Part shown: piece after piece, positions 1 to 64,000 of the stretch
How positions within the stretch are numbered: the stretch's first letter is position 1
Layout: every line of letters begins with the position of its first letter
The notes under the pieces: model-generated
Databases searched by the model: none
Told to the model about the DNA's origin: nothing
The model's input: the letters and a program-made list of their open reading frames with translations, nothing else
Assembly: GCA_041663005.1 (NCBI GenBank)
Contig: JBAZRK010000001.1
Coordinates: forward strand, 222,734-286,733
Source of the DNA: Minisyncoccota bacterium
GTDB taxonomy: Bacteria > Patescibacteriota > Minisyncoccia > Phycocordibacterales > UBA9973
Length of the DNA: 64,000 nt
Reading direction: 5' to 3'
Program-made: the position numbers and the translations under genes

Positions 1-653
1 TTTCCCGTCCGGATAGTGTCTTGAATGGTAAATTAGTTTACGAAGTGAGGAAAAATTTCGGCAAAGAACTCGCTCGAGAATATCTACTTAAGGTTGATGC
101 CGTGGTGCCTGTACCGGACACCGCAATGCCCGTAGCCCTAGGCTACAGTGAAGTATCAGGCATCCCAATTGAATTATCTCTTGTAAAAAACAGGTACGTC
201 CACCGAACCTTCATTGAGCCTGACCAGAAATCTCGCGACCACAGCGTGGCACTTAAGCTTATTCCTCTTGAGAAAATGCTTAAGGGTAAAAGTGTCGCCA
301 TAATAGATGATTCGATAGTCAGGGGTACTACTAGTAAAAAATTAGTGAAGAGACTTTTCGAGGCCGGCGCGCGCGAAGTCCATTTCTTAGTTTCCTCACC
401 ACCAGTTCGTTTTCCGGATTTCTACGGCATTGATACTCCAAAGCAAAAGCACCTTATCGCCAGCAGCAAAACAGTAGAGGAAATCCGCAAATTTTTAGGA
501 GCCACGTCGCTACATTATTTGTCTCTAGGTGGATTGATTAAATCCATCGGTCTCCCAGAAGACACTTTGTGCACTTCATTTTTTACAGGAGAATATCCGA
601 TTGATTTAAAAGAAAGAGCAAAAGAAGTCAATCACAATGTCCCTAAAAAATAA
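1..653 (+). CDS. purF: Amidophosphoribosyltransferase, C-terminal PRTase part. The 5' end is truncated by the window edge.
   Basis: Open frame runs to nt 1. PRTase motif region VAIIDDSIVRGTT. Followed by purN/purD. Confidence 0.8.
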   Translation, partial: SRPDSVLNGKLVYEVRKNFGKELAREYLLKVDAVVPVPDTAMPVALGYSEVSGIPIELSLVKNRYVHRTFIEPDQKSRDHSVALKLIPLEKMLKGKSVAIIDDSIVRGTTSKKLVKRLFEAGAREVHFLVSSPPVRFPDFYGIDTPKQKHLIASSKTVEEIRKFLGATSLHYLSLGGLIKSIGLPEDTLCTSFFTGEYPIDLKERAKEVNHNVPKK

Positions 654-1188
654 AAAAAAACTTTTATTTTTAGTCCACGAAGGTAGCGCTCAGACCAATC
701 TGAAGGCGGTAAGAGATGCGATTGATGCTGGTACAATAAACGCAGAAATTTCTCTAGTAGTTTCAGACAGCGAGACATTGCCTAATCTGGAGAAAATATC
801 CCCGGATTATATCTGCCTCGCCGGATGGAAGAAAATTATACCGGAAGAGCTAATTCAAAATTATAAAATATTGAATATGCACCCCGGCTTGATTCCGGAC
901 TCAATCGATGGCACAGTAAAAAACCCGGATGGCACAGACGCGCTTTGGAATAAGGGCAAATTTACTACCAAGGCCATCCAAAATTTTATAGACCAAAAGG
1001 CCACCTACGCAGGTTCCTCAATTCATTTTTTGACTTCAGAATTCGATTTCGGCCCCGTGCTGGGCAGGTGTTTTGAGAAAATTGAGACAGGCGACACCGT
1101 GGAATCTCTTTATTCTCGCCTTAAGAAGAAAGAGAACGAATTGTACGTAGAGGTTCTAAAAAATTTAAGCAATAATGAGTATCGATAA
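637..1188 (+). CDS. purN: Phosphoribosylglycinamide formyltransferase
   Basis: 183-aa ORF. N-terminal LLFLVHEGS and NMHPGLIP fit the formyl-transferase fold. Sits in the pur operon. Confidence 0.75.
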   Translation: MSLKNKKKLLFLVHEGSAQTNLKAVRDAIDAGTINAEISLVVSDSETLPNLEKISPDYICLAGWKKIIPEELIQNYKILNMHPGLIPDSIDGTVKNPDGTDALWNKGKFTTKAIQNFIDQKATYAGSSIHFLTSEFDFGPVLGRCFEKIETGDTVESLYSRLKKKENELYVEVLKNLSNNEYR

Positions 1189-2488
1189 ACTTAAAATTTT
1201 AATAGTAGGAAGTGGCGGCAGGGAACACGCTGTTGGCTGGAAGGTTAAGCAGTCGCTTCGCGCCGGAGACATCTTCTTCGCTCCAGGGAACGCTGGCACT
1301 GCGAAGCTTGGCACCAATATAGAGATAAAGGCCACCGACATTAGTGGACTTTTGGCATTCGTTCAAAAGAACGAGATAGATTTGACCCTAGCCCTACCTG
1401 ACGACCCCCTCGCACTTGGCATTGTGGATGAATTTCAAAAAACAGGTCTCCGTATTTGGGGACCCACAAAGGCTGCGGCAAGGCTTGAGTGGTCCAAGGC
1501 ATTCTCTAAGAACTTTATGTCCGAACACGAGCTGCCAACGGCTAAGTTCGCTATTTTCAATAATCTTCCACAAGCCAAAGAATATGTGGAGAATGAAATT
1601 TTACCTATTGTTATCAAGGCTAGCGGTTTGGCGCTTGGTAAAGGTGTGGTAATTTGCGAGACAAAAGAAGAAGCTCTCCAAACACTTGAAGACATTTTTA
1701 TAAAAAAAGTTTTTGGCGATGCAGGGCAAGAAATTGTCGTGGAGAAATTTATGGCCGGGCCGGAAATTTCTATTCACGCTTTTTCTGATGGAATAAATTA
1801 TAAAATGTTCCCGCCCTCCCAAGATCACAAAAAGATAGGAGACAACGATACCGGACCAAATACTGGCGGTATGGGGACGATAGCCCCTTTGCCATTCGTG
1901 TCTAACGAATTAATAAACGAAATTGAGAAAAAAATAGTATCTAAAACTATTTCAGCGATGTCTGACTCAAAGACACCTTTCGCGGGAATTTTATACCCAG
2001 GACTCATGCTCACCAAGGATGGACCTAAAATATTGGAATACAACGCCCGCTTCGGCGATCCGGAAACACAAGTATATATGCGCTTGCTCGAAACCGATAT
2101 CTTGGATATTTTTGACGCCTGCATTGATGGCAAACTAAACAACCTAGAGATTAAATGGAAGGACTCTTTTGCCGCCAACGTTGTGCTCGCCTCCGGTGGT
2201 TATCCTGGTAACTACGAGAAGGGTAAAATTATTTCTGGAATCGAGGATGCGGAAGCTCAGAATGATGTAGTGGTTTTTCACGCCGGTACAAAAGTTGCCG
2301 AAGGCCCTGAGTCTAGTCGAAGGAAAGAAATTATGACGAACGGAGGCAGAGTCCTGGGAGTTAGCGCCATAGGACACTCTTTGGAGGAGGCACTGCAGAA
2401 AGCCTACAAAGCGGTAGAAAAAATTTCATTCGAAGGGATGCAGTACCGCAAAGACATCGGGAAGAGCGCACTTTTGCTAAAAAAATAA
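1175..2488 (+). CDS. purD: Phosphoribosylamine-glycine ligase
   Basis: LKILIVGSGGREHA N-terminus and ATP-grasp region. 437 aa. Confidence 0.9.
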   Translation: MSIDKLKILIVGSGGREHAVGWKVKQSLRAGDIFFAPGNAGTAKLGTNIEIKATDISGLLAFVQKNEIDLTLALPDDPLALGIVDEFQKTGLRIWGPTKAAARLEWSKAFSKNFMSEHELPTAKFAIFNNLPQAKEYVENEILPIVIKASGLALGKGVVICETKEEALQTLEDIFIKKVFGDAGQEIVVEKFMAGPEISIHAFSDGINYKMFPPSQDHKKIGDNDTGPNTGGMGTIAPLPFVSNELINEIEKKIVSKTISAMSDSKTPFAGILYPGLMLTKDGPKILEYNARFGDPETQVYMRLLETDILDIFDACIDGKLNNLEIKWKDSFAANVVLASGGYPGNYEKGKIISGIEDAEAQNDVVVFHAGTKVAEGPESSRRKEIMTNGGRVLGVSAIGHSLEEALQKAYKAVEKISFEGMQYRKDIGKSALLLKK

Positions 2489-2507
2489 AAATGTTAATAT
2501 AGTAAGT

Positions 2508-3026
2508 ATGATGAAAAACCCAAAAATTGGCATTATTATGGGCTCAGATTCGGATTTACCGGTCTTTGCGGAAGCAGCAAAAGTTTTAGAAGATTTCGGT
2601 GTTTCGTATGACATTACTGTGGGTTCGGCCCACAGATCACCTGAACGAGCGAAGAAGTATTCCGAAACAGCGCGCGAACGCGGTATGCAAGTCATCATTG
2701 CCGGAGCAGGAGGAGCAGCCCACCTAGCCGGGGTCATCGCAGCTCATACGACCTTACCAGTGGTAGGCCTGCCGGTAAAGTCAAAGAGCTTGGACGGACT
2801 AGATTCACTTCTCTCTACTGTTAATATGCCCCCGGGCATTCCGGTGGCTACCGTAGGCATCGACGCTGGCAAGAATGCCGGACTACTCGCAGTACAGATA
2901 TTGGCTACTTCGGACAAAGAGCTCGCGGATAAATTTGTAGCCTATAAAGAAAAAATGGCCAAGGATCAGGACGAAAAAGGTAACAAGCTTTCTGAAATTG
3001 GATATAAAAAGTATTTGCAAAAATAA
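2508..3026 (+). CDS. purE: N5-CAIR mutase / AIR carboxylase catalytic subunit
   Basis: KIGIIMGSDSDLP ... AGGAAHLAG signature. 172 aa. Confidence 0.85.
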   Translation: MMKNPKIGIIMGSDSDLPVFAEAAKVLEDFGVSYDITVGSAHRSPERAKKYSETARERGMQVIIAGAGGAAHLAGVIAAHTTLPVVGLPVKSKSLDGLDSLLSTVNMPPGIPVATVGIDAGKNAGLLAVQILATSDKELADKFVAYKEKMAKDQDEKGNKLSEIGYKKYLQK

Positions 3027-3029
3027 AAT

Positions 3030-4187
3030 ATGAGCGACCTCTCAGGCAAAAAAGTTTATTCGAAGGATGGGGTAGACGTAGAAGAGGAAGCTTTGTTCAG
3101 TAGTTTTGCGGGTGCGGTATGTAAAGATAGCTACAATAATTCTCAATATGTAGAAGTGCAAGACCTATCTGGTGGGAATTTTCGCGGGCCAAGGCCGTTT
3201 GTTTTTAAAAATTTACCTGAGGGGTATTTCATCGAAGCTACTGCCGATGGTATTGGTACCAAAGGAATTCTGATTGACGCCGCTAAAACTCACCACCTAG
3301 CTGCTTATGACATTATTGCAATGACCGCAAGCGACATTACCCGCTTCGGTGGTTTACCTTTGGTATTTATAAATATTTTAGATACTGTATCTGTGGGCAC
3401 CAAGGGCGGGGAAGTAAGCGAAGCGTACAAAAGTGCGATTGCCGGCTTAGGTGAAGTTGCGAAACTTAGCAAAATTGTGGCACTTAAGGGTGAAACGGCT
3501 CAGATGGGTGACGCTCTAGGCTCTGAGATATCGACTTCTCCCACAAAGTTGAACTGGTCAGGAGTTATGATTGGCGCATACCACAAGAATAAAATGATTA
3601 CTGGTGAGAGCCTGGCACCGGGCCAAGTCATCATCGCCCTCAAGGAAAATGGTTTCCGAAGCAACGGTATTAGTTCTGTGCGCAAAGCTTTTAGAGAAAA
3701 ATTTGGAGAGAAATGGTGGGAAAATCCTGATGCATCTGCCGATATTAAAAGTGCCGCAGCTCAATCCGTACTTTATGATATGTATGTAAACACTTTACAC
3801 GGATGGTTTAGTAAAGATTTTACGCCAGAGATTAAAATTCATTCCGTTGTACATCTCTCCGGCGGAGCTATGAAAGAGAAGCTCGCCAAAGATATTCTTT
3901 TCCCCAAAAAACTCTCGGCCGAACTTTTTGATTTGTGGGAGCCTCCTCTGATAATGAAGAAATGCGCCGAATGGCATAAAATTAGCGATGAAGAATTCTA
4001 CGAAGTCTGGAATGGTGGTCAAGGAATGCTTATAGTGGTAAACGAGGAAGATGCCGAGCAGGCAGTTAACCGAGCGCGAGATTTCGGTGTAGAGGCAAGA
4101 ATTGCCGGTAAAATTGTAAGGGAAGACAGCCCCCAAGTTTCTATTCTATCCAAATTAAATCCTGGAAAAATTATTATTTATAAATAA
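3030..4187 (+). CDS. purM: AIR synthetase-related protein (PurM family)
   Basis: ATADGIGTKG and DIIAMTASDI motifs of the PurM/PurL superfamily. Sits in the pur operon. Confidence 0.7.
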   Translation: MSDLSGKKVYSKDGVDVEEEALFSSFAGAVCKDSYNNSQYVEVQDLSGGNFRGPRPFVFKNLPEGYFIEATADGIGTKGILIDAAKTHHLAAYDIIAMTASDITRFGGLPLVFINILDTVSVGTKGGEVSEAYKSAIAGLGEVAKLSKIVALKGETAQMGDALGSEISTSPTKLNWSGVMIGAYHKNKMITGESLAPGQVIIALKENGFRSNGISSVRKAFREKFGEKWWENPDASADIKSAAAQSVLYDMYVNTLHGWFSKDFTPEIKIHSVVHLSGGAMKEKLAKDILFPKKLSAELFDLWEPPLIMKKCAEWHKISDEEFYEVWNGGQGMLIVVNEEDAEQAVNRARDFGVEARIAGKIVREDSPQVSILSKLNPGKIIIYK

Positions 4188-4195
4188 AGATTCAA

Positions 4196-5152
4196 ATGGA
4201 GATAGAGAAAATCAAAGAACACATCGATGATGTTTTAAAAGAAACTAATTTCCCGGAGCTAGGCAAAAAGAAAGCAGGGAAGGTCCGAGATATCTACGAC
4301 GGTGGCGATCGTCTCACGCTCATAGCCACGGACCGACATTCTTCATTCGACCGTGTGATCGCCCACATACCTTTCAAGGGTGAGGTACTAAACCAAATTA
4401 GCCTTTACTGGTTTGAGCAAACCAAAGATATTGTTCCGAATCATGTAATAAGCACGCCCGACCCGAACATTACCGTTGGGAAAAAGATGAAGCTTGTCCC
4501 CGTAGAAGCGGTTATGCGTGGATACTTGACCGGCGTGACTGACACTTCTATCTGGACCCGCTACCAGAAGGGGCTTCGTCAATTTGGAGATTTAACTTTG
4601 CCGGACGGTCTAAAAAAGAACACAAAATTGCCAAATCCAATCTTTGACCCCACGACCAAGGAAGATACCCACGATCGAGCCATCAGCCCTGACCAGATGA
4701 TAGAGGAAGGTCTCATAACAAAGGAATTGCTGACACAGATTAAGGAAGCAGCAACAAAGCTTTTCCTTCGAGGCCAAGAGCTTGCTTTGAAACGCGGACT
4801 CATACTGGTGGACACCAAGTACGAATTCGGCACGGATGAAAACGGTAAATTGGTTCTCATAGATGAGATTCATACTCCGGATTCTTCACGCTACTGGAAT
4901 GCTGGAAGCTATGAGGAGAGGTTTGAGAAAGGGGAGGAGCCGGAATACTTCGATAAAGAATTTCTGCGCCTTTGGTTCAAGGAAAATTGCGACCCTTATA
5001 AGGATGCCATTTTGCCCGAGGCGCCGAAGGACCTCGTAGCCGAACTTTCTCGTCGATACATTGAGATATTCGAGAGGATTACTGGCCAGCCGTTCGAGCA
5101 CGACTTCTCCCTGCCGGTTATGGAGCGAATTACGAAAAACCTTAAGAAATAA
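4196..5152 (+). CDS. purC: SAICAR synthetase
   Basis: GKVRDIY...TDRHSSFDR motif. 318 aa. Confidence 0.85.
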   Translation: MEIEKIKEHIDDVLKETNFPELGKKKAGKVRDIYDGGDRLTLIATDRHSSFDRVIAHIPFKGEVLNQISLYWFEQTKDIVPNHVISTPDPNITVGKKMKLVPVEAVMRGYLTGVTDTSIWTRYQKGLRQFGDLTLPDGLKKNTKLPNPIFDPTTKEDTHDRAISPDQMIEEGLITKELLTQIKEAATKLFLRGQELALKRGLILVDTKYEFGTDENGKLVLIDEIHTPDSSRYWNAGSYEERFEKGEEPEYFDKEFLRLWFKENCDPYKDAILPEAPKDLVAELSRRYIEIFERITGQPFEHDFSLPVMERITKNLKK

Positions 5153-5166
5153 GGAGATTTTCGTTA

Positions 5167-5195
5167 TTGCAATTTATTATTTAATGTGGTATAAT
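5167..5195 (+). promoter_or_regulatory. Sigma70-like promoter for purB: TTGCAA, 17-nt spacer, TGgTATAAT (extended -10). The predicted transcript is near-leaderless.
   Basis: Read directly: ttgcaa tttattatttaatgtgg tataat. The -10 box ends 8 nt before the purB ATG at 5204, and no Shine-Dalgarno sequence is present. Confidence 0.5.
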
Positions 5196-5203
5196 ATAAT
5201 GAT

Positions 5204-6571
5204 ATGGTAAACAACGCGATTAGCCCCCTAGACGGTAGATATTTTTCGAAAACTCGCACCCTAGCGCCTTATTTCTCCGAGGAGGCGTTAATGAAATACC
5301 GATTGGCAATGGAAGCAGAGTACCTAATCGCCCTGTCACTATCCAGGAAAACTGCATTAAGGAAATTTACTCCAGCAGAAATAAAAATTATAAGGACCCT
5401 CGTAGAAAAATTTAACGACGACTCCTATAATAAAATAAAAGAAATAGAAAAAACTACCAACCACGACGTGAAGGCGGTGGAGTATTTTATCAAGGAGCGC
5501 CTATCGAAAACCTCACTCAAAGACTCAACTGAATGGGTCCATTTTGCGCTAACCTCTGAAGATACCAACAACATTGCTTACGGAATGATACTAAGCGACG
5601 CCACAGAGAACATCCTCCTTCCAAAGCTTCTAAAAATTGTGGCTGAACTTAAAACACTAGCCAAGCACCACAAAGATCTCCCAATGCTCGCTAGAACCCA
5701 CGGCCAGCCAGCCACTCCAACGACTTTCGGCAAAGAAATGAACGTCTTCGCGGAAAGACTCGACCGAGGATTAAAGCACCTACTGGGGCAAAAGATTCAA
5801 GTTAAATTAAATGGCGCCTCCGGCAACTACAATGCCCATATGGCAGCCTATCCTAAGGTTGACTGGCTCAAGTGGAGTGAAACATTCGTGGCCGGCCTAA
5901 ATAAGAAACGAAAATTTGCTCTGGAGCTTAACCCACTCACGACCCAAATTGAACCTCACGATTCATACGTGGAACTTTTCGACCGCATTAAACGCTTCAA
6001 CAATATCCTTGTCGACTTAAACCAAGATATGTGGAGATATATTTCCGACGAATGGGTGGTCCAGAAACCTAAGCCCGGAGAAGTGGGCTCATCCACTATG
6101 CCTCATAAAATTAACCCGATATTCTTCGAGAACAGCGAGGGTAACCTAGGCTTGGGCAACGCTCTCTTTGAATTCTTCGGCAGGAAGTTGCCAATTTCTC
6201 GTCTACAGCGAGACCTCTCGGACTCCACAGTAGAACGCAATATGGGTGTAGCCTTCGCGCACTCACTGGTTGCCTACGAGTACTTACTTGAGGGACTTGC
6301 AAGAATTAGCGTTAACGAACACAACGTCGTTGCCGCACTCACTAAACACCCGGAAGTTATAGGCGAAGCTATTCAGACAATCTTACGCCGAGAAGGTATA
6401 GAGGCTCCGTATGAGAAATTGAAAGAACTTACCAGGGGCAAAGAGAACACACTGGAAGCTATTCACGCTTTTGTAGGAACTCTAAAAGTAAGTGACAAAG
6501 TGAAAAAAGAACTGCTTAAACTCACGCCGGAAAACTACACCGGCCTTGCATCACACCTCGCTTCAAAGTAA
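5204..6571 (+). CDS. purB: Adenylosuccinate lyase
   Basis: N-terminal SPLDGRY. 455 aa of the fumarate-lyase family. Sits in pur context. Confidence 0.9.
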   Translation: MVNNAISPLDGRYFSKTRTLAPYFSEEALMKYRLAMEAEYLIALSLSRKTALRKFTPAEIKIIRTLVEKFNDDSYNKIKEIEKTTNHDVKAVEYFIKERLSKTSLKDSTEWVHFALTSEDTNNIAYGMILSDATENILLPKLLKIVAELKTLAKHHKDLPMLARTHGQPATPTTFGKEMNVFAERLDRGLKHLLGQKIQVKLNGASGNYNAHMAAYPKVDWLKWSETFVAGLNKKRKFALELNPLTTQIEPHDSYVELFDRIKRFNNILVDLNQDMWRYISDEWVVQKPKPGEVGSSTMPHKINPIFFENSEGNLGLGNALFEFFGRKLPISRLQRDLSDSTVERNMGVAFAHSLVAYEYLLEGLARISVNEHNVVAALTKHPEVIGEAIQTILRREGIEAPYEKLKELTRGKENTLEAIHAFVGTLKVSDKVKKELLKLTPENYTGLASHLASK

Positions 6572-6580
6572 GATGACAGT

Positions 6581-6844
6581 ATGGCTTTGCGTATTTTAGC
6601 GTCCGCGGTACTGTTGTTTTCTGTGATTTATTTGCCTTTTTGGGTGACTGTAATTCTAGCACTCGCTGGAATAATTTATTTTTCGGTTTACTGGGAAGCT
6701 GTGGCACTCTTGTTCCTCTCTGACGTACTGTATGGAGTAAGCGAAGATAAGTTTTTTGGTATGGTCTTCGTTTCTTTTTTTGTATCCCTTATAGTTTTAT
6801 TCGCAGTGGAAGCTCTTAAGAAAAAGTTGAAATTTTATCGTTAA
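6581..6844 (+). CDS. Small multi-pass membrane protein (hypothetical)
   Basis: 87 aa, almost entirely hydrophobic. Immediately upstream of the PBP2 gene. Confidence 0.45.
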   Translation: MALRILASAVLLFSVIYLPFWVTVILALAGIIYFSVYWEAVALLFLSDVLYGVSEDKFFGMVFVSFFVSLIVLFAVEALKKKLKFYR

Positions 6845-6850
6845 CCATAA

Positions 6851-8542
6851 ATGGTCTGGAGAATTTTTAGAAAAAACAATAGAAGGGAAAATAATTTCGT
6901 AGAGCCCGATGAAATTTTTCTTGATTCAAAAAACTTAGCAAACTTCGACCGACAGCAATTCGAGGGCCGACTTGAGAAAACGATTCCGAAGAAAACAATT
7001 ATAATGCTCGGGGGTTTGTTCCTGTTTATATGCATGGTTTTCGGTGCGCGGCTTGTGTATCTTCAGGTTGAGAAAGGGGAGTCATATTTCAGCCGAAGCC
7101 AAAACAACGTCCTCGAAAAAGTTATTATTTTCGCCGACCGAGGCATAATCTACGACCGTAACAAAGTTGAGCTCGCTTGGAATAAAAAGGACGAAGAAGA
7201 GGCTGTGCCCACCAGGGCCTATATAAGCCCTGGCTTTTCACACCTTTTAGGCTACGTGAGCTACCCAGCCAAGGACAAATCGGGTAACTACTGGCAAGGA
7301 GAATTTATCGGCAAGGACGGCCTAGAAAAACAGTATGATGATATGCTAACAGGGGAGAACGGCGCGAAAATAATTGAAACCGACGCCCGAGGAAAAACTT
7401 ATTCCGAAAACATAGTCAACGCTCCGGAACAAGGTAAAGACCTTGTGACTTCGATAGATTCCGGAATTCAAAAAGAGCTCTTCACTTTAATAAAAAATAT
7501 GGCTGAGAAAAACTCATTTTCCGGCGGCGCAGGACTCATAATGGATGTCCGCAACGGAGAGCTCATTGTCTCGACCAGTTTTCCTGAATATAATTCTGAA
7601 GTTCTCTCGCTTGGAGAAGACAAGGCTTTAATTAATGGCTACTTAACGGATAAAAGGAAGGCCTTCCTCGAGCGTGACATTTCCGGACTTTATACTCCCG
7701 GCTCAATCGTTAAGCCATTCTTTGCCTTGGCGGCCTTGTCAGAAAAGATTATTGACCCTTACAAGGAAATTCTTTCCACCGGTTCGATCTCAATACCGAA
7801 TCCATATTTCCCAGAACAGAAAACTATCTTCAAGGACTGGCGTGTTAACGGTTGGACCAATATGATGGAGGCAATAGCTGTGTCTTCGGACATATATTTC
7901 TACTCTGTCGGCGGTGGCTTCGAAGGACAAAAAGGACTGGGTATTGCGAAAATCGAAGAGTACTCGAAAACGTTTGGAATGGATGAAAAGACCGGCATCG
8001 ATCGGCCTGATGAAAAATCGGGGTCCATACCAAGCCCTGAATGGAAATTGCTTAAATTTGACGGCGACCCTTGGCGATTAGGGGACACTTATCACACTGC
8101 CATAGGCCAATACGGATTTCAGGTGACACCCCTCGAGATGGTACGTGCCACAGGAGCTCTAGCAAACAACGGCAAGCTCCTCAATCCTCACCTAGTTATG
8201 AATGACGCCTCCAGGGAAGGCGTGGCTCGGGAAATCGATCTCAATGCCAAGGATTATGAATTTGTGCGCCAAGGAATGCGCGAAGCTGTAACCTACGGCA
8301 CAGCCGCAAGTCTCAATGTTCCGTACGTTGACGTAGCTGCTAAGACCGGTACAGCGCAAGTGGGGATTTCTAAAAATAAAGTTAACTCCTGGGTTATTGG
8401 ATTTTTCCCTTACGAAAATCCCAAATACGCTTTTACTATAATGATGGAGGCAGGGCCCTCCACGGGCAACGTCGGCGCTTCTTCCATAATGCGCCAGCTC
8501 CTTGACTGGATGACAATTAATACGCCGGCGTATTTTGAATAG
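6851..8542 (+). CDS. Penicillin-binding protein 2-type peptidoglycan D,D-transpeptidase
   Basis: 563 aa with an N-terminal membrane anchor. Dimerisation and transpeptidase regions (KTGTA) are present. Confidence 0.8.
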   Translation: MVWRIFRKNNRRENNFVEPDEIFLDSKNLANFDRQQFEGRLEKTIPKKTIIMLGGLFLFICMVFGARLVYLQVEKGESYFSRSQNNVLEKVIIFADRGIIYDRNKVELAWNKKDEEEAVPTRAYISPGFSHLLGYVSYPAKDKSGNYWQGEFIGKDGLEKQYDDMLTGENGAKIIETDARGKTYSENIVNAPEQGKDLVTSIDSGIQKELFTLIKNMAEKNSFSGGAGLIMDVRNGELIVSTSFPEYNSEVLSLGEDKALINGYLTDKRKAFLERDISGLYTPGSIVKPFFALAALSEKIIDPYKEILSTGSISIPNPYFPEQKTIFKDWRVNGWTNMMEAIAVSSDIYFYSVGGGFEGQKGLGIAKIEEYSKTFGMDEKTGIDRPDEKSGSIPSPEWKLLKFDGDPWRLGDTYHTAIGQYGFQVTPLEMVRATGALANNGKLLNPHLVMNDASREGVAREIDLNAKDYEFVRQGMREAVTYGTAASLNVPYVDVAAKTGTAQVGISKNKVNSWVIGFFPYENPKYAFTIMMEAGPSTGNVGASSIMRQLLDWMTINTPAYFE

Positions 8543-8585
8543 ACAATTCGTTTGCGTTTTTCGTACCATTTTATATACTATAGCT

Positions 8586-8816
8586 ATGCGAAAAGCACGA
8601 ATACTTCTCACTTTTGGAGTTTGGGTGGCCATATTGCCTTACTTGGGATTTCCGTACTCCTGGAAGTCCACCTTGTTCACTTTGACGGGGTTGGGCCTTA
8701 TTTATTTCAGCTATGTGATGTATCAGGACTACCACAAAGATAGCACTGAAGAAAACACTTTTGACAACTTTCGAGAAAATTCAAATTTTGACGACACGCA
8801 AATAGATGGACAATAA
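8586..8816 (+). CDS. Small membrane protein (hypothetical). The start is probably at the internal Met (MRKARILL...).
   Basis: The ORF track gives 8535..8816. The hydrophobic core is followed by an acidic tail. It overlaps the ctpA start. Confidence 0.35.
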   Translation: MRKARILLTFGVWVAILPYLGFPYSWKSTLFTLTGLGLIYFSYVMYQDYHKDSTEENTFDNFRENSNFDDTQIDGQ

Positions 8817-10023
8817 ATTTTCCAAAATAAGACATTACGGCGCCCCTGTTTTGCTCGTAATAATATTTTTCTCTTTAGGTTTTTATTTTGGGAAGGATAG
8901 GCGTCTCGAGATAGAAAAAGTCGTCGGTATTTCCGGCAAAGAAACCGCCGTGGAAACTACCGCGGATTTTTCGCCGTTTTGGAAAGTTTGGAATAAAATT
9001 AACGAGAAGTACCCGTCAGCATCTAAAATTTCCGATCAGGATAAGGTCTATGGAGCTATTCAAGGCCTCGTAGCCTCTCTCGACGACCCTTACAGCGTCT
9101 ATTTCGACCCAGAAGAGACTAAGTCCTTCAAGGAAGACATCGCTGGTAACTTCGAGGGTGTCGGGATGGAAGTCGGACTTAAAGACAAGTTCTTGACGGT
9201 GATAGCCCCACTTAAAGATACCCCGGCCTATCGCGCAGGCATAAAGCCGGGTGATAAAATTCTTAAAATTGACGAAACCTCAACCTCTGGACTAAGTGTG
9301 GAGGAAGCTATTAAATTAATTCGCGGACAAAAAGGTACCTCGGTAATGCTCACCATAGCACGAGCGGGTGAAAACAAACCAAGGGAAATAAAGATAGTAC
9401 GAGACACTATAAACATACCGACGCTTGATACAGAGTTGCGCGCCGACGGAATTTTCGTAATTCGCCTTTACAGCTTTTCTTCAAATTCCGCTAACCTTTT
9501 CCGAATCGCCCTGAAAGAATTCACCGAAGCGAAAACAGACAAACTGCTCCTCGACCTGCGAGGTAATCCTGGTGGCTACTTGAGCGCTGCGATTGATATG
9601 GCCAGCTGGTTCATAGACAGCGGCAAAATAGTTGTCACCGAGGATTACGGCAACAACCAGGAGGCGGAAGTATTCCGCAGCCGAGGCTACGACGTGTTTA
9701 ATGATAAATTGAAATTCGTTATTTTAATAGACGGTGGTTCAGCCTCCGCTTCAGAGATTCTGGCCGGAGCACTCCAAAGCCACGGACGTGCCAAGCTTGT
9801 CGGTACCCAGAGTTTCGGTAAAGGTTCCGTTCAGGAAATGATAGACATTACCCCGACAACCAGCCTAAAAATTACCGTCGCTAAATGGTTAACTCCCGAT
9901 GGTATTTCAATTTCCGAAAAAGGTTTGACCCCGGATTACGTTGTTGAACTCACAGAGAAAGACGCCGCCGCCAAAAAAGACCCTCAGCTGGACAAAGCGG
10001 TAGAATTGTTATTAAATTGGTAA
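8806..10023 (+). CDS. ctpA: Carboxy-terminal processing protease (S41) with PDZ domain
   Basis: PDZ region GIKPGDKILKID. S41 catalytic region GGSASASEILAGALQ ... KG. Confidence 0.8.
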   Translation: MDNKFSKIRHYGAPVLLVIIFFSLGFYFGKDRRLEIEKVVGISGKETAVETTADFSPFWKVWNKINEKYPSASKISDQDKVYGAIQGLVASLDDPYSVYFDPEETKSFKEDIAGNFEGVGMEVGLKDKFLTVIAPLKDTPAYRAGIKPGDKILKIDETSTSGLSVEEAIKLIRGQKGTSVMLTIARAGENKPREIKIVRDTINIPTLDTELRADGIFVIRLYSFSSNSANLFRIALKEFTEAKTDKLLLDLRGNPGGYLSAAIDMASWFIDSGKIVVTEDYGNNQEAEVFRSRGYDVFNDKLKFVILIDGGSASASEILAGALQSHGRAKLVGTQSFGKGSVQEMIDITPTTSLKITVAKWLTPDGISISEKGLTPDYVVELTEKDAAAKKDPQLDKAVELLLNW

Positions 10024-10033
10024 AATTAAAATT

Positions 10034-10477
10034 ATGAAAGTTATATTTCTTCAAGATGTGCCCAGGGTAGGGAAGCGGCACGATATAAAGGAGGTTAACG
10101 ATGGTTACGCTATGAATTTTCTCTTACCTAGGAAACTCGCAGCGATAGCCACACCTCAAGCCATCTCTGAACTTGAACAACGAAAACAAAGTATCGAAAT
10201 AGAGAAAAAGGTGCAAGAAGACCTTTTGCTTAAAAATTTGGAACAGATTAAAAGCAAAGTGGTGCATATGAAAGGCAAGGCCGATGACAAAGGTCACCTT
10301 TTTTCAGGTATCCACGCCAAAGAAATAGTTGAAGCACTGCATAGCGAACACCACGCCGAGGTTTCTGTTGAATCGATCGCTTTAACAAAACCAATCAAGG
10401 AGGTTGGGGAGTTCGAAGTTCCGGTAAAAGTTGGTAGCAAAAAATCCTCGTTCAAGCTTATAATCGAAAGAATTTAA
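10034..10477 (+). CDS. rplI: 50S ribosomal protein L9
   Basis: MKVIFLQDV...GYAMNFLLP N-terminus. Confidence 0.9.
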   Translation: MKVIFLQDVPRVGKRHDIKEVNDGYAMNFLLPRKLAAIATPQAISELEQRKQSIEIEKKVQEDLLLKNLEQIKSKVVHMKGKADDKGHLFSGIHAKEIVEALHSEHHAEVSVESIALTKPIKEVGEFEVPVKVGSKKSSFKLIIERI

Positions 10478-10506
10478 AAAAAAATCCCCTTCGAGGGGAT
10501 TTTTAG
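10478..10506. terminator. Bidirectional intrinsic terminator shared by rplI (+) and rpmA (-)
   Basis: A-tract, then atcccct tcg aggggat, then T-tract, lying between the two convergent stop codons. Confidence 0.7.
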
Positions 10507-10507
10507 T

Positions 10508-10780
10508 TTATATTACGTTAACGATTTTCTTAACTGCAGTTCTGCCGTGGAAGGATGTTTTTCTTTTAGTTACAAATTTGACAGTACCTTCTTTTAGAGC
10601 GAAAAGAGTATGATCTTTACCGATAGACACGTTTATGCCCGCCAAGACGTCTGTACCACGCTGACGCACTATTATTGAGCCCGCCTGAGCCTTTGAGCCG
10701 TCTGCTAGCTTAACACCTAGGTATTTAGGTTGTGAATCTCTTAAGTTTTTCGCCGTTCCGCCGGCCTTTCTATGTGCCAT
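10508..10780 (-). CDS. rpmA: 50S ribosomal protein L27
   Basis: [17 protein letters not shown]-terminus. Confidence 0.95.
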
Positions 10781-10828
10781 ATCGTTTTTATGTTATTATT
10801 TTAAGGTAAAAAGAGTATAACTAATTTT

Positions 10829-11221
10829 ATGGAAAAAATCAAGGGATTTCTTGAGAGCGAGCAGGGGAAAGATATTCTAATAGTCTTAATAGTCATTCTG
10901 GTGGGTTTGGGCTCTTTTGAGCTAGGCCGACTATCTAAAATAGGGAACTCAGGCGGGATCAAAATAGAGTATCCTCCGGAAATGGTACAAGCGAACGCTA
11001 TCAGCACCACGGCTAGTAATCCGCACACCACTGTAGACAAAATGCAGATATCCGGTACGCAGTCACAAGAAAAAAGCTTTTTCGCTTCGAGTCGTGGGAA
11101 AAAATATTATCCGGCAAATTGCTCCGCCGGAGACTCTATAAAGGAATCCAATCGCGTTTGGTTTGACAGCCGGGAAGAAGCCGAGAGTGCGGGCTACGAA
11201 TTATCTGCTTCGTGTCAATAA
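10829..11221 (+). CDS. Membrane-anchored hypothetical protein with a C-terminal Ada-like zinc-binding motif
   Basis: N-terminal TM helix. The C-terminal Y-x-P-x-C ... NRVWFDS.EEAE.AGY ... C pattern resembles the Ada N-terminal metal-binding domain (recalled from memory). Confidence 0.55.
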   Translation: MEKIKGFLESEQGKDILIVLIVILVGLGSFELGRLSKIGNSGGIKIEYPPEMVQANAISTTASNPHTTVDKMQISGTQSQEKSFFASSRGKKYYPANCSAGDSIKESNRVWFDSREEAESAGYELSASCQ

Positions 11222-11222
11222 T

Positions 11223-11453
11223 TTAATAGAACTTATCAATAACCACGACTTCATCCTCGTGTTCCTCGTGAATAGTAGCTTTAAGCTCATGCCCATACAT
11301 TCGAGCTATATCGATACCGCCAACGAGCATCCCAGGCTTAAAAAGGGTCCCAGGGCTTAAGGTAACATTCTGACCATAAATGCGGATAAAGAATTCCGAG
11401 CTGGCCGAGCCATCCGGGTGAGTGTGAAATATATCTTCATAATCGTATTTCAT
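11223..11453 (-). CDS. Hypothetical protein (76 aa)
   Basis: ORF only, His/Glu-rich. No recognisable family. Confidence 0.35.
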   Translation of the reverse strand: MKYDYEDIFHTHPDGSASSEFFIRIYGQNVTLSPGTLFKPGMLVGGIDIARMYGHELKATIHEEHEDEVVVIDKFY

Positions 11454-11585
11454 ATATCCTAATTATAAAACCGTTTGTATTTGAAGGGAAGAGGGGCAAA
11501 AGCACGATTTCACTATATAGTTTAAATATAGGGTCGTGTCGCACAATATATGTTTAGGGTAGTACGTCTTAGCTAGTTATATGGC

Positions 11586-11912
11586 TTAATAGTCCATTTG
11601 CAGGTTTCCTCCTGCGTTGTAGAAGTCAGTAGGCTCTCCGTTGCGTATATGTTCAAGATTAGAAATAAAAGGTTTCCAAAATATTTTAATGATGATTTCC
11701 TCCCACACATATGTCACTGGTTCCTCTAAATATTCTGTCCAAAGGTTCTTTGTGCCATTTCTCACATAGTCTAGGTTATCCTCTGTGGTAGGACTCTCGA
11801 CAACAGCCTTAATGCTTATATTAAAGTAGCTCAAGGCCAAGATAAGCAAAACACCTAAAAGGAGGACTCCCAGTATGCTGATTCCTTTTTGGTTATTATT
11901 ATTTTGTATCAT
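11586..11912 (-). CDS. Hypothetical protein with an N-terminal TM anchor
   Basis: Asn-run leader followed by a GISILGVLLLGVLLILAL helix. Confidence 0.5.
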   Translation of the reverse strand: MIQNNNNQKGISILGVLLLGVLLILALSYFNISIKAVVESPTTEDNLDYVRNGTKNLWTEYLEEPVTYVWEEIIIKIFWKPFISNLEHIRNGEPTDFYNAGGNLQMDY

Positions 11913-11918
11913 CTTAAT

Positions 11919-12059
11919 TTACCTTAAGACGCTTCCGAAAAATGACTTGAACCAGTACACTACCTCAGAAATAGTTATGTCGAAATACTTCATTAAGAAA
12001 AGCGCGATAAGGATAACGACGATAAGCTCCAGAAACCCTCCTTGTTTATTGTTGTTCAT
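11919..12059 (-). CDS. Small (46 aa) pilin-like / N-terminally anchored protein. It is below the ORF-track size cutoff.
   Basis: MNNNKQGG-FLELIVVILIALFL resembles a prepilin-type leader plus hydrophobic helix. It lies in tandem with the next gene, which shares the N-terminal style. Confidence 0.3.
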   Translation of the reverse strand: MNNNKQGGFLELIVVILIALFLMKYFDITISEVVYWFKSFFGSVLR

Positions 12060-12130
12060 ATTTTTATTTGACTCCCCTACCATACATTTATTTTACCACA
12101 CCAAAGCAACCCCTAGCAATAAAATATGTG

Positions 12131-13414
12131 TTAATTCCCGGAAAGTGGCGGCAAATATTTCATCGGATCAAGATAAGCGTCGGTCGCTGATATCGGCTGG
12201 ATGAGTGTCTTCCCAGGGTAAGATTTACTTGGAAAAGATGCGACCTTGACTCCACTCGACACATACAGAGATACGTGCAGGTGCGGACCTGTAGAAGAGC
12301 CCGTATTGCCACTATAGCCCACTACTTGACCTCTCGTGACCTTCTGGCCCCTAGATACCGATATAAGTGAAAGGTGGCCATAGGTGCTGGATAACCCGTT
12401 GGAATACTCAATAAATATCCATTTACCGAAAGAGGCTCCCGGACAGCAAAGGTCGGTATCTCCGGTACCCCTTACAACTCCGTCGGCCATGGCCTTGACC
12501 TGGGTTCCTACAGTAGCCCTGAAGTCCGTCCCACGGTGGAAGCCACTCCACCTAGGAGCATAGGGTGAGGTGACGAAAATCTTATCAAGTGGCCAACTCA
12601 AAACTCGACCGCTTGGAATTTTCGACGGGTCAAGTATAAATTTAAGCTGGGCCTCATAAGTTTCCAGCTCTTTCTCGAATGCTTCTTTTTGAGCCAGCCT
12701 TTCCCTGAGAAGCTGCTGATAGTTGGCCTCGCTATTTTGAGTCTGCTTCAGGAGCTTATTCTTTTCGTTGGTATTTTGAATGACAATTTTTTGCTGATCT
12801 GAAAGTTGGGACTTGAGACGAGTAAGCTCATTCTTGGCGGCAATTGTTTCTTCACGAATGTCCTCAAGGACAGTTTTGCTCTCACGCAAATCTACAATAT
12901 TCTTTCGCAAATTTTCGCGCACCGCTATCATATTGTCGACGTCGTTCCAAACATCACTGAAATCGTTGTCAGAAAGCATACTGACCACCAAGCTTGTTTC
13001 CTCGAGTTCTTGCATATTTCTTATGCCCGCTTGAATCGAGACTAAGTTCACACCAATTGAAGTTTCTTTATTACCGATATTGCGACTAAGTTCGGAGATT
13101 TTGAGATTGGTTCGTTCGATTTTATTTTCAGTAACAGCTATATCTGCATTAAGCTTCTTCTTCGTCAAATCAAGCTCCTTAATCGAGCCTTGGAGAGAGC
13201 TTTTTTGTTTCGATATACCCACAAGCTCGGATTGATAAGAAGCAATCTCGCGTTCTAATTTTTTAATCGCGGAGTCCTTTTCTTCAATCTTGTTCTGGAT
13301 TTCGGTCGCAGTCTGCGCCAAGGATGTACTAACTAAATAGAGCGACAGCGTCGCCACAATTCCTAAAACCAGAAATCTATTGAGTCGCTTTTTTAAGTCT
13401 TTCGATTGTCTCAT
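12131..13414 (-). CDS. M23 peptidoglycan metalloendopeptidase with a long N-terminal coiled coil (EnvC-like)
   Basis: HRGTDF ... GNTGSSTGPHLH M23 motifs, after a ~250-aa coiled-coil region. Confidence 0.85.
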   Translation of the reverse strand: MRQSKDLKKRLNRFLVLGIVATLSLYLVSTSLAQTATEIQNKIEEKDSAIKKLEREIASYQSELVGISKQKSSLQGSIKELDLTKKKLNADIAVTENKIERTNLKISELSRNIGNKETSIGVNLVSIQAGIRNMQELEETSLVVSMLSDNDFSDVWNDVDNMIAVRENLRKNIVDLRESKTVLEDIREETIAAKNELTRLKSQLSDQQKIVIQNTNEKNKLLKQTQNSEANYQQLLRERLAQKEAFEKELETYEAQLKFILDPSKIPSGRVLSWPLDKIFVTSPYAPRWSGFHRGTDFRATVGTQVKAMADGVVRGTGDTDLCCPGASFGKWIFIEYSNGLSSTYGHLSLISVSRGQKVTRGQVVGYSGNTGSSTGPHLHVSLYVSSGVKVASFPSKSYPGKTLIQPISATDAYLDPMKYLPPLSGN

Positions 13415-14771
13415 TTTTACCGATTATCGAGGCAATAATAAACGGGTCTGGGGATTTATCTGCTCCGGAAAGCGCGTACCGTACGGGATGGAGGAGCTCT
13501 CCCCTCTTTTCTAATTCATCAGCAATTGACATTAATGTATTTTTGATGTTTTCGACGTTAAAATCATCTTCACTCATTTTTCCGAGTTCGGTAATTGCTA
13601 AATTTAAATTTTCGGAAATTTTTTCAGCTGTTGAATTTTTAAATATTAATTTCTCTTTTATAATTTTTGGCGATTTGAAAAAGAAGTCTAACTCCCCTCT
13701 TGTAACCATTTCCCTCGCTTCGCTCCATTTCGAAATACGTTCCAAAATTACCGGAGCCAGTTTTGGGTTTTTTAATTCTTGTGGTAAATACTCTAAAATA
13801 TTTTTCTCGATTACTTCCTCCGGTAGGAGCTTTATGTGCTCTTTGTTCATCCAGTTTAATTTTTCATCATCCCACTGCGCGCCCTTGTGTTGGATTTTTT
13901 CTAGGTCAAAAACCTCAACCAATTCTCCTCGTGTGTAAATTTCCTTCTCTCCGCCAGGGTTAAATCCGAGAAATGCGAGATAGTTTATCATCGCTTCAGG
14001 CAAGTAACCTTCCATTTCGTAATCCATTATGTCTTTGGCTCCATCTCGCTTAGAAAGCTTCTTTTTCCCGTCAGGGCCCATTATGGGCGGCGTTGTGGCG
14101 AAAAGCGGCGATTTAGCCCCTAGCGCTTCGTACAGGGCCAGGAATTTCGGGGTCGAGGAAATGAATTCCTGTCCTCGCATAACGTGCGTTACTCCCATTT
14201 CGATGTCGTCCACCACGTGCGCGAAGTTGTAAGTCGGATAGCCATCGCTTTTAATTAAAATGAAGTCATCTAGGGCCTCTGCCCCTGCCGACAAATCGCC
14301 CCAGACTATGTCTTTCCATTCTGTTCTCTTAAGGTTTTTGACCTTAAATCGGAGCGGCTTGGTCCCGTCCCAGGCTGGTGGATTAGCGGGCCTAAAGTCG
14401 CGATATAGAAACGGTTTTTTTTCTGTCTCCGCTTTTTGTCTAAAATTTTCTAATTCTTCTTCGGTGTATGGGTCGGCATAAGCGTAGCCTTTTTTGATTA
14501 ATTCTTCTCCGTATTTTTTATATAAGTCTAGTCTTTCTGATTGAATATAGGGCCCTTGGTCCCAGTCTAAACCGAGCCATTTTAAAGCTTTTTGGATGTG
14601 GTCAATAGAGCCCGGAACCTCTCTTTCTTTATCAGTGTCCTCAATACGCAAAATAAATTGACCCTTGTTTTTACGAGCCCATAGCCAAGCATACAGCGCC
14701 GTCCGCACTCCTCCCACATGCATAAAACCAGTAGGCGAAGGCGCGAACCTCGTTACAATTTTATCTGACAT
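13377..14771 (-). CDS. gltX: Glutamate--tRNA ligase
   Basis: TRFAPSPTGFMHVGG HIGH region and KLSKR (KMSKS). Confidence 0.9.
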   Translation of the reverse strand: MSDKIVTRFAPSPTGFMHVGGVRTALYAWLWARKNKGQFILRIEDTDKEREVPGSIDHIQKALKWLGLDWDQGPYIQSERLDLYKKYGEELIKKGYAYADPYTEEELENFRQKAETEKKPFLYRDFRPANPPAWDGTKPLRFKVKNLKRTEWKDIVWGDLSAGAEALDDFILIKSDGYPTYNFAHVVDDIEMGVTHVMRGQEFISSTPKFLALYEALGAKSPLFATTPPIMGPDGKKKLSKRDGAKDIMDYEMEGYLPEAMINYLAFLGFNPGGEKEIYTRGELVEVFDLEKIQHKGAQWDDEKLNWMNKEHIKLLPEEVIEKNILEYLPQELKNPKLAPVILERISKWSEAREMVTRGELDFFFKSPKIIKEKLIFKNSTAEKISENLNLAITELGKMSEDDFNVENIKNTLMSIADELEKRGELLHPVRYALSGADKSPDPFIIASIIGKNETIERLKKATQ

Positions 14772-14792
14772 ATTTATATAATAGCACAGATT

Positions 14793-15923
14793 TTATTTCT
14801 CGTGTTTTAGGGCTATGTTGACGAGTTCGCGAGCAATTATTTCTGCGGCATCGGGCTTTCCGAAAGCTTTCGCACTTCGTTTCATACTCTCATACAAAGG
14901 CTTGTCGGTCATAATCCTTTCAACCTCAGAATATAAAATATTCGCGGTCATATTCATTTCTTCCACCACGCTACTGCAGCCCGCACGAGCATAGCTGAAG
15001 GCGTTTTTTCTGGAATGGTTGGCGTTCGATTTGGTAAAAGGTATGAGTATCGACGGCACGCCCCAGGAAGCAATCTCGAAAATTGTCGATCCGGCTCGAG
15101 AAATTATTATATCTGCTGCCCCCGCAGCCATACGTAGCTCCAGTGCGTTGAGGAAAGCTTGTGGTTGATAACGAGATTTATTTTTATTATTGGATAAAAT
15201 GACATTCGCTTCGCCGGCCACAGTTGTGAAATTTCTGATACCTGTTTGATGAATGACTTGGTAATTTTCTACCAAGCGAGGCAATGCATCTAGAACGGTA
15301 TTGTTGATAAGTTCGGCGCCCTGAGATCCACCCAGGATAACAACCACCGGCACGTCTTCTTCTAGTTTGAAATATTCCAAAGCTTGCTTCTTGGGCGATG
15401 CCTGCTCAATCTCTCGCCTAATAGGCTGCCCGGTCCAGGCAATTTTATCTGAAGAGAAACCTTCAGCCGCCTCAGGGAAGGATATGGCAATGCGTTTAGC
15501 GAAGCGTCCTGCCCATTTATTGACTCGCCCAGGAGCAGCGTCGGACTCATGAATCACCACGGGGATATGAAGCAACCGAGCGGCAAACACTGCTGGGAAC
15601 GAAGCGTAACCCCCTTTGCCGAAAACAACATCGGGGTAAATTGAGAACATTTTAAAAACAGCATTAATAGTACCGAAGAAAATTTTAAAAATATCGGAAA
15701 AGTTTTTAAATGAAAAGTAAGTTCGCATTTTCCCTGAGCCCACTTCTTCATAAACGAGCTCGTTTTGCGAAAGTAATTCTTTATCGTACGGACTGTCAGA
15801 AATATAGTAAAGCTTGGCGCCTATGATGTGCTCCTTGTCTATTATCTCATTGACTTTTTGGGCAACAGCAATAATTGGATAAAAATGTCCTCCTGTTCCC
15901 CCGCCTGTAAAGACTATTTTCAT
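14793..15923 (-). CDS. murG: Undecaprenyl-PP-MurNAc-pentapeptide UDP-GlcNAc transferase
   Basis: FTGGGTGGHFYP N-terminus. Sits in dcw-type context. Confidence 0.9.
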   Translation of the reverse strand: MKIVFTGGGTGGHFYPIIAVAQKVNEIIDKEHIIGAKLYYISDSPYDKELLSQNELVYEEVGSGKMRTYFSFKNFSDIFKIFFGTINAVFKMFSIYPDVVFGKGGYASFPAVFAARLLHIPVVIHESDAAPGRVNKWAGRFAKRIAISFPEAAEGFSSDKIAWTGQPIRREIEQASPKKQALEYFKLEEDVPVVVILGGSQGAELINNTVLDALPRLVENYQVIHQTGIRNFTTVAGEANVILSNNKNKSRYQPQAFLNALELRMAAGAADIIISRAGSTIFEIASWGVPSILIPFTKSNANHSRKNAFSYARAGCSSVVEEMNMTANILYSEVERIMTDKPLYESMKRSAKAFGKPDAAEIIARELVNIALKHEK

Positions 15924-17020
15924 ACGTGTTTTTGAAACTTAGAAATTTGAAGCACTATGCCTATGGCCGCCAGGTAAATCATAAGAGATGTCCCGCCGTG
16001 ACTCATAAACACTAGTGGCACTCCGGTGAGCGGAAAGACTCCAGTCACAGAAGCTATGTGCATAAAGGACTGCACAGTAATGAGTATAACAATTCCTGAA
16101 ACTAAAAGTCCACTAAAGTAATCTGGGCTCCGGTTGGCTATTCGAAAGCCTCGCAATAGAAAAAGTAGGTATAAGAAAATAGTGGAAAGGGTCCCGACAA
16201 ACCCGAGTTCTTCGCCCAAAACCGCAAAAATCGAATCTCCTTGAGGTTCAGGCAAGTAGCTAAATTTCTGCACACTTTGTCCTAGCCCCCTACCAAATAT
16301 TCCACCCGAACCCAAGGCAATCATAGACTGTTGAATCTGATATGAATCGCCCTGGGAATCATGCGCCGGATCAATAAATGTTTTTACTCTTGCTTGCAAA
16401 TATGGGGTGAAGTAGACTAGTACGCCAAGCGATACTATCAACATAAAGCCTGCACCGATTAAATATTTAATAGGTACGCCAGAAATGAAAAGCATCGAAA
16501 GCCCGGTCACGGCGATAAGTATGAAACTCTTCGTATCCGGTTGCCTAAAAAGTATTAACGCTATAATTATCAGCATAATACCGAGCGGTAAAATTCCGAA
16601 TTTAAAATTGTGCACCTTATTTTTAGCCCAAGATAACCAAGCGGCGAAATAAATTACAAATCCAAATTTCAAAATTTCCACAGGCTGGAAACGGGTAAAT
16701 CCAAGGTCTATCCATCGTTTCGCCCCTCCGTGACTCCATCCAAGTGACGGCACGAATACTGCCGCAGTAAGCAGAATGGAAAGTATAAAAATAAAGAGTG
16801 AGTACTTGCGCCAAAATTTATAATTAATTTTATAAGTTATATACATGCCCACAAGCCCAAGCCCTAATCCCAATACTAATTGGCTGAAAAGCACGGAGTA
16901 GAATGTTCCTTGGTTTTTGGCAAAGATTCCGAGCGAAGCCGACACAAAGACAGAAACCCCAATAATCAAAAGAAGCATCACCACTATTAAGAAAAATTTG
17001 TCGGGTTTTTTTTCTCGCAT
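15920..17020 (-). CDS. ftsW: SEDS-family peptidoglycan glycosyltransferase (FtsW/RodA)
   Basis: Polytopic membrane protein lying between mraY and murG. Confidence 0.8.
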   Translation of the reverse strand: MREKKPDKFFLIVVMLLLIIGVSVFVSASLGIFAKNQGTFYSVLFSQLVLGLGLGLVGMYITYKINYKFWRKYSLFIFILSILLTAAVFVPSLGWSHGGAKRWIDLGFTRFQPVEILKFGFVIYFAAWLSWAKNKVHNFKFGILPLGIMLIIIALILFRQPDTKSFILIAVTGLSMLFISGVPIKYLIGAGFMLIVSLGVLVYFTPYLQARVKTFIDPAHDSQGDSYQIQQSMIALGSGGIFGRGLGQSVQKFSYLPEPQGDSIFAVLGEELGFVGTLSTIFLYLLFLLRGFRIANRSPDYFSGLLVSGIVILITVQSFMHIASVTGVFPLTGVPLVFMSHGGTSLMIYLAAIGIVLQISKFQKHV

Positions 17021-17025
17021 TAAAT

Positions 17026-18081
17026 TTATCGGCTGACCACTGCTAAAATTATTCCAATAATTGCAAAAATTACCGAAAGAACCCAGAACCGCATAGTGAC
17101 TTTATGCGCGGACCACCCAATGGCTTCGAAGTGGTGATGAATAGGGGCGAGTTTAAAAACTCTCTTCCCTCCCCTCCATTTTTTAGAAAATAATTGCACT
17201 ATAACCGAACCTGAAGTTATAACTAAAGGCAGAGCGACAATAGGAAGAATTAAAACTGTATCCGTGAGGAAGGCCAGTGTCGCCAGGGTGAGCGTCAGCC
17301 CCATTATTCCCGTCTCCCCCATATAAAAACGTGCTGGCGGAATATTGAACCAAAGAAAAGCTAAAATCACTCCTGTTAAAACCCCGGAGAATGCCGCTAA
17401 ATCTATCTGGTTATTAGTAAAGGCGATGATTGAATAAGCTCCGAAAATAGAAGCAAAAACTCCTCCGGACAAGCCGTCGATACCGTCTATGACTCCACCG
17501 GAAAATGTCGCCAACGCCACAATAATAAAAAATGGAATTATCAATACTCCTAAAAATATTTCTCCACCGAAAGGCATATGAATTGAAGTCAGTCCAAGTT
17601 TATAGAAAAACCATAGTCCTATGAGCACTGACCCCGCCGTTACCATTAGCACCTTCCACATTCGCCAGGATTTATCATCGCGGGCAAATTTTCCGTTGCC
17701 ATATATTTGAATTAAGTCGTCCCACAATCCTATAATCGACCCCAGCAACAAAGTAAAGAACGGGATCAGAGTTTGGTTACGACTTAGGAAATTCATCTTC
17801 GCACTTTCATCAGAAGGGAAAATTATCGAAATCAAAAAGAAAATCAGTGTGGTTAATAGCGCCGAAACCCAAATTATCAACCCTCCCACCCTAGGCGTCT
17901 TGAGCTCCTCGGCCTCGTTGTGAATAGTATGGAATTCGAGAGCGTGAGCATCCAAATTTCGGGAATATTTTTTCCACATTTTGTATTTAAAGAAAAAATG
18001 CGTTGCAATCGGAGTCAAAAAAAGCGCTAAGAAAAACGCCAGCGCTGTGGGAATGGATATTTTAATCAAGTTCAAAAGCAT
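17026..18081 (-). CDS. mraY: Phospho-N-acetylmuramoyl-pentapeptide transferase
   Basis: Conserved DD..D and GLDGL-type motifs (DGIDGLSGG). Confidence 0.9.
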   Translation of the reverse strand: MLLNLIKISIPTALAFFLALFLTPIATHFFFKYKMWKKYSRNLDAHALEFHTIHNEAEELKTPRVGGLIIWVSALLTTLIFFLISIIFPSDESAKMNFLSRNQTLIPFFTLLLGSIIGLWDDLIQIYGNGKFARDDKSWRMWKVLMVTAGSVLIGLWFFYKLGLTSIHMPFGGEIFLGVLIIPFFIIVALATFSGGVIDGIDGLSGGVFASIFGAYSIIAFTNNQIDLAAFSGVLTGVILAFLWFNIPPARFYMGETGIMGLTLTLATLAFLTDTVLILPIVALPLVITSGSVIVQLFSKKWRGGKRVFKLAPIHHHFEAIGWSAHKVTMRFWVLSVIFAIIGIILAVVSR

Positions 18082-18111
18082 TCTTAAATTATAGCACTTG
18101 AATAGGATTTT

Positions 18112-18834
18112 TTAAACCTTCTTTTCTTTTGAGGTCTTGTGAACATCAAAAACATAAATTTTATCCGTTTTGTCGTCGTAGAGCATATTATTAGGAAAAA
18201 CATCCTTAAAACCCGACGGGTGTAGAGTACGTTTTATCTCTGCGATCCTTTGAACAAGAATATTTCGTGCCTGTTCCGCTGGTTCACTATTTTCTAAAAT
18301 ATCGTCGTAGATGGTGTCCTCGAGGAAGCTTAAGTGCGCAGCTAAATTAACCGCATTCCGCCATTTGGAAACGAAATAAGTAGTTTTGCCATCCTGGAAT
18401 CCTAATTCGAAATCTATCACCTCCACTTTATCCAATCCTTCTAATGCTTTTTTAGCCGCCTTTATCGACTGAACTTCTTCGTAACCATAAATACTTACTT
18501 CTTTAAATCCTGATACTCTTTTTACGAAAAATTTTTGTCCGCCGATTTCTAACTTTAAATAATCCCCTGGTACAGTAAGTATCGATTTTGAAAGATTCCA
18601 GTCGGCCACTTTACCTGTATTCCCCGACTCATTTAAAAGAGTAATTTTTATCCCGTGACCTTCCAGCACATCGCCAAAATCAGACTTGGGTCCTATCTGC
18701 GCTTCGAGTTCCTTAAACCTTCGGAGTATGCCAGGGTTATCGACCACCATCCTACGAAAATCAGCTGAGTATTCCAGTTTGCCCTTAGGCGCTATACTCT
18801 GTGCAGTTCTCAAGTTGTTAGTTTCCATACTCAT
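18112..18834 (-). CDS. Hypothetical protein (240 aa)
   Basis: Clean ORF with no recognised family. A protein kinase-like fold is possible but unsupported. Confidence 0.5.
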   Translation of the reverse strand: MSMETNNLRTAQSIAPKGKLEYSADFRRMVVDNPGILRRFKELEAQIGPKSDFGDVLEGHGIKITLLNESGNTGKVADWNLSKSILTVPGDYLKLEIGGQKFFVKRVSGFKEVSIYGYEEVQSIKAAKKALEGLDKVEVIDFELGFQDGKTTYFVSKWRNAVNLAAHLSFLEDTIYDDILENSEPAEQARNILVQRIAEIKRTLHPSGFKDVFPNNMLYDDKTDKIYVFDVHKTSKEKKV

Positions 18835-18873
18835 TGCCCTTAAATATATAACTTTTTTGATTAAAATGCACCC

Positions 18874-19716
18874 ATGTGTTATTCTCTTCTGGTGGACAAA
18901 AACAATCTTAAAAAAGCTCTACCACTAATAGTACTAATTCTATTTTTGATACCAATCATCACTTCTTCACTGCTCGATTTAAGGCAAAAACAAAGAGAAG
19001 AGAAAGCTTATCTTAAAATGCTCGCAGAACAGAAGGCCCAAAAGGAAGGCGAAGAGAGAATATATCTTTTGGGTAAATTTGAGCCAAGCGAAAGAGGAGA
19101 CTTCTTGCCCATACCGGCAGAATATAATATGAGTGGATACACGACATATTTGAGAAAAGAGACCCTGGAAGCTTTTATCCGAATGGCCGAAGCCGCTAAA
19201 AAAGAAAACGTTGACTTAGAGATTGTTTCGGCTGTTAGAAATTTCGATTCTCAGAAAAAGATTTGGGATGACAAGTGGACGGGCGTCACCTTGGTAGACG
19301 GAAAGAGATTAAATGAGAGTACCCCTGATGGCTTAGAAAGATTTAAGAAAATATTGGAATACAGCTCGGTACCAGGTACTTCTCGGCATCACTGGGGTAC
19401 GGACATAGATATAAATATGACTGTTCCTTTTTATTTCCAGACAGAAGCCGGGCAGAAAGTGTACGAATGGTTAGTGAAGAATGCTTCCACCTATGGCTTC
19501 TGTCAGCCATACAGTGCCAAGGGTCAAGAGCGCCCTACCGGCTACAATGAAGAAAAGTGGCACTGGTCTTATCTGCCTTTGGCGAAGGATTTTACACAAA
19601 GGTACAAAACTCTAGTTACGGACAAAGATATAACGGATTTTGCCGGTGACGAAAACACAGCAAGCATGAATCTCATAAACGATTACGTACTCGGAATTAG
19701 CCCTGAATGCCTGTAG
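18874..19716 (+). CDS. M15-family (VanY-like) D-Ala-D-Ala carboxypeptidase
   Basis: SRHHWGTDIDI and EEKWHW motifs. N-terminal TM anchor. Confidence 0.75.
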   Translation: MCYSLLVDKNNLKKALPLIVLILFLIPIITSSLLDLRQKQREEKAYLKMLAEQKAQKEGEERIYLLGKFEPSERGDFLPIPAEYNMSGYTTYLRKETLEAFIRMAEAAKKENVDLEIVSAVRNFDSQKKIWDDKWTGVTLVDGKRLNESTPDGLERFKKILEYSSVPGTSRHHWGTDIDINMTVPFYFQTEAGQKVYEWLVKNASTYGFCQPYSAKGQERPTGYNEEKWHWSYLPLAKDFTQRYKTLVTDKDITDFAGDENTASMNLINDYVLGISPECL

Positions 19717-19734
19717 CGTTTACCTTTCTTTTTT

Positions 19735-20721
19735 TCAGGACCACTCTTGCTGGTCGAGAAATTCGATAAACTTTTCAGTATTATTTTCGTTAACGGATTC
19801 CATAGTTAGCTCTCCTATTTTTTTAAATGCGCCCTTACCGAATGTTTTTTCGATCAAGCGTGCCACCTCTAACAATCTCCCGGTAAACATTGCTTTAGAA
19901 AACATTTTAAATACATCTTCGTACGTTCTAAACATCTGGGGATTTTTTAAAAAAATTACTTGAATCAAGGAGACTAAAACCATACGCTCATCATAGTAAG
20001 AATATCTGGCTTCAGTCCATTCTAATTCTGAAGTTAATTCCTGTAAAGGATCCACCCTTGTAATGTCAGGAAAAATATATGCAGATTTTCTATTATTTCT
20101 GTATCGACTAAATTGTTCATTGGTTACCGATATCTCTGATAAAAATCTTTCACAGAATCTCTTTGCAAGTTCTTCGGTTATAGCCTCATTTAAAAATTCA
20201 AAAAAAGCATTTTGATTCTCTTGGGCATTTTTACCATCATATAGAGAAAACCCAAATCTTCGTTTTTGTGCCTCAACCCCAGCGGTTACGGTAAGGCTTT
20301 GGAAAGAATTGGCATGCATCAATTCGTGAACTAAAATCTTCGCAGTCGCCACAATATTTTCTGGATTTGATAGTGCTTCTATTCTACCGTTTAGCTCATT
20401 ATACCCACCTTGAACGCCTTTTTCCAAAAATGCTTGAACTCTTTCTTCGTGTGCAGCAGAAGCGTCTAACATATGAATTTGTTTTGGTAAAGTAACCTTA
20501 GTCGCTTCCGCTCCGTATTCCGAAATAAAATTGGGGATTCTTGTTAAAATATCTTCCACTAGACTGTTTTCTTCGAGTGTCTTTGGGCGTTCGTATTCTT
20601 CTATTTTTTGATTAAAGAGAATCTTGGCGGCAACATACTCCCGTAGATTCGCCTCCGTATTTTTTTTACCTCCGACAACCCTATTCGGTCCCGGCATATT
20701 GATATTTTGTGATTCCTTCAT
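19735..20721 (-). CDS. Hypothetical HExxH (zincin-like) protein
   Basis: Only the HELMH motif is recognisable. Confidence 0.55.
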   Translation of the reverse strand: MKESQNINMPGPNRVVGGKKNTEANLREYVAAKILFNQKIEEYERPKTLEENSLVEDILTRIPNFISEYGAEATKVTLPKQIHMLDASAAHEERVQAFLEKGVQGGYNELNGRIEALSNPENIVATAKILVHELMHANSFQSLTVTAGVEAQKRRFGFSLYDGKNAQENQNAFFEFLNEAITEELAKRFCERFLSEISVTNEQFSRYRNNRKSAYIFPDITRVDPLQELTSELEWTEARYSYYDERMVLVSLIQVIFLKNPQMFRTYEDVFKMFSKAMFTGRLLEVARLIEKTFGKGAFKKIGELTMESVNENNTEKFIEFLDQQEWS

Positions 20722-20750
20722 ACCTTAAATGGTTTAAATTATCAGAAAGT

Positions 20751-21323
20751 TTAATTCGCCTCCTCTCCTGCCACTTTCTTTGTTTCTTCCTCGAGATTCT
20801 TTGTGGCAACTTCTATTTCATTATTTACTCCAAAATAATCCGGTAGTTCTTCTACCGAGCGTACACCCATATAAGAAAGCATTTCGAAACTTGGTTTGTA
20901 AATATATCGCCTGCTGTCCTTAGGATCGAGCGTTTTCTCAACCAAGCCCCGAACTGAAAGCGCCCGCAAGGTAAAGCTTGAATTTACACCTCTAATATAA
21001 TCAATCTCTGCTCGGCTGGCGCCACCTCTATAGAGAATAATTGAAAGCGTTTCGAGCGAAGCCTTGGATAATTCTTTATTGAGTTCTTCTTTCTGTAGGT
21101 CTTCGATGAGTGAGCTTAGTTCGGGGGTTGTGCCGAGAGTAATTTCATCTCCATTCTCTACAAGCGCCACTCCCCTGTTCGACAAGCTACTTTTAAGCGC
21201 AATAATAGCCTCGGCAATTTCTTCCCTGGAAACTTTCAAAAGTACTTCTAATTTCTTTAGATTTATCGGCTCGCCTTTGAAAAAAAGCACCGCTTCAATT
21301 TTTGTTTCTAAATTATTGTTCAT
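20751..21323 (-). CDS. scpB: Segregation and condensation protein B
   Basis: ScpB winged-helix pair LETLSIILYRGGASRAEIDYIRG. Confidence 0.85.
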   Translation of the reverse strand: MNNNLETKIEAVLFFKGEPINLKKLEVLLKVSREEIAEAIIALKSSLSNRGVALVENGDEITLGTTPELSSLIEDLQKEELNKELSKASLETLSIILYRGGASRAEIDYIRGVNSSFTLRALSVRGLVEKTLDPKDSRRYIYKPSFEMLSYMGVRSVEELPDYFGVNNEIEVATKNLEEETKKVAGEEAN

Positions 21324-22095
21324 TGTTTTCGGTCGTTAGCTCTTCGTTTGTTCCTGTCTCTTGGACGGGCCCCCCCGCCATTTTCTCCATAATAATATCG
21401 CCGTTGTGGCTTTCCTGAATGGCGTCAATAAGCCCCTGCCTCACCAGCTCAAGCATAGCAAGAAATCCCACAATTACAACTACCTTCTCTTCTTTGCTGG
21501 TCCCAGCCTGACCGTGTAAATCCCTGAAACTCATTTTAAGTGAAGTCTGTATGCGCCCACTTAAGCTTTCAATCATTTCTTCGATGCTGATGACCTTCCT
21601 TACCTCCACCCCCGGCATAAATGTCTTCTTCGGTATCGAACCTAAAACATCCTTAACGAAAACCATCATAGACTCGCGCGTGATTTGCTCGTCGGGTAAG
21701 AAAACCACAATGCCTTGCCGGCGTTCCTCGGGTGCAAAAATAATTTGCTTGCCAAAGGTAGTTTTAATGTTGCCGCCGAGTCTAGTGAAAAGTTCGTAGA
21801 GCCGGAGCCGTTCCTCCAAGCTCTTGATGTCACCTTCTTCGTCAGAGGTTAGGGGTAAAGACGGCAGCAATGATTTGGATTTAATTAAAAGGAGCGTAGA
21901 CGCCACAACCAAAAAGCTCGATACTTGAGCCGGCTTTAGGCCACCAATCTCTCGCATATATTTCAAATAATCCTCTGTGACGTCAGCCAGAGATACATCA
22001 CTTATGTGCAATTTCCTTTTCTCAATGAGGTCAAGGAGTAGCCCAAACGGACCCTCGAAACCAGAGACCTTTATTTGATATGTATCCGTTTCCAC
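21313..22095 (-). CDS. scpA: Segregation and condensation protein A
   Basis: Kleisin-like ScpA. Overlaps scpB as in the conserved scpAB pair. Confidence 0.8.
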   Translation of the reverse strand: METDTYQIKVSGFEGPFGLLLDLIEKRKLHISDVSLADVTEDYLKYMREIGGLKPAQVSSFLVVASTLLLIKSKSLLPSLPLTSDEEGDIKSLEERLRLYELFTRLGGNIKTTFGKQIIFAPEERRQGIVVFLPDEQITRESMMVFVKDVLGSIPKKTFMPGVEVRKVISIEEMIESLSGRIQTSLKMSFRDLHGQAGTSKEEKVVVIVGFLAMLELVRQGLIDAIQESHNGDIIMEKMAGGPVQETGTNEELTTENNEQ

Positions 22096-22141
22096 CTTTA
22101 TATATTAGCATTTTTTACAGAAAAAGATATACTAAAATATC

Positions 22142-24697
22142 ATGAGAAATAAGTCCGTACGCCTGTCTAAAAAAGTCATTCCGACTAAATATAAACTTGA
22201 ACTCAAGCCCGACTTGGAGAATTTTACCTTCTCCGGCCGAGAAAGCATTTCTGTTAATGTTTTACAAAAAACTAAAACAATAACCCTGCACAGTAAAGAG
22301 ATAGACATCGAAACCGCAGACTTAACTATCAAGAATGAGAAAATATTTGGGAAAATTTCTTACGATAAGAAATCCGATACGGCAACCTTCACATTTCCTC
22401 AGCTTATCCCTCCGGGGAAATACGAGCTAACTTTAGTTTTTCAGGGAATTCTTAACGATAAAATGCGGGGATTTTACAGAAGTAAATATAATGTGAGGGG
22501 AAAGGCTTTTCATATGGCTACCACCCAATTCGAAGCCACCGACGCCCGCCGTGCTTTTCCCTGCTTTGATGAGCCAGCCCAGAAAGCTGTCTTCCACGTG
22601 TCTCTGGTTGTGCCCCGCGGCAAAACCGCTATTTCGAACACCCTGCCGATATCAGTCAAAGAGCACGAGGCTGGCTTTGATACTATTGAGTTTGCGCCCA
22701 CACCGAAAATGTCTACTTATCTTTTGGCCTTCATTGTGGGAGATTTGGAATATGTAGAAAAGAAATCTCGCGGCCGTGCCGTACGTGTCTGGACAACTCA
22801 CGGGAAATCTCATCAAGCACATTTTGCTCTCGACTGCGCGGTGAAAACTTTGGAATTTTATGAAAAATATTTTGATATAAAGTTTCCTCTCCCGACACTC
22901 GATATGATAGCCATCCCAGATTTTTCTTCCGGAGCAATGGAGAACTGGGGCGCGATAACTTATCGCGAAAGCGCGCTATTGGTGGACCCTCATCACTCCA
23001 GCGTCGGGAACAAGCAATGGGTCGCGCTTGTCGTCGCCCATGAGCTGGCGCACCAATGGTTCGGTAACCTTGTAACAATGGAATGGTGGACACACTTGTG
23101 GCTCAACGAAGGCTTCGCTTCCTATATCGAATACTTGGCCGTAGATAAACTCTTCCCGAAGTGGGACATCTGGACCCAATTTATGACTGATGATATGGGC
23201 CGCTCCCTTCGCCTCGATGCTCTCGCCAGCACTCACCCGATAGAAGTCGAAGTCCACCACCCGGACGAAATCGGCGAAATCTTTGACGAAGTATCTTATT
23301 CCAAGGGCGCTTCGCTCATTCGTATGCTTGCAGGCTACCTGGGTGAGCGAAATTTCCGCGACGGCCTGCGTCACTATTTGAAAAAGCACAGCTATAAAAA
23401 CACGTCTACAATTCATCTCTGGGAAGCTTTTGAAAAGGTTTCGGGTAAACCCGTAGCCAAAATGATGAAAAATTGGACCGGCAAGCCGGGATACCCAGTA
23501 GTGCGAGTAAGCGCGCTTGGGCTCTCGCAAGAGCGCTTTTTTGCAAGTCCTATATCTGCTAAAAAGGCAAAAGATAAAACAATCTGGCAAATCTCCGTCC
23601 AAAATATGAAAACAAACTTTTTAAGGGGTTTGGCGAGCGACGGCGAGCCAACTTCAGGAATTTTTAAGCTTAAAAAATTTCGTACCGACAAAAAGTTTAG
23701 TTTTCATAATTATATAAAACTGAATTTTGGCGAAACTGGATTTTACAGAACCGCGTACTCGAAAGAATTACTAGAGAAGCTGTATGAGCCAATACAGAAT
23801 AAAAATTTTAGTTCCAGAGACAGACTAGGAATAATTCGAGATCTTTTTGCTTTAGCTGAGGCAGGTACAATACCTACTACTGACGCATTAGAATTTCTAG
23901 ATGCCTATAAAAATGAGGACAATTACACTGTCTGGCTCGAGGTTGCGAACGGCCTTGCTCGCCTGCGCCAACTCTTGGCGAAAACACCAGTTAGCGAAAA
24001 GGTAACCGTCTTCACTATGCGACTTTTTTCTTCACTGGCAGAAAAGATGGGCTGGGCAAAGAAAAAAGACGAGCATCATACGGGTGCCCTGCTCCGCTCG
24101 CTCGCTATTGATCAAGCGGGACAAGCTGGAGACAAAGAAATAATTAGAGAAGCTCGCAAGAAGTTCAATTCTCCTAACATCCCACCTGATATTCGCGGCG
24201 CAGTTTATTCCGTTGTGGCTACCCACGGAGGAGTAAAAGAATTCAATCAATTTATTGCTAAATATAAAAAGGAAACTCTCCACGAAGAAAAGAATCGCTT
24301 GGGCTCGGCGCTAGGCGATTTTAAAAATGAAAATCTTTTGCTGCAAGCTTGCGAATTTGCTATGTCCTCTAACGTTCGTCCGCAGGACACTGTAGGCATT
24401 CTCTCTTCAGTCGGAGCGAACTCCGTGGGCCGAGATATTTGGTGGAATTTTATGAAAAAGAATTGGAAAACCCTGGTCTCTCGCTATGGCGAAGGCGGCC
24501 TCACGCTCGGCCGCGCAATGAAAGCTATAGGAGGCAGTGCCGAGCCTAAGCATTTAGCTGATATAAGAAAATTTTTCAAGACCCACCCTGCCCCCGGCGC
24601 TAAGCGCTCCATCGAGCAAGTGCTCGAACGCCTCGAAGGCAACATCGCCTGGCTGAAAAGAGATGGAGAAATTATTGCGGAGTTTTTGAATCGATAA
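22142..24697 (+). CDS. pepN: M1-family aminopeptidase N
   Basis: GAMENWG and HELAHQWFGN...LWLNEG. Confidence 0.9.
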   Translation: MRNKSVRLSKKVIPTKYKLELKPDLENFTFSGRESISVNVLQKTKTITLHSKEIDIETADLTIKNEKIFGKISYDKKSDTATFTFPQLIPPGKYELTLVFQGILNDKMRGFYRSKYNVRGKAFHMATTQFEATDARRAFPCFDEPAQKAVFHVSLVVPRGKTAISNTLPISVKEHEAGFDTIEFAPTPKMSTYLLAFIVGDLEYVEKKSRGRAVRVWTTHGKSHQAHFALDCAVKTLEFYEKYFDIKFPLPTLDMIAIPDFSSGAMENWGAITYRESALLVDPHHSSVGNKQWVALVVAHELAHQWFGNLVTMEWWTHLWLNEGFASYIEYLAVDKLFPKWDIWTQFMTDDMGRSLRLDALASTHPIEVEVHHPDEIGEIFDEVSYSKGASLIRMLAGYLGERNFRDGLRHYLKKHSYKNTSTIHLWEAFEKVSGKPVAKMMKNWTGKPGYPVVRVSALGLSQERFFASPISAKKAKDKTIWQISVQNMKTNFLRGLASDGEPTSGIFKLKKFRTDKKFSFHNYIKLNFGETGFYRTAYSKELLEKLYEPIQNKNFSSRDRLGIIRDLFALAEAGTIPTTDALEFLDAYKNEDNYTVWLEVANGLARLRQLLAKTPVSEKVTVFTMRLFSSLAEKMGWAKKKDEHHTGALLRSLAIDQAGQAGDKEIIREARKKFNSPNIPPDIRGAVYSVVATHGGVKEFNQFIAKYKKETLHEEKNRLGSALGDFKNENLLLQACEFAMSSNVRPQDTVGILSSVGANSVGRDIWWNFMKKNWKTLVSRYGEGGLTLGRAMKAIGGSAEPKHLADIRKFFKTHPAPGAKRSIEQVLERLEGNIAWLKRDGEIIAEFLNR

Positions 24698-25100
24698 AAA
24701 TTTGATTGTCTAGAAATGCTTTGATGCGGCGCTTGTGAGAATCGAAAATGTTGTCCGGTAGTTTATCTAAATCTAACCACTCCCAGCCATAACATTTATC
24801 CGGCTCCATTAAGCTCGGCTCCCCTTCTATGTTTTGAGCTAAAAAGCTGACATGAACATAGTGTTTATCACCACTAGAATCGTGCCCCATATTTAAGAAT
24901 GTAAAAGAGTCGCAGGTTAATCCAGTTTCTTCGAGAAGCTCCCTTGCGACGGCTTGTATCATTCCTTCATTGTGCTCCAGATGTCCACCCGGAAGTCCCC
25001 ATTCGCCCTCCCCTGCGCTGTTTTTCCTTTTCCCTAGAAGTATTTTATTATCCTTTATAACGAACGCGTTAACCCCCACGAGGAAGGAATCTCTGTTCAT
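24672..25100 (-). CDS. Nudix hydrolase
   Basis: Nudix box GGHLEHNEGMIQAVARELLEETG. Confidence 0.8.
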   Translation of the reverse strand: MNRDSFLVGVNAFVIKDNKILLGKRKNSAGEGEWGLPGGHLEHNEGMIQAVARELLEETGLTCDSFTFLNMGHDSSGDKHYVHVSFLAQNIEGEPSLMEPDKCYGWEWLDLDKLPDNIFDSHKRRIKAFLDNQIFIDSKTPQ

Positions 25101-25115
25101 AGAATGATTATATCA

Positions 25116-25622
25116 CTATAGCGAATTTATAAAATTACGAATCTCTTTGAAAGACGAGAGAGTTACCGTCTTTTCTTTGTGAGGCGAGATAAATTCGTGA
25201 ATTGTCGGGTACCCTTTACGATAGCCTATGCTATACCTTTTATAGAAAACATGACGCATAAGTTCGAAAAGTCCACCGACGGTTTCGTTGTCTCGATGGA
25301 AATGCCTTTTGATTAAATAGAGCCACTGAGCAAAAATATTTTTGTGGGTAAGGAATATCACCACATCCGCCGCATCGAGGCCCGGCTCGACCATCCACTC
25401 GGTCGTGCCCTCCACGATCCACTTGTCGCTCTCGTAAACTTTCGAAATCTTCGACAGGCTCTCTTCCCGGCTACGCATTTTCGTAAACTTTATTTCGTAA
25501 TAAAAGTCGTCGGTAGAAAAATACGGTATGCCTAGTTTTTTCTCAAGCTTGCCTGCCAACGTGGTTTTACCTCGTCCCGCATCCCCAGTAATAATGATTT
25601 TTCTTATATTTTGCTTGTCCAC
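25116..25622 (-). CDS. P-loop nucleoside/nucleotide kinase-like protein
   Basis: ITGDAGRGKTTLAGKL Walker A. 168 aa. Confidence 0.55.
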   Translation of the reverse strand: MDKQNIRKIIITGDAGRGKTTLAGKLEKKLGIPYFSTDDFYYEIKFTKMRSREESLSKISKVYESDKWIVEGTTEWMVEPGLDAADVVIFLTHKNIFAQWLYLIKRHFHRDNETVGGLFELMRHVFYKRYSIGYRKGYPTIHEFISPHKEKTVTLSSFKEIRNFINSL

Positions 25623-25691
25623 ACTTAAATTATATCATATCGAGCCCGGGGTAATGAGTTATCCACAGCCGAGCTTGGTACTTTACTTGAC

Positions 25692-25705
25692 TAAAGTACT
25701 TTAGT
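25692..25705. promoter_or_regulatory. Perfect 14-bp palindrome CTAAAGTACTTTAG with flanking half-site repeats. Candidate operator of the adjacent TrpR-like gene.
   Basis: Read directly. Lies about 17 nt upstream of the start codon. Flanked by tactttacttgac and tttgctaaagtgg partial copies. Confidence 0.4.
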
Positions 25706-25721
25706 TTGCTAAAGTGGAGAT

Positions 25722-26138
25722 ATGAGTAAAGGTGTGAATAAAAATGCAGAGGTTAAGACAGTTAGAATGGTGACCGAAATTGGCACAGATACTGACTGGA
25801 ATACAAAAACCGGCAAACAGCTCGTGGAGGCACTTTTAGCGCTTGAGACTCCCGACGAAGCCAAGCGTTTTCTTCGTGACCTTCTAACTCCCGCGGAAAT
25901 AAAAGAATTCGCTAGTCGTCTTGAAGCCGCTCGTTTGCTCTCTCGCGATGTGCAGTACAATGCCATAAGTGAATCTACGGGTCTCTCTTCTGCTACCATC
26001 GCCCGCATTGCCAAGTGGCTCAATGGCTCTCTCGGCGGCTATCGCTTAGTAATTTCACGCCTTCCTTCGACATCGCTCAGGACAAGTCACCACAACAACT
26101 CTTCCCCACAACGGAAAGGGTTGCGTTTGAGCTCGTAA
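25722..26138 (+). CDS. TrpR-like YerC/YecD-family DNA-binding protein. The C-terminal ~35 aa may be read-through tail.
   Basis: LLTPAEIKEFASRLEAARLL...YNAISESTGLSSATIARI matches the YerC/YecD TrpR-related pattern. Confidence 0.6.
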   Translation: MSKGVNKNAEVKTVRMVTEIGTDTDWNTKTGKQLVEALLALETPDEAKRFLRDLLTPAEIKEFASRLEAARLLSRDVQYNAISESTGLSSATIARIAKWLNGSLGGYRLVISRLPSTSLRTSHHNNSSPQRKGLRLSS

Positions 26139-26156
26139 TTTATTCTATTTCGAACT

Positions 26157-26186
26157 TAACCCCTTCCGTCGTGGAAGGGGTTTTGC
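26157..26186 (+). terminator. GC-rich hairpin ccccttcc-gtcgt-ggaagggg followed by tttt. It marks the boundary of the GC-rich islet.
   Basis: 8-bp perfect stem and a T-run, read directly. Confidence 0.4.
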
Positions 26187-26233
26187 GTTTACCCTAAAAC
26201 GCAGACGATTTTGTTCTTTGACAAGGAGGTCAG

Positions 26234-26515
26234 ATGTCAAACCCCGCCGAAGTGTACATTCTCTCAGAGTTAGAACGCGAGGAGCTGCTCGCCCCCATTC
26301 AAAATCACAATCATTGCTGGGGGGCACTCGCAGAGCAGATTCTCGGGGACGCAGTCAGGGAACGCACCCAGAATTGGTGTGCGAAATCTCGCGCACATGA
26401 GCATGAGTGGGTTTACCCGCGCATGGAGGACAGCATCGACAGGCAGCGAAACGAGGTGCGAACCTACTGCCGTTTTTGTTTTACCAATAAAGGAGGACCA
26501 TATGTGGGAAAGTAA
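26234..26515 (+). CDS. Small cysteine/histidine-containing hypothetical protein (93 aa) in the GC-rich islet
   Basis: Strong SD aaggagg 6 nt upstream. Local GC is visibly above the window background. Confidence 0.45.
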   Translation: MSNPAEVYILSELEREELLAPIQNHNHCWGALAEQILGDAVRERTQNWCAKSRAHEHEWVYPRMEDSIDRQRNEVRTYCRFCFTNKGGPYVGK

Positions 26516-26702
26516 TGAGTTAGTGTGGAAAAATAAAAATGGAGAGACTGTAATCGTTTGCCCTAAGTGTGGGAACTGGAGATTTATCGCGACCATTACT
26601 TGCCAGTCGAAACAGCAATGCCACAAAGGTTACCCATATGAAGAAAAAAGCTGGTGCGGAAGATGCGACTATGTCTGGACCAGTTCGAGGAAGTACAAAT
26701 AA
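26502..26702 (+). CDS. Small zinc-ribbon protein (66 aa, CPKCG ... CGRC). It overlaps the 3' end of the previous ORF.
   Basis: SD aaaggagg precedes the ATG. Two CxxC pairs are present. Confidence 0.45.
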   Translation: MWESNELVWKNKNGETVIVCPKCGNWRFIATITCQSKQQCHKGYPYEEKSWCGRCDYVWTSSRKYK

Positions 26703-26770
26703 AAACATCGCGCCTGACGAGCGCAAAAGAGGACGTAGCAAGTTTGGAAGACAACTACTACGCCCTTTTT

Positions 26771-27115
26771 TTATTTACTTGCGTCTACTTTGGCGGCGAG
26801 GATGAAGTCGTTTTCGGAGAGACCGCCGATGGCATGCGTAGAAAGGATTAATTTCACTTTATTATATTTTATTTTTATGTCTGGATGATGTCCTTCAGCT
26901 TCCGCAATCTCGGCAACGTGGTTGACGAAGTTTATTGCGCCGATAAAATCCTGGAATTTATATTTCTTTATTATTTCTTTCCCGTCCTCTGACAGTTCCC
27001 AGCCGGAGACCATATGCATATACTTCTCCGCCTCCTCCTTATCGAGTGGTAGGGCTCCGCCTTCGCACGGCACACATTTTTTATTTAGCAAATTTTTTTC
27101 TTTCTCGTTAGACAT
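26771..27115 (-). CDS. Pterin-4a-carbinolamine dehydratase
   Basis: EGHHPDIKIKYNKVKLILSTH...ENDF matches the PCD/DCoH signature. Confidence 0.85.
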   Translation of the reverse strand: MSNEKEKNLLNKKCVPCEGGALPLDKEEAEKYMHMVSGWELSEDGKEIIKKYKFQDFIGAINFVNHVAEIAEAEGHHPDIKIKYNKVKLILSTHAIGGLSENDFILAAKVDASK

Positions 27116-28040
27116 TTAGATTTTCTCTTAACTTAGCAATTTTATATATACTAAATACTAAGACGATAGCCGCGACCCATTGTGACAAAGAAAGTACGGT
27201 GTGATTTATCGCAAAATCCAAAAGGATTGCCACGAAAGGAAAAGTGAGCTCAAGAATAGTAGAAATATGCACGGGAGTTTTCGCCAGACCTTTGTAATAA
27301 ATCAGGAGTGCTACCATTCCGGTCGAAATAGCAATAAGTGCCAGGAATCCAAACTGCGATACATTCGGCACTGAAAATGATTCCCCTGTTCGCCCAAACC
27401 AGACCAACAACGGCAAGGAAATTATCAAGGTGATTAAAAATCGATAAAAAGTACCAACCTTGAAGTCCACTCGCCCCAAAAGCATTTTAGAAAACGTAGT
27501 GGATGAACCCCAGGCAAATGCTGCGCCGAGAGCGTAGAACGCTGCGATAGCTGTCCCCTCGCCTGTCTCCAGATTCACGACGCCGTTCGGGAAAGTGACA
27601 AAATAGGCGGCTAGAAGTGCAAGCACCGCCCATTTGATATATCTTTTATCCAATTTTTCTTTCAAAAAGATGCGAGCAGTAGTGATGGCAAATATCGGCT
27701 GAAGTTTTTGCAGTAAAAATACGACAGATATAGTTATAAAGTGAACCTTGCCAAGCGCGGTCGTAAACCAGAGTGTACCGAAAAGTCCACTCAAAATTGC
27801 AATCAAGATAATGAGCCACCATTCACGCGAAGTTAACTTGGTCTGCCACACATATTTCAACACAAATGGCGATAAGATCAGTAGACCTATTAGGTGTTCG
27901 AAGAAAATTATCGTAATTGGCGGGAGCGTGTAGAGATGCTGACGAATGAGCCCGTCGAAGGCCCACAAGAGCGCGGCGATGATTATAAAAATGGGACCCT
28001 TATAATTTTTCATTTTGTTATTATACTTGATATAGTCCAA
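27108..28040 (-). CDS. EamA/DMT-family transporter
   Basis: Ten predicted TM segments with duplicated EamA-like halves. Confidence 0.75.
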   Translation of the reverse strand: MDYIKYNNKMKNYKGPIFIIIAALLWAFDGLIRQHLYTLPPITIIFFEHLIGLLILSPFVLKYVWQTKLTSREWWLIILIAILSGLFGTLWFTTALGKVHFITISVVFLLQKLQPIFAITTARIFLKEKLDKRYIKWAVLALLAAYFVTFPNGVVNLETGEGTAIAAFYALGAAFAWGSSTTFSKMLLGRVDFKVGTFYRFLITLIISLPLLVWFGRTGESFSVPNVSQFGFLALIAISTGMVALLIYYKGLAKTPVHISTILELTFPFVAILLDFAINHTVLSLSQWVAAIVLVFSIYKIAKLRENLNV

Positions 28041-28071
28041 ACATGAAAACTCCGGATTAGCTCAGGGGGTT

Positions 28072-29085
28072 TTAAAAGGGCTTTTCATTTCGTAGTGTGT
28101 TTTTTAAGGATTGAACCAAACCCCGATTTTTCTGTAAGTAAACTCCTGCTTTTTCTAAAAGATTAAATCTGCTCGCACATGCTTCTAAAATTTGTTTGTA
28201 TTTCTCGTCTCGTGATCCATCCGAAGCAAAGTAAAACCTTGCTGCTTCGGCTATATCTTCAACTTCACCATGATCATTGAGATCCTTATACCTTCTTTCG
28301 CTAGCATACCCAGACATTGTTGTACCATCTTCCTCCATGGCCTTTCTCCACTTCGGACCCGGATGTATGCTGCCAGTGATAGATTTGGCTATATTATGCC
28401 CCAGTTCATGATAAAAGGTTTCCAAGAGTTCTTGCTTGCTTACAATATCCGAATCTACATACAAAATGAGTATTTCTTTTTTAGCAAATAATGATCCTTC
28501 GCTTCTCGCTACCCCCGCCCTATCTTGCGCCTCTCTTTCGATGCGAATTTCACTCACGCAATCCAAAAATTGCGAAGGTAATGCTGATATTAGGTCATCG
28601 ATTAATTCCGAAGTTTCGGGGGATCGATCTTTAAACGCAAGGTCGTAAATTTTTATTTTTTTCTTATAGCCAACACTGTCGTTAACTTGATAAAAATATT
28701 CGTGCGCTTTTACGTTTCTCGGCTCAAGATGAATTTCGCCTGTCAACTCCCCTGGTTCGCCATTTTTTTCTAGCTTTACCACTCGTAATTTATTTCTATC
28801 AACACTCGTAACGACATACATTTCGTTGCCGTGAATATTCATTAGCACTGTCCCCTTCTGGGCATTTTTCACTTGCGTCGGTTGCCAGCCTTCCCGAATG
28901 AGAATATCGGAAGCAGATAATTTCAAAATTGTTTCTTTTCCTGTCTCGAGTCTTACGACAGCGACTCTTTCTATGTTCCGCCCATCTTGACCAATAGCTG
29001 GCAAAGTTGCCATGCTATCCTCGACGGTTTTTCTTTGCACCCTTATTCCTGCTCTTTGTTCAAGAGGTGGTCGATCAAAGTTCAT
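28072..29085 (-). CDS. Hypothetical HExxH protein (putative zincin-like metallopeptidase)
   Basis: FYHELGHNI ... EDIAEAARFYF motifs. No secure family. Confidence 0.55.
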   Translation of the reverse strand: MNFDRPPLEQRAGIRVQRKTVEDSMATLPAIGQDGRNIERVAVVRLETGKETILKLSASDILIREGWQPTQVKNAQKGTVLMNIHGNEMYVVTSVDRNKLRVVKLEKNGEPGELTGEIHLEPRNVKAHEYFYQVNDSVGYKKKIKIYDLAFKDRSPETSELIDDLISALPSQFLDCVSEIRIEREAQDRAGVARSEGSLFAKKEILILYVDSDIVSKQELLETFYHELGHNIAKSITGSIHPGPKWRKAMEEDGTTMSGYASERRYKDLNDHGEVEDIAEAARFYFASDGSRDEKYKQILEACASRFNLLEKAGVYLQKNRGLVQSLKNTLRNEKPF

Positions 29086-29105
29086 GGTTTTACTTAAGAG
29101 GTTAA

Positions 29106-29435
29106 TTAGCAGTATTTTAAATCCTTTTTTATTTGAGCTATCAGCTCTTCTTCGGTGTCAAATTTTTTAAATTCTCGTAAAAATTTATTTATCTGGAGTA
29201 CCACCTCTTTACCATAGGCATCACCGTCATAACCTATCAAATGCGCTTCAATTCTGTCTCCGGGCCCTATTACTATCCCTGCTCGATATGTTTTCCCCTC
29301 TAGAGTTCCTGTTCCTGCATAAACTCCGTTAGGAGGTACATCCTTCGCCTCAGTCTTTAAATTTACTGTAGGAAAACCTATCTTTCTCCCATAGCTATCC
29401 CCTTTCAAAACTTGACCTGAAATTACGTAATTCAT
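29106..29435 (-). CDS. Stand-alone riboflavin kinase domain protein
   Basis: GRKIGFPTVNL ... E.H motif of RFK. 109 aa. Confidence 0.65.
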   Translation of the reverse strand: MNYVISGQVLKGDSYGRKIGFPTVNLKTEAKDVPPNGVYAGTGTLEGKTYRAGIVIGPGDRIEAHLIGYDGDAYGKEVVLQINKFLREFKKFDTEEELIAQIKKDLKYC

Positions 29436-30841
29436 TACTTACCTAGTTTAATACCAAGTTCTTTGAGCTGTTTGTCAGGAACTTCTGACGGAGAGCTCAT
29501 CATCAAATCTTTACCCTCGCCGTTTTTTGGAAAGGCCATTACTTCGCGAATGTTTGGTTCGTTTTCGAGAATCATCATCAAGCGGTCGAAGCCCCAGGCA
29601 ATTCCTCCGTGTGGAGGAGTCCCGGCTCGAAACGCTTCGAGCATATAAAATAAATTCTTTTCAACTTGTTCTTGAGGAACACCCATTATCTCATACACCG
29701 CGAGTAACGCTTCGGGCTTGTGATTCCTGATACTTCCCCCACCTATCTCATACCCGTTTAGCACAATGTCGTATTGGTTGGTTAAAATTTCGGCAATATT
29801 TTTTTTATTCAATAAATCTTCCGCGAATTGTGGCTGAGCAGCTGAAAAAGGATTGTGGGTAAATGTCCATTCACCCTCTGCCGTCGGGTTGTCGGAATTA
29901 TCTGTTCTTTCGAAGAAAGGAAAGTCTATCACCCAGCAAAACGCTAACAAATTTTTATCATCTTTGTCATTGCGTACGTCGGGTCGGTCGGTGCCGTATT
30001 TTTCCATAGCTTCCTTGTACGAAATTCTCGGAAATGGAATTTCTTGAATTTTCTTCTCCGGGTAGAGGTTCTGTACTATCTCGATTAAAAGCTTTTCGTT
30101 GAGCGCCATTACATCTTCCCTGTCCACGAAACTCATTTCCATATCAAGCTGAGTAAATTCCGGCTGTCTGTCCCCACGTAGGTCCTCATCGCGCATACAT
30201 TTCGCCATTTGAAAATATCTTTCCATTCCTGACGCCATAAATAGCTGTTTATATTGCTGTGGCGCTTGGGGTAATGCATAAAACTTACCTTGATCTAGGC
30301 GCGAAGGCACAATGAAATCCCGGGCCCCTTCTGCGGTGGATTTCGACAGTATCGGAGTTTCTATTTCTATAAAGTTTTCTTTGTCGAGGGCGTCCCGAAT
30401 AAACTTCACAACTTTATGTCGGTTGCGAATATTTTTCTGCATCCTGGCTCGGCGCAAATCCAAATATCTGTATTTCAATCTGTGTTCCTCGCCTATTTCG
30501 TAACCATCATTGGTAATATCAATGTTCGGAGTCTCCGCTTTGTTGAATACTTCGATGTTTGTAACTTCAATTTCAACACCTCCACCCTTTTCTGCATTTT
30601 TGTCATTGCGAGCTTTTACAATACCCGAAACTCCAACAACCCATTCTGGACGAATCTCTTTCGCTTGGAGAATTGCATCAGCATGCACAGGGAGGGTCAC
30701 GCATTGTACTTTCCCGCTCATATCTCGCATATCAAAAAATACCATCTTTCCCTGGTCTCGGCGGACATCCACCCAGCCGGCAATATTTATTTCTTGGCCT
30801 ATATTTTCCTTTAAATCCTTTATATAAATTCGATTTTTCAT
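29435..30841 (-). CDS. aspS: Aspartate--tRNA ligase, bacterial type but lacking the GAD insertion domain
   Basis: Class IIb motifs FTQLDMEMSF and GGGSIR. DFPFFE....HNPFS matches bacterial AspRS. The ~120-aa insertion between motifs 2 and 3 is absent. Confidence 0.75.
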   Translation of the reverse strand: MKNRIYIKDLKENIGQEINIAGWVDVRRDQGKMVFFDMRDMSGKVQCVTLPVHADAILQAKEIRPEWVVGVSGIVKARNDKNAEKGGGVEIEVTNIEVFNKAETPNIDITNDGYEIGEEHRLKYRYLDLRRARMQKNIRNRHKVVKFIRDALDKENFIEIETPILSKSTAEGARDFIVPSRLDQGKFYALPQAPQQYKQLFMASGMERYFQMAKCMRDEDLRGDRQPEFTQLDMEMSFVDREDVMALNEKLLIEIVQNLYPEKKIQEIPFPRISYKEAMEKYGTDRPDVRNDKDDKNLLAFCWVIDFPFFERTDNSDNPTAEGEWTFTHNPFSAAQPQFAEDLLNKKNIAEILTNQYDIVLNGYEIGGGSIRNHKPEALLAVYEIMGVPQEQVEKNLFYMLEAFRAGTPPHGGIAWGFDRLMMILENEPNIREVMAFPKNGEGKDLMMSSPSEVPDKQLKELGIKLGK

Positions 30842-30889
30842 ATCAAAAGAAGTTTAACATAAAACCGAAATAAAAACAGTGCGTTTGTT

Positions 30890-32392
30890 TTAAAATAATT
30901 TGTGGCCAGTCATACTTTCTGGCACAGGAATATCCATAAGCGTAAGCACCGTCGGGGCGACATCAGCCAGACTACCGCTATGCAATTCTAGCCCCTTCAG
31001 AGTGATAAGGGCCGGAACTTTAGAAAGCGTATGGGCTGTATGCATACTCCCCGTTGATTGCTCGACATTTATTTCCGCGTTGCCGTGGTCTGCGGTAATA
31101 ACCGCAACGCCACCTTGCTTCTCGAGTGTCCCTACTATTCTTTTTAGTTCGCGGTCAATAGTCTCTACTGCTTTTTTTGTGGCTGCGAAATCCGCCGTAT
31201 GCCCCACCATATCAGCGTTCGCAAAGTTAATGACGAGCAGGTCCGCACCGGCGTCAATACTTTTGATTGCGGCGTCGGCTATTTCTTTAGCCATCATTTC
31301 GGGAGCCTGGTTATGGGTTTTCACGTCTTTGCGGCTCTCAATTAATATATGTTCCTCTTTTGGATGCAATTCTTTACGCTCGCCGTTGAAAAAATATGTT
31401 ACGTGGGCATACTTTTCAGTTTCGGCGATGTGCACCTGGCTCCTTCCAGCACGCGCTACAGCTTCAGCCAAGGTATCTTCAATTTTTAATCTTGGAAACG
31501 CAACCAAACTCTCGAGGTCCGGAGCGTATTCGGTCATCGTCGTGAGCAGAACGTTCTGTTCTTTAGCTTTTTCATTTATTTTATAGCAAAGCTGGCGGGT
31601 ACGGTCGTTTCGAAAATTAAAAAAGAATATGCCATCATTTTTTTCAACTTTGTAAACTTTGCCGGAAGAATCCGGGAAAATAAGCGGCTCCAAATGCTCG
31701 TCCTGAATTCCGCTTTCATACTTTTCGAGCAAAGCTTCGGAAGGTTTCTTGCCTTTTTGATTTTCCCCCTGACTTACGAAAACTGCGGCAAGCACAACTT
31801 CAGTCCTGTCCCAATTTTTGTCGCGGTCCATAGCGTAGTAACGCCCAGATATTGAGGCAATGTGTCCAGTACCCAATTCTTCTAATAAATTTTCAAGATT
31901 TGCCAGAAATTCTCCTCCTGATTGTGGCGGGCTGTCACGGCCATCAGTGAAAGCGTGAATAATAATTTTCTGCACCCCTTCTCTTTTTGCCAATTTTAAA
32001 AATTCGTGGAGATGTTCTTGATGACTATGAACTCCTATGGGGCTCAAAAGTCCCATAACGTGGAGTACCGATTTGTGGTCTTTAACGTGCTTGAAAAGTT
32101 TATGAAAAGCGTCCACTTTAGCATAGTCAGTACTCGAAATCGCCTTGCCTATACGAACAAGGTCGGTAGCGATGATACGGCCCGCCCCTATGGTCATATG
32201 TCCCACCTCGCTGTTCCCTATTACCCCAGGCAGGAGACCGACGTGTTCCCCGCTCGCCTCAAGAAGTGTATGCGGGAAATTTTTCCACAAGTAATCAAAA
32301 AATGGCGTACTAGCTGACGCAATGGCGTTATGCTCTTTTGCCTCTCGATAGCCCCAACCATCCAAAATTATCAAGGCAATGCGCTTTTTCAT
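30890..32392 (-). CDS. gpmI: 2,3-bisphosphoglycerate-independent phosphoglycerate mutase
   Basis: ILDGWGYRE ... GNSEVGHMTIGAGR N-terminus. Confidence 0.9.
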   Translation of the reverse strand: MKKRIALIILDGWGYREAKEHNAIASASTPFFDYLWKNFPHTLLEASGEHVGLLPGVIGNSEVGHMTIGAGRIIATDLVRIGKAISSTDYAKVDAFHKLFKHVKDHKSVLHVMGLLSPIGVHSHQEHLHEFLKLAKREGVQKIIIHAFTDGRDSPPQSGGEFLANLENLLEELGTGHIASISGRYYAMDRDKNWDRTEVVLAAVFVSQGENQKGKKPSEALLEKYESGIQDEHLEPLIFPDSSGKVYKVEKNDGIFFFNFRNDRTRQLCYKINEKAKEQNVLLTTMTEYAPDLESLVAFPRLKIEDTLAEAVARAGRSQVHIAETEKYAHVTYFFNGERKELHPKEEHILIESRKDVKTHNQAPEMMAKEIADAAIKSIDAGADLLVINFANADMVGHTADFAATKKAVETIDRELKRIVGTLEKQGGVAVITADHGNAEINVEQSTGSMHTAHTLSKVPALITLKGLELHSGSLADVAPTVLTLMDIPVPESMTGHKLF

Positions 32393-32416
32393 TTGATATT
32401 TAAATATTCGGGAAAT

Positions 32417-33436
32417 TTAAGCTCCCGTATGCCAGAGCTCTGTGACCGACGCACCGTTATGTAAATTGTCTATTATCATTGCCAGAAGTTTACCTGTATG
32501 TATAACTTCTAAATTCTTAATAGCTTTTCGGTCAGTTTCACGCAAGCATGTGTCACCAAACCAAATGCCTTTAAAGGGCGCTTCATTTAAATTTTTCACC
32601 GCGTCGCCCGAGAGAACCGCGTGGGTCGCCGTGAAATATACGTCTTTTGCACCGTTAGCCTTAAGCGCATGCAAGGCTTTGATTGCCGTGCCGCACGTGT
32701 CGGCCATATCGTCAGGAATAATACAATTGAAACCCTTGGCGTCTCCGATAACTTCCATCACTTCGGCGTAGTTGGTCTTCTTCGGATCACGAAATTTGTT
32801 TACAATAATGATATTTTCCGGAATACCCAGCTGTTGTGCGAGTTTGCGACAAGAAGGCGCCGCACCTAAATCGGGGGCGACAATTTTGAAAGTTTTTAAA
32901 TCAAATTTCTTTGCCTTAATGTGCTTAATTAACAAATCATTGACGTTCACGTCCACTACCGGAATAGTAAGCGGATGGGCGTTGTAGCTCGAAGGATTGT
33001 GAAGACGCAAAACCACTAATCGGTTCGCGCCGGCCATTTGCATCCTCATTGGAACTTTCTGAACCAGAACAGGCTCGCGGTGATTGGAAGGTTTGTCCTG
33101 ACGAGCGTAGGGCAAGGACGGCATTACTACGGTAATTCTGGAAGGCTCTCCTTGGCGCAAAGCAAAGACCATTGATTCACATTCATCGATGTCGAAGGCT
33201 AGCTCTTCTTTTGAGTCGAACCTGGGTTGCAAAATAATGTAAACATCTCGATCTCGCACCGACTCAGTGTGGTGAACTATGAATTCCCCATTTTGAAATA
33301 CTTTGTAGTTGGAAGGCGCAAGCTTGGTTTTCAAAAGCTTAGCCACCTCTTTAGCGAGGGCTTGGTTAGTACCGCTGGCAGAGCCATATAGCTTAAGCGG
33401 ATAAGGGTTTAAATTGATTTGTGTGGCCGGCGCCAT
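32417..33436 (-). CDS. prs: Ribose-phosphate pyrophosphokinase-family protein
   Basis: PYARQDK and DDMADTCGT PRPP-binding regions. Confidence 0.7.
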   Translation of the reverse strand: MAPATQINLNPYPLKLYGSASGTNQALAKEVAKLLKTKLAPSNYKVFQNGEFIVHHTESVRDRDVYIILQPRFDSKEELAFDIDECESMVFALRQGEPSRITVVMPSLPYARQDKPSNHREPVLVQKVPMRMQMAGANRLVVLRLHNPSSYNAHPLTIPVVDVNVNDLLIKHIKAKKFDLKTFKIVAPDLGAAPSCRKLAQQLGIPENIIIVNKFRDPKKTNYAEVMEVIGDAKGFNCIIPDDMADTCGTAIKALHALKANGAKDVYFTATHAVLSGDAVKNLNEAPFKGIWFGDTCLRETDRKAIKNLEVIHTGKLLAMIIDNLHNGASVTELWHTGA

Positions 33437-33474
33437 GTTGCAAGTATTCTATCACAAAAAGTAAACTAGGCCAA

Positions 33475-35091
33475 CTAAGCTGATTGTGGCTTAGGAGCGG
33501 CTACTAGAATTTCCTCACTTATATTCGACTCATACATCTCGAAATTATTATTGAAGGCTCGCGCCAGCCTATCAAGTTCGGTGTCGTATGCAGCTTTATT
33601 CTCCCAGGTATTTCTGGGATTCATGATTTCTTTCGGAACATCTGGACAAGTTTTAGGAAATTTTAAATTAAAAACCGGTAAGGTGTCGTACTCTACATTG
33701 CTTAATTTATCATCTAGCGCCGCACGAATAATGGCGCGAGTGAAAGACAACTTTATTCTCTGTCCGGTACCATAAGCGCCTCCAGACCAACCTGTGTTAA
33801 CCAGCCAGACATTTATGTCGGTATGCTCTTTTAATTTCTTGCCCAACAATTCCGCGTAGCGAGCGGGATGCAGGGGCAAGAATGCTTTACCGAAACACGC
33901 TGAGAACACTAGCTCCGGCTCAACAACGCCCACTTCTGTACCGGCAACCTTGGCGGTATAGCCTGACAGAAAATGGTACATAGCTTGTCCAATATCAAGC
34001 TTAGAAATAGGTGGTAATACTCCACTCGCATCACAGGTAAGGAAAAAAATATTTTTCGGAATTCCGCCTTCGGAAATCTCGCGGGCACTTTGGATGTAAT
34101 GTATCGGGTAAGCGACGCGAGTATTTTCCGTCTTACTCACATCGGCAAAGTTAATTGTATCCGTGCCATCTAAAAACATTGCATTTTCAACGACTGCGCC
34201 GTCCTTGATTGCATTCCAAATTTGCGGTTCGTGTTCTTGTGAAAGATTGACGCATTTGGCATAGCATCCGCCCTCAAAATTGAAAACTCCTTTGTCTGAC
34301 CAGCCGTGCTCGTCGTCTCCTATTAATTCTCGTGAATGATCAGCAGAAAGTGTTGTTTTCCCAGTGCCCGAAAGACCGAAAAAGAGAGCTGTGTCGCCGT
34401 CTTTACCGACATTGGCGGAAGAGTGGATTGTTAGGACATTATGCTTTTTAGGCAAGACATAATTCAGCACCGAAAACACGCTTTTCTTTATCTCACCGGC
34501 ATATGCAGAACCACCGATTAAAATTATTTTCTTAGCAAAGTTTATAATTGTAAAATTGTGTTGCCTAGTTCCATCGATGAGTGGATCTGCCTTAAAAGTT
34601 GGGGCCGCCACAACCGACCAGTCTCCATCTTCGGTGTTAAGTACTTCTTCCTCAGACGGTCTCAAGAATAAATTATGTACAAACAAATCCTGCCACGGCG
34701 ATTCGGTAATTATTCTGACCTTCGTTCGACATTGCGGGTCTACGCAAACCTGCGCATCGCGCACAAAAATTTCACCTTTTGATAAATGGGCTGTGACGCG
34801 TTCATATAGAGATTCAAAAATATTTTCATCAAATTTATGATTGACATCACCCCACCATACCGAATCCCGGGTCGTCTCGTCATACACCACAAATTTGTCC
34901 TTAGGCGACCGGCCTTTGAATTCTCCGGTGTCCACGACTACCGCGCCGTTGTCGGCCACCCGCCCTTCGCCGCGCTTCACTGTTTTTTCTACTAGTTCCT
35001 CAGGTTTCAAATTCCAATGTGCCACTTCGGCGTTATGGAGTTTTAATTTTTTTAAATTCGCATTCTTTGCCTTCAGCCCGGTTTCTTTCAT
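33475..35091 (-). CDS. pckA: Phosphoenolpyruvate carboxykinase (ATP)
   Basis: GLSGTGKTTLS kinase-1a motif. 538 aa. Confidence 0.9.
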   Translation of the reverse strand: MKETGLKAKNANLKKLKLHNAEVAHWNLKPEELVEKTVKRGEGRVADNGAVVVDTGEFKGRSPKDKFVVYDETTRDSVWWGDVNHKFDENIFESLYERVTAHLSKGEIFVRDAQVCVDPQCRTKVRIITESPWQDLFVHNLFLRPSEEEVLNTEDGDWSVVAAPTFKADPLIDGTRQHNFTIINFAKKIILIGGSAYAGEIKKSVFSVLNYVLPKKHNVLTIHSSANVGKDGDTALFFGLSGTGKTTLSADHSRELIGDDEHGWSDKGVFNFEGGCYAKCVNLSQEHEPQIWNAIKDGAVVENAMFLDGTDTINFADVSKTENTRVAYPIHYIQSAREISEGGIPKNIFFLTCDASGVLPPISKLDIGQAMYHFLSGYTAKVAGTEVGVVEPELVFSACFGKAFLPLHPARYAELLGKKLKEHTDINVWLVNTGWSGGAYGTGQRIKLSFTRAIIRAALDDKLSNVEYDTLPVFNLKFPKTCPDVPKEIMNPRNTWENKAAYDTELDRLARAFNNNFEMYESNISEEILVAAPKPQSA

Positions 35092-36266
35092 ATTTTCTTT
35101 TTATAATTTTTAATAAATTTCGAAAGTACGTGGATGCCTTCGACTAGAACTTGCTCCCGCTCACCGAAGGAAAAACGCACATAACCCTCTTTGCCGAAGG
35201 CACTTCCCGGTACCGTAGCAACCCCACCTTTTTCTATAGCCAAAGTACAAAATTCCGCAGAGTTCTTACCTGCCCAGCCGAGAGATTTAAGTGAAACGAA
35301 GGCATACAGTCCCGCTTGGGGCGCAGAAATATTGGTCTTAAAAGTTTTATTAAATTCTGATACGAATACATCGCGACGCTTCTTCATTGCTTCGTTTACC
35401 TTACGGGTTATATTTGCAGCGTCTTTAAGCACTGGCAAGGCAGCGTACTGGCACATAGTAGTCGCCCCGCTCGTACTCTGGCTGGCAAGGCTCGAGAGCG
35501 TGTCCATAATTTCTTTATTAGTAAAAACGAATCCGAGCCTAAAGCCCGTCATGGCGAAGCTCTTGGAGCAACTTTCCACTATTGCTAAATTTTTAGGAAA
35601 TTTGCCAGGCAGAGCGCAAGATGCAAAAGATTTATTGTCGTAAACAAGTCCGCTGTAAACTTCATCGGAAATTACAAAGAGTCCCAGTTTCTCGGCAGCC
35701 GTCATAATGTCCGCAATTTCCTTCGAGCTATAGAGCGCCCCAGTCGGATTTCCGGCATTGTTTAAAATTAGTATTTTACTTTTTTTACTGAAACTTTTCT
35801 TAAGGTCTTCGGCGGTAATTTTCCAATCCGACTTTTCGCTTGTGTTTATTATTTTCGGCAACCCTTTGAAAAGTCGCACCATACCAGGGTACGACACCCA
35901 GCAAGGCGCCGGGATTAAAACTTCGTCTCCGGGGCGAAGCAGTGCCTGAAGCAAAATAAAGAGCCCGAACTTTCCCCCGCTCACCACCATCGCATTTTCT
36001 TTTTTAACATCCGAACCGTAGCGGCTATTCATCCAGCGCGCTGCCGCTTCGCGAAGTTCGCCAACACCAGCCACCGAAGGGTAATGCGTTTTTTCTTCTT
36101 TGAAAGCATTCACGAAAGCACGGGTTGCAACTTCGGGCGCAGGCACCATCGGCTCCCCGGCACTTAGATTGTAGATTTTTTCACCCGCACGTATTTTCTC
36201 GAGAGCAATTCCGTTAATCGCAATGGTAGCCGAGGGCGGAATTTTTAATAGATGCATTTTTTTCAT
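35088..36266 (-). CDS. Class I/II pyridoxal-phosphate aminotransferase (aspartate aminotransferase-like)
   Basis: SKSFAMTGFRLG lysine motif. Confidence 0.85.
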   Translation of the reverse strand: MKKMHLLKIPPSATIAINGIALEKIRAGEKIYNLSAGEPMVPAPEVATRAFVNAFKEEKTHYPSVAGVGELREAAARWMNSRYGSDVKKENAMVVSGGKFGLFILLQALLRPGDEVLIPAPCWVSYPGMVRLFKGLPKIINTSEKSDWKITAEDLKKSFSKKSKILILNNAGNPTGALYSSKEIADIMTAAEKLGLFVISDEVYSGLVYDNKSFASCALPGKFPKNLAIVESCSKSFAMTGFRLGFVFTNKEIMDTLSSLASQSTSGATTMCQYAALPVLKDAANITRKVNEAMKKRRDVFVSEFNKTFKTNISAPQAGLYAFVSLKSLGWAGKNSAEFCTLAIEKGGVATVPGSAFGKEGYVRFSFGEREQVLVEGIHVLSKFIKNYKKKI

Positions 36267-36332
36267 AAAAATTCTTGATTTGAGTATACCGAGCTCTTAA
36301 AAATTTTGCAATCAGGCAAGATAAAAAGGGGT

Positions 36333-36372
36333 CTTACGTCTCGATGATATGAGACTGCCCCTTAATTCTGTG
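36333..36372 (-). terminator. Putative terminator hairpin downstream of the GC-rich small ORF
   Basis: On the minus strand: ggggcagtctc ... gagac...cccc followed by ttttt. Confidence 0.3.
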
Positions 36373-36413
36373 ATGTGCTTGCCAATTACGCCGGCAGGCT
36401 TGGCGCAAAGAAC

Positions 36414-36656
36414 CTAGATCGGATTGCTTACGCGTCCACAGCGTGCATGCCGCATCGTGCCGTCGCGGTAGCGGCGCATAACACGGTTGCCGCGCCACCC
36501 GGGAACATAACGCTCATTTGCTTCGAACCCCGGGAACCCCCCGACGATTTCCCCGTGGAAACCATCAGGCTCGTCGAAAGCACTGCACCCGCACGAGAGA
36601 TCTGTGCTTGACGAGAGCTCTACAACTTGCCACTTGTTCCATCTGTGTTTAGCCAT
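36414..36656 (-). CDS. GC-rich small hypothetical protein (80 aa). Possibly foreign.
   Basis: SD aaggag 8 nt before the ATG, and a downstream hairpin plus T-run. GC is far above the window background. An antisense + ORF (36375..36611) is the alternative reading. Confidence 0.35.
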   Translation of the reverse strand: MAKHRWNKWQVVELSSSTDLSCGCSAFDEPDGFHGEIVGGFPGFEANERYVPGWRGNRVMRRYRDGTMRHARCGRVSNPI

Positions 36657-36807
36657 GCGCGCGTCTCCTTTTATTGAGATTTACTCCAAATGAACAATTT
36701 CATTTGTTAAAGATCAATGTCCGTGTAAAAGCAGAACCCAACCCTTCGCGAGTTATGGATGTTAAGGTAATTCCCATACCCTTCCTCTTGCACGCGCAAA
36801 AGGAAAA

Positions 36808-36838
36808 ACCGGCTTCGATTGCTCGAGAGCCGGTTTTT
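36808..36838. terminator. Bidirectional terminator hairpin downstream of the transaldolase gene
   Basis: aaaaa ccggct tcgattgctcgag agccgg ttttt. Confidence 0.5.
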
Positions 36839-36992
36839 AGGTTGTAAGTTTCTTTTTAGTGTTTACAGCGCAAAAATCAGCTCTCGAGCTTTGGTAAAGC
36901 TAAAAAAGAAAAAGCTGTTAATTTGTGCACTGTTTTTAATCACTAAAATATTATAGCCCATATTTACAATAACGCAATACCCCTGTGGAAAA

Positions 36993-37649
36993 CTACTTAT
37001 TTCCCTTTTTGTAGTCTGCTAAAAATTTCTCAAGTCCGGCATCGGTTAGTGGATGCTTGACCAAGTCGAGAATAGATTTAAGTGGGCTCGTAATAACGTC
37101 CGCGCCGAGAGCTGCGCATTGCTCTATGTGTGAAGTGCTTCTAATTGATGCTGCAAGAACTTGGGTCTTATAATTATAATTTTTAAAAATTTTCACAATC
37201 TGTTCAATGAGAAGAACACCACTCTCTCCAATGTCATCCAATCGTCCGATAAAAGGCGACACGTAAGTGGCTCCCGCCTTGGCCGCAAGCAATGCCTGTC
37301 CTGCACTAAAAACCAGTGTGCAGTTTGTTTTTATTCCTCTGTCAGAAAGATATTTTATGGCTTTTATACCCTCTTTTATCATAGGAATCTTGACCACGAT
37401 ATTCTTATTAAGTTTCGCAAGCTCTCTGCCCTCGCGAATCATACCCTCGAAATCAGTTGCGATAACTTCTGCGCTAACATCCCCCTCTACAATTTTAGAA
37501 ATTTCCAGATAGTGTTTCTTTATGTTTTCAGTGCCGGCGATACCTTCTCTAGCCATCAGGCTCGGGTTCGTAGTCACGCCGTCTAAAATCCCCAAATCAT
37601 TCGCTTCCTTAATTTCGGCAATGTTGGCTGTATCAATAAAAAATTTCAT
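36993..37649 (-). CDS. tal: Transaldolase (Fsa/TalC short type)
   Basis: [13 protein letters not shown]...TTNPS. Confidence 0.85.
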
Positions 37650-37658
37650 ATATTTGAA

Positions 37659-38609
37659 TTAGTACACATTAACGCCAATTTTCTCCCGCACTTCGTGCAT
37701 CTTGGCGGCAGCAATTTTCTTCGCTTCTTCACCTCCTTTCTTCAAAATTGCCAGAGCTGCGGGTATATCCTTTGCCAATTCTTTCCTTCGTTCACGAAGA
37801 GGCGCGATAAATTTCTCTAAGTCTTCGACTAGAAGCTCCTTCAACTCTTTGTACTTGCCAGCCTTTTCTTCGTAAATTTTTTTAAGTTCGTCCTCGGAAC
37901 GAACGAGCTTGTGGATGGCAAATACGTTCGCAGGAATACCACCTCCGGAATCCGTAACTATAGCCATTACCGCTTTTTTAATTTCTTCGTACTCGGCAAA
38001 AAGTGGAATTGTATTACCGTAGCTCTTGCTCATTTTCCTTCCATCAGTGCCTGGCACCACGGCCACATTCTTTTTAATGAACGGCTCTGGTAACTTAAAC
38101 GTTTCGCCGTAAGTGTTGTTGAACTTCATAGCAATGTCGCGGCAAATTTCCACGTGTTGTTTTTGGTCAGCGCCCACCGGCACCAAGTCAGGACTGTAAA
38201 GCAAAATGTCTGTTGCCATAAGCACAGGATAGTTAAATGTTCCCACATCTATTTCTTTATTCTTTGCTTCTGCGTCCTTGAAGGCGTGCGCCCTCATAAG
38301 GTACGGCATCGTCGTAATCGTGTCGAAAATCCAAGTGAGCTCGGTGTGCTCGCTGACGTCGCTTTGTTTAAAAATTGTAACTTTCTTTGGATCAAGACCA
38401 ATAGCCAAGAAATCTAGAAGAACAGCCACGATGTTTTCTTGCATTTCCTTGGCATTTCGAAGCGAGTGCAGGGCATGGTAGTCAACAATTATAATAAATC
38501 CTCCATATTCGCCTTGCAGCTCAACGAACTGCTTCATAGCCCCGAAATAATTTCCAATATGGGGCTTCCCTGAGGGCTGGACGCCCGATAAAAATACCTT
38601 TTTTGACAT
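37659..38609 (-). CDS. trpS: Tryptophan--tRNA ligase
   Basis: SGVQPSGKPHIGNY and KMSKS. Confidence 0.9.
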   Translation of the reverse strand: MSKKVFLSGVQPSGKPHIGNYFGAMKQFVELQGEYGGFIIIVDYHALHSLRNAKEMQENIVAVLLDFLAIGLDPKKVTIFKQSDVSEHTELTWIFDTITTMPYLMRAHAFKDAEAKNKEIDVGTFNYPVLMATDILLYSPDLVPVGADQKQHVEICRDIAMKFNNTYGETFKLPEPFIKKNVAVVPGTDGRKMSKSYGNTIPLFAEYEEIKKAVMAIVTDSGGGIPANVFAIHKLVRSEDELKKIYEEKAGKYKELKELLVEDLEKFIAPLRERRKELAKDIPAALAILKKGGEEAKKIAAAKMHEVREKIGVNVY

Positions 38610-38701
38610 ATATAAATATTATCATAGTTCTCCCCATTTTAATAACACCCTTACGCACTCATCCCCCTTTCCTAATGCGGCACCCGTGCTAGAATAACCC
38701 G

Positions 38702-40111
38702 GTGACTCAAAACACCCCCAATCGTAATACTCGAAAAACAAATGTCCGCATCCCACCCCAGAGCATACCCTCAGAACAAGCGGTACTAGGTTCGCTTATG
38801 CTCCGCAAGGACGCCGTACACGAAGTCGAGGATATGATAACTCCCGATTCTTTCTATGTAGACAAGCATAAAATGATTTTCCGGGCGATGCTTGATCTTG
38901 CGGCGAAAAATGAGCCAATAGATATGCTTTCTCTTTCAACTAAACTTAGTGAACAAAAGCTTCTGAACGCTGTCGGCGGCAACAAATACCTCGCCGAAAT
39001 TGTAAACATCGTTCCTTCTTCACACAACGTCAAGCACTATGCAGACATTGTCCAAAAGAAATATGTGCTAAGAAGTTTGATTGAAGCTGCCGACTATGTT
39101 TCTGAGCTAGCGTTCGAAGAAGGCGACGATAAAATGGACGATATCCTAGACGCCGCAGAGAAAAGAATTTTCAGTGTTGTTTCATCTCCGAAAAACCAGA
39201 AATTCGTCAACTTGAAAGACGCTCTCCCTGAAGCTTACGAGCGCCTCGAAAAACTTCACGAGAACCGCGGAATGCTTCGAGGGCTTCCAACTGGATTTAA
39301 AGATTTGGATAATATGCTCTCCGGACTTCAAAATTCCGATTTGATTATTCTTGCCGCTCGTCCTTCCATGGGTAAGACTACGCTCGCCCTCGATATGGCA
39401 CGTATGTCCGGCGTACTTCATGGTAAATCCGTTTTAATTTTCTCACTCGAAATGTCCTCACAGCAACTAGTAGACCGTATGCTCTCCGCAGAATCCCGCG
39501 TGAATGCCTGGAATCTCCGTACTGGCAGACTTTCGTCGGACCGAGAATTCTCACAACTCCGCGACTCGCTCGACAAGCTCGCCAAGGCGCAAATTTTCAT
39601 AGATGACCAGCCGGGTAATTCTATCGTCAGAATGAAAGCGCTGGCTCGCCGCCTCAAAGCTGAAAAAGGTCTAGATTTAATTGTCGTCGACTACTTGCAA
39701 CTTATGACCACTTCTAAAAATTACGACTCAATGGTGAACCAGGTGACGGAAATTTCTCGTTCGCTCAAAAGCCTCGCCAAGGAACTCGACGTGCCGGTTT
39801 TGGCGCTCTCCCAGCTCTCACGTGCCGTAGAATCCCGTGGCGGTAAGCCTCGCCTCTCAGACTTGCGCGACTCCGGCTCTATCGAACAGGACGCCGATGT
39901 CGTTATGTTTATCCACCGAGAAGATAAGGGTAAGGACGAATCTGAGAAAACAAACATAGCGGAAATTCTAATTGAAAAACATCGAAATGGCCCTACTGGC
40001 AAAGTCGACCTTTACTTCGACGAGAAGACCACCACTTTCCTCAACTTGGAAAAGAGCAGCCTCTCGGACTTCGCCCCTTCGAAAATTGGCGGTGAACTGG
40101 ACGAGTTTTAA
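38702..40111 (+). CDS. dnaB: Replicative DNA helicase
   Basis: DnaB N-terminal domain plus RecA-like Walker A GKTTLAL. Confidence 0.9.
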   Translation: MTQNTPNRNTRKTNVRIPPQSIPSEQAVLGSLMLRKDAVHEVEDMITPDSFYVDKHKMIFRAMLDLAAKNEPIDMLSLSTKLSEQKLLNAVGGNKYLAEIVNIVPSSHNVKHYADIVQKKYVLRSLIEAADYVSELAFEEGDDKMDDILDAAEKRIFSVVSSPKNQKFVNLKDALPEAYERLEKLHENRGMLRGLPTGFKDLDNMLSGLQNSDLIILAARPSMGKTTLALDMARMSGVLHGKSVLIFSLEMSSQQLVDRMLSAESRVNAWNLRTGRLSSDREFSQLRDSLDKLAKAQIFIDDQPGNSIVRMKALARRLKAEKGLDLIVVDYLQLMTTSKNYDSMVNQVTEISRSLKSLAKELDVPVLALSQLSRAVESRGGKPRLSDLRDSGSIEQDADVVMFIHREDKGKDESEKTNIAEILIEKHRNGPTGKVDLYFDEKTTTFLNLEKSSLSDFAPSKIGGELDEF

Positions 40112-40129
40112 ATATGGTAAAATAACCGA

Positions 40130-40750
40130 ATGGATGTCATAGACAAGCTGGCTGAAGTCTTCAAAGAGTTCCCGGGCATTGGCGAGCGCCAAGCTCGTAG
40201 GTTCGTGTATTTTCTAATGTCTAGGAACGGGACCTACGCGGACAATTTATCGAAGCTTATTTTAGAAGTTAAAAAAGAAGTGGCTCAGTGCCGGGAGTGT
40301 TTCCGTTTTTTTATTAAAATAGAGCACAACTCTTCTTCTGTCTGCGACATCTGCGCAAGTTCACAAACCGACTCCTCTACCTTACTTGTTGTCGAAAAAG
40401 ATTCAGACCTCGAAAGCGTGAAAAAGAGCCGAACATACCAAGGAAAATATTTCATCCTAGGCGGACTCGTCCCCATTGTCGAGAAAACAACCAAGAGTCG
40501 GATTCGCATAGAGGAACTCAAGAAAAAAATCGAGAAAGAAAACAAGAACGGACTCAAGGAAGTCATCCTCGCTTTCTCTGTGAGCCCTCAAGGCGACCAC
40601 ACGGATACTTACGTACGCGAGGAACTAGAATCACTAGTGAAACCGCTCGCGATTAAAATTTCTTCCCTAGGCAAAGGCCTGTCCACCGGCACCGAGCTCG
40701 AATACTCCGACAACGACACACTACGTAACGCCCTGCGAAACAGACAATAA
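40130..40750 (+). CDS. recR: Recombination protein RecR
   Basis: HhH region, C4 zinc finger CRECF...CDIC, Toprim region. Confidence 0.9.
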   Translation: MDVIDKLAEVFKEFPGIGERQARRFVYFLMSRNGTYADNLSKLILEVKKEVAQCRECFRFFIKIEHNSSSVCDICASSQTDSSTLLVVEKDSDLESVKKSRTYQGKYFILGGLVPIVEKTTKSRIRIEELKKKIEKENKNGLKEVILAFSVSPQGDHTDTYVREELESLVKPLAIKISSLGKGLSTGTELEYSDNDTLRNALRNRQ

Positions 40751-40753
40751 TTT

Positions 40754-41545
40754 ATGACTAAAAAAGACAAAGAAAATTTAATAAGAGCAGCACATTCAGG
40801 TGGCCGTGTCCTGCGGAAATATTTCGGCAAAACTTTGAACCCAGTAGAGAAATCCACCCTCTGGGATTTCCAAACCGAAGCCGACCTGGGCTCGGAAAAA
40901 GCCATCTTAAAAGTACTTAAAAAAGAATTTCCGAAATACAACATCCACGCCGAGGAAGAAGGCAAAACCGACAATGGGTCTGCTTACACTATCGTGGTAG
41001 ATCCACTCGACGGTACAAATAATTTTCTTCTTGGAATTCCTAATTTTTCTGTATCTATCGGATTACTTTATAAAGACACTCCAGTAGCGGGAATTATATA
41101 TCAACCTATCCTTAAACAAACCTTCTACGCAGAAAAAGGGAAAGGCGCTTGGCTTAATAATAAAAAAATCAGGGCTAGCGGCATAAGGAATAAAAATAAA
41201 ATTACAATAGCCTACTCTTGTGGGTACAAAACTTCTCGTTCCTATCTTGCAAAAATTCTTACCGCTTTTATTAATCACCCCCACAAACGATTAGCACTGA
41301 ATTGGTCGATGGCCAATGACTATTGCTTGTTAGCTTCTGGAAAAATTGAGTCTATGATTACCGACCCTGGTTGCCCCATCTACGATTACGCTGCAGGTAA
41401 ACTTATCGCACTTGAAGCTGGCGCAGTACTTACAGATTTAAATGGTAAAAAAGAAATAGGCTATTTAAACGATAATTTTCTCTTAAGTAATAACAAAGTC
41501 ATACACAACTACGTTCTTAAAATCTATAAGTCCGTGAACAAGTAA
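40754..41545 (+). CDS. Inositol monophosphatase-family protein
   Basis: VVDPLDGTNNF and WDYAAG motifs. Confidence 0.8.
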   Translation: MTKKDKENLIRAAHSGGRVLRKYFGKTLNPVEKSTLWDFQTEADLGSEKAILKVLKKEFPKYNIHAEEEGKTDNGSAYTIVVDPLDGTNNFLLGIPNFSVSIGLLYKDTPVAGIIYQPILKQTFYAEKGKGAWLNNKKIRASGIRNKNKITIAYSCGYKTSRSYLAKILTAFINHPHKRLALNWSMANDYCLLASGKIESMITDPGCPIYDYAAGKLIALEAGAVLTDLNGKKEIGYLNDNFLLSNNKVIHNYVLKIYKSVNK

Positions 41546-41572
41546 AAAATCCGCATTATGCGGATTTTTTAG
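41546..41572. terminator. Bidirectional intrinsic terminator shared by the IMPase gene (+) and rplU (-)
   Basis: aaaaa atccgca tta tgcggat ttttt. Confidence 0.7.
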
Positions 41573-41577
41573 TGTGT

Positions 41578-41913
41578 TTATTTTATCGAAGTAATCTTCA
41601 CTTTGAAGAATGGCTGGCGGTGGCCGTTGCGGCGTAGATAGCGGGACTTTTGCTTATATTTAACAACCAAGATTTTTCGAGCTCGGCCAATTTCAACGAT
41701 TTCTGCATCTACCTTGGCACCTGTAATATAAGGCGTACCTATGGTGGTGTCCTTGCCGTCATCTACGAGGAGCACCTTGTCGAAGGAGACTTTATCCCCT
41801 TTTTTGTACTCAGTTCCTTTTGTTTTGATTTTTTCAATCGAAAGGACGCCTCCAGTTGAGACCTTGTATTGTTTGCCCCCTGTTTGGATTACTGCAAATT
41901 CGTCTTTAGTCAT
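41578..41913 (-). CDS. rplU: 50S ribosomal protein L21
   Basis: FAVIQTGGKQYKV N-terminus. Confidence 0.9.
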   Translation of the reverse strand: MTKDEFAVIQTGGKQYKVSTGGVLSIEKIKTKGTEYKKGDKVSFDKVLLVDDGKDTTIGTPYITGAKVDAEIVEIGRARKILVVKYKQKSRYLRRNGHRQPFFKVKITSIK

Positions 41914-41970
41914 ACCGGCTTATATTACAAAAAATTGCTTAAAAAGGCAAGGGTTTGCTACAATATACCT

Positions 41971-42993
41971 ATGCAACCCAAAACCATAGAGAAATACTTT
42001 TTCTTCGGGCTCCTTTTAGCAACGCTTGTTTTCACCTTCTTTATCTTCCGGCCTTTCTGGATAACCATCATTTTAGGTATATCTTTTTCAATTGTCCTTC
42101 ATCCTATTTATGAATGGTTTGAGAGAAGGAAGTTGCCGAGCTGGTTTTCCTCCCTCGCGACCGTGCTTATCTTTGTAGTAATCCTCTGTGGCCCGCTTTT
42201 AGGTATCGGCGTCCTGGTATTAAACCAGAGCCAAGACGTATACCACGTCGTAGTGGAAAACGAAGGCTTGAAACCCTTTATGGCTTCAGTAGACAATACT
42301 GTAAATAAAATTCTTCCCCCGGGCGTAAACTTCGACATTAACGAAAAGGCAACAAGCTTCGTGTCCTATCTCGCAAGTAACATTACGAAAATTTTCAGTG
42401 CCACAGTTTCTGCTTTCTTCTCCTTTATCCTGATGCTCTTGATAATATTCTACTTCTTGAAGGACGGAGCTCGCTGGCGAAGGGCCGCAGTTATCCTCTC
42501 CCCGCTCGCCGACAAGGATGATGAGAAGATAATGCGCCGACTTGCTCGCGCCGTAAACGGCGTCATTAAAGGCTCACTTTTTATAGCTTTAATTCAGGGA
42601 ACAATGATGGGTATCGGTCTCTGGATTTTCGGAATTCCTAATCCGGCGCTCTGGGGCGTCGTGGCAGCAGTTTGCGCAATGATTCCCTCCATCGGGACCG
42701 CGCTCGTCTCTGTGCCAGCTATAATTTACCTTTTTAACTCTGGCGACAGTGTTTCTGCTGTTGGACTCTTGGCTTGGGCTACGGTAGCCGTGGGGTTAAT
42801 AGACAACTTCTTGTCACCTTACATTGTAGGTACGAAGATAAACATTCCTCCGCTCTTAATTTTGTTTTCGGTTCTCGGGGGCATTGCCTTCTTGGGTCCG
42901 GTAGGAATTCTCATAGGACCCCTGTCGGTCAGCTTGCTATATACACTCATTTCGATATACCGCAATGAATTTAAGGACAATGCAATTCTATAA
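41971..42993 (+). CDS. AI-2E (PerM/UPF0118) family transporter. The start is taken at the internal Met (MQPKTIEKYF...).
   Basis: The track ORF 41869.. begins antisense inside rplU. Eight TM segments plus the LKDG motif. Confidence 0.75.
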   Translation: MQPKTIEKYFFFGLLLATLVFTFFIFRPFWITIILGISFSIVLHPIYEWFERRKLPSWFSSLATVLIFVVILCGPLLGIGVLVLNQSQDVYHVVVENEGLKPFMASVDNTVNKILPPGVNFDINEKATSFVSYLASNITKIFSATVSAFFSFILMLLIIFYFLKDGARWRRAAVILSPLADKDDEKIMRRLARAVNGVIKGSLFIALIQGTMMGIGLWIFGIPNPALWGVVAAVCAMIPSIGTALVSVPAIIYLFNSGDSVSAVGLLAWATVAVGLIDNFLSPYIVGTKINIPPLLILFSVLGGIAFLGPVGILIGPLSVSLLYTLISIYRNEFKDNAIL

Positions 42994-44329
42994 CACCCTC
43001 ACGCGCACAAAGGAAGAATTCACACCAATAGACGAAAAGGAGGTCCGGGTATATTCCTGTGGGCCTACGGTCTACAACTTCCCTCACATCGGCAACTATC
43101 GCGCCTATATATTCGCGGATACTTTAAAGCGAGCTCTGCTTTATGCTGGATATAATGTTAAGCATATAATGAATTTGACCGACGTAGATGACAAGACGAT
43201 TCGCGACTCACAGAAAGAAGGTAAAACTTTGAAGGAATTTACGGAATTCTACACTGAGGAATTTTACAAAGATAGCAAAACCTTAAACATTTTGCCACCA
43301 GTAAAATTTACCAAGGCCACTGACTACATCGACGAAATGGTAAAAATTACGGAGAAATTATTAAACAAGGGTCTCGCCTATAAAAGCGATGACGGCTCTG
43401 TTTATTTCGATATCAAAAAATTTAAAAATTACGGAAAACTTTCCCATTTAGTTGTGGGCAAACAAAAAGATAACGCCTCCGGTAGAATAAAAACCGACGA
43501 GTATGACAAAGAAAACGCGCAGGACTTCGCCCTCTGGAAATCCTGGGACGAAAAAGATGGGGATGTGTTTTGGGAGACCTCATTAGGTAAAGGCCGCCCC
43601 GGTTGGCACATAGAGTGCTCGGCTATGTCTATGTCGAATCTCGGTGAAGAAATAGACTTGCACACCGGTGGCGTCGACAACATCTTCCCCCACCATGAAA
43701 ATGAGATTGCGCAGTCGGAAGGCGCAACCGGGAAGGACTTCGTCAAATACTGGATGCACAACGAATGGGTTCTGGTAGATCAGAAAAAAATGGCGAAAAG
43801 TTTTAAAAATTTCTACACCTTGCGAGACATTACTGAAAAAGGGATTAACCCGCTCGCTTACAGGTTCTGGCTTCTGATGGCAAACTACCGCACCAGAGTA
43901 AACTTCGTTTGGGAAGCCTTGGAAGGCGCGGAAACAGCCCTAAAACGCCTCTACGGGCTCTATTTAGGCCTAGGGAACGAGATTGGTGTCGTAAGCAATA
44001 AATACCGAGACGGGTTCAAAAAGTTCATAGGCGACGATCTGGACACACCGCGGGCCCTGACGCTCCTTTGGGACGTTTTCAAGGACGCAAACTTGTCCGA
44101 CGCCGACAAGAAAGCCACTGTACTAGATTTCGATAAAGTGCTGGGCCTCGGTTTCGAAAATCTGAAAGAAGAAATTATTCCTGAGAACGTGCAAGCACTA
44201 GCGCGAGAACGTGAACAATCGCGCAAAGATAAAGATTTCAAAAAATCCGACGAATTAAGAAAAGAAATAAATACCCTTGGGTACGAAGTGAAAGATACCA
44301 ACGACGGGCAGAAAATTTCTAAAATATAA
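42965..44329 (+). CDS. cysS: Cysteine--tRNA ligase
   Basis: CGPTVYNFPHIGN and KMAKS. Confidence 0.9.
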   Translation: MNLRTMQFYNTLTRTKEEFTPIDEKEVRVYSCGPTVYNFPHIGNYRAYIFADTLKRALLYAGYNVKHIMNLTDVDDKTIRDSQKEGKTLKEFTEFYTEEFYKDSKTLNILPPVKFTKATDYIDEMVKITEKLLNKGLAYKSDDGSVYFDIKKFKNYGKLSHLVVGKQKDNASGRIKTDEYDKENAQDFALWKSWDEKDGDVFWETSLGKGRPGWHIECSAMSMSNLGEEIDLHTGGVDNIFPHHENEIAQSEGATGKDFVKYWMHNEWVLVDQKKMAKSFKNFYTLRDITEKGINPLAYRFWLLMANYRTRVNFVWEALEGAETALKRLYGLYLGLGNEIGVVSNKYRDGFKKFIGDDLDTPRALTLLWDVFKDANLSDADKKATVLDFDKVLGLGFENLKEEIIPENVQALAREREQSRKDKDFKKSDELRKEINTLGYEVKDTNDGQKISKI

Positions 44330-44420
44330 TCTCAATCACGGCTGAGATGCTTAGTATACAATATATAATAGATTAAGGATTTTGAATCCCTAAGGACTTC
44401 CCTAGTGTAGTCCCTGGGGA

Positions 44421-45272
44421 TTACTTTCGGAATTTATAACCGATTAGTTTGAAGGCGAGCTTGGCTACGAGGAAATCATATGCGTGAAAACGTGGGATAG
44501 GGGCACATTCGGCAAAGTCGGCGCCAACTACATTTTTCTCGCGAGCTACCGCTTCGAAAATTTCCATCACCTGGTACCAAGTAAGCCCTCCGGGTTCTGG
44601 TGTACCTGTAGCGGGCATCACTGAAGAATCGAGCACATCCACATCAAAGGACAAATAAACATTTTTACCAAGCTGGCTTAAAATTTTCGGCAAGTCATAT
44701 TTATTTCCATAATTTACTTGTTCGTGATTTATATATTGCTGTTCCGAGAGAGCTGTGTTCCGAGTCCCAACCCATACAATATTCTTAATCCCCTGTTCCT
44801 GACATCGTCGCGCCGCGCAAGCATGAGACCATTTAGTGCCTCCCCATTCTTCGCGCATATCTGTGTGCGCATCAAAATACAAAATCGAAAGATCAGGGTA
44901 CTTTTCTTGATAAGCCTTCACAATTCCAGGAGTAAGAGAATGTTCGCCTCCTATACTTACGAGGAATTTATCGGTCCAGGGCTTTGCCGACGCATTTATC
45001 ATTTCTTGAATTTTTTCCAAATCTTCTTCGGGCTCCACGGGCACATATGGTAAGGTTGCTATTTTTACTTTTTCTATAAGCTCGTAGCCAAGCTCGTGGT
45101 CATAAATTTCCACTTGCTGAGAAGCTGTGATGATGCCCTTTGGACCGTTGCCAGTCCCCTTTCCGTAGCTCACGGTTTTCTCAAGTGGAATAGGCAAGAT
45201 TAAAGCATCCGCATCTTTGGGTAGTATTTCCGGTATTCCTAAAAAATTATCGGGTATATTTTCTTCGTTCAT
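44421..45272 (-). CDS. speB: Agmatinase/arginase-family ureohydrolase
   Basis: GGEHS, DAHTD and SFDVDVLD manganese-ligand motifs. Confidence 0.8.
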   Translation of the reverse strand: MNEENIPDNFLGIPEILPKDADALILPIPLEKTVSYGKGTGNGPKGIITASQQVEIYDHELGYELIEKVKIATLPYVPVEPEEDLEKIQEMINASAKPWTDKFLVSIGGEHSLTPGIVKAYQEKYPDLSILYFDAHTDMREEWGGTKWSHACAARRCQEQGIKNIVWVGTRNTALSEQQYINHEQVNYGNKYDLPKILSQLGKNVYLSFDVDVLDSSVMPATGTPEPGGLTWYQVMEIFEAVAREKNVVGADFAECAPIPRFHAYDFLVAKLAFKLIGYKFRK

Positions 45273-45280
45273 AATTGTGA

Positions 45281-45862
45281 TTATACCAGATTAAAAATCC
45301 TTTTGCGATATATGCAATAAATTATTATCAGGTTAACTAAAATTAAATAGGCACTGAAAGAATATATAGTAAAAATCCAATATCTAATAACTAATAAACC
45401 TAAAATGTTGCTGGCAATACCTGCCACATAAGGACCGATAGATTCAGTTTCGGGAAACTTCCACGTCTTAAGAATTGTCGGAATAGCTGCCAAACCATCA
45501 CTTAGTATTGCAAACACAATAGCTATTGAAAGGTTATGGGTGAAGATATATAAAAGCAAAGCAAAGAGAGAAAGTAAGCCACAATATATATCAAAAATTC
45601 TTATCTCCCAATACTTATTCTTTCGAAATAATGAGAACACAACTACCAAAAAAGGCCCGAAACCCGCGAGAAAAATAGGTATAATAGAAAGCCCCGCACC
45701 TGCTTTCAGCTGGAAAAATACACCTATAAAAGGAGGGAGCATCCATAGCACCCAAGAAACTAGATTAGGTCTTGTTGTCCCAAGCAAAACTTCCTTAAGG
45801 TAGAAAAAATACCCCACAAGAGTAATTGCAATCGATATATAAGCAAATTGTTCGGCTATCAT
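45281..45862 (-). CDS. Polytopic membrane protein (hypothetical)
   Basis: 193 aa, about 6 TM segments. Confidence 0.5.
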   Translation of the reverse strand: MIAEQFAYISIAITLVGYFFYLKEVLLGTTRPNLVSWVLWMLPPFIGVFFQLKAGAGLSIIPIFLAGFGPFLVVVFSLFRKNKYWEIRIFDIYCGLLSLFALLLYIFTHNLSIAIVFAILSDGLAAIPTILKTWKFPETESIGPYVAGIASNILGLLVIRYWIFTIYSFSAYLILVNLIIIYCIYRKRIFNLV

Positions 45863-45863
45863 T

Positions 45864-46937
45864 TTATATCCCCTCTTTTTTGAGCTCTTCTACTGTTTCG
45901 CGAGCTTTGCGAGAGAGCTTGGAAGGGAGTTTGATGTTTAGTTTGATTAGGAGGTCACCGCGTCTGGTCTTGCCTACAGGCACACCCTTGCCTCGAACTC
46001 GGAGAATTTCATTGATACTTACACCTTCGGGAATAGTGACTTCAATTTCGCCGTCTAAAGTTTTAATAGGGTATTTTGTACCGAGGAGCGCGTCGCTTAA
46101 TTTCAAATCTAGGTCCATCACTAAATCGTTGCCTTCCCTTTTGAAAACCGGGTGCGGAGCAACATTTATCTTAATGTATAAATCTCCTGCCGTACCGCGC
46201 GAAATAGCTTCCCCCATACCGGTCATTCGAATCATTTCTCCATCGCGGATGCCGGATGGAATAACGATTGAAACTTCCTCCTCTCGGCGCAAGACACCTT
46301 TGCCCTTGCACTGTTCGCAGACCTCTTTCGGAACCTCACCCGAGCCATAGCAAGCCTCGCAGATTTTAGTATTGGCGATAGTTCCAAAAATTGTTTTCTT
46401 GGCTTCACGGATATGCCCCTGTCCATTGCACTGTTTGCAGGTTTCCATTTTGGACCCTACCTTCGCGCCTGTCCCCTTGCAGACTAAGCAATTGGAAGTT
46501 TTGGTGATTAAAATTTTTCGATTGGTTCCGAAAACTGCATCCGAAAAAGAAATTTGAATTTCGGTTGAAATATCGCGTCCTCGGCGAGCAGCGTTTCGAT
46601 TCATTCCCCCAGAGAAGAAATCGCTGAAAATGTCGTTGAGGTCGAAGTCCATTCCGCCGTTCTGGAAACCACTGAAGTCGAACCCTCCGAAGCCTTGCGC
46701 CCCGCCGTAACCACCACCCCCCATATTTTCGTACCCGGAGCCAAATTGATCATACTTCGAACGCTTCTCTTCGTCAGAGAGAACCTGGTAGGCTTCATTC
46801 ACTTCTTTGAACTTCTGCTCGTTACCGCCCTTTTTATCAGGGTGATATTTGTGCGCCATTTTATAGAAGGCTTTTTTAACCTCTTCCTTGGTAGCGCCCT
46901 TATTTATACCTAAAATTTCATAGTAATCTTTTGCCAT
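45864..46937 (-). CDS. dnaJ: Chaperone DnaJ
   Basis: J domain [13 protein letters not shown] region, four CxxCxGxG repeats. Confidence 0.9.
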
Positions 46938-46977
46938 AGTTTGTGTATTATACCCGCAGGTGAACTGGGGTCAAGTC

Positions 46978-48492
46978 CTATATCATCGGCTCGGCTTCGT
47001 GCGAGTTCTTGGCTTGGTGATCCGACTCTACCTGGTCGTAGGCTTCGTCTTCGGCCGTGGCATTTTCCGTGCCGTGAGTGTGACTTTTTGCTTTTCTTTC
47101 AATAATTGCCTTCTCCTCGGCGCTACGGATTATAGTTGCTTCTTCTTGGGCTATGAGTCGCGCAGCGGCGTCCTTAGGAATTGAATACTTGCGACGTGAA
47201 GCGGCAATTATCTCTTCTTGATACGACGGATGCGTCGGTGGCAATACACGCAAGGTCTCCGCCGAGAATGGATCGTAGGACTCTCCGTCGATTGTCATTT
47301 TGATATAAAATTCGGTCACCGCCAAGTTAATCATATCTTTAACATCGAAAAGGGGCGCGAACTCCGGCTTCATTTTGACTGCGTCTTCACCACCGATACG
47401 GAAAGTAATGATGCTTCCGCAATTTCCGAGCACCGCTTGGTGCACGCGAGTAATAATTTGACCGACGTACTGGTGCGCTACGGTAAGATTTAATCCATAT
47501 TTGCGAGCCTCAGAGAGAATGTTCTCGAAGGTTTGAGTCACAACGTTCTGGAACTCGTCCACGTATAGGTAAAAGTCTGTGCGGGCGGATTCATCCATCG
47601 AAGCGCGCTCCATCCCCGCTTGTTTAATCTTTGTCAGGAAAATAGAACCCAAGAATGAAGAATTTTCTTCACCTAGGCGCCCCTTCGAAATGTTAATGAG
47701 AACAATTTTTTTCTCATTCATCAACTTCGAAATATCAATCTTATTTTCCTTTTGTCCGAAAATATTGCGGAGCAACGGGTCTGACAGGAATTGCCCCAGC
47801 TTGTTGACCAGAGGAATGATGGCGTCCGTATCGAACTTCTCAGACCAGTCGGCGAATTCAATAGCGAAGAATCTCTTCACCATATCATCCGTAATGTATT
47901 CCACGACTTTCTGCCGGTAATTCCTGTCTGTCAGCATCGAAATCATCCCGCGCATCGTGGCGTGCGGGTAGTCGAGCAAGGCAAGACAGGTAAAGCGGAA
48001 CACGTGCTCGAGCCTAGGCGTCCAGTTGGCGCCGAATTGTTTCTGGAACACCTCGATCAATCCTTGGGTTAAAATAAATTTGAAAGCGGGATCAACGTTC
48101 GCCAGAGGGTTGAAGGATGCCGGATAATCCTTGTCAGTCGGGTCTATGATGCAGACATCGTCGATGCGATTTTTCGGCACGAAGTCAAGAATATTTTTAA
48201 ATTCGTCGCCGTGCGGGTCGATGAAGCATAGCCCGTGTCCATAATTTATATCCTGTCGAACTAGAAGCTCCAAGAGCTTCGACTTCCCCACCCCGGATTT
48301 TCCAATGATGTAGAGGTGTCTGCGGCGGTCGACGCGCTTGATACCGAAAATAAACTTTTTCTCTTCGAGTGAAGCGACATAGTTCGTACGACCGATGAAA
48401 GAAACTTCCGAAGGGTCAACTTTGCCGAAAACAGGCAGCTCCGGAGGCGGAGGTCCGTATTTTATTATTTGAACTCGATTTGGCTTAGGCAT
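46978..48492 (-). CDS. FtsK/HerA/VirD4-superfamily P-loop ATPase (paralog 1, soluble)
   Basis: Walker A GKSGVGKS, Walker B FYLYVDEFQN, ARKYGLNLTVAHQY. Confidence 0.7.
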   Translation of the reverse strand: MPKPNRVQIIKYGPPPPELPVFGKVDPSEVSFIGRTNYVASLEEKKFIFGIKRVDRRRHLYIIGKSGVGKSKLLELLVRQDINYGHGLCFIDPHGDEFKNILDFVPKNRIDDVCIIDPTDKDYPASFNPLANVDPAFKFILTQGLIEVFQKQFGANWTPRLEHVFRFTCLALLDYPHATMRGMISMLTDRNYRQKVVEYITDDMVKRFFAIEFADWSEKFDTDAIIPLVNKLGQFLSDPLLRNIFGQKENKIDISKLMNEKKIVLINISKGRLGEENSSFLGSIFLTKIKQAGMERASMDESARTDFYLYVDEFQNVVTQTFENILSEARKYGLNLTVAHQYVGQIITRVHQAVLGNCGSIITFRIGGEDAVKMKPEFAPLFDVKDMINLAVTEFYIKMTIDGESYDPFSAETLRVLPPTHPSYQEEIIAASRRKYSIPKDAAARLIAQEEATIIRSAEEKAIIERKAKSHTHGTENATAEDEAYDQVESDHQAKNSHEAEPMI

Positions 48493-48607
48493 TGATAGGT
48501 TATTTTATGGCGTAGTGAATTTTGGCGATGTTTATTAAAACGCGCCTGTCGCTTCGCCAAAATCTACTACCCCATTTTACCACAAATCCTAATAAACTTC
48601 CGCCTGA

Positions 48608-48646
48608 CCCGCCTCGACTCGCGTTGCTTCGTCGACGCGAGGCGGG
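48608..48646. other. GC-rich 9-bp-stem hairpin (cccgcctcg ... cgaggcggg) between Cys-rich gene A1 and the ATPase. No clean T-tract follows.
   Basis: Read directly. The inner part contains a SalI-type gtcgac palindrome. Confidence 0.35.
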
Positions 48647-48653
48647 TAACATT

Positions 48654-50378
48654 TTAGTAAACCTCTTGTTGGTAACAACGTTCACAATACACAATTTCCG
48701 GCCGCTCAGGCGCATAAGAAGTCTCAAATTCGACTTCACACTTCCCTTCGTGGTTAGGATGTTTTTTATCGCACATACATTCTCTGCGCCAAAGTCGGGG
48801 CGGATTGACCAACTTAAATCTCTCCTGGTGCCTGCATTCGAAACAGCTTCGGGGTACAGGTAAATTAAATTTTTTCAGGAATAAAAATTCGTTCTGGATA
48901 ATTTTATAGGGCCTTTTGCAAGTTTCACACTCAATGACATAATTGACTATATCATCACTTGTGTCGTGTATGTCCGGCGGTAAATCTTTCGTGGTGTGAG
49001 TTATGCGCTGCTCTGGTTGTTCACGTTCAATATAGTTGTACCCATTGCTTAAAATATCCGCTTTGGTCTGCGGAAAATAATCTTGCGCGATGGTCTCATT
49101 GTAGCCAAAAGGAGAAATATCAATAGGAAAATATTCGCCATATTTATAAATTCTTCCTTTTTTGTCTATATAGGGCATATCCTGCATATGCTTTATTATT
49201 TCTTCCCTGAGTTTTTCAAAATCGTCCTTGGAATATTCTTTGTTAAAAATGCAATAATTTTTATTGCGTAATCCGACACAGCCAAAAATATTATTGCACC
49301 CGTGGCAATTCAGGGAGTATTCCGCGTTCAGACATTCCCATATCGTCAATCCGAAAAGTTGCCGTGAGCCGTTTATGCCAGAATCCATTGCCTCGTATAG
49401 TAATTCTGTGCTGACCCCAACTCCATAGCCGTCGTAACTTGTATAAAGCCCGTGGACCGCATTGGTAGTAAATTTGCAGTCCTTTAGGTCTTCTGAGTCG
49501 AAACAATGATAAGAGTTTTTTGAATGAAGAATATTATCTCCTGAAACATTTGAAGAATTAAGAATGTTGGCAAACTTTCTCAAGCTTTTTAATCGGAGAC
49601 TTTCGAATTTTTTCTTGGCTTCTTTGAAACTCTCAAAATTCCCTATATTTAATTCGCTTAATTTTTTGAAATACTCGTCTTTTGTCAACTGCTCATTCCA
49701 CATGCAGTAAGATTTATTCCTGAGGTTGGTACAACCAAAACAATTTATGCAGTTTTTACAATCATATAAAAAGTAAGAACTGGTGCATGCTTCGGCGTTT
49801 TGTGAAAAGAAAGTTTCGTAACATTTCAAACTAGAAACATCTCCATAGGAAAACTGGCAATCTCTAGTAATAAACATGTCCATGGAGTCTTTGCAATTAT
49901 TGCACCGCGAGCCGTAAGTAACATTTTCGCCGTCCCAAGACGCGGAGACTAGATAAGCGTTCCTGAATTCACCTATATAATTACCGTATGAAGTATTGAC
50001 GCATTTCCCGATAAAAAGATTTGGATGCGGTACTTGCTCCATCAGGTCCCGAAATTGACCAAAAAATGGCTTAGAAAAGTCATACTCCCTTCCATATTCC
50101 GTAGGGTCCCACTGATCGCCCCACCAAATATCTCGTTCGTACACAATAAACGGAGAGTCGGCTGAAAAGCAACTTATGAGATTTTTCCCTGTCTTTCCGC
50201 ATTTATTGCGATGTAGCGTTCTTTCATTTCGCCAAGCCATCCTTCTTTGCATTCTACACTCCGGGCAAAATGTCGGCGGTGGGACCTTTATTTTTTCGTA
50301 AAAATTGAAATCCTCCGACTCGATTGTAAATTTACCGTTACAATTCTGACATATTACATTTTGTGATTTATACTCCAT
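48654..50378 (-). CDS. Cysteine-rich two-ribbon protein, subtype A, copy 1 (574 aa)
   Basis: N- and C-terminal CxxC-x~24-CxxCR zf-trcl-like ribbons (EDFNFYEKIKVPPPTFCPEC). Internal YDCKNCINCFGC..LRNKSYC repeats. Confidence 0.8.
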   Translation of the reverse strand: MEYKSQNVICQNCNGKFTIESEDFNFYEKIKVPPPTFCPECRMQRRMAWRNERTLHRNKCGKTGKNLISCFSADSPFIVYERDIWWGDQWDPTEYGREYDFSKPFFGQFRDLMEQVPHPNLFIGKCVNTSYGNYIGEFRNAYLVSASWDGENVTYGSRCNNCKDSMDMFITRDCQFSYGDVSSLKCYETFFSQNAEACTSSYFLYDCKNCINCFGCTNLRNKSYCMWNEQLTKDEYFKKLSELNIGNFESFKEAKKKFESLRLKSLRKFANILNSSNVSGDNILHSKNSYHCFDSEDLKDCKFTTNAVHGLYTSYDGYGVGVSTELLYEAMDSGINGSRQLFGLTIWECLNAEYSLNCHGCNNIFGCVGLRNKNYCIFNKEYSKDDFEKLREEIIKHMQDMPYIDKKGRIYKYGEYFPIDISPFGYNETIAQDYFPQTKADILSNGYNYIEREQPEQRITHTTKDLPPDIHDTSDDIVNYVIECETCKRPYKIIQNEFLFLKKFNLPVPRSCFECRHQERFKLVNPPRLWRRECMCDKKHPNHEGKCEVEFETSYAPERPEIVYCERCYQQEVY

Positions 50379-50385
50379 ATACTTT

Positions 50386-50658
50386 TTATTCTATAATTCT
50401 AACGAATTGTAGAATACTTTTCCCGCGCTTACTAAGCGTGTGCCGTACTATACTCCCTTCACTTCTCTTTTTTACTAGACCAGCGATGTACATTTTGTTT
50501 ATATGCGCAGAAATATTTTTAAAGTCCGAGTTTACGTCACTAGAAATTTCCTGAACTGATAAATTGGGTTTCTTGCCCAGTAGCTCAAGTATTTTCAACC
50601 TGTTGTGGTTCGCCACTCCCTTTAAAATCCTTTCTAGCTCTCGTTTTGACTTTTTCAT
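50386..50658 (-). CDS. ArsR/SmtB-family winged-helix transcriptional regulator
   Basis: VANHNRLKILELL recognition-helix region. 90 aa. Confidence 0.8.
   Translation of the reverse strand: MKKSKRELERILKGVANHNRLKILELLGKKPNLSVQEISSDVNSDFKNISAHINKMYIAGLVKKRSEGSIVRHTLSKRGKSILQFVRIIE
50389..50414. promoter_or_regulatory. Operator-like imperfect inverted repeat TTCTATAATTC-taac-GAATTGTAGAA, immediately upstream of the Cys-rich A1 start
   Basis: Near-duplicate of the arsR promoter palindrome. Overlaps the last codons of arsR. Confidence 0.4.
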
Positions 50659-50667
50659 AATTTATCT

Positions 50668-50693
50668 ATTCTATAATTCTATAGAATTGTAGA
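50668..50693. promoter_or_regulatory. 26-bp near-perfect palindrome TTCTATAATTCTA|TAGAATTGTAGAA in the arsR promoter region (candidate ArsR operator)
   Basis: 12 of 13 arm positions match. Located about 10-35 nt upstream of the arsR start codon. Confidence 0.5.
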
Positions 50694-50704
50694 ATGCTCG
50701 TAAA

Positions 50705-52393
50705 TTAGTACACCTCTGCCTGATAACATTTCTCACAATATACTATCTCCGGACGTTCTGGAGCATAACCAGTTTTAATGGCTTTACTGCATTTAATGCA
50801 AGTACGGTCATACAAAAGCGGCGGGTTACGTAGGCTTAAACGTTCAGCGTGTCTACAGTTGGGACATAGACGAGGAAATGGTAAGCCCATACGTTTCAGA
50901 AAATCAAGCTCTGTTTTGATGGCCCGAAATGCACCAGTGCATTCGTGCTTACATGAATCTTTGTGTTCGCATCCAAAAACTTCATTTAGAATTTCTTGGT
51001 CAATGTCTTTTATGTCATCAGGTAAATCACCCGTTTTTAGGGTGATATCGTATTTCGGTTTCTCTATTCCATAATAAACAAAACCCTGTTTCTCCATCTC
51101 GTCTTTAGATAACGGGAAAAATTCCTGCGCGGCACTCACTTCGTATGGATGGGGCGCCAGGGCACTAGGGAAAAATTCACCGTATTCCCCTGTCATTTTC
51201 ATATGCTCAATTATTTTTGGTACCAAGGCCTCGTATTCTTCTTTGGTGTACTGTTTATTTAAAATACAATATTTTTTACCACGTAGTGAAATGCAACCAA
51301 AAAGGTATGCGGAACTTATACAAAATACGCAATAACTTGATTCTCGGAGCTCGGGGAAACAATGCGTGGAAAACTTTACATTGTATGCCCCAGTACCAAC
51401 AATGAGCGACTCATATATCAGCTCGGCATTGTTCCCAAAGTTGGAGTAGTCGTAACAATCTCTTACGGGACCATTTGTAACATTTTGGACCCACTTAGAA
51501 TCCTCCACCCCAACAACTCTATAGCAATCATGTGTATTTTTAGACTCATAAATATAGTCACCTGAAACATTTACGTTTTGTCGACTATGTATGAATTTTT
51601 GGGGATAGTTAAGCCAGTGTGCATATGCTTCGTGTTTTATTGTTTCAAAATTTTTATAAGAACCTAAATGTAATTCTTTTATTTTCTTTAAATATTCTTC
51701 GCGTTCATAAGGCTGGTTGAAAATATAATAAGATTTATTGCGCAAACCCACAGATCCAAAGCACGAATTGCAACCTACGCAATCTTTACAAAAAGTAAGC
51801 TCCTGAGAGCTTTCGCAGTCTACTGAGAAAAGAGTCTGGTAGCAAGTTATACAATTAACGTTGCCGTAAGAAAGCTCGCAGGAATTGGTCATATGACTTT
51901 CAAGTGACCCGCGAGAGCCGTGGTCCCAAATAAGATATGCGGAATCTTCTGTATTGGTAGCACCGCGCACGTAATAGCAGTTTTTGATATTGGTAGCGTT
52001 TGTGCAATAAGAGCAATGTACAGCTCTCTCCATAGATGTCGAAGGCCAGGGAACTTCATGCAAGAGTTCTTTAAATTGTTCAAAAAACGGGCGAGAGAAA
52101 TCAAACTCTCTACCGTATATCATTGGATCCCAACCATCCGAAAACCAGAAATCTCTATCGTAAATTTTTATTGGCGATTCTTCAGGAAGAAAAGAGAATA
52201 TTTTTTCTCCTGTACGAGCATCAGTCTTTTTAAAAACGTGCCAATCATTTCTCCATGTCATTCTACGTTGAAATCTGCACCGCGGACAAAATGTCGGCGG
52301 CGGAACTTGCATTTTTTCATAAAAATTAAAATCTTCGTTGGTTATTACGAAGTCTTTTTTGCAATTCTGGCAGGTTCTTGTTTCGGCTTTCAT
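50705..52393 (-). CDS. Cysteine-rich two-ribbon protein, subtype B, copy 1 (562 aa)
   Basis: Same architecture as above. N-terminus M.AETRTCQNCKKDF. CKDCVGCNSCFG repeat. Confidence 0.8.
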   Translation of the reverse strand: MKAETRTCQNCKKDFVITNEDFNFYEKMQVPPPTFCPRCRFQRRMTWRNDWHVFKKTDARTGEKIFSFLPEESPIKIYDRDFWFSDGWDPMIYGREFDFSRPFFEQFKELLHEVPWPSTSMERAVHCSYCTNATNIKNCYYVRGATNTEDSAYLIWDHGSRGSLESHMTNSCELSYGNVNCITCYQTLFSVDCESSQELTFCKDCVGCNSCFGSVGLRNKSYYIFNQPYEREEYLKKIKELHLGSYKNFETIKHEAYAHWLNYPQKFIHSRQNVNVSGDYIYESKNTHDCYRVVGVEDSKWVQNVTNGPVRDCYDYSNFGNNAELIYESLIVGTGAYNVKFSTHCFPELRESSYCVFCISSAYLFGCISLRGKKYCILNKQYTKEEYEALVPKIIEHMKMTGEYGEFFPSALAPHPYEVSAAQEFFPLSKDEMEKQGFVYYGIEKPKYDITLKTGDLPDDIKDIDQEILNEVFGCEHKDSCKHECTGAFRAIKTELDFLKRMGLPFPRLCPNCRHAERLSLRNPPLLYDRTCIKCSKAIKTGYAPERPEIVYCEKCYQAEVY

Positions 52394-52420
52394 TCCAATA
52401 TTCTTGAAAATGTGAGAATG

Positions 52421-54550
52421 TTATTCTAAGATTTTTCGGAGCACGTCTTCAGGAACTTCGGGCGCAGGCTTCGGCACAGGAGGAACTGGCACCTGGGAGC
52501 TCGCGCTAGGGACAGGAGCTTGCGGAGGCGCCACAGGAGGTGCTGGAGGTTTCGGTGGTGCCGGCGGCGGAACAATAGTTTTCTGAGATATAAGATTTTT
52601 AAGTTTATTCATTTCGTCAGGAGTTGCAGCGCGATCTTTGGAAGACCTCGGGTCCTGATTTACATCTCGCATTTTATTTTTCAAAACATCGAGGGAAATA
52701 GGAGCGGGCGTGGGTTTGGGTGCAGGCTGTGGTGTAGGAGAAACAGGCTTGGCCTGAGAGGCATCTTTGGTCATAACCTTAGAGAGCACGTCTTTGAGCG
52801 CTTGGTTGTCTCCGCTTCGCGGCTGTGGCCTTGGAGCCTGCGGTACATTGTTTCTTTCCTGCTTGATAGGCGGTTTTGGCGTAAAAACTTTCTTGACGTC
52901 ACTGACGACTCCGGGTTTGGCAACTGGGGCGTATGGCTTGTCTACACGTTCGGGGTGCCTGTCGTGAGTTTCTATTTTGCTTTCATCTGGCTTAAACTCT
53001 ATGCCTATGTCCGCCAGAGGTTGGAAAAATTCTGACTCATCGTGAATCGGTTCATCCTTTTGACCTTTCTCCACCTTAACCTCCCCAGACTTAATTTTTG
53101 CGATGCATTCCTTACAGTAAGCAGGGCGGCCAGGTTCTGGTTTAAATGGTACAGTGCGTTCTTGTTTACATAGTGAGCAGATTATTGGGAATTTTTCTCC
53201 GGTTGGTGACGGAGCGCTGTTTGGGACACTGTCGCCCAAGGACATCCCGCTCCAGTCGTTGATCTCACGCTCCACGATTTCCCTTGAACGACAGTAAAGT
53301 TCCCTAGAGGATTTGATAACTTCCTCTTCAATGTTTTTGTCCCCTCCCTTTACCATTGGCGGTAAGGTTTTCGCGGAAAAAGGTCGTGAGGTTATGCCGT
53401 CTATCATAAGCTTCATATAGACCTTGTAGTTCGGCAGGTTCACAATGTCCTGGGGAGTAAACTCAGGCTCGAATTCTTTTTCCAAAAATTCTGCATCGTC
53501 GGCACCAACCCTGAAAACAATCATAGTCCCTACGTTGCCGAACACCGCATCGCGGACAGCGGTACTCTTGTCGGAGATAAGCTGCGCGGTGTACTGGTGC
53601 GCCACCGTGAGGTTCAATCGGTATTTGCGGGCTTCGGAGAGAATCCCCGCGAAAGCGTCCGTCACGAAGTTTTGAAATTCGTCGACATATAGATAGAAGT
53701 CTCGTCGGCTTTCTTCCGGTATACGCACACGCTCCATCGCCGCAAGCTGAATCTTGGTAATTATCATACCTCCGAGCAGAGCGGAGTTGTCTTCCCCGAT
53801 TCTTCCTTTGGAAACGTTGACGAGGAAAATTTTCCCCTCGTTCATCATATCGAAAATATTTATTGTACTTTTCGATTGCCCCACGACGTTTCGAATTATC
53901 GAAGTTGAGAGAAACTGCCCGACTTTGTTCTGAATTGGGGCAATGGCTTCATTTCTGAATTTGTCTTGCCAAGCTTCGTATTCGTGAACCCAGAAAGCTT
54001 TAATCACCGGGTCTTTCAAATTTGAAATTATTTTCTGTCGATAGTCCTTGTCGACGAGCATTCTTGGAATTCCCAAAAGTGTCGTCCCCGGGGTGTCGAG
54101 CAAGGCGAGAATTGTATTGTTTAAAATGTATTCCATTCGGGCGCTCCAAGCATTGGCCCAAATTTTCGTAAAGATTCCCATAAGCCCGGACGCCACGAGG
54201 TGCTTGTACTGCGGGTCTACTAATTCCAAAACATTGAACCCTATGTGGTAGTCGGCATCAGCCGGATTGAAATAGATTACATCCTTCAAGCGATGGCGCG
54301 GGATAGCTCCGAGCACTGTCTCCACGTTTTCTCCGTGAGGGTCGACAAGGCAGACGCCTTCTCCGTTCTGGATGTTCTGGATAATCATATTGAACAATAG
54401 TACCGATTTACCGGTACCTGACTTCCCGAGAAGGTAAACGTGCTGACGCCTATCTTTGCGCTTAATACCAAAAAGCTGGTTTCTATCTCGGTAAGTGGTT
54501 AGCCCGATGTAGGTAACGTCTTTGTTTATAGGTATTTCCGCAATCTCCAT
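52421..54550 (-). CDS. FtsK/HerA/VirD4-superfamily P-loop ATPase (paralog 2) with a C-terminal zinc ribbon and Pro-rich tail. The start is re-set to the internal Met.
   Basis: Walker A GKSGTGKS, Walker B FYLYVDEFQN. CSLCK...RPAYCKEC ribbon. PAPPKPPAPP low-complexity tail. The track start at 54667 would read through the dnaK terminator. Confidence 0.7.
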   Translation of the reverse strand: MEIAEIPINKDVTYIGLTTYRDRNQLFGIKRKDRRQHVYLLGKSGTGKSVLLFNMIIQNIQNGEGVCLVDPHGENVETVLGAIPRHRLKDVIYFNPADADYHIGFNVLELVDPQYKHLVASGLMGIFTKIWANAWSARMEYILNNTILALLDTPGTTLLGIPRMLVDKDYRQKIISNLKDPVIKAFWVHEYEAWQDKFRNEAIAPIQNKVGQFLSTSIIRNVVGQSKSTINIFDMMNEGKIFLVNVSKGRIGEDNSALLGGMIITKIQLAAMERVRIPEESRRDFYLYVDEFQNFVTDAFAGILSEARKYRLNLTVAHQYTAQLISDKSTAVRDAVFGNVGTMIVFRVGADDAEFLEKEFEPEFTPQDIVNLPNYKVYMKLMIDGITSRPFSAKTLPPMVKGGDKNIEEEVIKSSRELYCRSREIVEREINDWSGMSLGDSVPNSAPSPTGEKFPIICSLCKQERTVPFKPEPGRPAYCKECIAKIKSGEVKVEKGQKDEPIHDESEFFQPLADIGIEFKPDESKIETHDRHPERVDKPYAPVAKPGVVSDVKKVFTPKPPIKQERNNVPQAPRPQPRSGDNQALKDVLSKVMTKDASQAKPVSPTPQPAPKPTPAPISLDVLKNKMRDVNQDPRSSKDRAATPDEMNKLKNLISQKTIVPPPAPPKPPAPPVAPPQAPVPSASSQVPVPPVPKPAPEVPEDVLRKILE

Positions 54551-54581
54551 TCCATTAATAATACCAGAAATACCACAAACT

Positions 54582-54606
54582 AAAAAGCCCCTTGCGGGGC
54601 TTTTTG
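54582..54606 (-). terminator. Intrinsic terminator immediately downstream of dnaK
   Basis: aaaaa gcccc ttgc ggggc ttttt, 3 nt after the dnaK stop codon. Confidence 0.7.
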
Positions 54607-54608
54607 AA

Positions 54609-56522
54609 TTACTTAGCTTCGTTCTGAGGAGGTTCCTCGCCTTCTTTCTTTTCCTTGAATTCCGCATCTTTGACTTCAGCGGGTTGTTCTTCGGGGGCTC
54701 CGGTTGGCGGAGTTTGAGCGCCAGCCTTGTTCATTGCCTCACCGATTTTGGACATTTCGGCAGACAATTCTTCGGTGGCCTTTTTGATAGCTTCGCCGTC
54801 TGTTCCATCTTTTACCCCACGAAGCGCAGTAATTTTCGCCTCCACTTCAGTTTTCAATTCTGCGGAAATTTTGTCTCCGGCGTCTTTCACCGCTTTTTCT
54901 GCTGTATAGATAATCATCTCGGCGGTGTTTTTCACTTCAGCATTTTCTTTCTTTTTCTTGTCTTCCTCGGCGTGCACTTCAGCGTCCGCTTGCATCTTTT
55001 TGATATCTTCTTCTTTGAGCCCGGAGCTTGCTTCAATTTTTATTGATTGAGTTTTACCTGAAGCCTTATCTTTCGCAGTAACATTCAATATTCCGTTGGC
55101 ATCCACATCGAATGACACCTCAATCTGCGGCATACCTCGAGGAGCTGGCGGAACACCGTCCAGGATAAATCGCCCGAGAGATTTGTTATCGCTTGCCATT
55201 GGGCGCTCTCCCTGCACAATGTGAATTTCTACAGAAGTCTGATTGTCGGCAGCTGTAGAGAAGGTCTGGGATTTACTGGACGGGATGGTGGTGTTTCTTT
55301 CCACTAATTTCGTAGCCACGCCTCCGAGAGTCTCAATTCCCAGAGAAAGCGGAATAACGTCGAGGAGGAGAACATCGCGTACATCTCCTTGCAAAACTCC
55401 GGCTTGCACCGCAGCACCAAGAGCGACGACTTCGTCAGGGTTAATGGTTAGGTTAGGAGCTTTGCCAAATACTTTTTTCACTTCTTCTACAATCTTCGGC
55501 ATCCTGGTCTGACCTCCGACCATCACTATTTCATTCATATCTTCCATCTTGAATCCAGAGGCAGCCATAGCTCGCTTGGTAATTTCGATAGAGCGAGTAA
55601 CGTATTCATCTGCTAGGGATTCTAACTGCGCCCGAGTCATCTTGAGCAATAAGTGCTGAGGACCTTCTGCTGTAGAAGTGATAAATGGAATGTTGATTTC
55701 GGATTCTATTGCAGTAGAGAGCTCAATTTTTGCTTTTTCTGCTGCTTCGTCTAAGCGTTGCAATGCGAGCTTGTCTCCGCGCACGTCCACTCCGGAAGTT
55801 TTCTTAAATTCTTCGGCAATCCAGTTAATTATCTTGTGGTCAATATCTCGTCCGCCCATATGGCTGTCTCCGTCTGTAGACTTAACTTCGATGACATCAT
55901 CTCCGATTTCGAGCACAGACACGTCGAATGTTCCGCCTCCGAAGTCGTAGACCACTATTTTCTCATTTTTCTTTTTATTAAATCCGTAAGCGAGGGCCGC
56001 CGCTGTAGGCTCGTTGATAATTCTTTTTACATCGAGTCCGGCAATTGCACCTGCGTCTTTCGTTGCCTTTCTTTGGGCATCGTTAAAGTATGCGGGAACA
56101 GTGATGACAGCTTCAGTAATTTTCTCGCCGAGTTTTGTTTCGACGTCAGTTTTAATTTTAGAAAGAATCATCGCCGACACTTCTTCCGGTCGCATCCACT
56201 TATCACCGATTTTTACTTCCACTCCGCCGTTGGCAGATTTTTGAATTTTGAAAGATGCATTCTTTAAATCTTTCTGCACTTCAGGATCTTCAAAATTGTG
56301 ACCCATAAAGCGCTTGATGCCGTACACTGTATTTTCCGGATTGGTCACCGCCTGCCTTTTCGCAAGTAAGCCTACAAGCCTGTCTCCATTTTTAGCAACG
56401 GCTACTACCGAAGGAGTCGTGCGGTTCCCTTCTACGTTTTCAATAATTTTCGGCACACCGCCCTCTATGACGGCTACCGCAGAATTTGTCGTACCCAAGT
56501 CTATTCCTATGATTTTTGACAT
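54609..56522 (-). CDS. dnaK: Chaperone DnaK (Hsp70)
   Basis: [32 protein letters not shown]. Confidence 0.95.
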
Positions 56523-56580
56523 AATTTTATTTTGTTAAAACTTATAATTAATTTTTTAATAGTATATACCATCCAAATTA

Positions 56581-56620
56581 AATTAGCAAGCTCTTCGCGG
56601 TCGCGAAATGGTTGCTAATT
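56581..56620. promoter_or_regulatory. Nested inverted repeat AATTAGCAA-gctc-TTCGCG-gt-CGCGAA-atgg-TTGCTAATT. The arms supply the -35 TTGCTA of both divergent promoters (dnaK and the PaaX-like gene).
   Basis: Read directly. 17-nt spacers lead to TATACT (dnaK side, minus strand) and TATAAT (plus side). The outer arms resemble CIRCE half-sites (TTAGCA/TGCTAA) but the spacing is non-canonical. Confidence 0.5.
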
Positions 56621-56646
56621 CTTAATATATATTATATAATACAGGT

Positions 56647-57168
56647 ATGTCAAGGAAAAAGGACTACTCGGGCAAAATAATCAAAATTTTAGGCAAAAAA
56701 CCGGCTACTTCTGTCGAAGAAATTTGGACTGGTTTCCCTGACCAGAATCGATATTCTGTAACTAGATCATTAAAGGGCCTTCGTGAGGCAGGTCTCATTG
56801 AGGCTCTTTCCTCCGCTCATTGTGAATATGCACGCCTCACAAAAGAAGGAAAAAAGAAAATGCATAGTCTAATTCTCGAGAGTAATACTGGCCTGGTGAA
56901 CACTTCCTGGGACGGATTTTGGAGGATAATTTTGCTCGACCTTCCAGAAGAAAGAAAAAGCGAGCGCGAAAGTCTGCGCTACCTACTAAAAAAAGCTGGC
57001 TTCGTCTGCCTAAAGAATTCTGCCTGGATCTCCCCTTTCCCATACGAGCATCTCTTCACAAATATTAAAAAAGATTTAGGCCTGACGACAGAAATGATGA
57101 TTATGGTCACCGACAAAATCGACGAAGAATCTAAAAAGGTTTTATTTCAAACCTTCGGGCAAAGTTAA
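56647..57168 (+). CDS. PaaX-like transcriptional regulator (wHTH plus PaaX_C-like domain)
   Basis: C-terminal WDGFW...LPEER...LRYLL.KAGF..L.NSAWISPFP matches the PaaX C-domain pattern (recalled from memory). Confidence 0.55.
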   Translation: MSRKKDYSGKIIKILGKKPATSVEEIWTGFPDQNRYSVTRSLKGLREAGLIEALSSAHCEYARLTKEGKKKMHSLILESNTGLVNTSWDGFWRIILLDLPEERKSERESLRYLLKKAGFVCLKNSAWISPFPYEHLFTNIKKDLGLTTEMMIMVTDKIDEESKKVLFQTFGQS

Positions 57169-57206
57169 TCTCCTTACATATGTAAGGATAGGTGTAAGGA
57201 GATTAA
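57166..57206. terminator. Convergent-gene hairpin: perfect 14-bp inverted repeat TTAATCTCCTTACA ... TGTAAGGAGATTAA, with an inner CCTTACAtaTGTAAGG palindrome
   Basis: Lies between the PaaX-like stop and the Cys-rich A2 stop. Confidence 0.45.
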
Positions 57207-58888
57207 TACACCTCTTTGTTGTAGCAACTTTCGCAATAAACTTTCTCCGGTCGCTCTGGAGAGTAGGGTGTTTCAAATTCATTCTGGCAACCTGAATTCA
57301 TACATTGTCTGTGCCAAAGCTTAAGTGGGTTCTTTTTACGTACACGTTCGCCGTGACGACAAAATGGACATAATGTGGGTAGTGGTAAATTAAATTTTTT
57401 ATAGAAGTTGTATTCAAATAGTGTAATCTTAAACGCCCTCGGGCAGTTGTCATCACACTTACCTCCATGTCCACACTCTATTACCTGTTCGAGGATTCCT
57501 AGGTCTGGTAAAATGTCGGGAATTGCAGAATTTTTTAATGTAATATCGTAATTTTTCTCCTCCAAAACTGCCCAATTGAAACCTTCTGCTCCAGCCCTTT
57601 CGGAATCAAGCGGAAAGTAGTCTTGGGCTTGAGTCTCGTTATATCCAAAAGGAGAATATTTCGCGGGGAAAAATTCTCCGTATTCTCCCAATTTCAGCAT
57701 CTGGTCGACTATCTCTTTTCGTAGTTTTAAGTAGTCTTCTTTCGAATATTGCTTATTGAAAATGCAGTAAGACTTATTGCGGAGACCTATGCACCCAAAA
57801 ATATTGTTACAGTCAAAACAATTATACGAATATTCAATATCGAAACCTCCCCATATGAGCGAAGAGAAATTTACTCGCTGGGCCTCAACACTGTGGGTGT
57901 CATAACAAAGCTCTGCGCCATCCCAAGCAATGGTCCCATCATAAATATCCTTACAGTTGCCCCACACCCTAAAGGAGTAGCGCACATTTTCTGAATCTCT
58001 CACATAAAAACCCTGATTTACAAAGCGTGCGTTCAGCACATCATCCCCTATCGCTTTTTCAGCCTTAGTAATCACCGCGTATTTCCTGGGAACTTTTAAC
58101 TTTAACTCTTCGAATTTTTCCTGGGTATTACTTAGTCCTGCGCGAGAATTCAATTTGAGTTCTTCTAATTTTTTAAAATATTCTTCCTTGGAGTATTGTT
58201 CGTTAAAAATACAGTAAGACTGACTGCGCAAACCTACACACCCAATACAATTGTTGCAATTACGACAGTCATATAAGTAATAAGAATCGACACACCCTTC
58301 GCAGTTCTGACTAAAAAATAAATTGTAGGATTTAACGCAATCAATTAGTTCGTAACAATACTCGGCAAAATTAGAACCATATAAATCAACAGAAAACTTG
58401 GTGTCCGTAACCGCACCAAACACATAAGACGAGTCCTCCACGCGCACAAAGCCCGCCGACCAATAAACATTCTTGGCATCGGTGCAATAGTTGGTATATT
58501 CACTATTTACGCCATTACGAGTTACGACATTCGGATGCGGTACCGCTTTTAAAAGTTCGTCGAATTGCTCGAAGAATGGACGTGTAAAATCATATTCACG
58601 ACCGAAAGACATAGGGTCCCACGCATCACTACGGAAATAGGCCTGTTCATAAACTTTATACGGAGCATCAGGTCGAAAAATAGAGAGCATTGGCTTGCCC
58701 GTGGCATCACACACCCGCCTGTGCCAGCTGCGCTCATTGCGCCAAGCCATACGTCTCTTCATCCTGCATTCAAAACAAAACGTCGGCGGTGGAACTTTTA
58801 TTTTTTCATAGAAACTAAAATCTTCACTTTCTATGGTGAAATCTTTTTTACAGTTTTGGCAGATTTTGTTTTCGTTTTTATATTCCAT
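57203..58888 (-). CDS. Cysteine-rich two-ribbon protein, subtype A, copy 2 (561 aa)
   Basis: N-terminus MEYKNENKICQNCKKDFTIESEDFSFYEKIKVPPPTFC, near-identical to copy A1. YDCRNCNNCIGC repeat. Confidence 0.8.
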   Translation of the reverse strand: MEYKNENKICQNCKKDFTIESEDFSFYEKIKVPPPTFCFECRMKRRMAWRNERSWHRRVCDATGKPMLSIFRPDAPYKVYEQAYFRSDAWDPMSFGREYDFTRPFFEQFDELLKAVPHPNVVTRNGVNSEYTNYCTDAKNVYWSAGFVRVEDSSYVFGAVTDTKFSVDLYGSNFAEYCYELIDCVKSYNLFFSQNCEGCVDSYYLYDCRNCNNCIGCVGLRSQSYCIFNEQYSKEEYFKKLEELKLNSRAGLSNTQEKFEELKLKVPRKYAVITKAEKAIGDDVLNARFVNQGFYVRDSENVRYSFRVWGNCKDIYDGTIAWDGAELCYDTHSVEAQRVNFSSLIWGGFDIEYSYNCFDCNNIFGCIGLRNKSYCIFNKQYSKEDYLKLRKEIVDQMLKLGEYGEFFPAKYSPFGYNETQAQDYFPLDSERAGAEGFNWAVLEEKNYDITLKNSAIPDILPDLGILEQVIECGHGGKCDDNCPRAFKITLFEYNFYKKFNLPLPTLCPFCRHGERVRKKNPLKLWHRQCMNSGCQNEFETPYSPERPEKVYCESCYNKEVY

Positions 58889-58894
58889 ATTTTA

Positions 58895-58916
58895 GATCTA
58901 CGCTATAGCGTAGATC
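58895..58916. promoter_or_regulatory. Perfect 22-bp palindrome GATCTACGCTATAGCGTAGATC, ending 6 nt upstream of the A2 start codon
   Basis: Read directly and verified to be its own reverse complement. Confidence 0.45.
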
Positions 58917-58921
58917 GATTT

Positions 58922-60619
58922 TTAATACACTTCTTTGTTGTAGCAACTTTCGCAATAAACTTTCTCCGGCCGCTCTGGAGAATATGGAGTTTCAAATTCG
59001 TTAGGGCATTTTGCGGCATGGCCGTGAGCTTCGACTGCACATTTGCAATTACTATGCCAAAGACGGCGCGGCGGACGCAAACCAAATCTCCTTCTGTATC
59101 TGCAGTTCGGGCACTTTCGCGGTATTGGAATTTTCTCTTTTTGATAAAACAAAAACTCGTTTCGGGTAATATTGTAATTTTTTGAACATTCTACGCAAGC
59201 TAAAATTTCGTTCAGAATGGTTTCCGGCACATCTTCTATTTTATCAGGAATTTTTTCGCTCGTGATAGTTTCCTTGCCCAAAGTACCGCCCAAGTTTTCT
59301 TCCCAATGCCAACCTTTGGCTAAAACTTCGTTTTTTGTCATTGGCTCATACATATTGCCCTGCGTTTCGTTGTAGTAAATAGGCGCAATTTGAGGTGGAA
59401 AAAATTCGCCATATTCCCCTGTTCTCTTCATATGCTCAATGATTTTTTCTTTTAGCGCCAGATAGTCTGCTTTAGAATATTTTTTATTAAAAATCATGTA
59501 TTCGCCCTTTTTCACACTCACGCAACCAAAAAGATTCTGGCTATTTTGGCAAGTGTCGGAATAATCAATATTCATGTTGTCGTAAGATAAATGGCAAAAA
59601 TGGCAATTGGAAATACGAGCACTCCCCTGACACTCGTAGCTCAATTCAACATGGTCGCCCACGTGATATAAATCCATAGAATCCTTTACCCCATCCGGAC
59701 TGCAGATAAGAAATTTAGAATTCTCCCCCATTAGTGTCTCAAATGATAATGCCACGTTCCTGCAGTCAAAAATCATGCTACCTATAGAGTTAATATTTCT
59801 TTCACTTACAGTGTAACGGTGTACGGCCTCTTCCCGCATAATCTTTTCAAATTCTTTCTCTAGGCCTTGGCGTACCGTAAACGAAGAGAGATCGTATTCT
59901 TTTATCTTTTTTAAATATTCTTCCCGAGTATACTGTTTATTGCGGAATACATAACTTTTGCCCCGGAGGTTTGTAGACATAAAGCAATTATTACATCCGC
60001 GACAATCGAAACAGTAAAAACAAGAAGAGCAATCTTTTATGAATTTCCCATACTGACATTCATAAGAAATACGAGAGTCCGTAACTTCGTACAATCTTTC
60101 TCCTTTCTCGTAAATGTAGCTGCAATCTATTAAATCTCGCGAGTTCCAAATTAATGTGCTGTATAACGCATTCTCGTTGTAGAAGGCAGAAAAGGTGAGG
60201 TAAACATTTTTATTATCACTCGAATGATTGGTATATTCAGAATTTTCACTATTTTTATTTAGGAGTGCCATGCGGGGTACGTCATGCTGGAGTTCGGCAA
60301 ACTGTTCAAAAAATGGGCGAGAAAAATCAAAATCGCGGCCGTAAGAAGTCGCATCCCAGCCATCGCCCCACCAGCACGAATTGCAATACACTTTATAGGG
60401 CTTATTTTGGGAATAAATCGTCACCGTACTCTTGCCGCACAAGTCGCACGACCTACGGTATAAATTGCGTTCGTTCCTCCACGCATAACGCCGCAACTGC
60501 CGACAGCCTGGACACCAAGTCGGCGGTGGGACTTTAATCTTCTCATAAAAATTAAAGTCTTCACTATCAATCGTGAAATCTTGTTTACAGTTTTGACAAT
60601 TTCTGGTTTCTGGTCTCAT
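58922..60619 (-). CDS. Cysteine-rich two-ribbon protein, subtype B, copy 2 (565 aa)
   Basis: N-terminus MRPETRNCQNCKQDF. CFYCFDCRGCNNC repeat. The C-terminal 28 aa are identical to copy A2. Confidence 0.8.
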   Translation of the reverse strand: MRPETRNCQNCKQDFTIDSEDFNFYEKIKVPPPTWCPGCRQLRRYAWRNERNLYRRSCDLCGKSTVTIYSQNKPYKVYCNSCWWGDGWDATSYGRDFDFSRPFFEQFAELQHDVPRMALLNKNSENSEYTNHSSDNKNVYLTFSAFYNENALYSTLIWNSRDLIDCSYIYEKGERLYEVTDSRISYECQYGKFIKDCSSCFYCFDCRGCNNCFMSTNLRGKSYVFRNKQYTREEYLKKIKEYDLSSFTVRQGLEKEFEKIMREEAVHRYTVSERNINSIGSMIFDCRNVALSFETLMGENSKFLICSPDGVKDSMDLYHVGDHVELSYECQGSARISNCHFCHLSYDNMNIDYSDTCQNSQNLFGCVSVKKGEYMIFNKKYSKADYLALKEKIIEHMKRTGEYGEFFPPQIAPIYYNETQGNMYEPMTKNEVLAKGWHWEENLGGTLGKETITSEKIPDKIEDVPETILNEILACVECSKNYNITRNEFLFYQKEKIPIPRKCPNCRYRRRFGLRPPRRLWHSNCKCAVEAHGHAAKCPNEFETPYSPERPEKVYCESCYNKEVY

Positions 60620-60688
60620 ATCATCATACTAGTACGCTAGTGTCTGTTCTAGGCGATATTTTGTTTATAACACTCAAAAAGATGTCGA

Positions 60689-60973
60689 TTATAAAGAGTT
60701 ATCCACATCGCTGTTTTTATTGTGAAAAAACCGGAATGGCATATTATCCACCAGAATGGGGTTATCAGAAAATAGCCTGCGAAGAGCTGAAACTCCTTTT
60801 CTAAATTTACCAAATACGGAAAAAGCAAAATGCTGCTTAACGCGACATCCAAAGCATTGCTCCGGGATTTTCAATCCTACTTTTTCATACAAAAGTAAAT
60901 CGCCAGAATCTATTATAAATTCTTCTTTACAATCAGCGCAAATTTTACTCTCCGTTTTTGAATTCATAGACAT
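60689..60973 (-). CDS. Stand-alone single zf-trcl-like zinc-ribbon protein (~90 aa). A miniature relative of the Cys-rich family.
   Basis: CADCKEEFIIDSGDLLLYEKVGLKIPEQCFGCR. Its start region overlaps the grpE 3' end. Confidence 0.5.
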   Translation of the reverse strand: MSMNSKTESKICADCKEEFIIDSGDLLLYEKVGLKIPEQCFGCRVKQHFAFSVFGKFRKGVSALRRLFSDNPILVDNMPFRFFHNKNSDVDNSL

Positions 60974-61535
60974 TCACCCGAGCGGCACGCATTACGCGCT
61001 CACCGAGCTTATAGCCTTTCTGCACAACTTCGGCAACTTTATGGTCAAGGTCTTTCTGGTCCGTGGCCACCATATCTATAGACTGGTGAATGTTGGGGTC
61101 GAAAGCTTCACCCTCTTCACCTATCGGCTTCACGCCATATTCCTCGAATATGCCATTCATTTGCGCATAAATATACTCCACGCCCTTGCGCCAAGTAGCG
61201 TCAACTTTCTCCCAGGCCTCCTTGTTGGCGAAAGCCATATTGAAACTGTCTATAACCGTCAGGAAACGAGTAAGTATTCGCTCGCGCATCGCTTCGGAAA
61301 AGACGCCCTTGCGGTCATCTTCCTGCTTTTTATAGTTGGCAAAGTCGGCCCGCTCTTTCTGCCAGCCTGTTAGATACTCTTCTTTCTCTTTTTTGGCTTG
61401 TTTTAGGTCAGCGCGAAGCTTTTTGAGGGTTTTTTTCACGTCTTCTTCGCCGTCGTCATTAAATTCAAACTCGACAACATCATCTTCCGCCTCAGGCTCT
61501 TCTTTTTTCTTATCTTCATCGTTCATATGGCTCAT
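60945..61535 (-). CDS. grpE: Nucleotide exchange factor GrpE. The start is re-set to the ATG downstream of the terminator.
   Basis: GrpE coiled-coil and beta domain (NPQDAV-like HQSIDMV). The track's TTG start at 61562 lies inside the terminator hairpin. Confidence 0.85.
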   Translation of the reverse strand: MSHMNDEDKKKEEPEAEDDVVEFEFNDDGEEDVKKTLKKLRADLKQAKKEKEEYLTGWQKERADFANYKKQEDDRKGVFSEAMRERILTRFLTVIDSFNMAFANKEAWEKVDATWRKGVEYIYAQMNGIFEEYGVKPIGEEGEAFDPNIHQSIDMVATDQKDLDHKVAEVVQKGYKLGERVMRAARVNVYEFKNGE

Positions 61536-61543
61536 ATTAGCAT

Positions 61544-61574
61544 AAAAAAATCCCTCTTCCAAGAGGGATTTTTT
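61544..61574. terminator. Bidirectional intrinsic terminator between rpsI and grpE
   Basis: aaaaaaa tccctctt cc aagaggga tttttt. Confidence 0.7.
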
Positions 61575-61584
61575 CGTAAAATAA

Positions 61585-62007
61585 TTAACGTTTTGACCAC
61601 TGAGGAGCTTTGCGGGCTTTCTTCAAACCGAACTTGCGGCGTTCTTTTGCCCTAGGGTCACGTTTCAAAAACCCGAGAACTTTGAGTCCTCCGCGCAATT
61701 CTCCGTCGGAAACAACTAGAGCTCGAGACAATCCTAGGCGCACAGCTTCAGCTTGAGAGTGCATACCTCCGCCAGAAACCTTAGCTTCTACGCTCCACTT
61801 TGTTTCTGCTTTCTCAGCGCTCATACCCTTAACTATAGGGTCAAGGACAAGGCGTCGTTCCACTTCAGTATGGAAATATTCTCGCGCTTCTTTGCCATTA
61901 ACTACGAAGTGGGTCTTGGTTCCCTTGGTGATGCGGACTCGGGCGGTAGAAGTTTTGCGTCTACCTATGGCCTCGATGTATTTTTCCTTTTTTGTTTCTT
62001 TATCCAT
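61585..62007 (-). CDS. rpsI: 30S ribosomal protein S9
   Basis: GRRKTSTARV ... C-terminal KKARKAPQWSKR. Confidence 0.95.
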   Translation of the reverse strand: MDKETKKEKYIEAIGRRKTSTARVRITKGTKTHFVVNGKEAREYFHTEVERRLVLDPIVKGMSAEKAETKWSVEAKVSGGGMHSQAEAVRLGLSRALVVSDGELRGGLKVLGFLKRDPRAKERRKFGLKKARKAPQWSKR

Positions 62008-62015
62008 ACAGTATG

Positions 62016-62396
62016 TTAATTCTCAATTTCTAAATTTTTCATCATCGTGCGACGAATTTTGTTGTCTGGAAGCATTTGAAAAGTGGACAATCGAATAAGC
62101 TCCTTGATCCCTTTCTTGGTTGCAGTTTCGGCTGCAGTCATCACGCGCAATCCTCCCGGAATTCCTGAATATCTCTTATGGTTTATCGTTGCAAGCTTTT
62201 TAGGAGTGATGCTGAGTTTGGATGCATTGATGATTTTAACCGGGAAACCAGTATACTTGTGGCGCTCGAATGTAGCCGCAGTTTTACCCATAAGGTGCAT
62301 TGCCGCTGCGCTAGCTACTCGGCCCAAAGTCTTACCCTCGGCGTCGATGGTTTTCGTCTTATCTCCTTTTGGTTCTGTATTTTTCTTGTTTGCCAT
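62016..62396 (-). CDS. rplM: 50S ribosomal protein L13
   Basis: IDAEGKTLGRVAS N-terminus. Confidence 0.95.
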   Translation of the reverse strand: MANKKNTEPKGDKTKTIDAEGKTLGRVASAAAMHLMGKTAATFERHKYTGFPVKIINASKLSITPKKLATINHKRYSGIPGGLRVMTAAETATKKGIKELIRLSTFQMLPDNKIRRTMMKNLEIEN

Positions 62397-62423
62397 TTTG
62401 TTATACTAAATTATTTTGCCGAA

Positions 62424-62777
62424 TTACACAAACTCAATCACTGCCATCTTCGAACCGTCCGACTTGCGAGGCGGAAGTTTTAAAATTCTGGTATAGCCGC
62501 CTGATCGTCCTTCATATCGAGGTGCTAAAACTTCGAACAGCTTCTTGGTCTCTGGTTTTCGGCCGGCAAGCTTGGCTATGATGAGTCTCTTGGTGGCAAT
62601 ATCATTTTTCTTAGCTCGAGTGACAAGCTTTTCCATAAAAGGACGCAATTCCTTGGCCTTTGGTTCCGTGGTCTTAATTTTTTCGCGAATTATAAGATTG
62701 AGCGCTAGAGAATTTATAAGCGCTTTCTTCTGTGTCTTTGTTCTGCCGAATTTTCTTTTACTATTGTGGTGCCGCAT
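62424..62777 (-). CDS. rplQ: 50S ribosomal protein L17
   Basis: MRHHNSKRKFGR N-terminus. Confidence 0.95.
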   Translation of the reverse strand: MRHHNSKRKFGRTKTQKKALINSLALNLIIREKIKTTEPKAKELRPFMEKLVTRAKKNDIATKRLIIAKLAGRKPETKKLFEVLAPRYEGRSGGYTRILKLPPRKSDGSKMAVIEFV

Positions 62778-62778
62778 A

Positions 62779-63762
62779 TTATTCTTTCAAATTAAGGCCG
62801 AATTTGGTTAAAACTTTTTTAATTTCGGCAATACCTTTCTCGCCGATACCTTCAACTTCGAGAAGGTCTTCCCTCTTTTTCCTTGCCAGTCCTCCCAGGG
62901 TCCTGATGTTGGCTCCCGAGAGTGCGTTTAAGGTGCGAGTAGATAGGTCAAGGCTGTCAGTGCGGGTCTTTAAGACATCGGCTACATCGCCACCCTTCTT
63001 GTCGTCTTTATCTTCTGTGGATTCTCCTTTGCTGCCAGATTTCTTCTCCACTTTCACCTCTTCTTCTTCAGGCTCTTTGAAATCGATGATGGCCTTAAGC
63101 TGGTTAATCATTATTTCAATGGAGCGAGAAAGTGCGTCGCGAGCAGAAAGAGTTCCGTCGGTTTCAATGGAAATTCGAAGGCGATTATGGTTGGTCTTGT
63201 CGCCAACGCGCATATTTTCCACTTCGTAGGAAACTCGTCGAATCGGGGTAAAGATTGCGTCCACAGCAATTGTGCCTACGTCCACTTTGTCTTTCTGGAA
63301 AACTTCCTTGGCGATAAAGCCCAATCCTTTCTCTATCTTCATCTCAATGTTGAGATTGATTTTACCTGTTACCTCGGCGATGTGGAGCTCAGGGTTTAAA
63401 ATTTCTACCTGACCACCAGCCTTGATGTCTCCAGCGAGAACTTCTTTCGGTCCTTTCACGGAGAGAGTAACTGTCTGAGGCTCATCGGAGAGCATCTTCA
63501 GACGAATTTTCTTCATATTCAAAATCATCACTATGACATCTTCTTTGATGCCATCCATTGTCTGGAATTCGTGAGTTACGCCGTCGATTTTTATAGCCGT
63601 GATGGAAGCGCCTGGCAAAGAAGAGAGGATAATTCGGCGCAAGCTGTTGCCGAGGGTGTGCCCGTAGCCGGGGTAGAGACCGTCAATCTCAAACACTCCT
63701 TTGTTGCCTTCTTCTAAGACTACTCGAGGCTTAGATGGCATAATTATATTATAGTCAGGCAT
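62779..63762 (-). CDS. rpoA: DNA-directed RNA polymerase subunit alpha
   Basis: N-terminal domain GYGHTLGNSLRRILLSS-type motif plus C-terminal domain. Confidence 0.95.
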   Translation of the reverse strand: MPDYNIIMPSKPRVVLEEGNKGVFEIDGLYPGYGHTLGNSLRRIILSSLPGASITAIKIDGVTHEFQTMDGIKEDVIVMILNMKKIRLKMLSDEPQTVTLSVKGPKEVLAGDIKAGGQVEILNPELHIAEVTGKINLNIEMKIEKGLGFIAKEVFQKDKVDVGTIAVDAIFTPIRRVSYEVENMRVGDKTNHNRLRISIETDGTLSARDALSRSIEIMINQLKAIIDFKEPEEEEVKVEKKSGSKGESTEDKDDKKGGDVADVLKTRTDSLDLSTRTLNALSGANIRTLGGLARKKREDLLEVEGIGEKGIAEIKKVLTKFGLNLKE

Positions 63763-63810
63763 ATTTTTTATAATTTAATTTGTAAATTTATAAGCAAACG
63801 AAAAAATAAT

Positions 63811-64000
63811 TTATCGGCTGTAAAACTCGAGCACGGCGTTTAAATCTAGGAATGTCTCCGTGTTCTCCGGTTTGTTAAGCATCTTGCCTTCCATAAGCTC
63901 GGTATTCCATGCTATCCATTTCGGAGCGTTATAATCCTTCAGCCTGTCTGCCAAATTTTCAAAAATTTTCCTCGGCTTGCTACCTTCGCGAACCTTCACC
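63811..64000 (-). CDS. rpsD: 30S ribosomal protein S4, C-terminal fragment. The 5' end lies beyond the window edge.
   Basis: The ...LNAVLEFYSR C-terminus aligns with the S4 C-terminus. Conserved rpsD-rpoA-rplQ order. Confidence 0.8.
   Translation of the reverse strand, partial: VKVREGSKPRKIFENLADRLKDYNAPKWIAWNTELMEGKMLNKPENTETFLDLNAVLEFYSR

What the first reader, a model, noticed from the sequence alone, without database searches (positions are those of the whole stretch)
57203..60619. The Cys-rich genes occur as duplicated B-then-A pairs, with C-termini homogenised within each pair
N-termini sort into subtype A (MEYK..., genes at 48654 and 57203) and subtype B (M.xETRxCQNCK.DF, genes at 50705 and 58922). 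On the minus strand each locus reads B then A, which suggests an obligate A/B heteromer that was duplicated as a unit. The last 28 aa of A2 and B2 are identical (CPNEFETPYSPERPEKVYCESCYNKEVY), and the 3' ~75 nt of the two genes are about 92% identical at the DNA level. A1 and B1 share a different common ending (YAPERPEIVYCE.CYQ.EVY). This points to gene conversion or concerted evolution between tandem neighbours.
Basis: seen in the sequence. Interest (0 to 1): 0.7.

Follow-up and report, generated by a model that had tools for sequence, protein, structure and literature searches.

The report
Short gene conversion between neighbouring Cys-rich paralogues
Four old copies of an uncharacterised zinc-finger/beta-solenoid protein family of Patescibacteria sit in two gene arrays, and one copy has had its last ~80 bases overwritten by its neighbour; the proposed "duplicated A/B partner pairs" do not hold up.

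Summary
The four genes are real and lie at the stated coordinates. The sequence details are nearly right: A2 and B2 share their last 26 residues (not 28), 72 of 78 nt, and a 38-nt exact run.

Gene conversion is supported for A2/B2 only.
- Identical residues use the same codon in 20 of 26 cases in the tail, against 43% in the rest of the gene.
- A permutation test on polymorphic sites gives p=0.0002.
- B2's tail is closer to A2 and to an A2 orthologue than to any B2 orthologue.

The shared A1/B1 ending is the family-wide consensus (…PERPEIVYCEKCYQQEVY). Its codons are no more alike than elsewhere in the genes.

The idea of an A/B heteromer duplicated as a unit is not supported.
- Each gene belongs to its own old orthogroup; orthologues in other genomes are 52-82% identical, against 38-49% between the window's paralogues.
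- B1 and B2 are the least similar pair.
- The "A" and "B" N-terminal signatures do not follow orthology.
- Relatives carry arrays of 1-9 copies with different neighbours.
- A decayed fifth copy sits upstream of B2.

The family is large (more than 2,200 clusters at 50% identity), confined to Patescibacteria, and has no Pfam or NCBIfam assignment. Its function is unknown.

The parts
57203..58888 (-). A2, a 561-aa Cys-rich family member with 30 Cys. It has an N-terminal CxxC…CxxC zinc finger, an internally duplicated beta-solenoid core, and C-terminal zinc knuckles.
   Evidence: ORF. Orthogroup with L081 82%, L082 and L084 68%, L063 59%, bootstrap 100. AF2 model pLDDT 87.9, pTM 0.89. The two core halves are 49% identical over 70 aa.
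58922..60619 (-). B2, a 565-aa family member immediately upstream of A2, with a 33-nt spacer containing a 9-bp-stem palindrome.
   Evidence: ORF. Orthogroup with L082 68%, L078 67%, L081 59%, bootstrap 100. Palindrome at 58895-58916.
57203..57283 (-). Conversion tract, A2 copy (the inferred donor): stop codon plus the last 26 codons. The 38-nt exact run is 57213-57250.
   Evidence: 72/78 nt identical to the B2 copy and 20 of 26 codons identical. The tail carries the A2-orthologue features EFET and RPEKV.
58922..59002 (-). Conversion tract, B2 copy (the inferred acceptor): stop codon plus the last 26 codons. The 38-nt exact run is 58932-58969.
   Evidence: In the last 78 nt, B2 is 92% identical to A2 and 81% to L081's A2 orthologue, but only 74%, 62% and 65% to the B2 orthologues of L081, L082 and L078. 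The flanks are diverged on both sides.
48654..50378 (-). A1, a 574-aa family member in the second array.
   Evidence: ORF. Orthogroup of 8 genomes at 67-75% identity, bootstrap 100.
50705..52393 (-). B1, a 562-aa family member. Its tail fits CxxC-x17-CxxC exactly.
   Evidence: ORF. Nearest relative is L046|8178 at 52%, bootstrap 96. Sub-threshold matches to zf_Tbcl and zf_Tbcl_2.
50386..50658 (-). ArsR-type winged-helix gene between B1 and A1. It is bracketed by 29-nt direct repeats at 50387-50415 and 50667-50695.
   Evidence: HTH_5, E=1e-7. Repeat found twice with 0 expected by chance.
60649..60973 (-). Relic of a fifth family member, the 'Q-type' with a CYKQNIA tail. The N-terminal ~64 codons are kept and the core of ~450 codons is deleted. 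The codons for residues 511-547 are inverted (they read on the plus strand at 60676-60786). The last 8 codons and the stop are kept.
   Evidence: tblastn with the intact Q-type genes of L082 and L078. Translation of the plus-strand piece. blastn to L085 shows this piece alone in the opposite orientation.
52421..54667 (-). TraD/VirD4-like (DUF87/TrwB) ATPase with a CxxC-x17-CxxC zinc domain, directly upstream of array 2.
   Evidence: Pfam TrwB_AAD_bind and zf_Tbcl_2 above cutoff. TIGR04272 at 41.2 bits against a cutoff of 36.
46978..48492 (-). Second TraD/VirD4-like ATPase, directly downstream of array 2.
   Evidence: Pfam DUF87, TraG-D_C and TrwB_AAD_bind. Its position is conserved in L002-L005.

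Best explanation
The four genes are old, independently maintained paralogues of a large Patescibacteria-specific family of cytoplasmic proteins of about 570 aa. Each has a conserved N-terminal zinc finger, a variable and internally duplicated Cys-rich beta-solenoid core, and conserved C-terminal zinc knuckles.

They lie in two same-strand arrays inside a conserved block: S9, grpE, [array 1], paaX-like, dnaK, ATPase, [array 2], ATPase, dnaJ.

The arrays gain, lose and exchange members over evolutionary time. The window's two 'pairs' are simply the current state. Array 1 has lost a Q-type copy, which survives only as a deleted and inverted relic.

In this lineage, after it split from the lineage of locus L081, a short non-reciprocal recombination event copied about 80 nt from the 3' end of A2 onto B2, 1.7 kb away. 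This is ectopic gene conversion. Six synonymous differences have accumulated since.

The tract lies in one of the two most conserved modules of the family, where enough nucleotide identity survives to prime recombination. The same kind of event is seen at the 5' and 3' ends of paralogues in other genomes. The A1/B1 similarity needs no such event, because both genes simply keep the family consensus tail.

Shown: the paralogy, orthogroups, synteny, tract boundaries, codon excess and tail incongruence.
Inferred: the recombination mechanism, the A2-to-B2 direction and the timing.
Unknown: the biochemical function.
For: - Tract: the last 26 aa are identical, 72/78 nt match, and there is a 38-nt exact run. 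Sequence just upstream of the tract and after the stop codon is diverged.
- Codon test: 20 of 26 codons shared in the tail against 86 of 199 elsewhere, p=0.001.
- Permutation test: a run of 25 agreeing polymorphic sites, p=0.0002. The other five pairs give p>=0.012.
- Incongruence: in the core, A2 and B2 are 35% identical and each groups with its own orthologues at bootstrap 100. In the tail they are each other's nearest sequence at 96%.
- Direction: B2's tail is closer to L081's A2 orthologue (0.81) than to B2 orthologues (0.62-0.74).
- Concerted pattern across genomes: both orthologues read N…CESCYNKEVY in the window and in L081, and V…CEKCYQQEVY in L082.
- Generality: L077, L038 and L020 have 41-116-nt exact tracts at gene ends between paralogues that are only 42-50% identical as proteins outside the tail. 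Tail identity of at least 95% occurs in 4.3% of adjacent pairs against 0.5% of between-genome pairs.
- The termini are the most conserved parts family-wide: 60% against 30-36% in the core.
- Array dynamics.
Against: - It is therefore not recent, and a patchy tract or strong codon-level constraint cannot be fully excluded.
- Across all adjacent pairs the mean tail identity (0.60) equals that of random between-genome pairs (0.61). Homogenisation is sporadic, not systematic.
- The direction rests on small differences (0.81 against 0.74 over 78 nt).
- The phylogeny is neighbour-joining only, and its deep nodes are unresolved. An ancient duplication of a two-gene unit cannot be formally excluded.
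- No read-level data were available.
- The presence of recA/recombination genes in this genome was not checked.
Confidence: 0.75

Rival explanations
1. A and B are two subunit types of an obligate heteromer. The B-A gene pair was duplicated as a unit. Both pairs undergo concerted evolution of their C-termini.
For: In both places a 'B' gene precedes an 'A' gene on the same strand. A1-A2 is the most similar pair at 48%. B2-then-A2 adjacency is conserved in L081 and L082. The A2/B2 tail is homogenised.
Against: - B1-B2 is the least similar pair at 38%.
- No bootstrap support for A1+A2 or B1+B2 clades.
- Three of the six A1 orthologues listed (L002-L004) have 'B-type' N-termini.
- The gene upstream of A1 orthologues comes from at least three orthogroups, 34% identical to one another, and B1 is only 37-44% identical to any of them.
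- In L085 an A1-like gene follows a Q-type gene next to grpE.
- In L078 the B2 orthologue is followed by a different member, and in L084 the A2 orthologue has no upstream family member.
- 45 of 97 complete arrays are singletons, and arrays of 3-9 copies occur.
- The A1/B1 tail has no nucleotide signal and equals the family consensus.
Confidence: 0.07
2. There was no recombination. The identical A2/B2 tail reflects strong purifying or convergent selection on the zinc-knuckle peptide, plus codon-level constraint such as codon bias, mRNA structure or termination context.
For: The tail is one of the two most conserved segments family-wide at 60% mean identity. The CESCYNKEVY variant recurs in several genomes and orthogroups. 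Both L081 orthologues have it while their codons are diverged.
Against: - Selection on the peptide does not predict shared synonymous codons: 77% in the tail against 43% elsewhere, and against 42% for A1/B1, whose tails are equally constrained.
- It does not predict a 38-nt exact run.
- It does not explain why B2's tail resembles A2 orthologues more than B2 orthologues.
- Other genomes show tracts of up to 116 nt that are 100% identical.
Confidence: 0.1
3. It is an assembly artefact. Repeat collapse or a chimeric join gave the two genes the same 3' end.
For: The source is a metagenome-assembled genome and the family is repetitive.
Against: - The two copies differ at 6 of 78 positions, and the unique flanks begin immediately on both sides.
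- The exact run is only 38 nt, shorter than usual reads.
- Both reading frames are intact.
- Each of the four proteins is on record under two NCBI accessions, on contigs of up to 336,733 bp; A1's exact sequence is held on a 332,839-bp ENA contig.
- An independent sample (L081) has the same peptide motif in both orthologues.
Confidence: 0.03

Closest known systems
Ectopic (interlocus) gene conversion between bacterial paralogues. Examples from general knowledge, not tested here: the duplicated tuf genes of enterobacteria, and outer-membrane or pilin gene families of Neisseria and Helicobacter.
   Same: A short non-reciprocal tract of near-identity sits inside otherwise diverged paralogues. It shows an excess of synonymous identity and a local tree that conflicts with the gene tree.
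   Different: Here the tract is confined to a terminal zinc-knuckle module of a cytoplasmic protein family in a reduced Patescibacteria genome. The cores stay 35% identical, and there is no evidence for a programmed variation system.
CxxC-x17-CxxC / zf_Tbcl_2 zinc-binding domain (TIGR04272, PF23477) and zf_Tbcl (PF13451)
   Same: The converted tail carries C-x17-CxxC spacing, and B1 fits CxxC-x17-CxxC exactly. The neighbouring ATPase at 52421-54667 has a bona fide copy. Small Methanosarcina proteins with this domain bind zinc (PMC12704099).
   Different: The matches in the four genes are below the curated cutoffs (15-19 bits against 24-27). In A2 the first knuckle is Cx4C. The domain is only the last ~35 residues of a ~570-aa protein.
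Beta-solenoid proteins: left-handed beta-helix acyltransferases, insect and plant antifreeze proteins, curli CsgA

Membership tests
Gene conversion tract (process) | A bounded segment of much higher nucleotide identity than the rest of the paralogue alignment | tested here: met
   A2/B2: 92% over the last 78 nt against 52% overall. Sequence is diverged just upstream of the tract and after the stop. A1/B1: 67% in the last 78 nt, so not met.
Gene conversion tract (process) | An excess of identical synonymous codons relative to the gene background | tested here: met
   A2/B2: 20 of 26 against 86 of 199, p=0.001. A1/B1: 8 of 19 against 85 of 202, p=0.59.
Gene conversion tract (process) | A significant run of agreeing polymorphic sites (GENECONV-type permutation) | tested here: met
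   A2/B2: run of 25, p=0.0002. A1/B1: run of 9, p=0.32.
Gene conversion tract (process) | The local phylogeny conflicts with the gene phylogeny | tested here: met
   Core: A2 and B2 sit in separate orthogroups with bootstrap 100. Tail: they are mutual nearest neighbours, and B2's tail is closer to A2 orthologues.
Obligate heteromer encoded by a co-duplicated gene pair | The same two orthogroups are adjacent across genomes | tested here: not met
   B2og-A2og adjacency is seen only in the window, L081 and L082. It is broken in L078, L084, L063 and L028. The A1og partner differs between genomes.
Obligate heteromer encoded by a co-duplicated gene pair | Tree topology ((A1,A2),(B1,B2)) | tested here: inconclusive
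   The NJ tree does not recover it, and the deep nodes have bootstrap below 25. B1-B2 has the lowest identity.
Obligate heteromer encoded by a co-duplicated gene pair | A physical A-B interaction | not testable with these tools
   No multimer prediction or experiment was available.
zf_Tbcl_2 / CxxC-x17-CxxC (PF23477, TIGR04272) | Profile score above the curated cutoff | tested here: not met
   B1 18.4, B2 16.8 and A2 15.3 bits against a cutoff of 27; A1 has no hit. No NCBIfam hit for any of the four.
zf_Tbcl_2 / CxxC-x17-CxxC (PF23477, TIGR04272) | Four Cys with 17-residue spacing between the knuckles | tested here: met
   Read directly from the sequences: B1 has CIKC-x17-CEKC, and A2 has C529x4C534-x17-C552xxC555.
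zf_Tbcl (PF13451), N-terminal | Profile score above the curated cutoff | tested here: not met
   B1 18.7 and B2 14.7 bits against a cutoff of 24. A1 and A2 have no hit.
Left-handed beta-helix / hexapeptide transferases | Significant structural or sequence match to the LbH fold | tested here: not met

The most novel reading that the evidence does not exclude
The family could be a diversifying 'handle-and-cargo' system of Patescibacteria. On this reading the conserved N- and C-terminal zinc modules are common docking handles. They are kept uniform within a genome by recurrent short-tract gene conversion. They might dock onto the neighbouring soluble TraD/VirD4-like ATPases, one of which carries the same CxxC-x17-CxxC module. 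Meanwhile the beta-solenoid cores diverge into many specificities, for example as translocated or host-directed factors.
Probability: 0.12. Interest if true: 0.75.

Novelty: new member of a known kind. Interest (0 to 1): 0.35.

Why it matters
There is one ordinary short gene-conversion tract and no evidence for duplicated heteromer pairs.

What remains of value is descriptive:
- The family is very large: at least 2,274 clusters at 50% identity with E<=1e-30.
- Its architecture is uniform.
- It has no annotation.
- It forms dynamic arrays inside the grpE-dnaK-dnaJ block and next to TraD/VirD4-like ATPases.
- Its terminal zinc modules are occasionally homogenised within genomes.

These features give a concrete starting point for finding out what one of the more abundant unknown protein families of Patescibacteria does.

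Tried and rejected
- Pfam, NCBIfam and PADLOC scans of the four proteins gave only sub-threshold zinc-finger hits and no defence-system match.
- A profile search of PDB sequences found nothing.
- Three literature searches found no description of the family. The Patescibacteria T4SS paper mentions many orphan VirD4 homologues but not these proteins.
- I considered that the shared 'MEYK' N-terminus of A1 and A2 might be a second conversion. There is no nucleotide signal: 14 of 39 codons are shared, which is not above background.
- The A1-A2 17-nt exact run (p=0.012) does not survive correction for six pairs.
- I considered a systematic tail homogenisation between neighbours. I rejected it as a general rule because adjacent pairs average the same tail identity as random between-genome pairs.
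Full report
**What is there.** The region holds four intact paralogous ORFs on the minus strand: A1 48654-50378, B1 50705-52393, A2 57203-58888 and B2 58922-60619. tblastn with the four proteins finds no other full copy in the 64-kb window. It does find a short extra match at about 60820-60967.

The proteins are 561-574 aa long with 30-33 Cys. Pairwise identity is 38-49%. A1-A2 is the highest and B1-B2 the lowest.

The exact proteins are annotated 'hypothetical protein' in a Candidatus Paceibacterota MAG (WCT29_01465 to WCT29_01500). They are on record under two NCBI accessions each; the contigs holding them are 336,733 bp, plus a 332,839-bp ENA contig for A1.

**Checking the observation.** A2 differs at the second residue (Q against P), so the last 26 residues are identical.

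All six differences are synonymous, and there is a 38-nt exact run. The codon just upstream of the tract and the bases after the stop codon differ, so the tract is bounded at about 80 nt.

A1 and B1 do share YAPERPEIVYCE.CYQ.EVY. However, their last 78 nt are only 67% identical.

- B1 and A1 are separated by an ArsR-type HTH gene.
- There is a decayed fifth copy upstream of B2 (described below).

**Is the A2/B2 tail more than protein-level constraint?** Three tests say yes.
- Codon sharing. Among identical residues, 20 of 26 use the same codon in the tail, against 86 of 199 (43%) in the rest of the gene (Fisher p=0.001). For A1/B1 the figures are 8 of 19 against 42%, p=0.59.
- Permutation. I ran a GENECONV-style permutation on 1,374 polymorphic sites of a 14-sequence codon alignment. 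A2/B2 give a run of 25 agreeing sites at the extreme 3' end, p=0.0002. A1/B1 give p=0.32, and no other pair survives correction.
- Incongruence. In the core, A2 and B2 are 35% identical and each groups with its own orthologues. In the tail they are each other's nearest sequence among 225 family members.

B2's tail is 92% identical to A2's and 81% to the A2 orthologue of L081. It is only 74%, 62% and 65% identical to the B2 orthologues of L081, L082 and L078. It also carries the A2-type residues EFET and RPEKV. I therefore infer that A2 was the donor and B2 the acceptor. I also infer that the event came after the split from the L081 lineage, because 92% exceeds the 79-81% seen between the window's tails and the A2 orthologue of L081.

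**The wider family.** One protein search returned more than 6,600 hits, those that carry a source name being Patescibacteria 'hypothetical proteins', with no Pfam domain in any of the 120 listed. A profile search of 1.84 billion representatives found 2,274 clusters at E<=1e-30. The listed hits are mostly full-length, about 545-600 aa.

I fetched 80 genome loci and seven further contigs. In these, members occur in same-strand arrays of 1-9 copies. The complete arrays break down as follows:

| Copies in array | 1 | 2 | 3 | 4 | 5 | 6 | 7 | 9 |
|---|---|---|---|---|---|---|---|---|
| Number of arrays | 45 | 31 | 7 | 8 | 3 | 1 | 1 | 1 |

**Phylogeny.** I built a neighbour-joining tree on 515 core columns of 225 members with 100 bootstraps. 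Each window gene falls in its own orthogroup:
- A1 with seven other genomes (67-75% identity, bootstrap 100).
- A2 with five other loci (54-82% identity, bootstrap 100).
- B2 with three (59-68% identity, bootstrap 100).
- B1 with one (52% identity, bootstrap 96).

Deeper nodes have bootstrap below 25, and neither A1+A2 nor B1+B2 is recovered. Orthologues in other genomes are more similar than the window's paralogues are to each other. The four genes therefore diverged long before these genomes did.

**Synteny.** The block S9, grpE, [array 1], paaX-like (opposite strand), dnaK, ATPase, [array 2], ATPase, dnaJ is conserved in L002-L005, L078 and L082. The content of the arrays is not conserved.

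| Genome | Array 1 content |
|---|---|
| Window | relic + B2 + A2 |
| L082 | Q-type + B2og + A2og + one more |
| L078 | Q-type + B2og + two others |
| L081 | B2og + A2og directly after grpE (contig ends after A2og) |
| L085 | Q-type + an A1-like gene (81% identical to A1) next to grpE |

In array 2, the gene upstream of the A1 orthologue belongs to at least three different orthogroups:
- L002 and L004 are 68% identical to each other.
- L003 and L005 are 63% identical to each other.
- The two sets are 34% identical to one another.
- B1 is 37-44% identical to all of them.

This is not what a conserved heteromer pair would look like.

**N-terminal 'subtypes'.** 'MEY' starts occur in 14 of 225 members, scattered over genomes and orthogroups. 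The 'B' signature is simply the family consensus.

**Tails.** CEKCYQQEVY is the commonest ending: 58 of 225 exactly, and 70 of 225 end in CYQQEVY. The A1/B1 ending is therefore retention of the consensus.

CYNKEVY is the second most common ending (18 of 225) and tends to recur within genomes. Both orthologues read N…CESCYNKEVY in the window and in L081, and V…CEKCYQQEVY in L082. This is a concerted pattern across genomes.

Over 306 within-locus pairs, the window's A2/B2 ranks fourth for excess codon sharing. Stronger cases are in L077, L038 and L020. There, exact tracts of 41-116 nt occur at both the 5' and 3' ends of genes, between adjacent and non-adjacent paralogues.

The phenomenon is sporadic, however. 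Mean tail identity of adjacent pairs (0.60) equals that of random between-genome pairs (0.61). Only the extreme class is enriched: tail identity of at least 95% occurs in 4.3% of adjacent pairs against 0.5% of random pairs.

Family-wide, the two termini are the most conserved segments (60% mean identity against 30-36% in the core). I infer that this is why recombination tracts are seen there.

**The relic.** On the minus strand, 60967-60776 encodes the first ~64 residues of a Q-type member (64-65% identical to the intact genes of L082 and L078). Then 60676-60786 encodes residues 511-547 of that gene, but on the plus strand (73% identity, no stop codon). Finally 60675-60652 encodes the last eight residues, ECYKQNIA, on the minus strand. 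blastn against L085 shows this 110-nt piece alone in the opposite orientation to all other matches. So the window once had at least three genes in array 1. One of them suffered a ~1.3-kb internal deletion and a small in-situ inversion.

**What the proteins are.** Pfam gives only sub-threshold zf_Tbcl (N-terminus) and zf_Tbcl_2 (C-terminus) matches. NCBIfam and PADLOC give nothing.

An AF2 model of A2 is confident (pLDDT 87.9, pTM 0.89). It shows zinc-finger-like ends and a core of short, regularly spaced strands in two homologous halves (49% identity over 70 aa).

The converted tail is the second half of a C-x17-CxxC zinc knuckle. The neighbouring ATPase at 52421-54667 carries a bona fide CxxC-x17-CxxC domain. 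That domain binds zinc in Methanosarcina small proteins (PMC12704099).

TraD/VirD4-like ATPases lie within 3 kb of 64 of 120 arrays in my sample, which is biased toward A1-like loci. One also sits in the middle of a large array in a Staskawiczbacteria genome. A singleton in L087 has none among the genes listed within 10 kb. Both ATPases lack an obvious N-terminal transmembrane segment, judged by reading the sequences.

The function remains unknown. The docking-handle idea given as the novel case is speculation.

**Verdict.** Gene conversion is supported for A2/B2 only. The heteromer-pair duplication is not supported. Short-tract conversion between tandem paralogues is a well-known process. The uncharacterised family and its array dynamics are the more interesting residue.

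Noticed in passing
window 60649-60973: Pseudogene relic of a fifth ('Q-type', CYKQNIA-tailed) family member. The N-terminal ~64 codons and the last 8 codons are on the minus strand. The core is deleted. The codons for residues 511-547 are inverted in place and read on the plus strand at 60676-60786.
   Followed up: yes
window 50387-50415 and 50667-50695 (minus strand): A 29-nt direct repeat (0 expected by chance) brackets the arsR-like gene. One copy is the gene's own last 9 codons plus stop (ILQFVRIIE*), directly upstream of A1's ATG. The other lies between B1's stop and the arsR ATG. It looks like the footprint of a duplication or insertion of arsR, or a shared operator/promoter. In L002 the arsR homologue sits after the A1 orthologue instead.
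   Followed up: partly
window 45864-62007; loci L002-L005, L078, L082: The heat-shock genes grpE, dnaK and dnaJ are split by two Cys-rich gene arrays, a paaX-like gene and two TraD/VirD4-like ATPases. This interrupted arrangement is conserved across several Paceibacteria genomes.
   Followed up: partly
window 46978-48492 and 52421-54667; L086 6994-8478: TraD/VirD4-like ATPases flank the arrays (within 3 kb of 64 of 120 arrays in a biased sample); the two in the window have no obvious N-terminal transmembrane segment. The 748-aa one carries a CxxC-x17-CxxC zinc domain like the tails of the Cys-rich proteins, followed by a long Pro/Ala-rich C-terminus.
   Followed up: partly
window 58895-58916: A perfect 9-bp-stem palindrome, GATCTACGC-TATA-GCGTAGATC, fills most of the 33-nt spacer between B2's stop and A2's start. 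It is not followed by a T-run on the coding strand, so it is more likely an operator or processing site than a terminator.
   Followed up: no
L077 (7619, 12002, 15415, 17192), L038 (9998, 13514), L020 (11798, 13559): Other genomes have much cleaner conversion tracts in this family. Exact runs of 41-116 nt occur at the 3' or 5' ends of paralogues that are only 42-50% identical as proteins outside the tail, including non-adjacent copies.
   Followed up: partly
L085 8256-11725: In another genome, an A1-like gene (81% identical to A1) lies directly after an intact Q-type gene next to grpE. That is the position of array 1, not array 2, so orthogroup members move between the two arrays.
   Followed up: partly
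window A1 and A2 N-termini (50352-50378, 58862-58888): A1 and A2 share a MEYK..N.IC start that most of their own orthologues lack. The same start is scattered over 14 of 225 family members. The N-terminal module therefore also has a mosaic distribution, although there is no nucleotide-level signal in this window.
   Followed up: partly
A2 residues ~175-245 and ~325-395 (window ~58154-58366 and ~57704-57916): The Cys-rich core is an internal duplication. The two halves are 49% identical over 70 aa, and each ends in …C.NC.N.FGC.GLRNKSYCIFN.QYSKE(E/D)Y followed by helices.
   Followed up: partly

Follow-up and report, generated by a model that had tools for sequence, protein, structure and literature searches.

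A palindrome between tandem genes for Cys-rich paralogs in a Paceibacterota genome: one copy of a conserved family and a putative site for a dimeric regulator

Introduction

As kinds of genetic element, the palindromic operator and the hairpin are ordinary and well known. Intercistronic hairpins that set operon expression include the REP sequence of malE-malF and the replicase operator of MS2, and recombination sites that flank gene modules include the attC sites of integrons and the pdif/Xer sites of plasmids. The site of the E. coli regulator PaaX contains TGATTC. To our knowledge, gene regulation in the Patescibacteria (CPR) has scarcely been studied, because these bacteria are uncultured and possess few recognisable regulators.

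Here we describe a palindrome from a metagenome-assembled genome of Candidatus Paceibacterota, situated between two tandem genes for Cys-rich paralogs, B2 and A2, in a stretch of 64,000 nucleotides (the whole of the DNA that was analysed, hereafter the window). The palindrome is real, conserved and testable, and, judged from the sequences compared, it is one copy of a conserved family, here termed type-1, that is found 5' of the A-type subfamily of these paralogs in Paceibacteria. We infer an action on DNA, the binding of a dimeric repressor and an independent regulation of A2: with a probability of about 0.5, the palindrome is a site on double-stranded DNA through which a dimeric regulator would give A2 separate control, and an action through RNA is the less probable mechanism. 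The type-1 motif family, its link to A-type genes and its modular distribution seem to be undescribed so far; a literature search on the paralog family, its palindromes and leaderless translation in Patescibacteria found nothing relevant.

Results

The Cys-rich paralogs and their array

A2 (57203-58888, minus strand; ATG at 58888-58886) encodes a Cys-rich protein of 561 aa with the N-terminus MEYKNENK, and B2 (58922-60619, minus strand), immediately 5' of the palindrome, encodes a paralog of 565 aa. Together with the pair B1 (50705-52393) and A1 (48654-50378) they make up the four paralogs of the window, with pairwise identities of 37-45%. They are members of an uncharacterised and very large protein family (upwards of 6600 proteins in the database at E <= 1e-20), for which there is no Pfam or NCBIfam family, zinc-finger matches (treble-clef, LIM) being sub-threshold only; the AlphaFold model of A2 (pLDDT 86.5) has no significant neighbour in the PDB and at most a weak beta-solenoid likeness. 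In syntenic relatives (including L002, L164 and L170) arrays of the paralogs lie between grpE and dnaK, with a convergent gene for a PaaX_M-domain protein at the end of the array.

Several other features of the array were observed. The last 87 nt of A2 and B2 (57203-57289 and 58922-59008) have 91% DNA identity and the last 26 residues are identical, against 40% identity for the proteins overall, which indicates recent gene conversion between the tandem paralogs. A 94-aa open reading frame (60689-60973, minus strand) that overlaps the end of grpE matches the N-terminal treble-clef part of the paralogs alone and is probably the remnant of another paralog copy. The gap between the convergent stop codons of A2 and the PaaX-like gene is filled by an inverted repeat with 14-bp arms (57165-57206) that contains an 18-mer palindrome (57171-57188) and has no clear T-run after it; palindromes occupy equivalent positions in L119, L164 and L130. 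In the protein of 748 aa encoded beside dnaK (52421-54667, minus strand), the Pfam hits precomputed for the identical locus L170 indicate ATPase domains of TraG/TrwB-type coupling proteins; a treble-clef zinc finger lies at its C-terminus, and its tail is long and rich in proline.

The palindrome in the B2-A2 spacer

The palindrome, GATCTACGCTATAGCGTAGATC (58895-58916, assigned to neither strand), has the core TACGCTATAGCGTA and outer arms GATC. An earlier note on this DNA had described it as exactly self-complementary and as lying between the B2 stop and the A2 start, 6 nt 5' of the A2 ATG; the sequence confirms the self-complementarity over all 22 bases, and the coordinates agree with the position. 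Read along the coding strand, the junction consists of GTG TAT TAA (the stop of B2, 58924-58922), the 5 nt AAATC (stop and AAATC together spanning 58917-58924, minus strand), the palindrome, the 6-nt A-rich leader TAAAAT (58889-58894, minus strand) and ATG GAA TAT. B2 and A2 are both on the minus strand, the palindrome fills the 33-nt gap between the stop of the one and the start of the other, and its centre is 17 nt 5' of the A2 ATG.

No perfect palindrome in the window is longer; the runners-up are one of 18 bp (57171-57188) and three of 16 bp, and a half-length of at least 11 was reached in 7 of 300 windows simulated with a first-order Markov model. Within the 64 kb there is neither a second copy with up to three mismatches (100 shuffles gave none either) nor an 11-nt half-site elsewhere, and in the window, where it occurs once, the element does not have the many copies of a REP/MITE or CRISPR repeat. 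The palindrome is also present in another public assembly record of this organism (L170), which matches the window over 7686 bp with 100% identity, and an assembly artefact is therefore unlikely.

A family of palindromes upstream of A-type genes

Beyond the nearest relatives, 163 further loci with members of the paralog family were compared. Type-1 sites were defined by the core GCYATRGC between CA/AC and GT/TG, followed by symmetric A/T-rich arms; the window palindrome has this core, as TAC-GCTATAGC-GTA, in a 12-site alignment and matches the nhmmer profile. Eleven further sequenced sites, with 10 distinct sequences among them, have this core immediately 5' of an A-type paralog. That the element recurs before this one subfamily in about a dozen further genomes makes a regulator binding site, rather than a chance hairpin, the most likely explanation.

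The placement of the core is far from uniform: of the 64 occurrences of GCYATRGC in 1.25 Mb of related loci, 7 lie within 45 nt upstream of paralog starts, where 0.77 are expected, and all 7 have extended symmetric arms. Once the start-codon requirement is relaxed, further copies appear in L044, L011, L013, L137 and L161/L082. The copy in L044 contains TCTACGCTATAGCGTA, equal to the window sequence over 16 nt, and that in L046 (GCTATAGCGTA) is followed by TAAAAT-ATG-GAA-TAT-AAA-AAC-GAA-AA, as in the window. Every gene downstream of a type-1 site is A-type, and in most copies the centre lies 10-25 nt before the ATG, as it does at A2. The arms vary between genomes yet remain symmetric, and complementarity reaches 38 bp in L044. 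A search of 1.28 Mb of loci with the type-1 profile returned the known copies only, none of them at unrelated genes, and the core has no match in viral contigs. In two places the start codon itself is part of the element: an A-type paralog begins with the ATG at the exact centre of a type-1 palindrome (GCCATGGC) in L161 (5746-5767) and in L082 (2407-2428). In L013, L137 and L018 the central ATG opens a two-codon mini-ORF (ATG GCG TAA).

Palindromes of other kinds also accumulate before these genes. Perfect inverted repeats of at least 7 nt are present in 46 of 201 windows upstream of paralogs, compared with 23 of 201 upstream of other genes and 7.5 after shuffling, and zero-gap palindromes number 12 where about 1 is expected. 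Directly before the B2 ATG lies a type-3 element, ACTAGCGTACTAGTATGATGAT (60620-60641, minus strand), which is conserved in the same orientation in L025 and L033 and in the opposite one in L108 and L168. The partial half-site TACGCTAG that had been reported upstream of B2 was found at 60633-60640 (plus strand), 14-21 nt before the B2 ATG, and turns out to be part of this conserved element. Common to the type-3 element and the palindrome is TAGCGTA, which occurs upstream of family genes 8 times against 0.36 expected (6 against about 0.35 in a smaller locus set) and in the intergenic DNA of the window before A2 and B2 only.

At least four palindrome types thus precede paralogs, namely type-1 (GCYATRGC), ArsR-type (TTCTATAGAA), type-3 (ACTAGTAT) and ACTTTAG, and there are further GGTTAAC and TGACGGCCGTCA types. 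An ArsR-family gene is present in eight loci (the window and seven others), each time preceded by a zero-gap palindrome of 22-40 bp that varies in sequence from one genome to another; a second copy of it stands before the next gene in the window and in L009, and the TTCTATAGAA-type sites on both sides of the ArsR-like gene match the protein encoded there. The copies in the window are two 28-bp near-palindromes, ATTCTACAATTC(TA/GT)TAGAATTATAGAAT, on the minus strand, on either side of the ArsR-family gene (50386-50658): the one at 50668-50695 precedes that gene, and the one at 50388-50415 precedes A1 and overlaps the last codons of the ArsR-like gene. The comparison supports the view, put forward in the earlier note, of the B2-A2 palindrome as operator-like and distinct from the ArsR-type site, and the palindrome is non-random. 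Elsewhere in the window a Trp-repressor-family gene (25722-26138, plus strand; PF01371, 4e-18) has tandem ACTTTAG/CTAAAGT palindromes upstream (25680-25715), among them a perfect 16-mer (25690-25705), and palindromes of the ACTTTAG type also stand before Cys-rich paralogs in L147, L154, L076 and L167.

A lineage-specific insertion

The A2-ortholog junctions of the closest relatives (L001, 80% protein identity; L164, 66%; L002/L003, 65%; L004, 65%; the P0006 contig, 62%) lack the palindrome and have spacers of 2-4 nt, that of the P0006 contig (2 nt) being judged from gene coordinates only. In several of them AGGAGG is found within the last codons of the upstream gene. Alignment of the window with L001 shows a clean extra segment of 31 nt, with the near-direct repeats TAAAAAT and TAAAAT on either side, and the first codons differ (MEYKNENK against MNSETK). 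With gaps of 2-4 nt and no palindrome in the nearest relatives, the copy in the window sits in a lineage-specific insertion or replacement of 31 nt. Conservation in orthologous intergenic regions, on which the earlier note had staked the palindrome's significance, thus holds in one part and fails in the other: the closest junctions (62-80% identity) are without the palindrome, but the core is kept 5' of A-type paralogs in more distant genomes.

The N-terminus MEYKNENK of A2 agrees with L046, L086 and L013 and not with the closest relative, which suggests the exchange of a 5' module. The association between this N-terminus and the type-1 site is not invariable: in L167, where site type and N-terminal type are shuffled, MEYKNE goes with an ACTTTAG-type palindrome, in L169 with a degenerate type-1 site only, and in L168 the upstream DNA is too short to tell.

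These observations bear on a selfish or neutral origin, in which the palindrome would be a palindromic insertion, a recombination site or the scar of an exchange of paralog 5' ends, with no regulatory role. Its absence from the four closest relatives with readable junction DNA (and the 2-nt spacing of the fifth), the repeats that flank the inserted segment, the N-terminus that A2 has in common with L046, L086 and L013, the conversion tract at the 3' ends of A2 and B2 (87 nt at 91%) and the shuffling in L167 all fit such an origin. We nevertheless consider it unlikely, as the element occurs once in 64 kb and, across 1.28 Mb, only at paralog genes, it is accompanied by no gene for a recombinase or transposase, the paralog protein resembles beta-solenoids only, and weakly, and the viral contigs hold no match to the core. 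Moreover, the core has been kept between genomes whose proteins share only 45-57% identity, and this conservation speaks for selection and against the neutral reading.

A more speculative idea, which we also regard as improbable, is that the palindromes are interchangeable "address labels" that are swapped together with the first codons by recombination, rewiring which small regulator controls which paralog, the copy in the window being the product of a recent swap. If true, address-label swapping would amount to a cassette-like system of regulatory shuffling in ultra-small genomes.

Start sites of the genome and the case for an RNA hairpin

Shine-Dalgarno sequences are nearly absent across the genes of the window. 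Where the spacer is 15 nt or longer, 23 of 34 genes have instead a TAnnnT box, often with a TGn extension, that ends 4-10 nt (mode 6) before the start codon, compared with 12.5% of random positions; examples precede the genes at 17026-18081 (minus), 24672-25100 (minus), 38702-40111 (plus), 40130-40750 (plus) and 56647-57168 (plus). Boxes so near to start codons imply leaderless or near-leaderless mRNAs, which look like the rule in this genome. Operon-internal genes begin fewer than 15 nt after the stop of the gene before them. B2 belongs to the TAnnnT class (its -10-like TAGTAT lies 6 nt before the ATG, TAGTAT-N6-ATG), but A2 fits neither class, having a 33-nt gap with TAGATC at the modal -10 position. 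No match to a sigma-70-like promoter was found on the minus strand of the A2 spacer, and without a canonical -10 a promoter for the site to control is not evident.

This arrangement raises the possibility of an RNA element, in which B2 and A2 would be co-transcribed and the hairpin, 6 nt before the AUG, would block re-initiation or scanning by ribosomes that end at the B2 stop, bind a translational repressor, or act in stability or processing, so that A2 is lowered or gated separately. The 9-bp RNA hairpin that had been foreseen for the palindrome does fold, as a 9-bp stem with a UAUA loop at about -14 kcal/mol (z = -3.35), and the folding predicts that it will form in any read-through RNA from B2. 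As Shine-Dalgarno sequences are hardly used and operon-internal genes lie less than 15 nt from a stop, a structured gap of 33 nt should break the coupling of termination and re-initiation; the same-strand spacer without a canonical -10, and the closest relatives with their gaps of 2-4 nt and their AGGAGG embedded in the last codons of the upstream gene, are in keeping with this. So are several features of the family: the arms of type-1 elements co-vary, most members adjoin an upstream stop codon and fill same-strand spacers, and in some copies complementarity extends to 38 nt.

Against an RNA element, hairpin stability is not conserved. Predicted values over the 12 sites run from -2.9 to -25.9 kcal/mol, with z > -2.5 in 5 of 12 and several sites, in which a 2x2 mismatch is conserved, at -3 to -7 kcal/mol, and the core sequence is conserved nonetheless. 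G.T mismatches number 4 against 8 for A.C, so that there is no G.U bias and no signature of an RNA strand; neither conserved stability nor G.U-tolerant co-variation, as expected of a structured RNA, was found across the 12 sites. The centre remains self-complementary though a loop need not, the element is flipped in L121 and lies in a divergent promoter region in L044, and there is no Rfam match near it. The earlier note's more specific proposal, a hairpin that occludes the translation start, fares poorly: neither the AUG nor a Shine-Dalgarno sequence (a signal that this genome hardly uses) lies within the hairpin, which stops 6 nt short of the AUG, and the AUG and the 6 preceding nucleotides are unpaired in both the MFE and the centroid structure. 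An RNA element is the main alternative, though a less probable one than a DNA site.

Transcription termination was also considered. A Rho-independent terminator on the coding strand was rejected, since the minus strand continues with UAAAAUAUGG, which has no U-tract, and the T-run is on the plus strand only. As for an intrinsic terminator on the plus strand that would stop antisense transcription, a consensus scan did return a terminator-like stem followed by GATTTTTAAT, with a promoter-like TTGGCA-17-TATATT just upstream on the same strand. It is nonetheless very improbable, because no plus-strand gene ends at the palindrome, the promoter-like hexamers coincide with codons of A2 that are conserved (TGC CAA) and such matches are not enriched over shuffles, and the flanking A/T run is missing in other type-1 members.

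Evidence bearing on a proposed site on duplex DNA

Across the 12 aligned sites, mirror positions are complementary in 72.7% of cases; shuffling lowers this to 58%, with 0 of 500 shuffles as high, and sliding the partner gives 29-45%. Of 18 mirror pairs, 13 have changes on both sides. By itself, this maintenance of symmetry fits either a hairpin or a duplex bound by a dimer. What leans towards duplex DNA is the centre, where the pair two positions from the middle changes symmetrically (TA in six sites, CG in five of the 12-site alignment); that pair is unable to form in a hairpin because a loop of 2 nt would remain, although the symmetric change may be a single evolutionary event. Orientation leans the same way: the asymmetric CA...GT step common to eight sites is flipped in L121, and the type-3 element exists in both orientations. 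The L044 element, moreover, is found between divergent genes, beside TATAAT boxes and at a distance of 125 nt from the ATG that it precedes, which places it in a promoter region and not in an intercistronic spacer.

The two-fold symmetry of type-1 sites thus runs through the centre and is conserved across genomes, as it would be in an operator, and the ArsR-like genes of the same arrays, with palindromes of the same design, provide a local precedent for that reading. Several points stand against a DNA site: no promoter is evident in the A2 spacer, no type-1 site was found upstream of a transcription-factor gene, covarying outer arms are also expected of a hairpin under structural selection, most copies are in same-strand spacers and hence would be transcribed, and the nearest relatives manage without the element.

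The PaaX-like gene and other candidate regulators

A candidate binder close at hand is the PaaX-like protein encoded convergently with A2 (56647-57168, plus strand; PaaX_M domain), whose operator the palindrome had been proposed to be. The protein matches PF20803 at 1e-19, but it scores 30.9 bits against a cut-off of 264.55 for the PaaX equivalog and has 173 aa against a model of 279 positions. Its gene adjoins A2 and is syntenic with paralog arrays in nine loci, a degenerate type-1 site occurs in the PaaX-like locus L169, and TTCGC-GGTC-GCGAA and TACGC-TATA-GCGTA have the spacing CGC-N4-GCG in common, a weak resemblance. The PaaX-like gene has, however, a conserved palindrome of its own: TTCGCGGTCGCGAA (56594-56607, assigned to neither strand), in the divergent region between dnaK and the PaaX-like gene, is conserved upstream of PaaX-like genes in nine loci, and in the form TTTCGYGGTCRCGAAA it stands beside the gene's own -35/-10 in 9 of 9 loci that have the gene. 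This suggests local regulation by the PaaX-like protein, of its own gene and/or of dnaK, and makes the palindrome at 56594-56607 a likelier PaaX-like operator than type-1. In the window a CIRCE-like repeat, TTAGCA...TGCTAA (56583-56618), encloses TTCGCGGTCGCGAA between dnaK (54609-56522, minus strand) and the PaaX-like gene.

Other comparisons also speak against the PaaX-like protein as binder. Its palindrome TTTCGYGGTCRCGAAA differs from type-1, and it is TTTCGYGGTCRCGAAA that lies upstream of a paralog in L132; the syntenic PaaX-like loci L002, L164, L076, L119, L130 and L160 have other palindromes or none before their paralogs; and the gene, which adjoins a type-1 site only here and, in degenerate form, in L169, is present within the flanks covered at 0 of 11 other type-1 sites. 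Neither the same motif nor the co-occurrence that a PaaX regulon would call for was found, and the TGATTC of the E. coli site is absent here. The palindrome is accordingly a doubtful candidate indeed for the operator of this regulator. In the loci compared, type-1 sites have no convincing co-occurrence with either PaaX-like or ArsR-like genes, no type-1 site lies upstream of a transcription-factor gene in the window or the other loci, and neither type-1 nor type-3 sites lie upstream of window genes other than A2 and B2.

Discussion

A DNA site for a dimeric regulator would operate at this locus as follows. The palindrome would have been inserted between B2 and A2, or imported with a swapped 5' module. 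A dimeric, sequence-specific regulator, probably encoded outside the window, would bind the duplex and occupy -28 to -7, counted from the A2 start; the bound protein would either repress a weak promoter near the start or obstruct RNA polymerase arriving from the B2 promoter. The outcome would be control of A2 separate from that of B2, whereas the nearest relatives keep a tightly coupled pair with a gap of 2-4 nt.

The pair B2-A2 would in that case exemplify how a coupled pair is split into separately controllable genes by an insertion of 31 nt. Type-1 sites also offer a concrete cis-element with which to seek a regulator among the few small DNA-binding proteins of these genomes, and a means of defining co-regulated genes across metagenome-assembled genomes.

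The type-1 palindrome resembles several known systems in part. Like a Rho-independent terminator, it has a G+C-containing stem and a short loop. With attC and pdif/Xer sites the type-1 elements have in common imperfect palindromes with a conserved core and variable arms, a location at the borders of tandem paralog "cassettes" in the same orientation, and signs that 5' modules are exchanged; unlike those sites, they are accompanied by no integrase or Xer gene in the loci, are found solely 5' of one gene subfamily, and bear no direct sign of recombination at the site. The likeness to the E. coli PaaX operator is the adjacent regulator gene with a PaaX_M domain. Intercistronic hairpins of the REP and MS2 type are similar in being stable stem-loops between co-oriented cistrons, a few nucleotides before the downstream AUG, but the palindrome is not a multi-copy repeat in the window and does not sequester the AUG or a Shine-Dalgarno sequence, and its family conserves sequence rather than stability.

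The remaining comparison is with operators of the ArsR/SmtB type, represented in the window by the sites at 50668-50695 and 50388-50415. Type-1 is unrelated to these in sequence save for the CTATAG centre, it has no adjacent regulator gene bearing the same site, and it lacks the -10-like box that the ArsR-type site possesses (TAGAAT, 9 nt before the ATG). The two have in common a long zero-gap palindrome within about 25 nt of the start codon, in a tiny same-strand spacer, and a symmetry that is retained while the sequence diverges between genomes.
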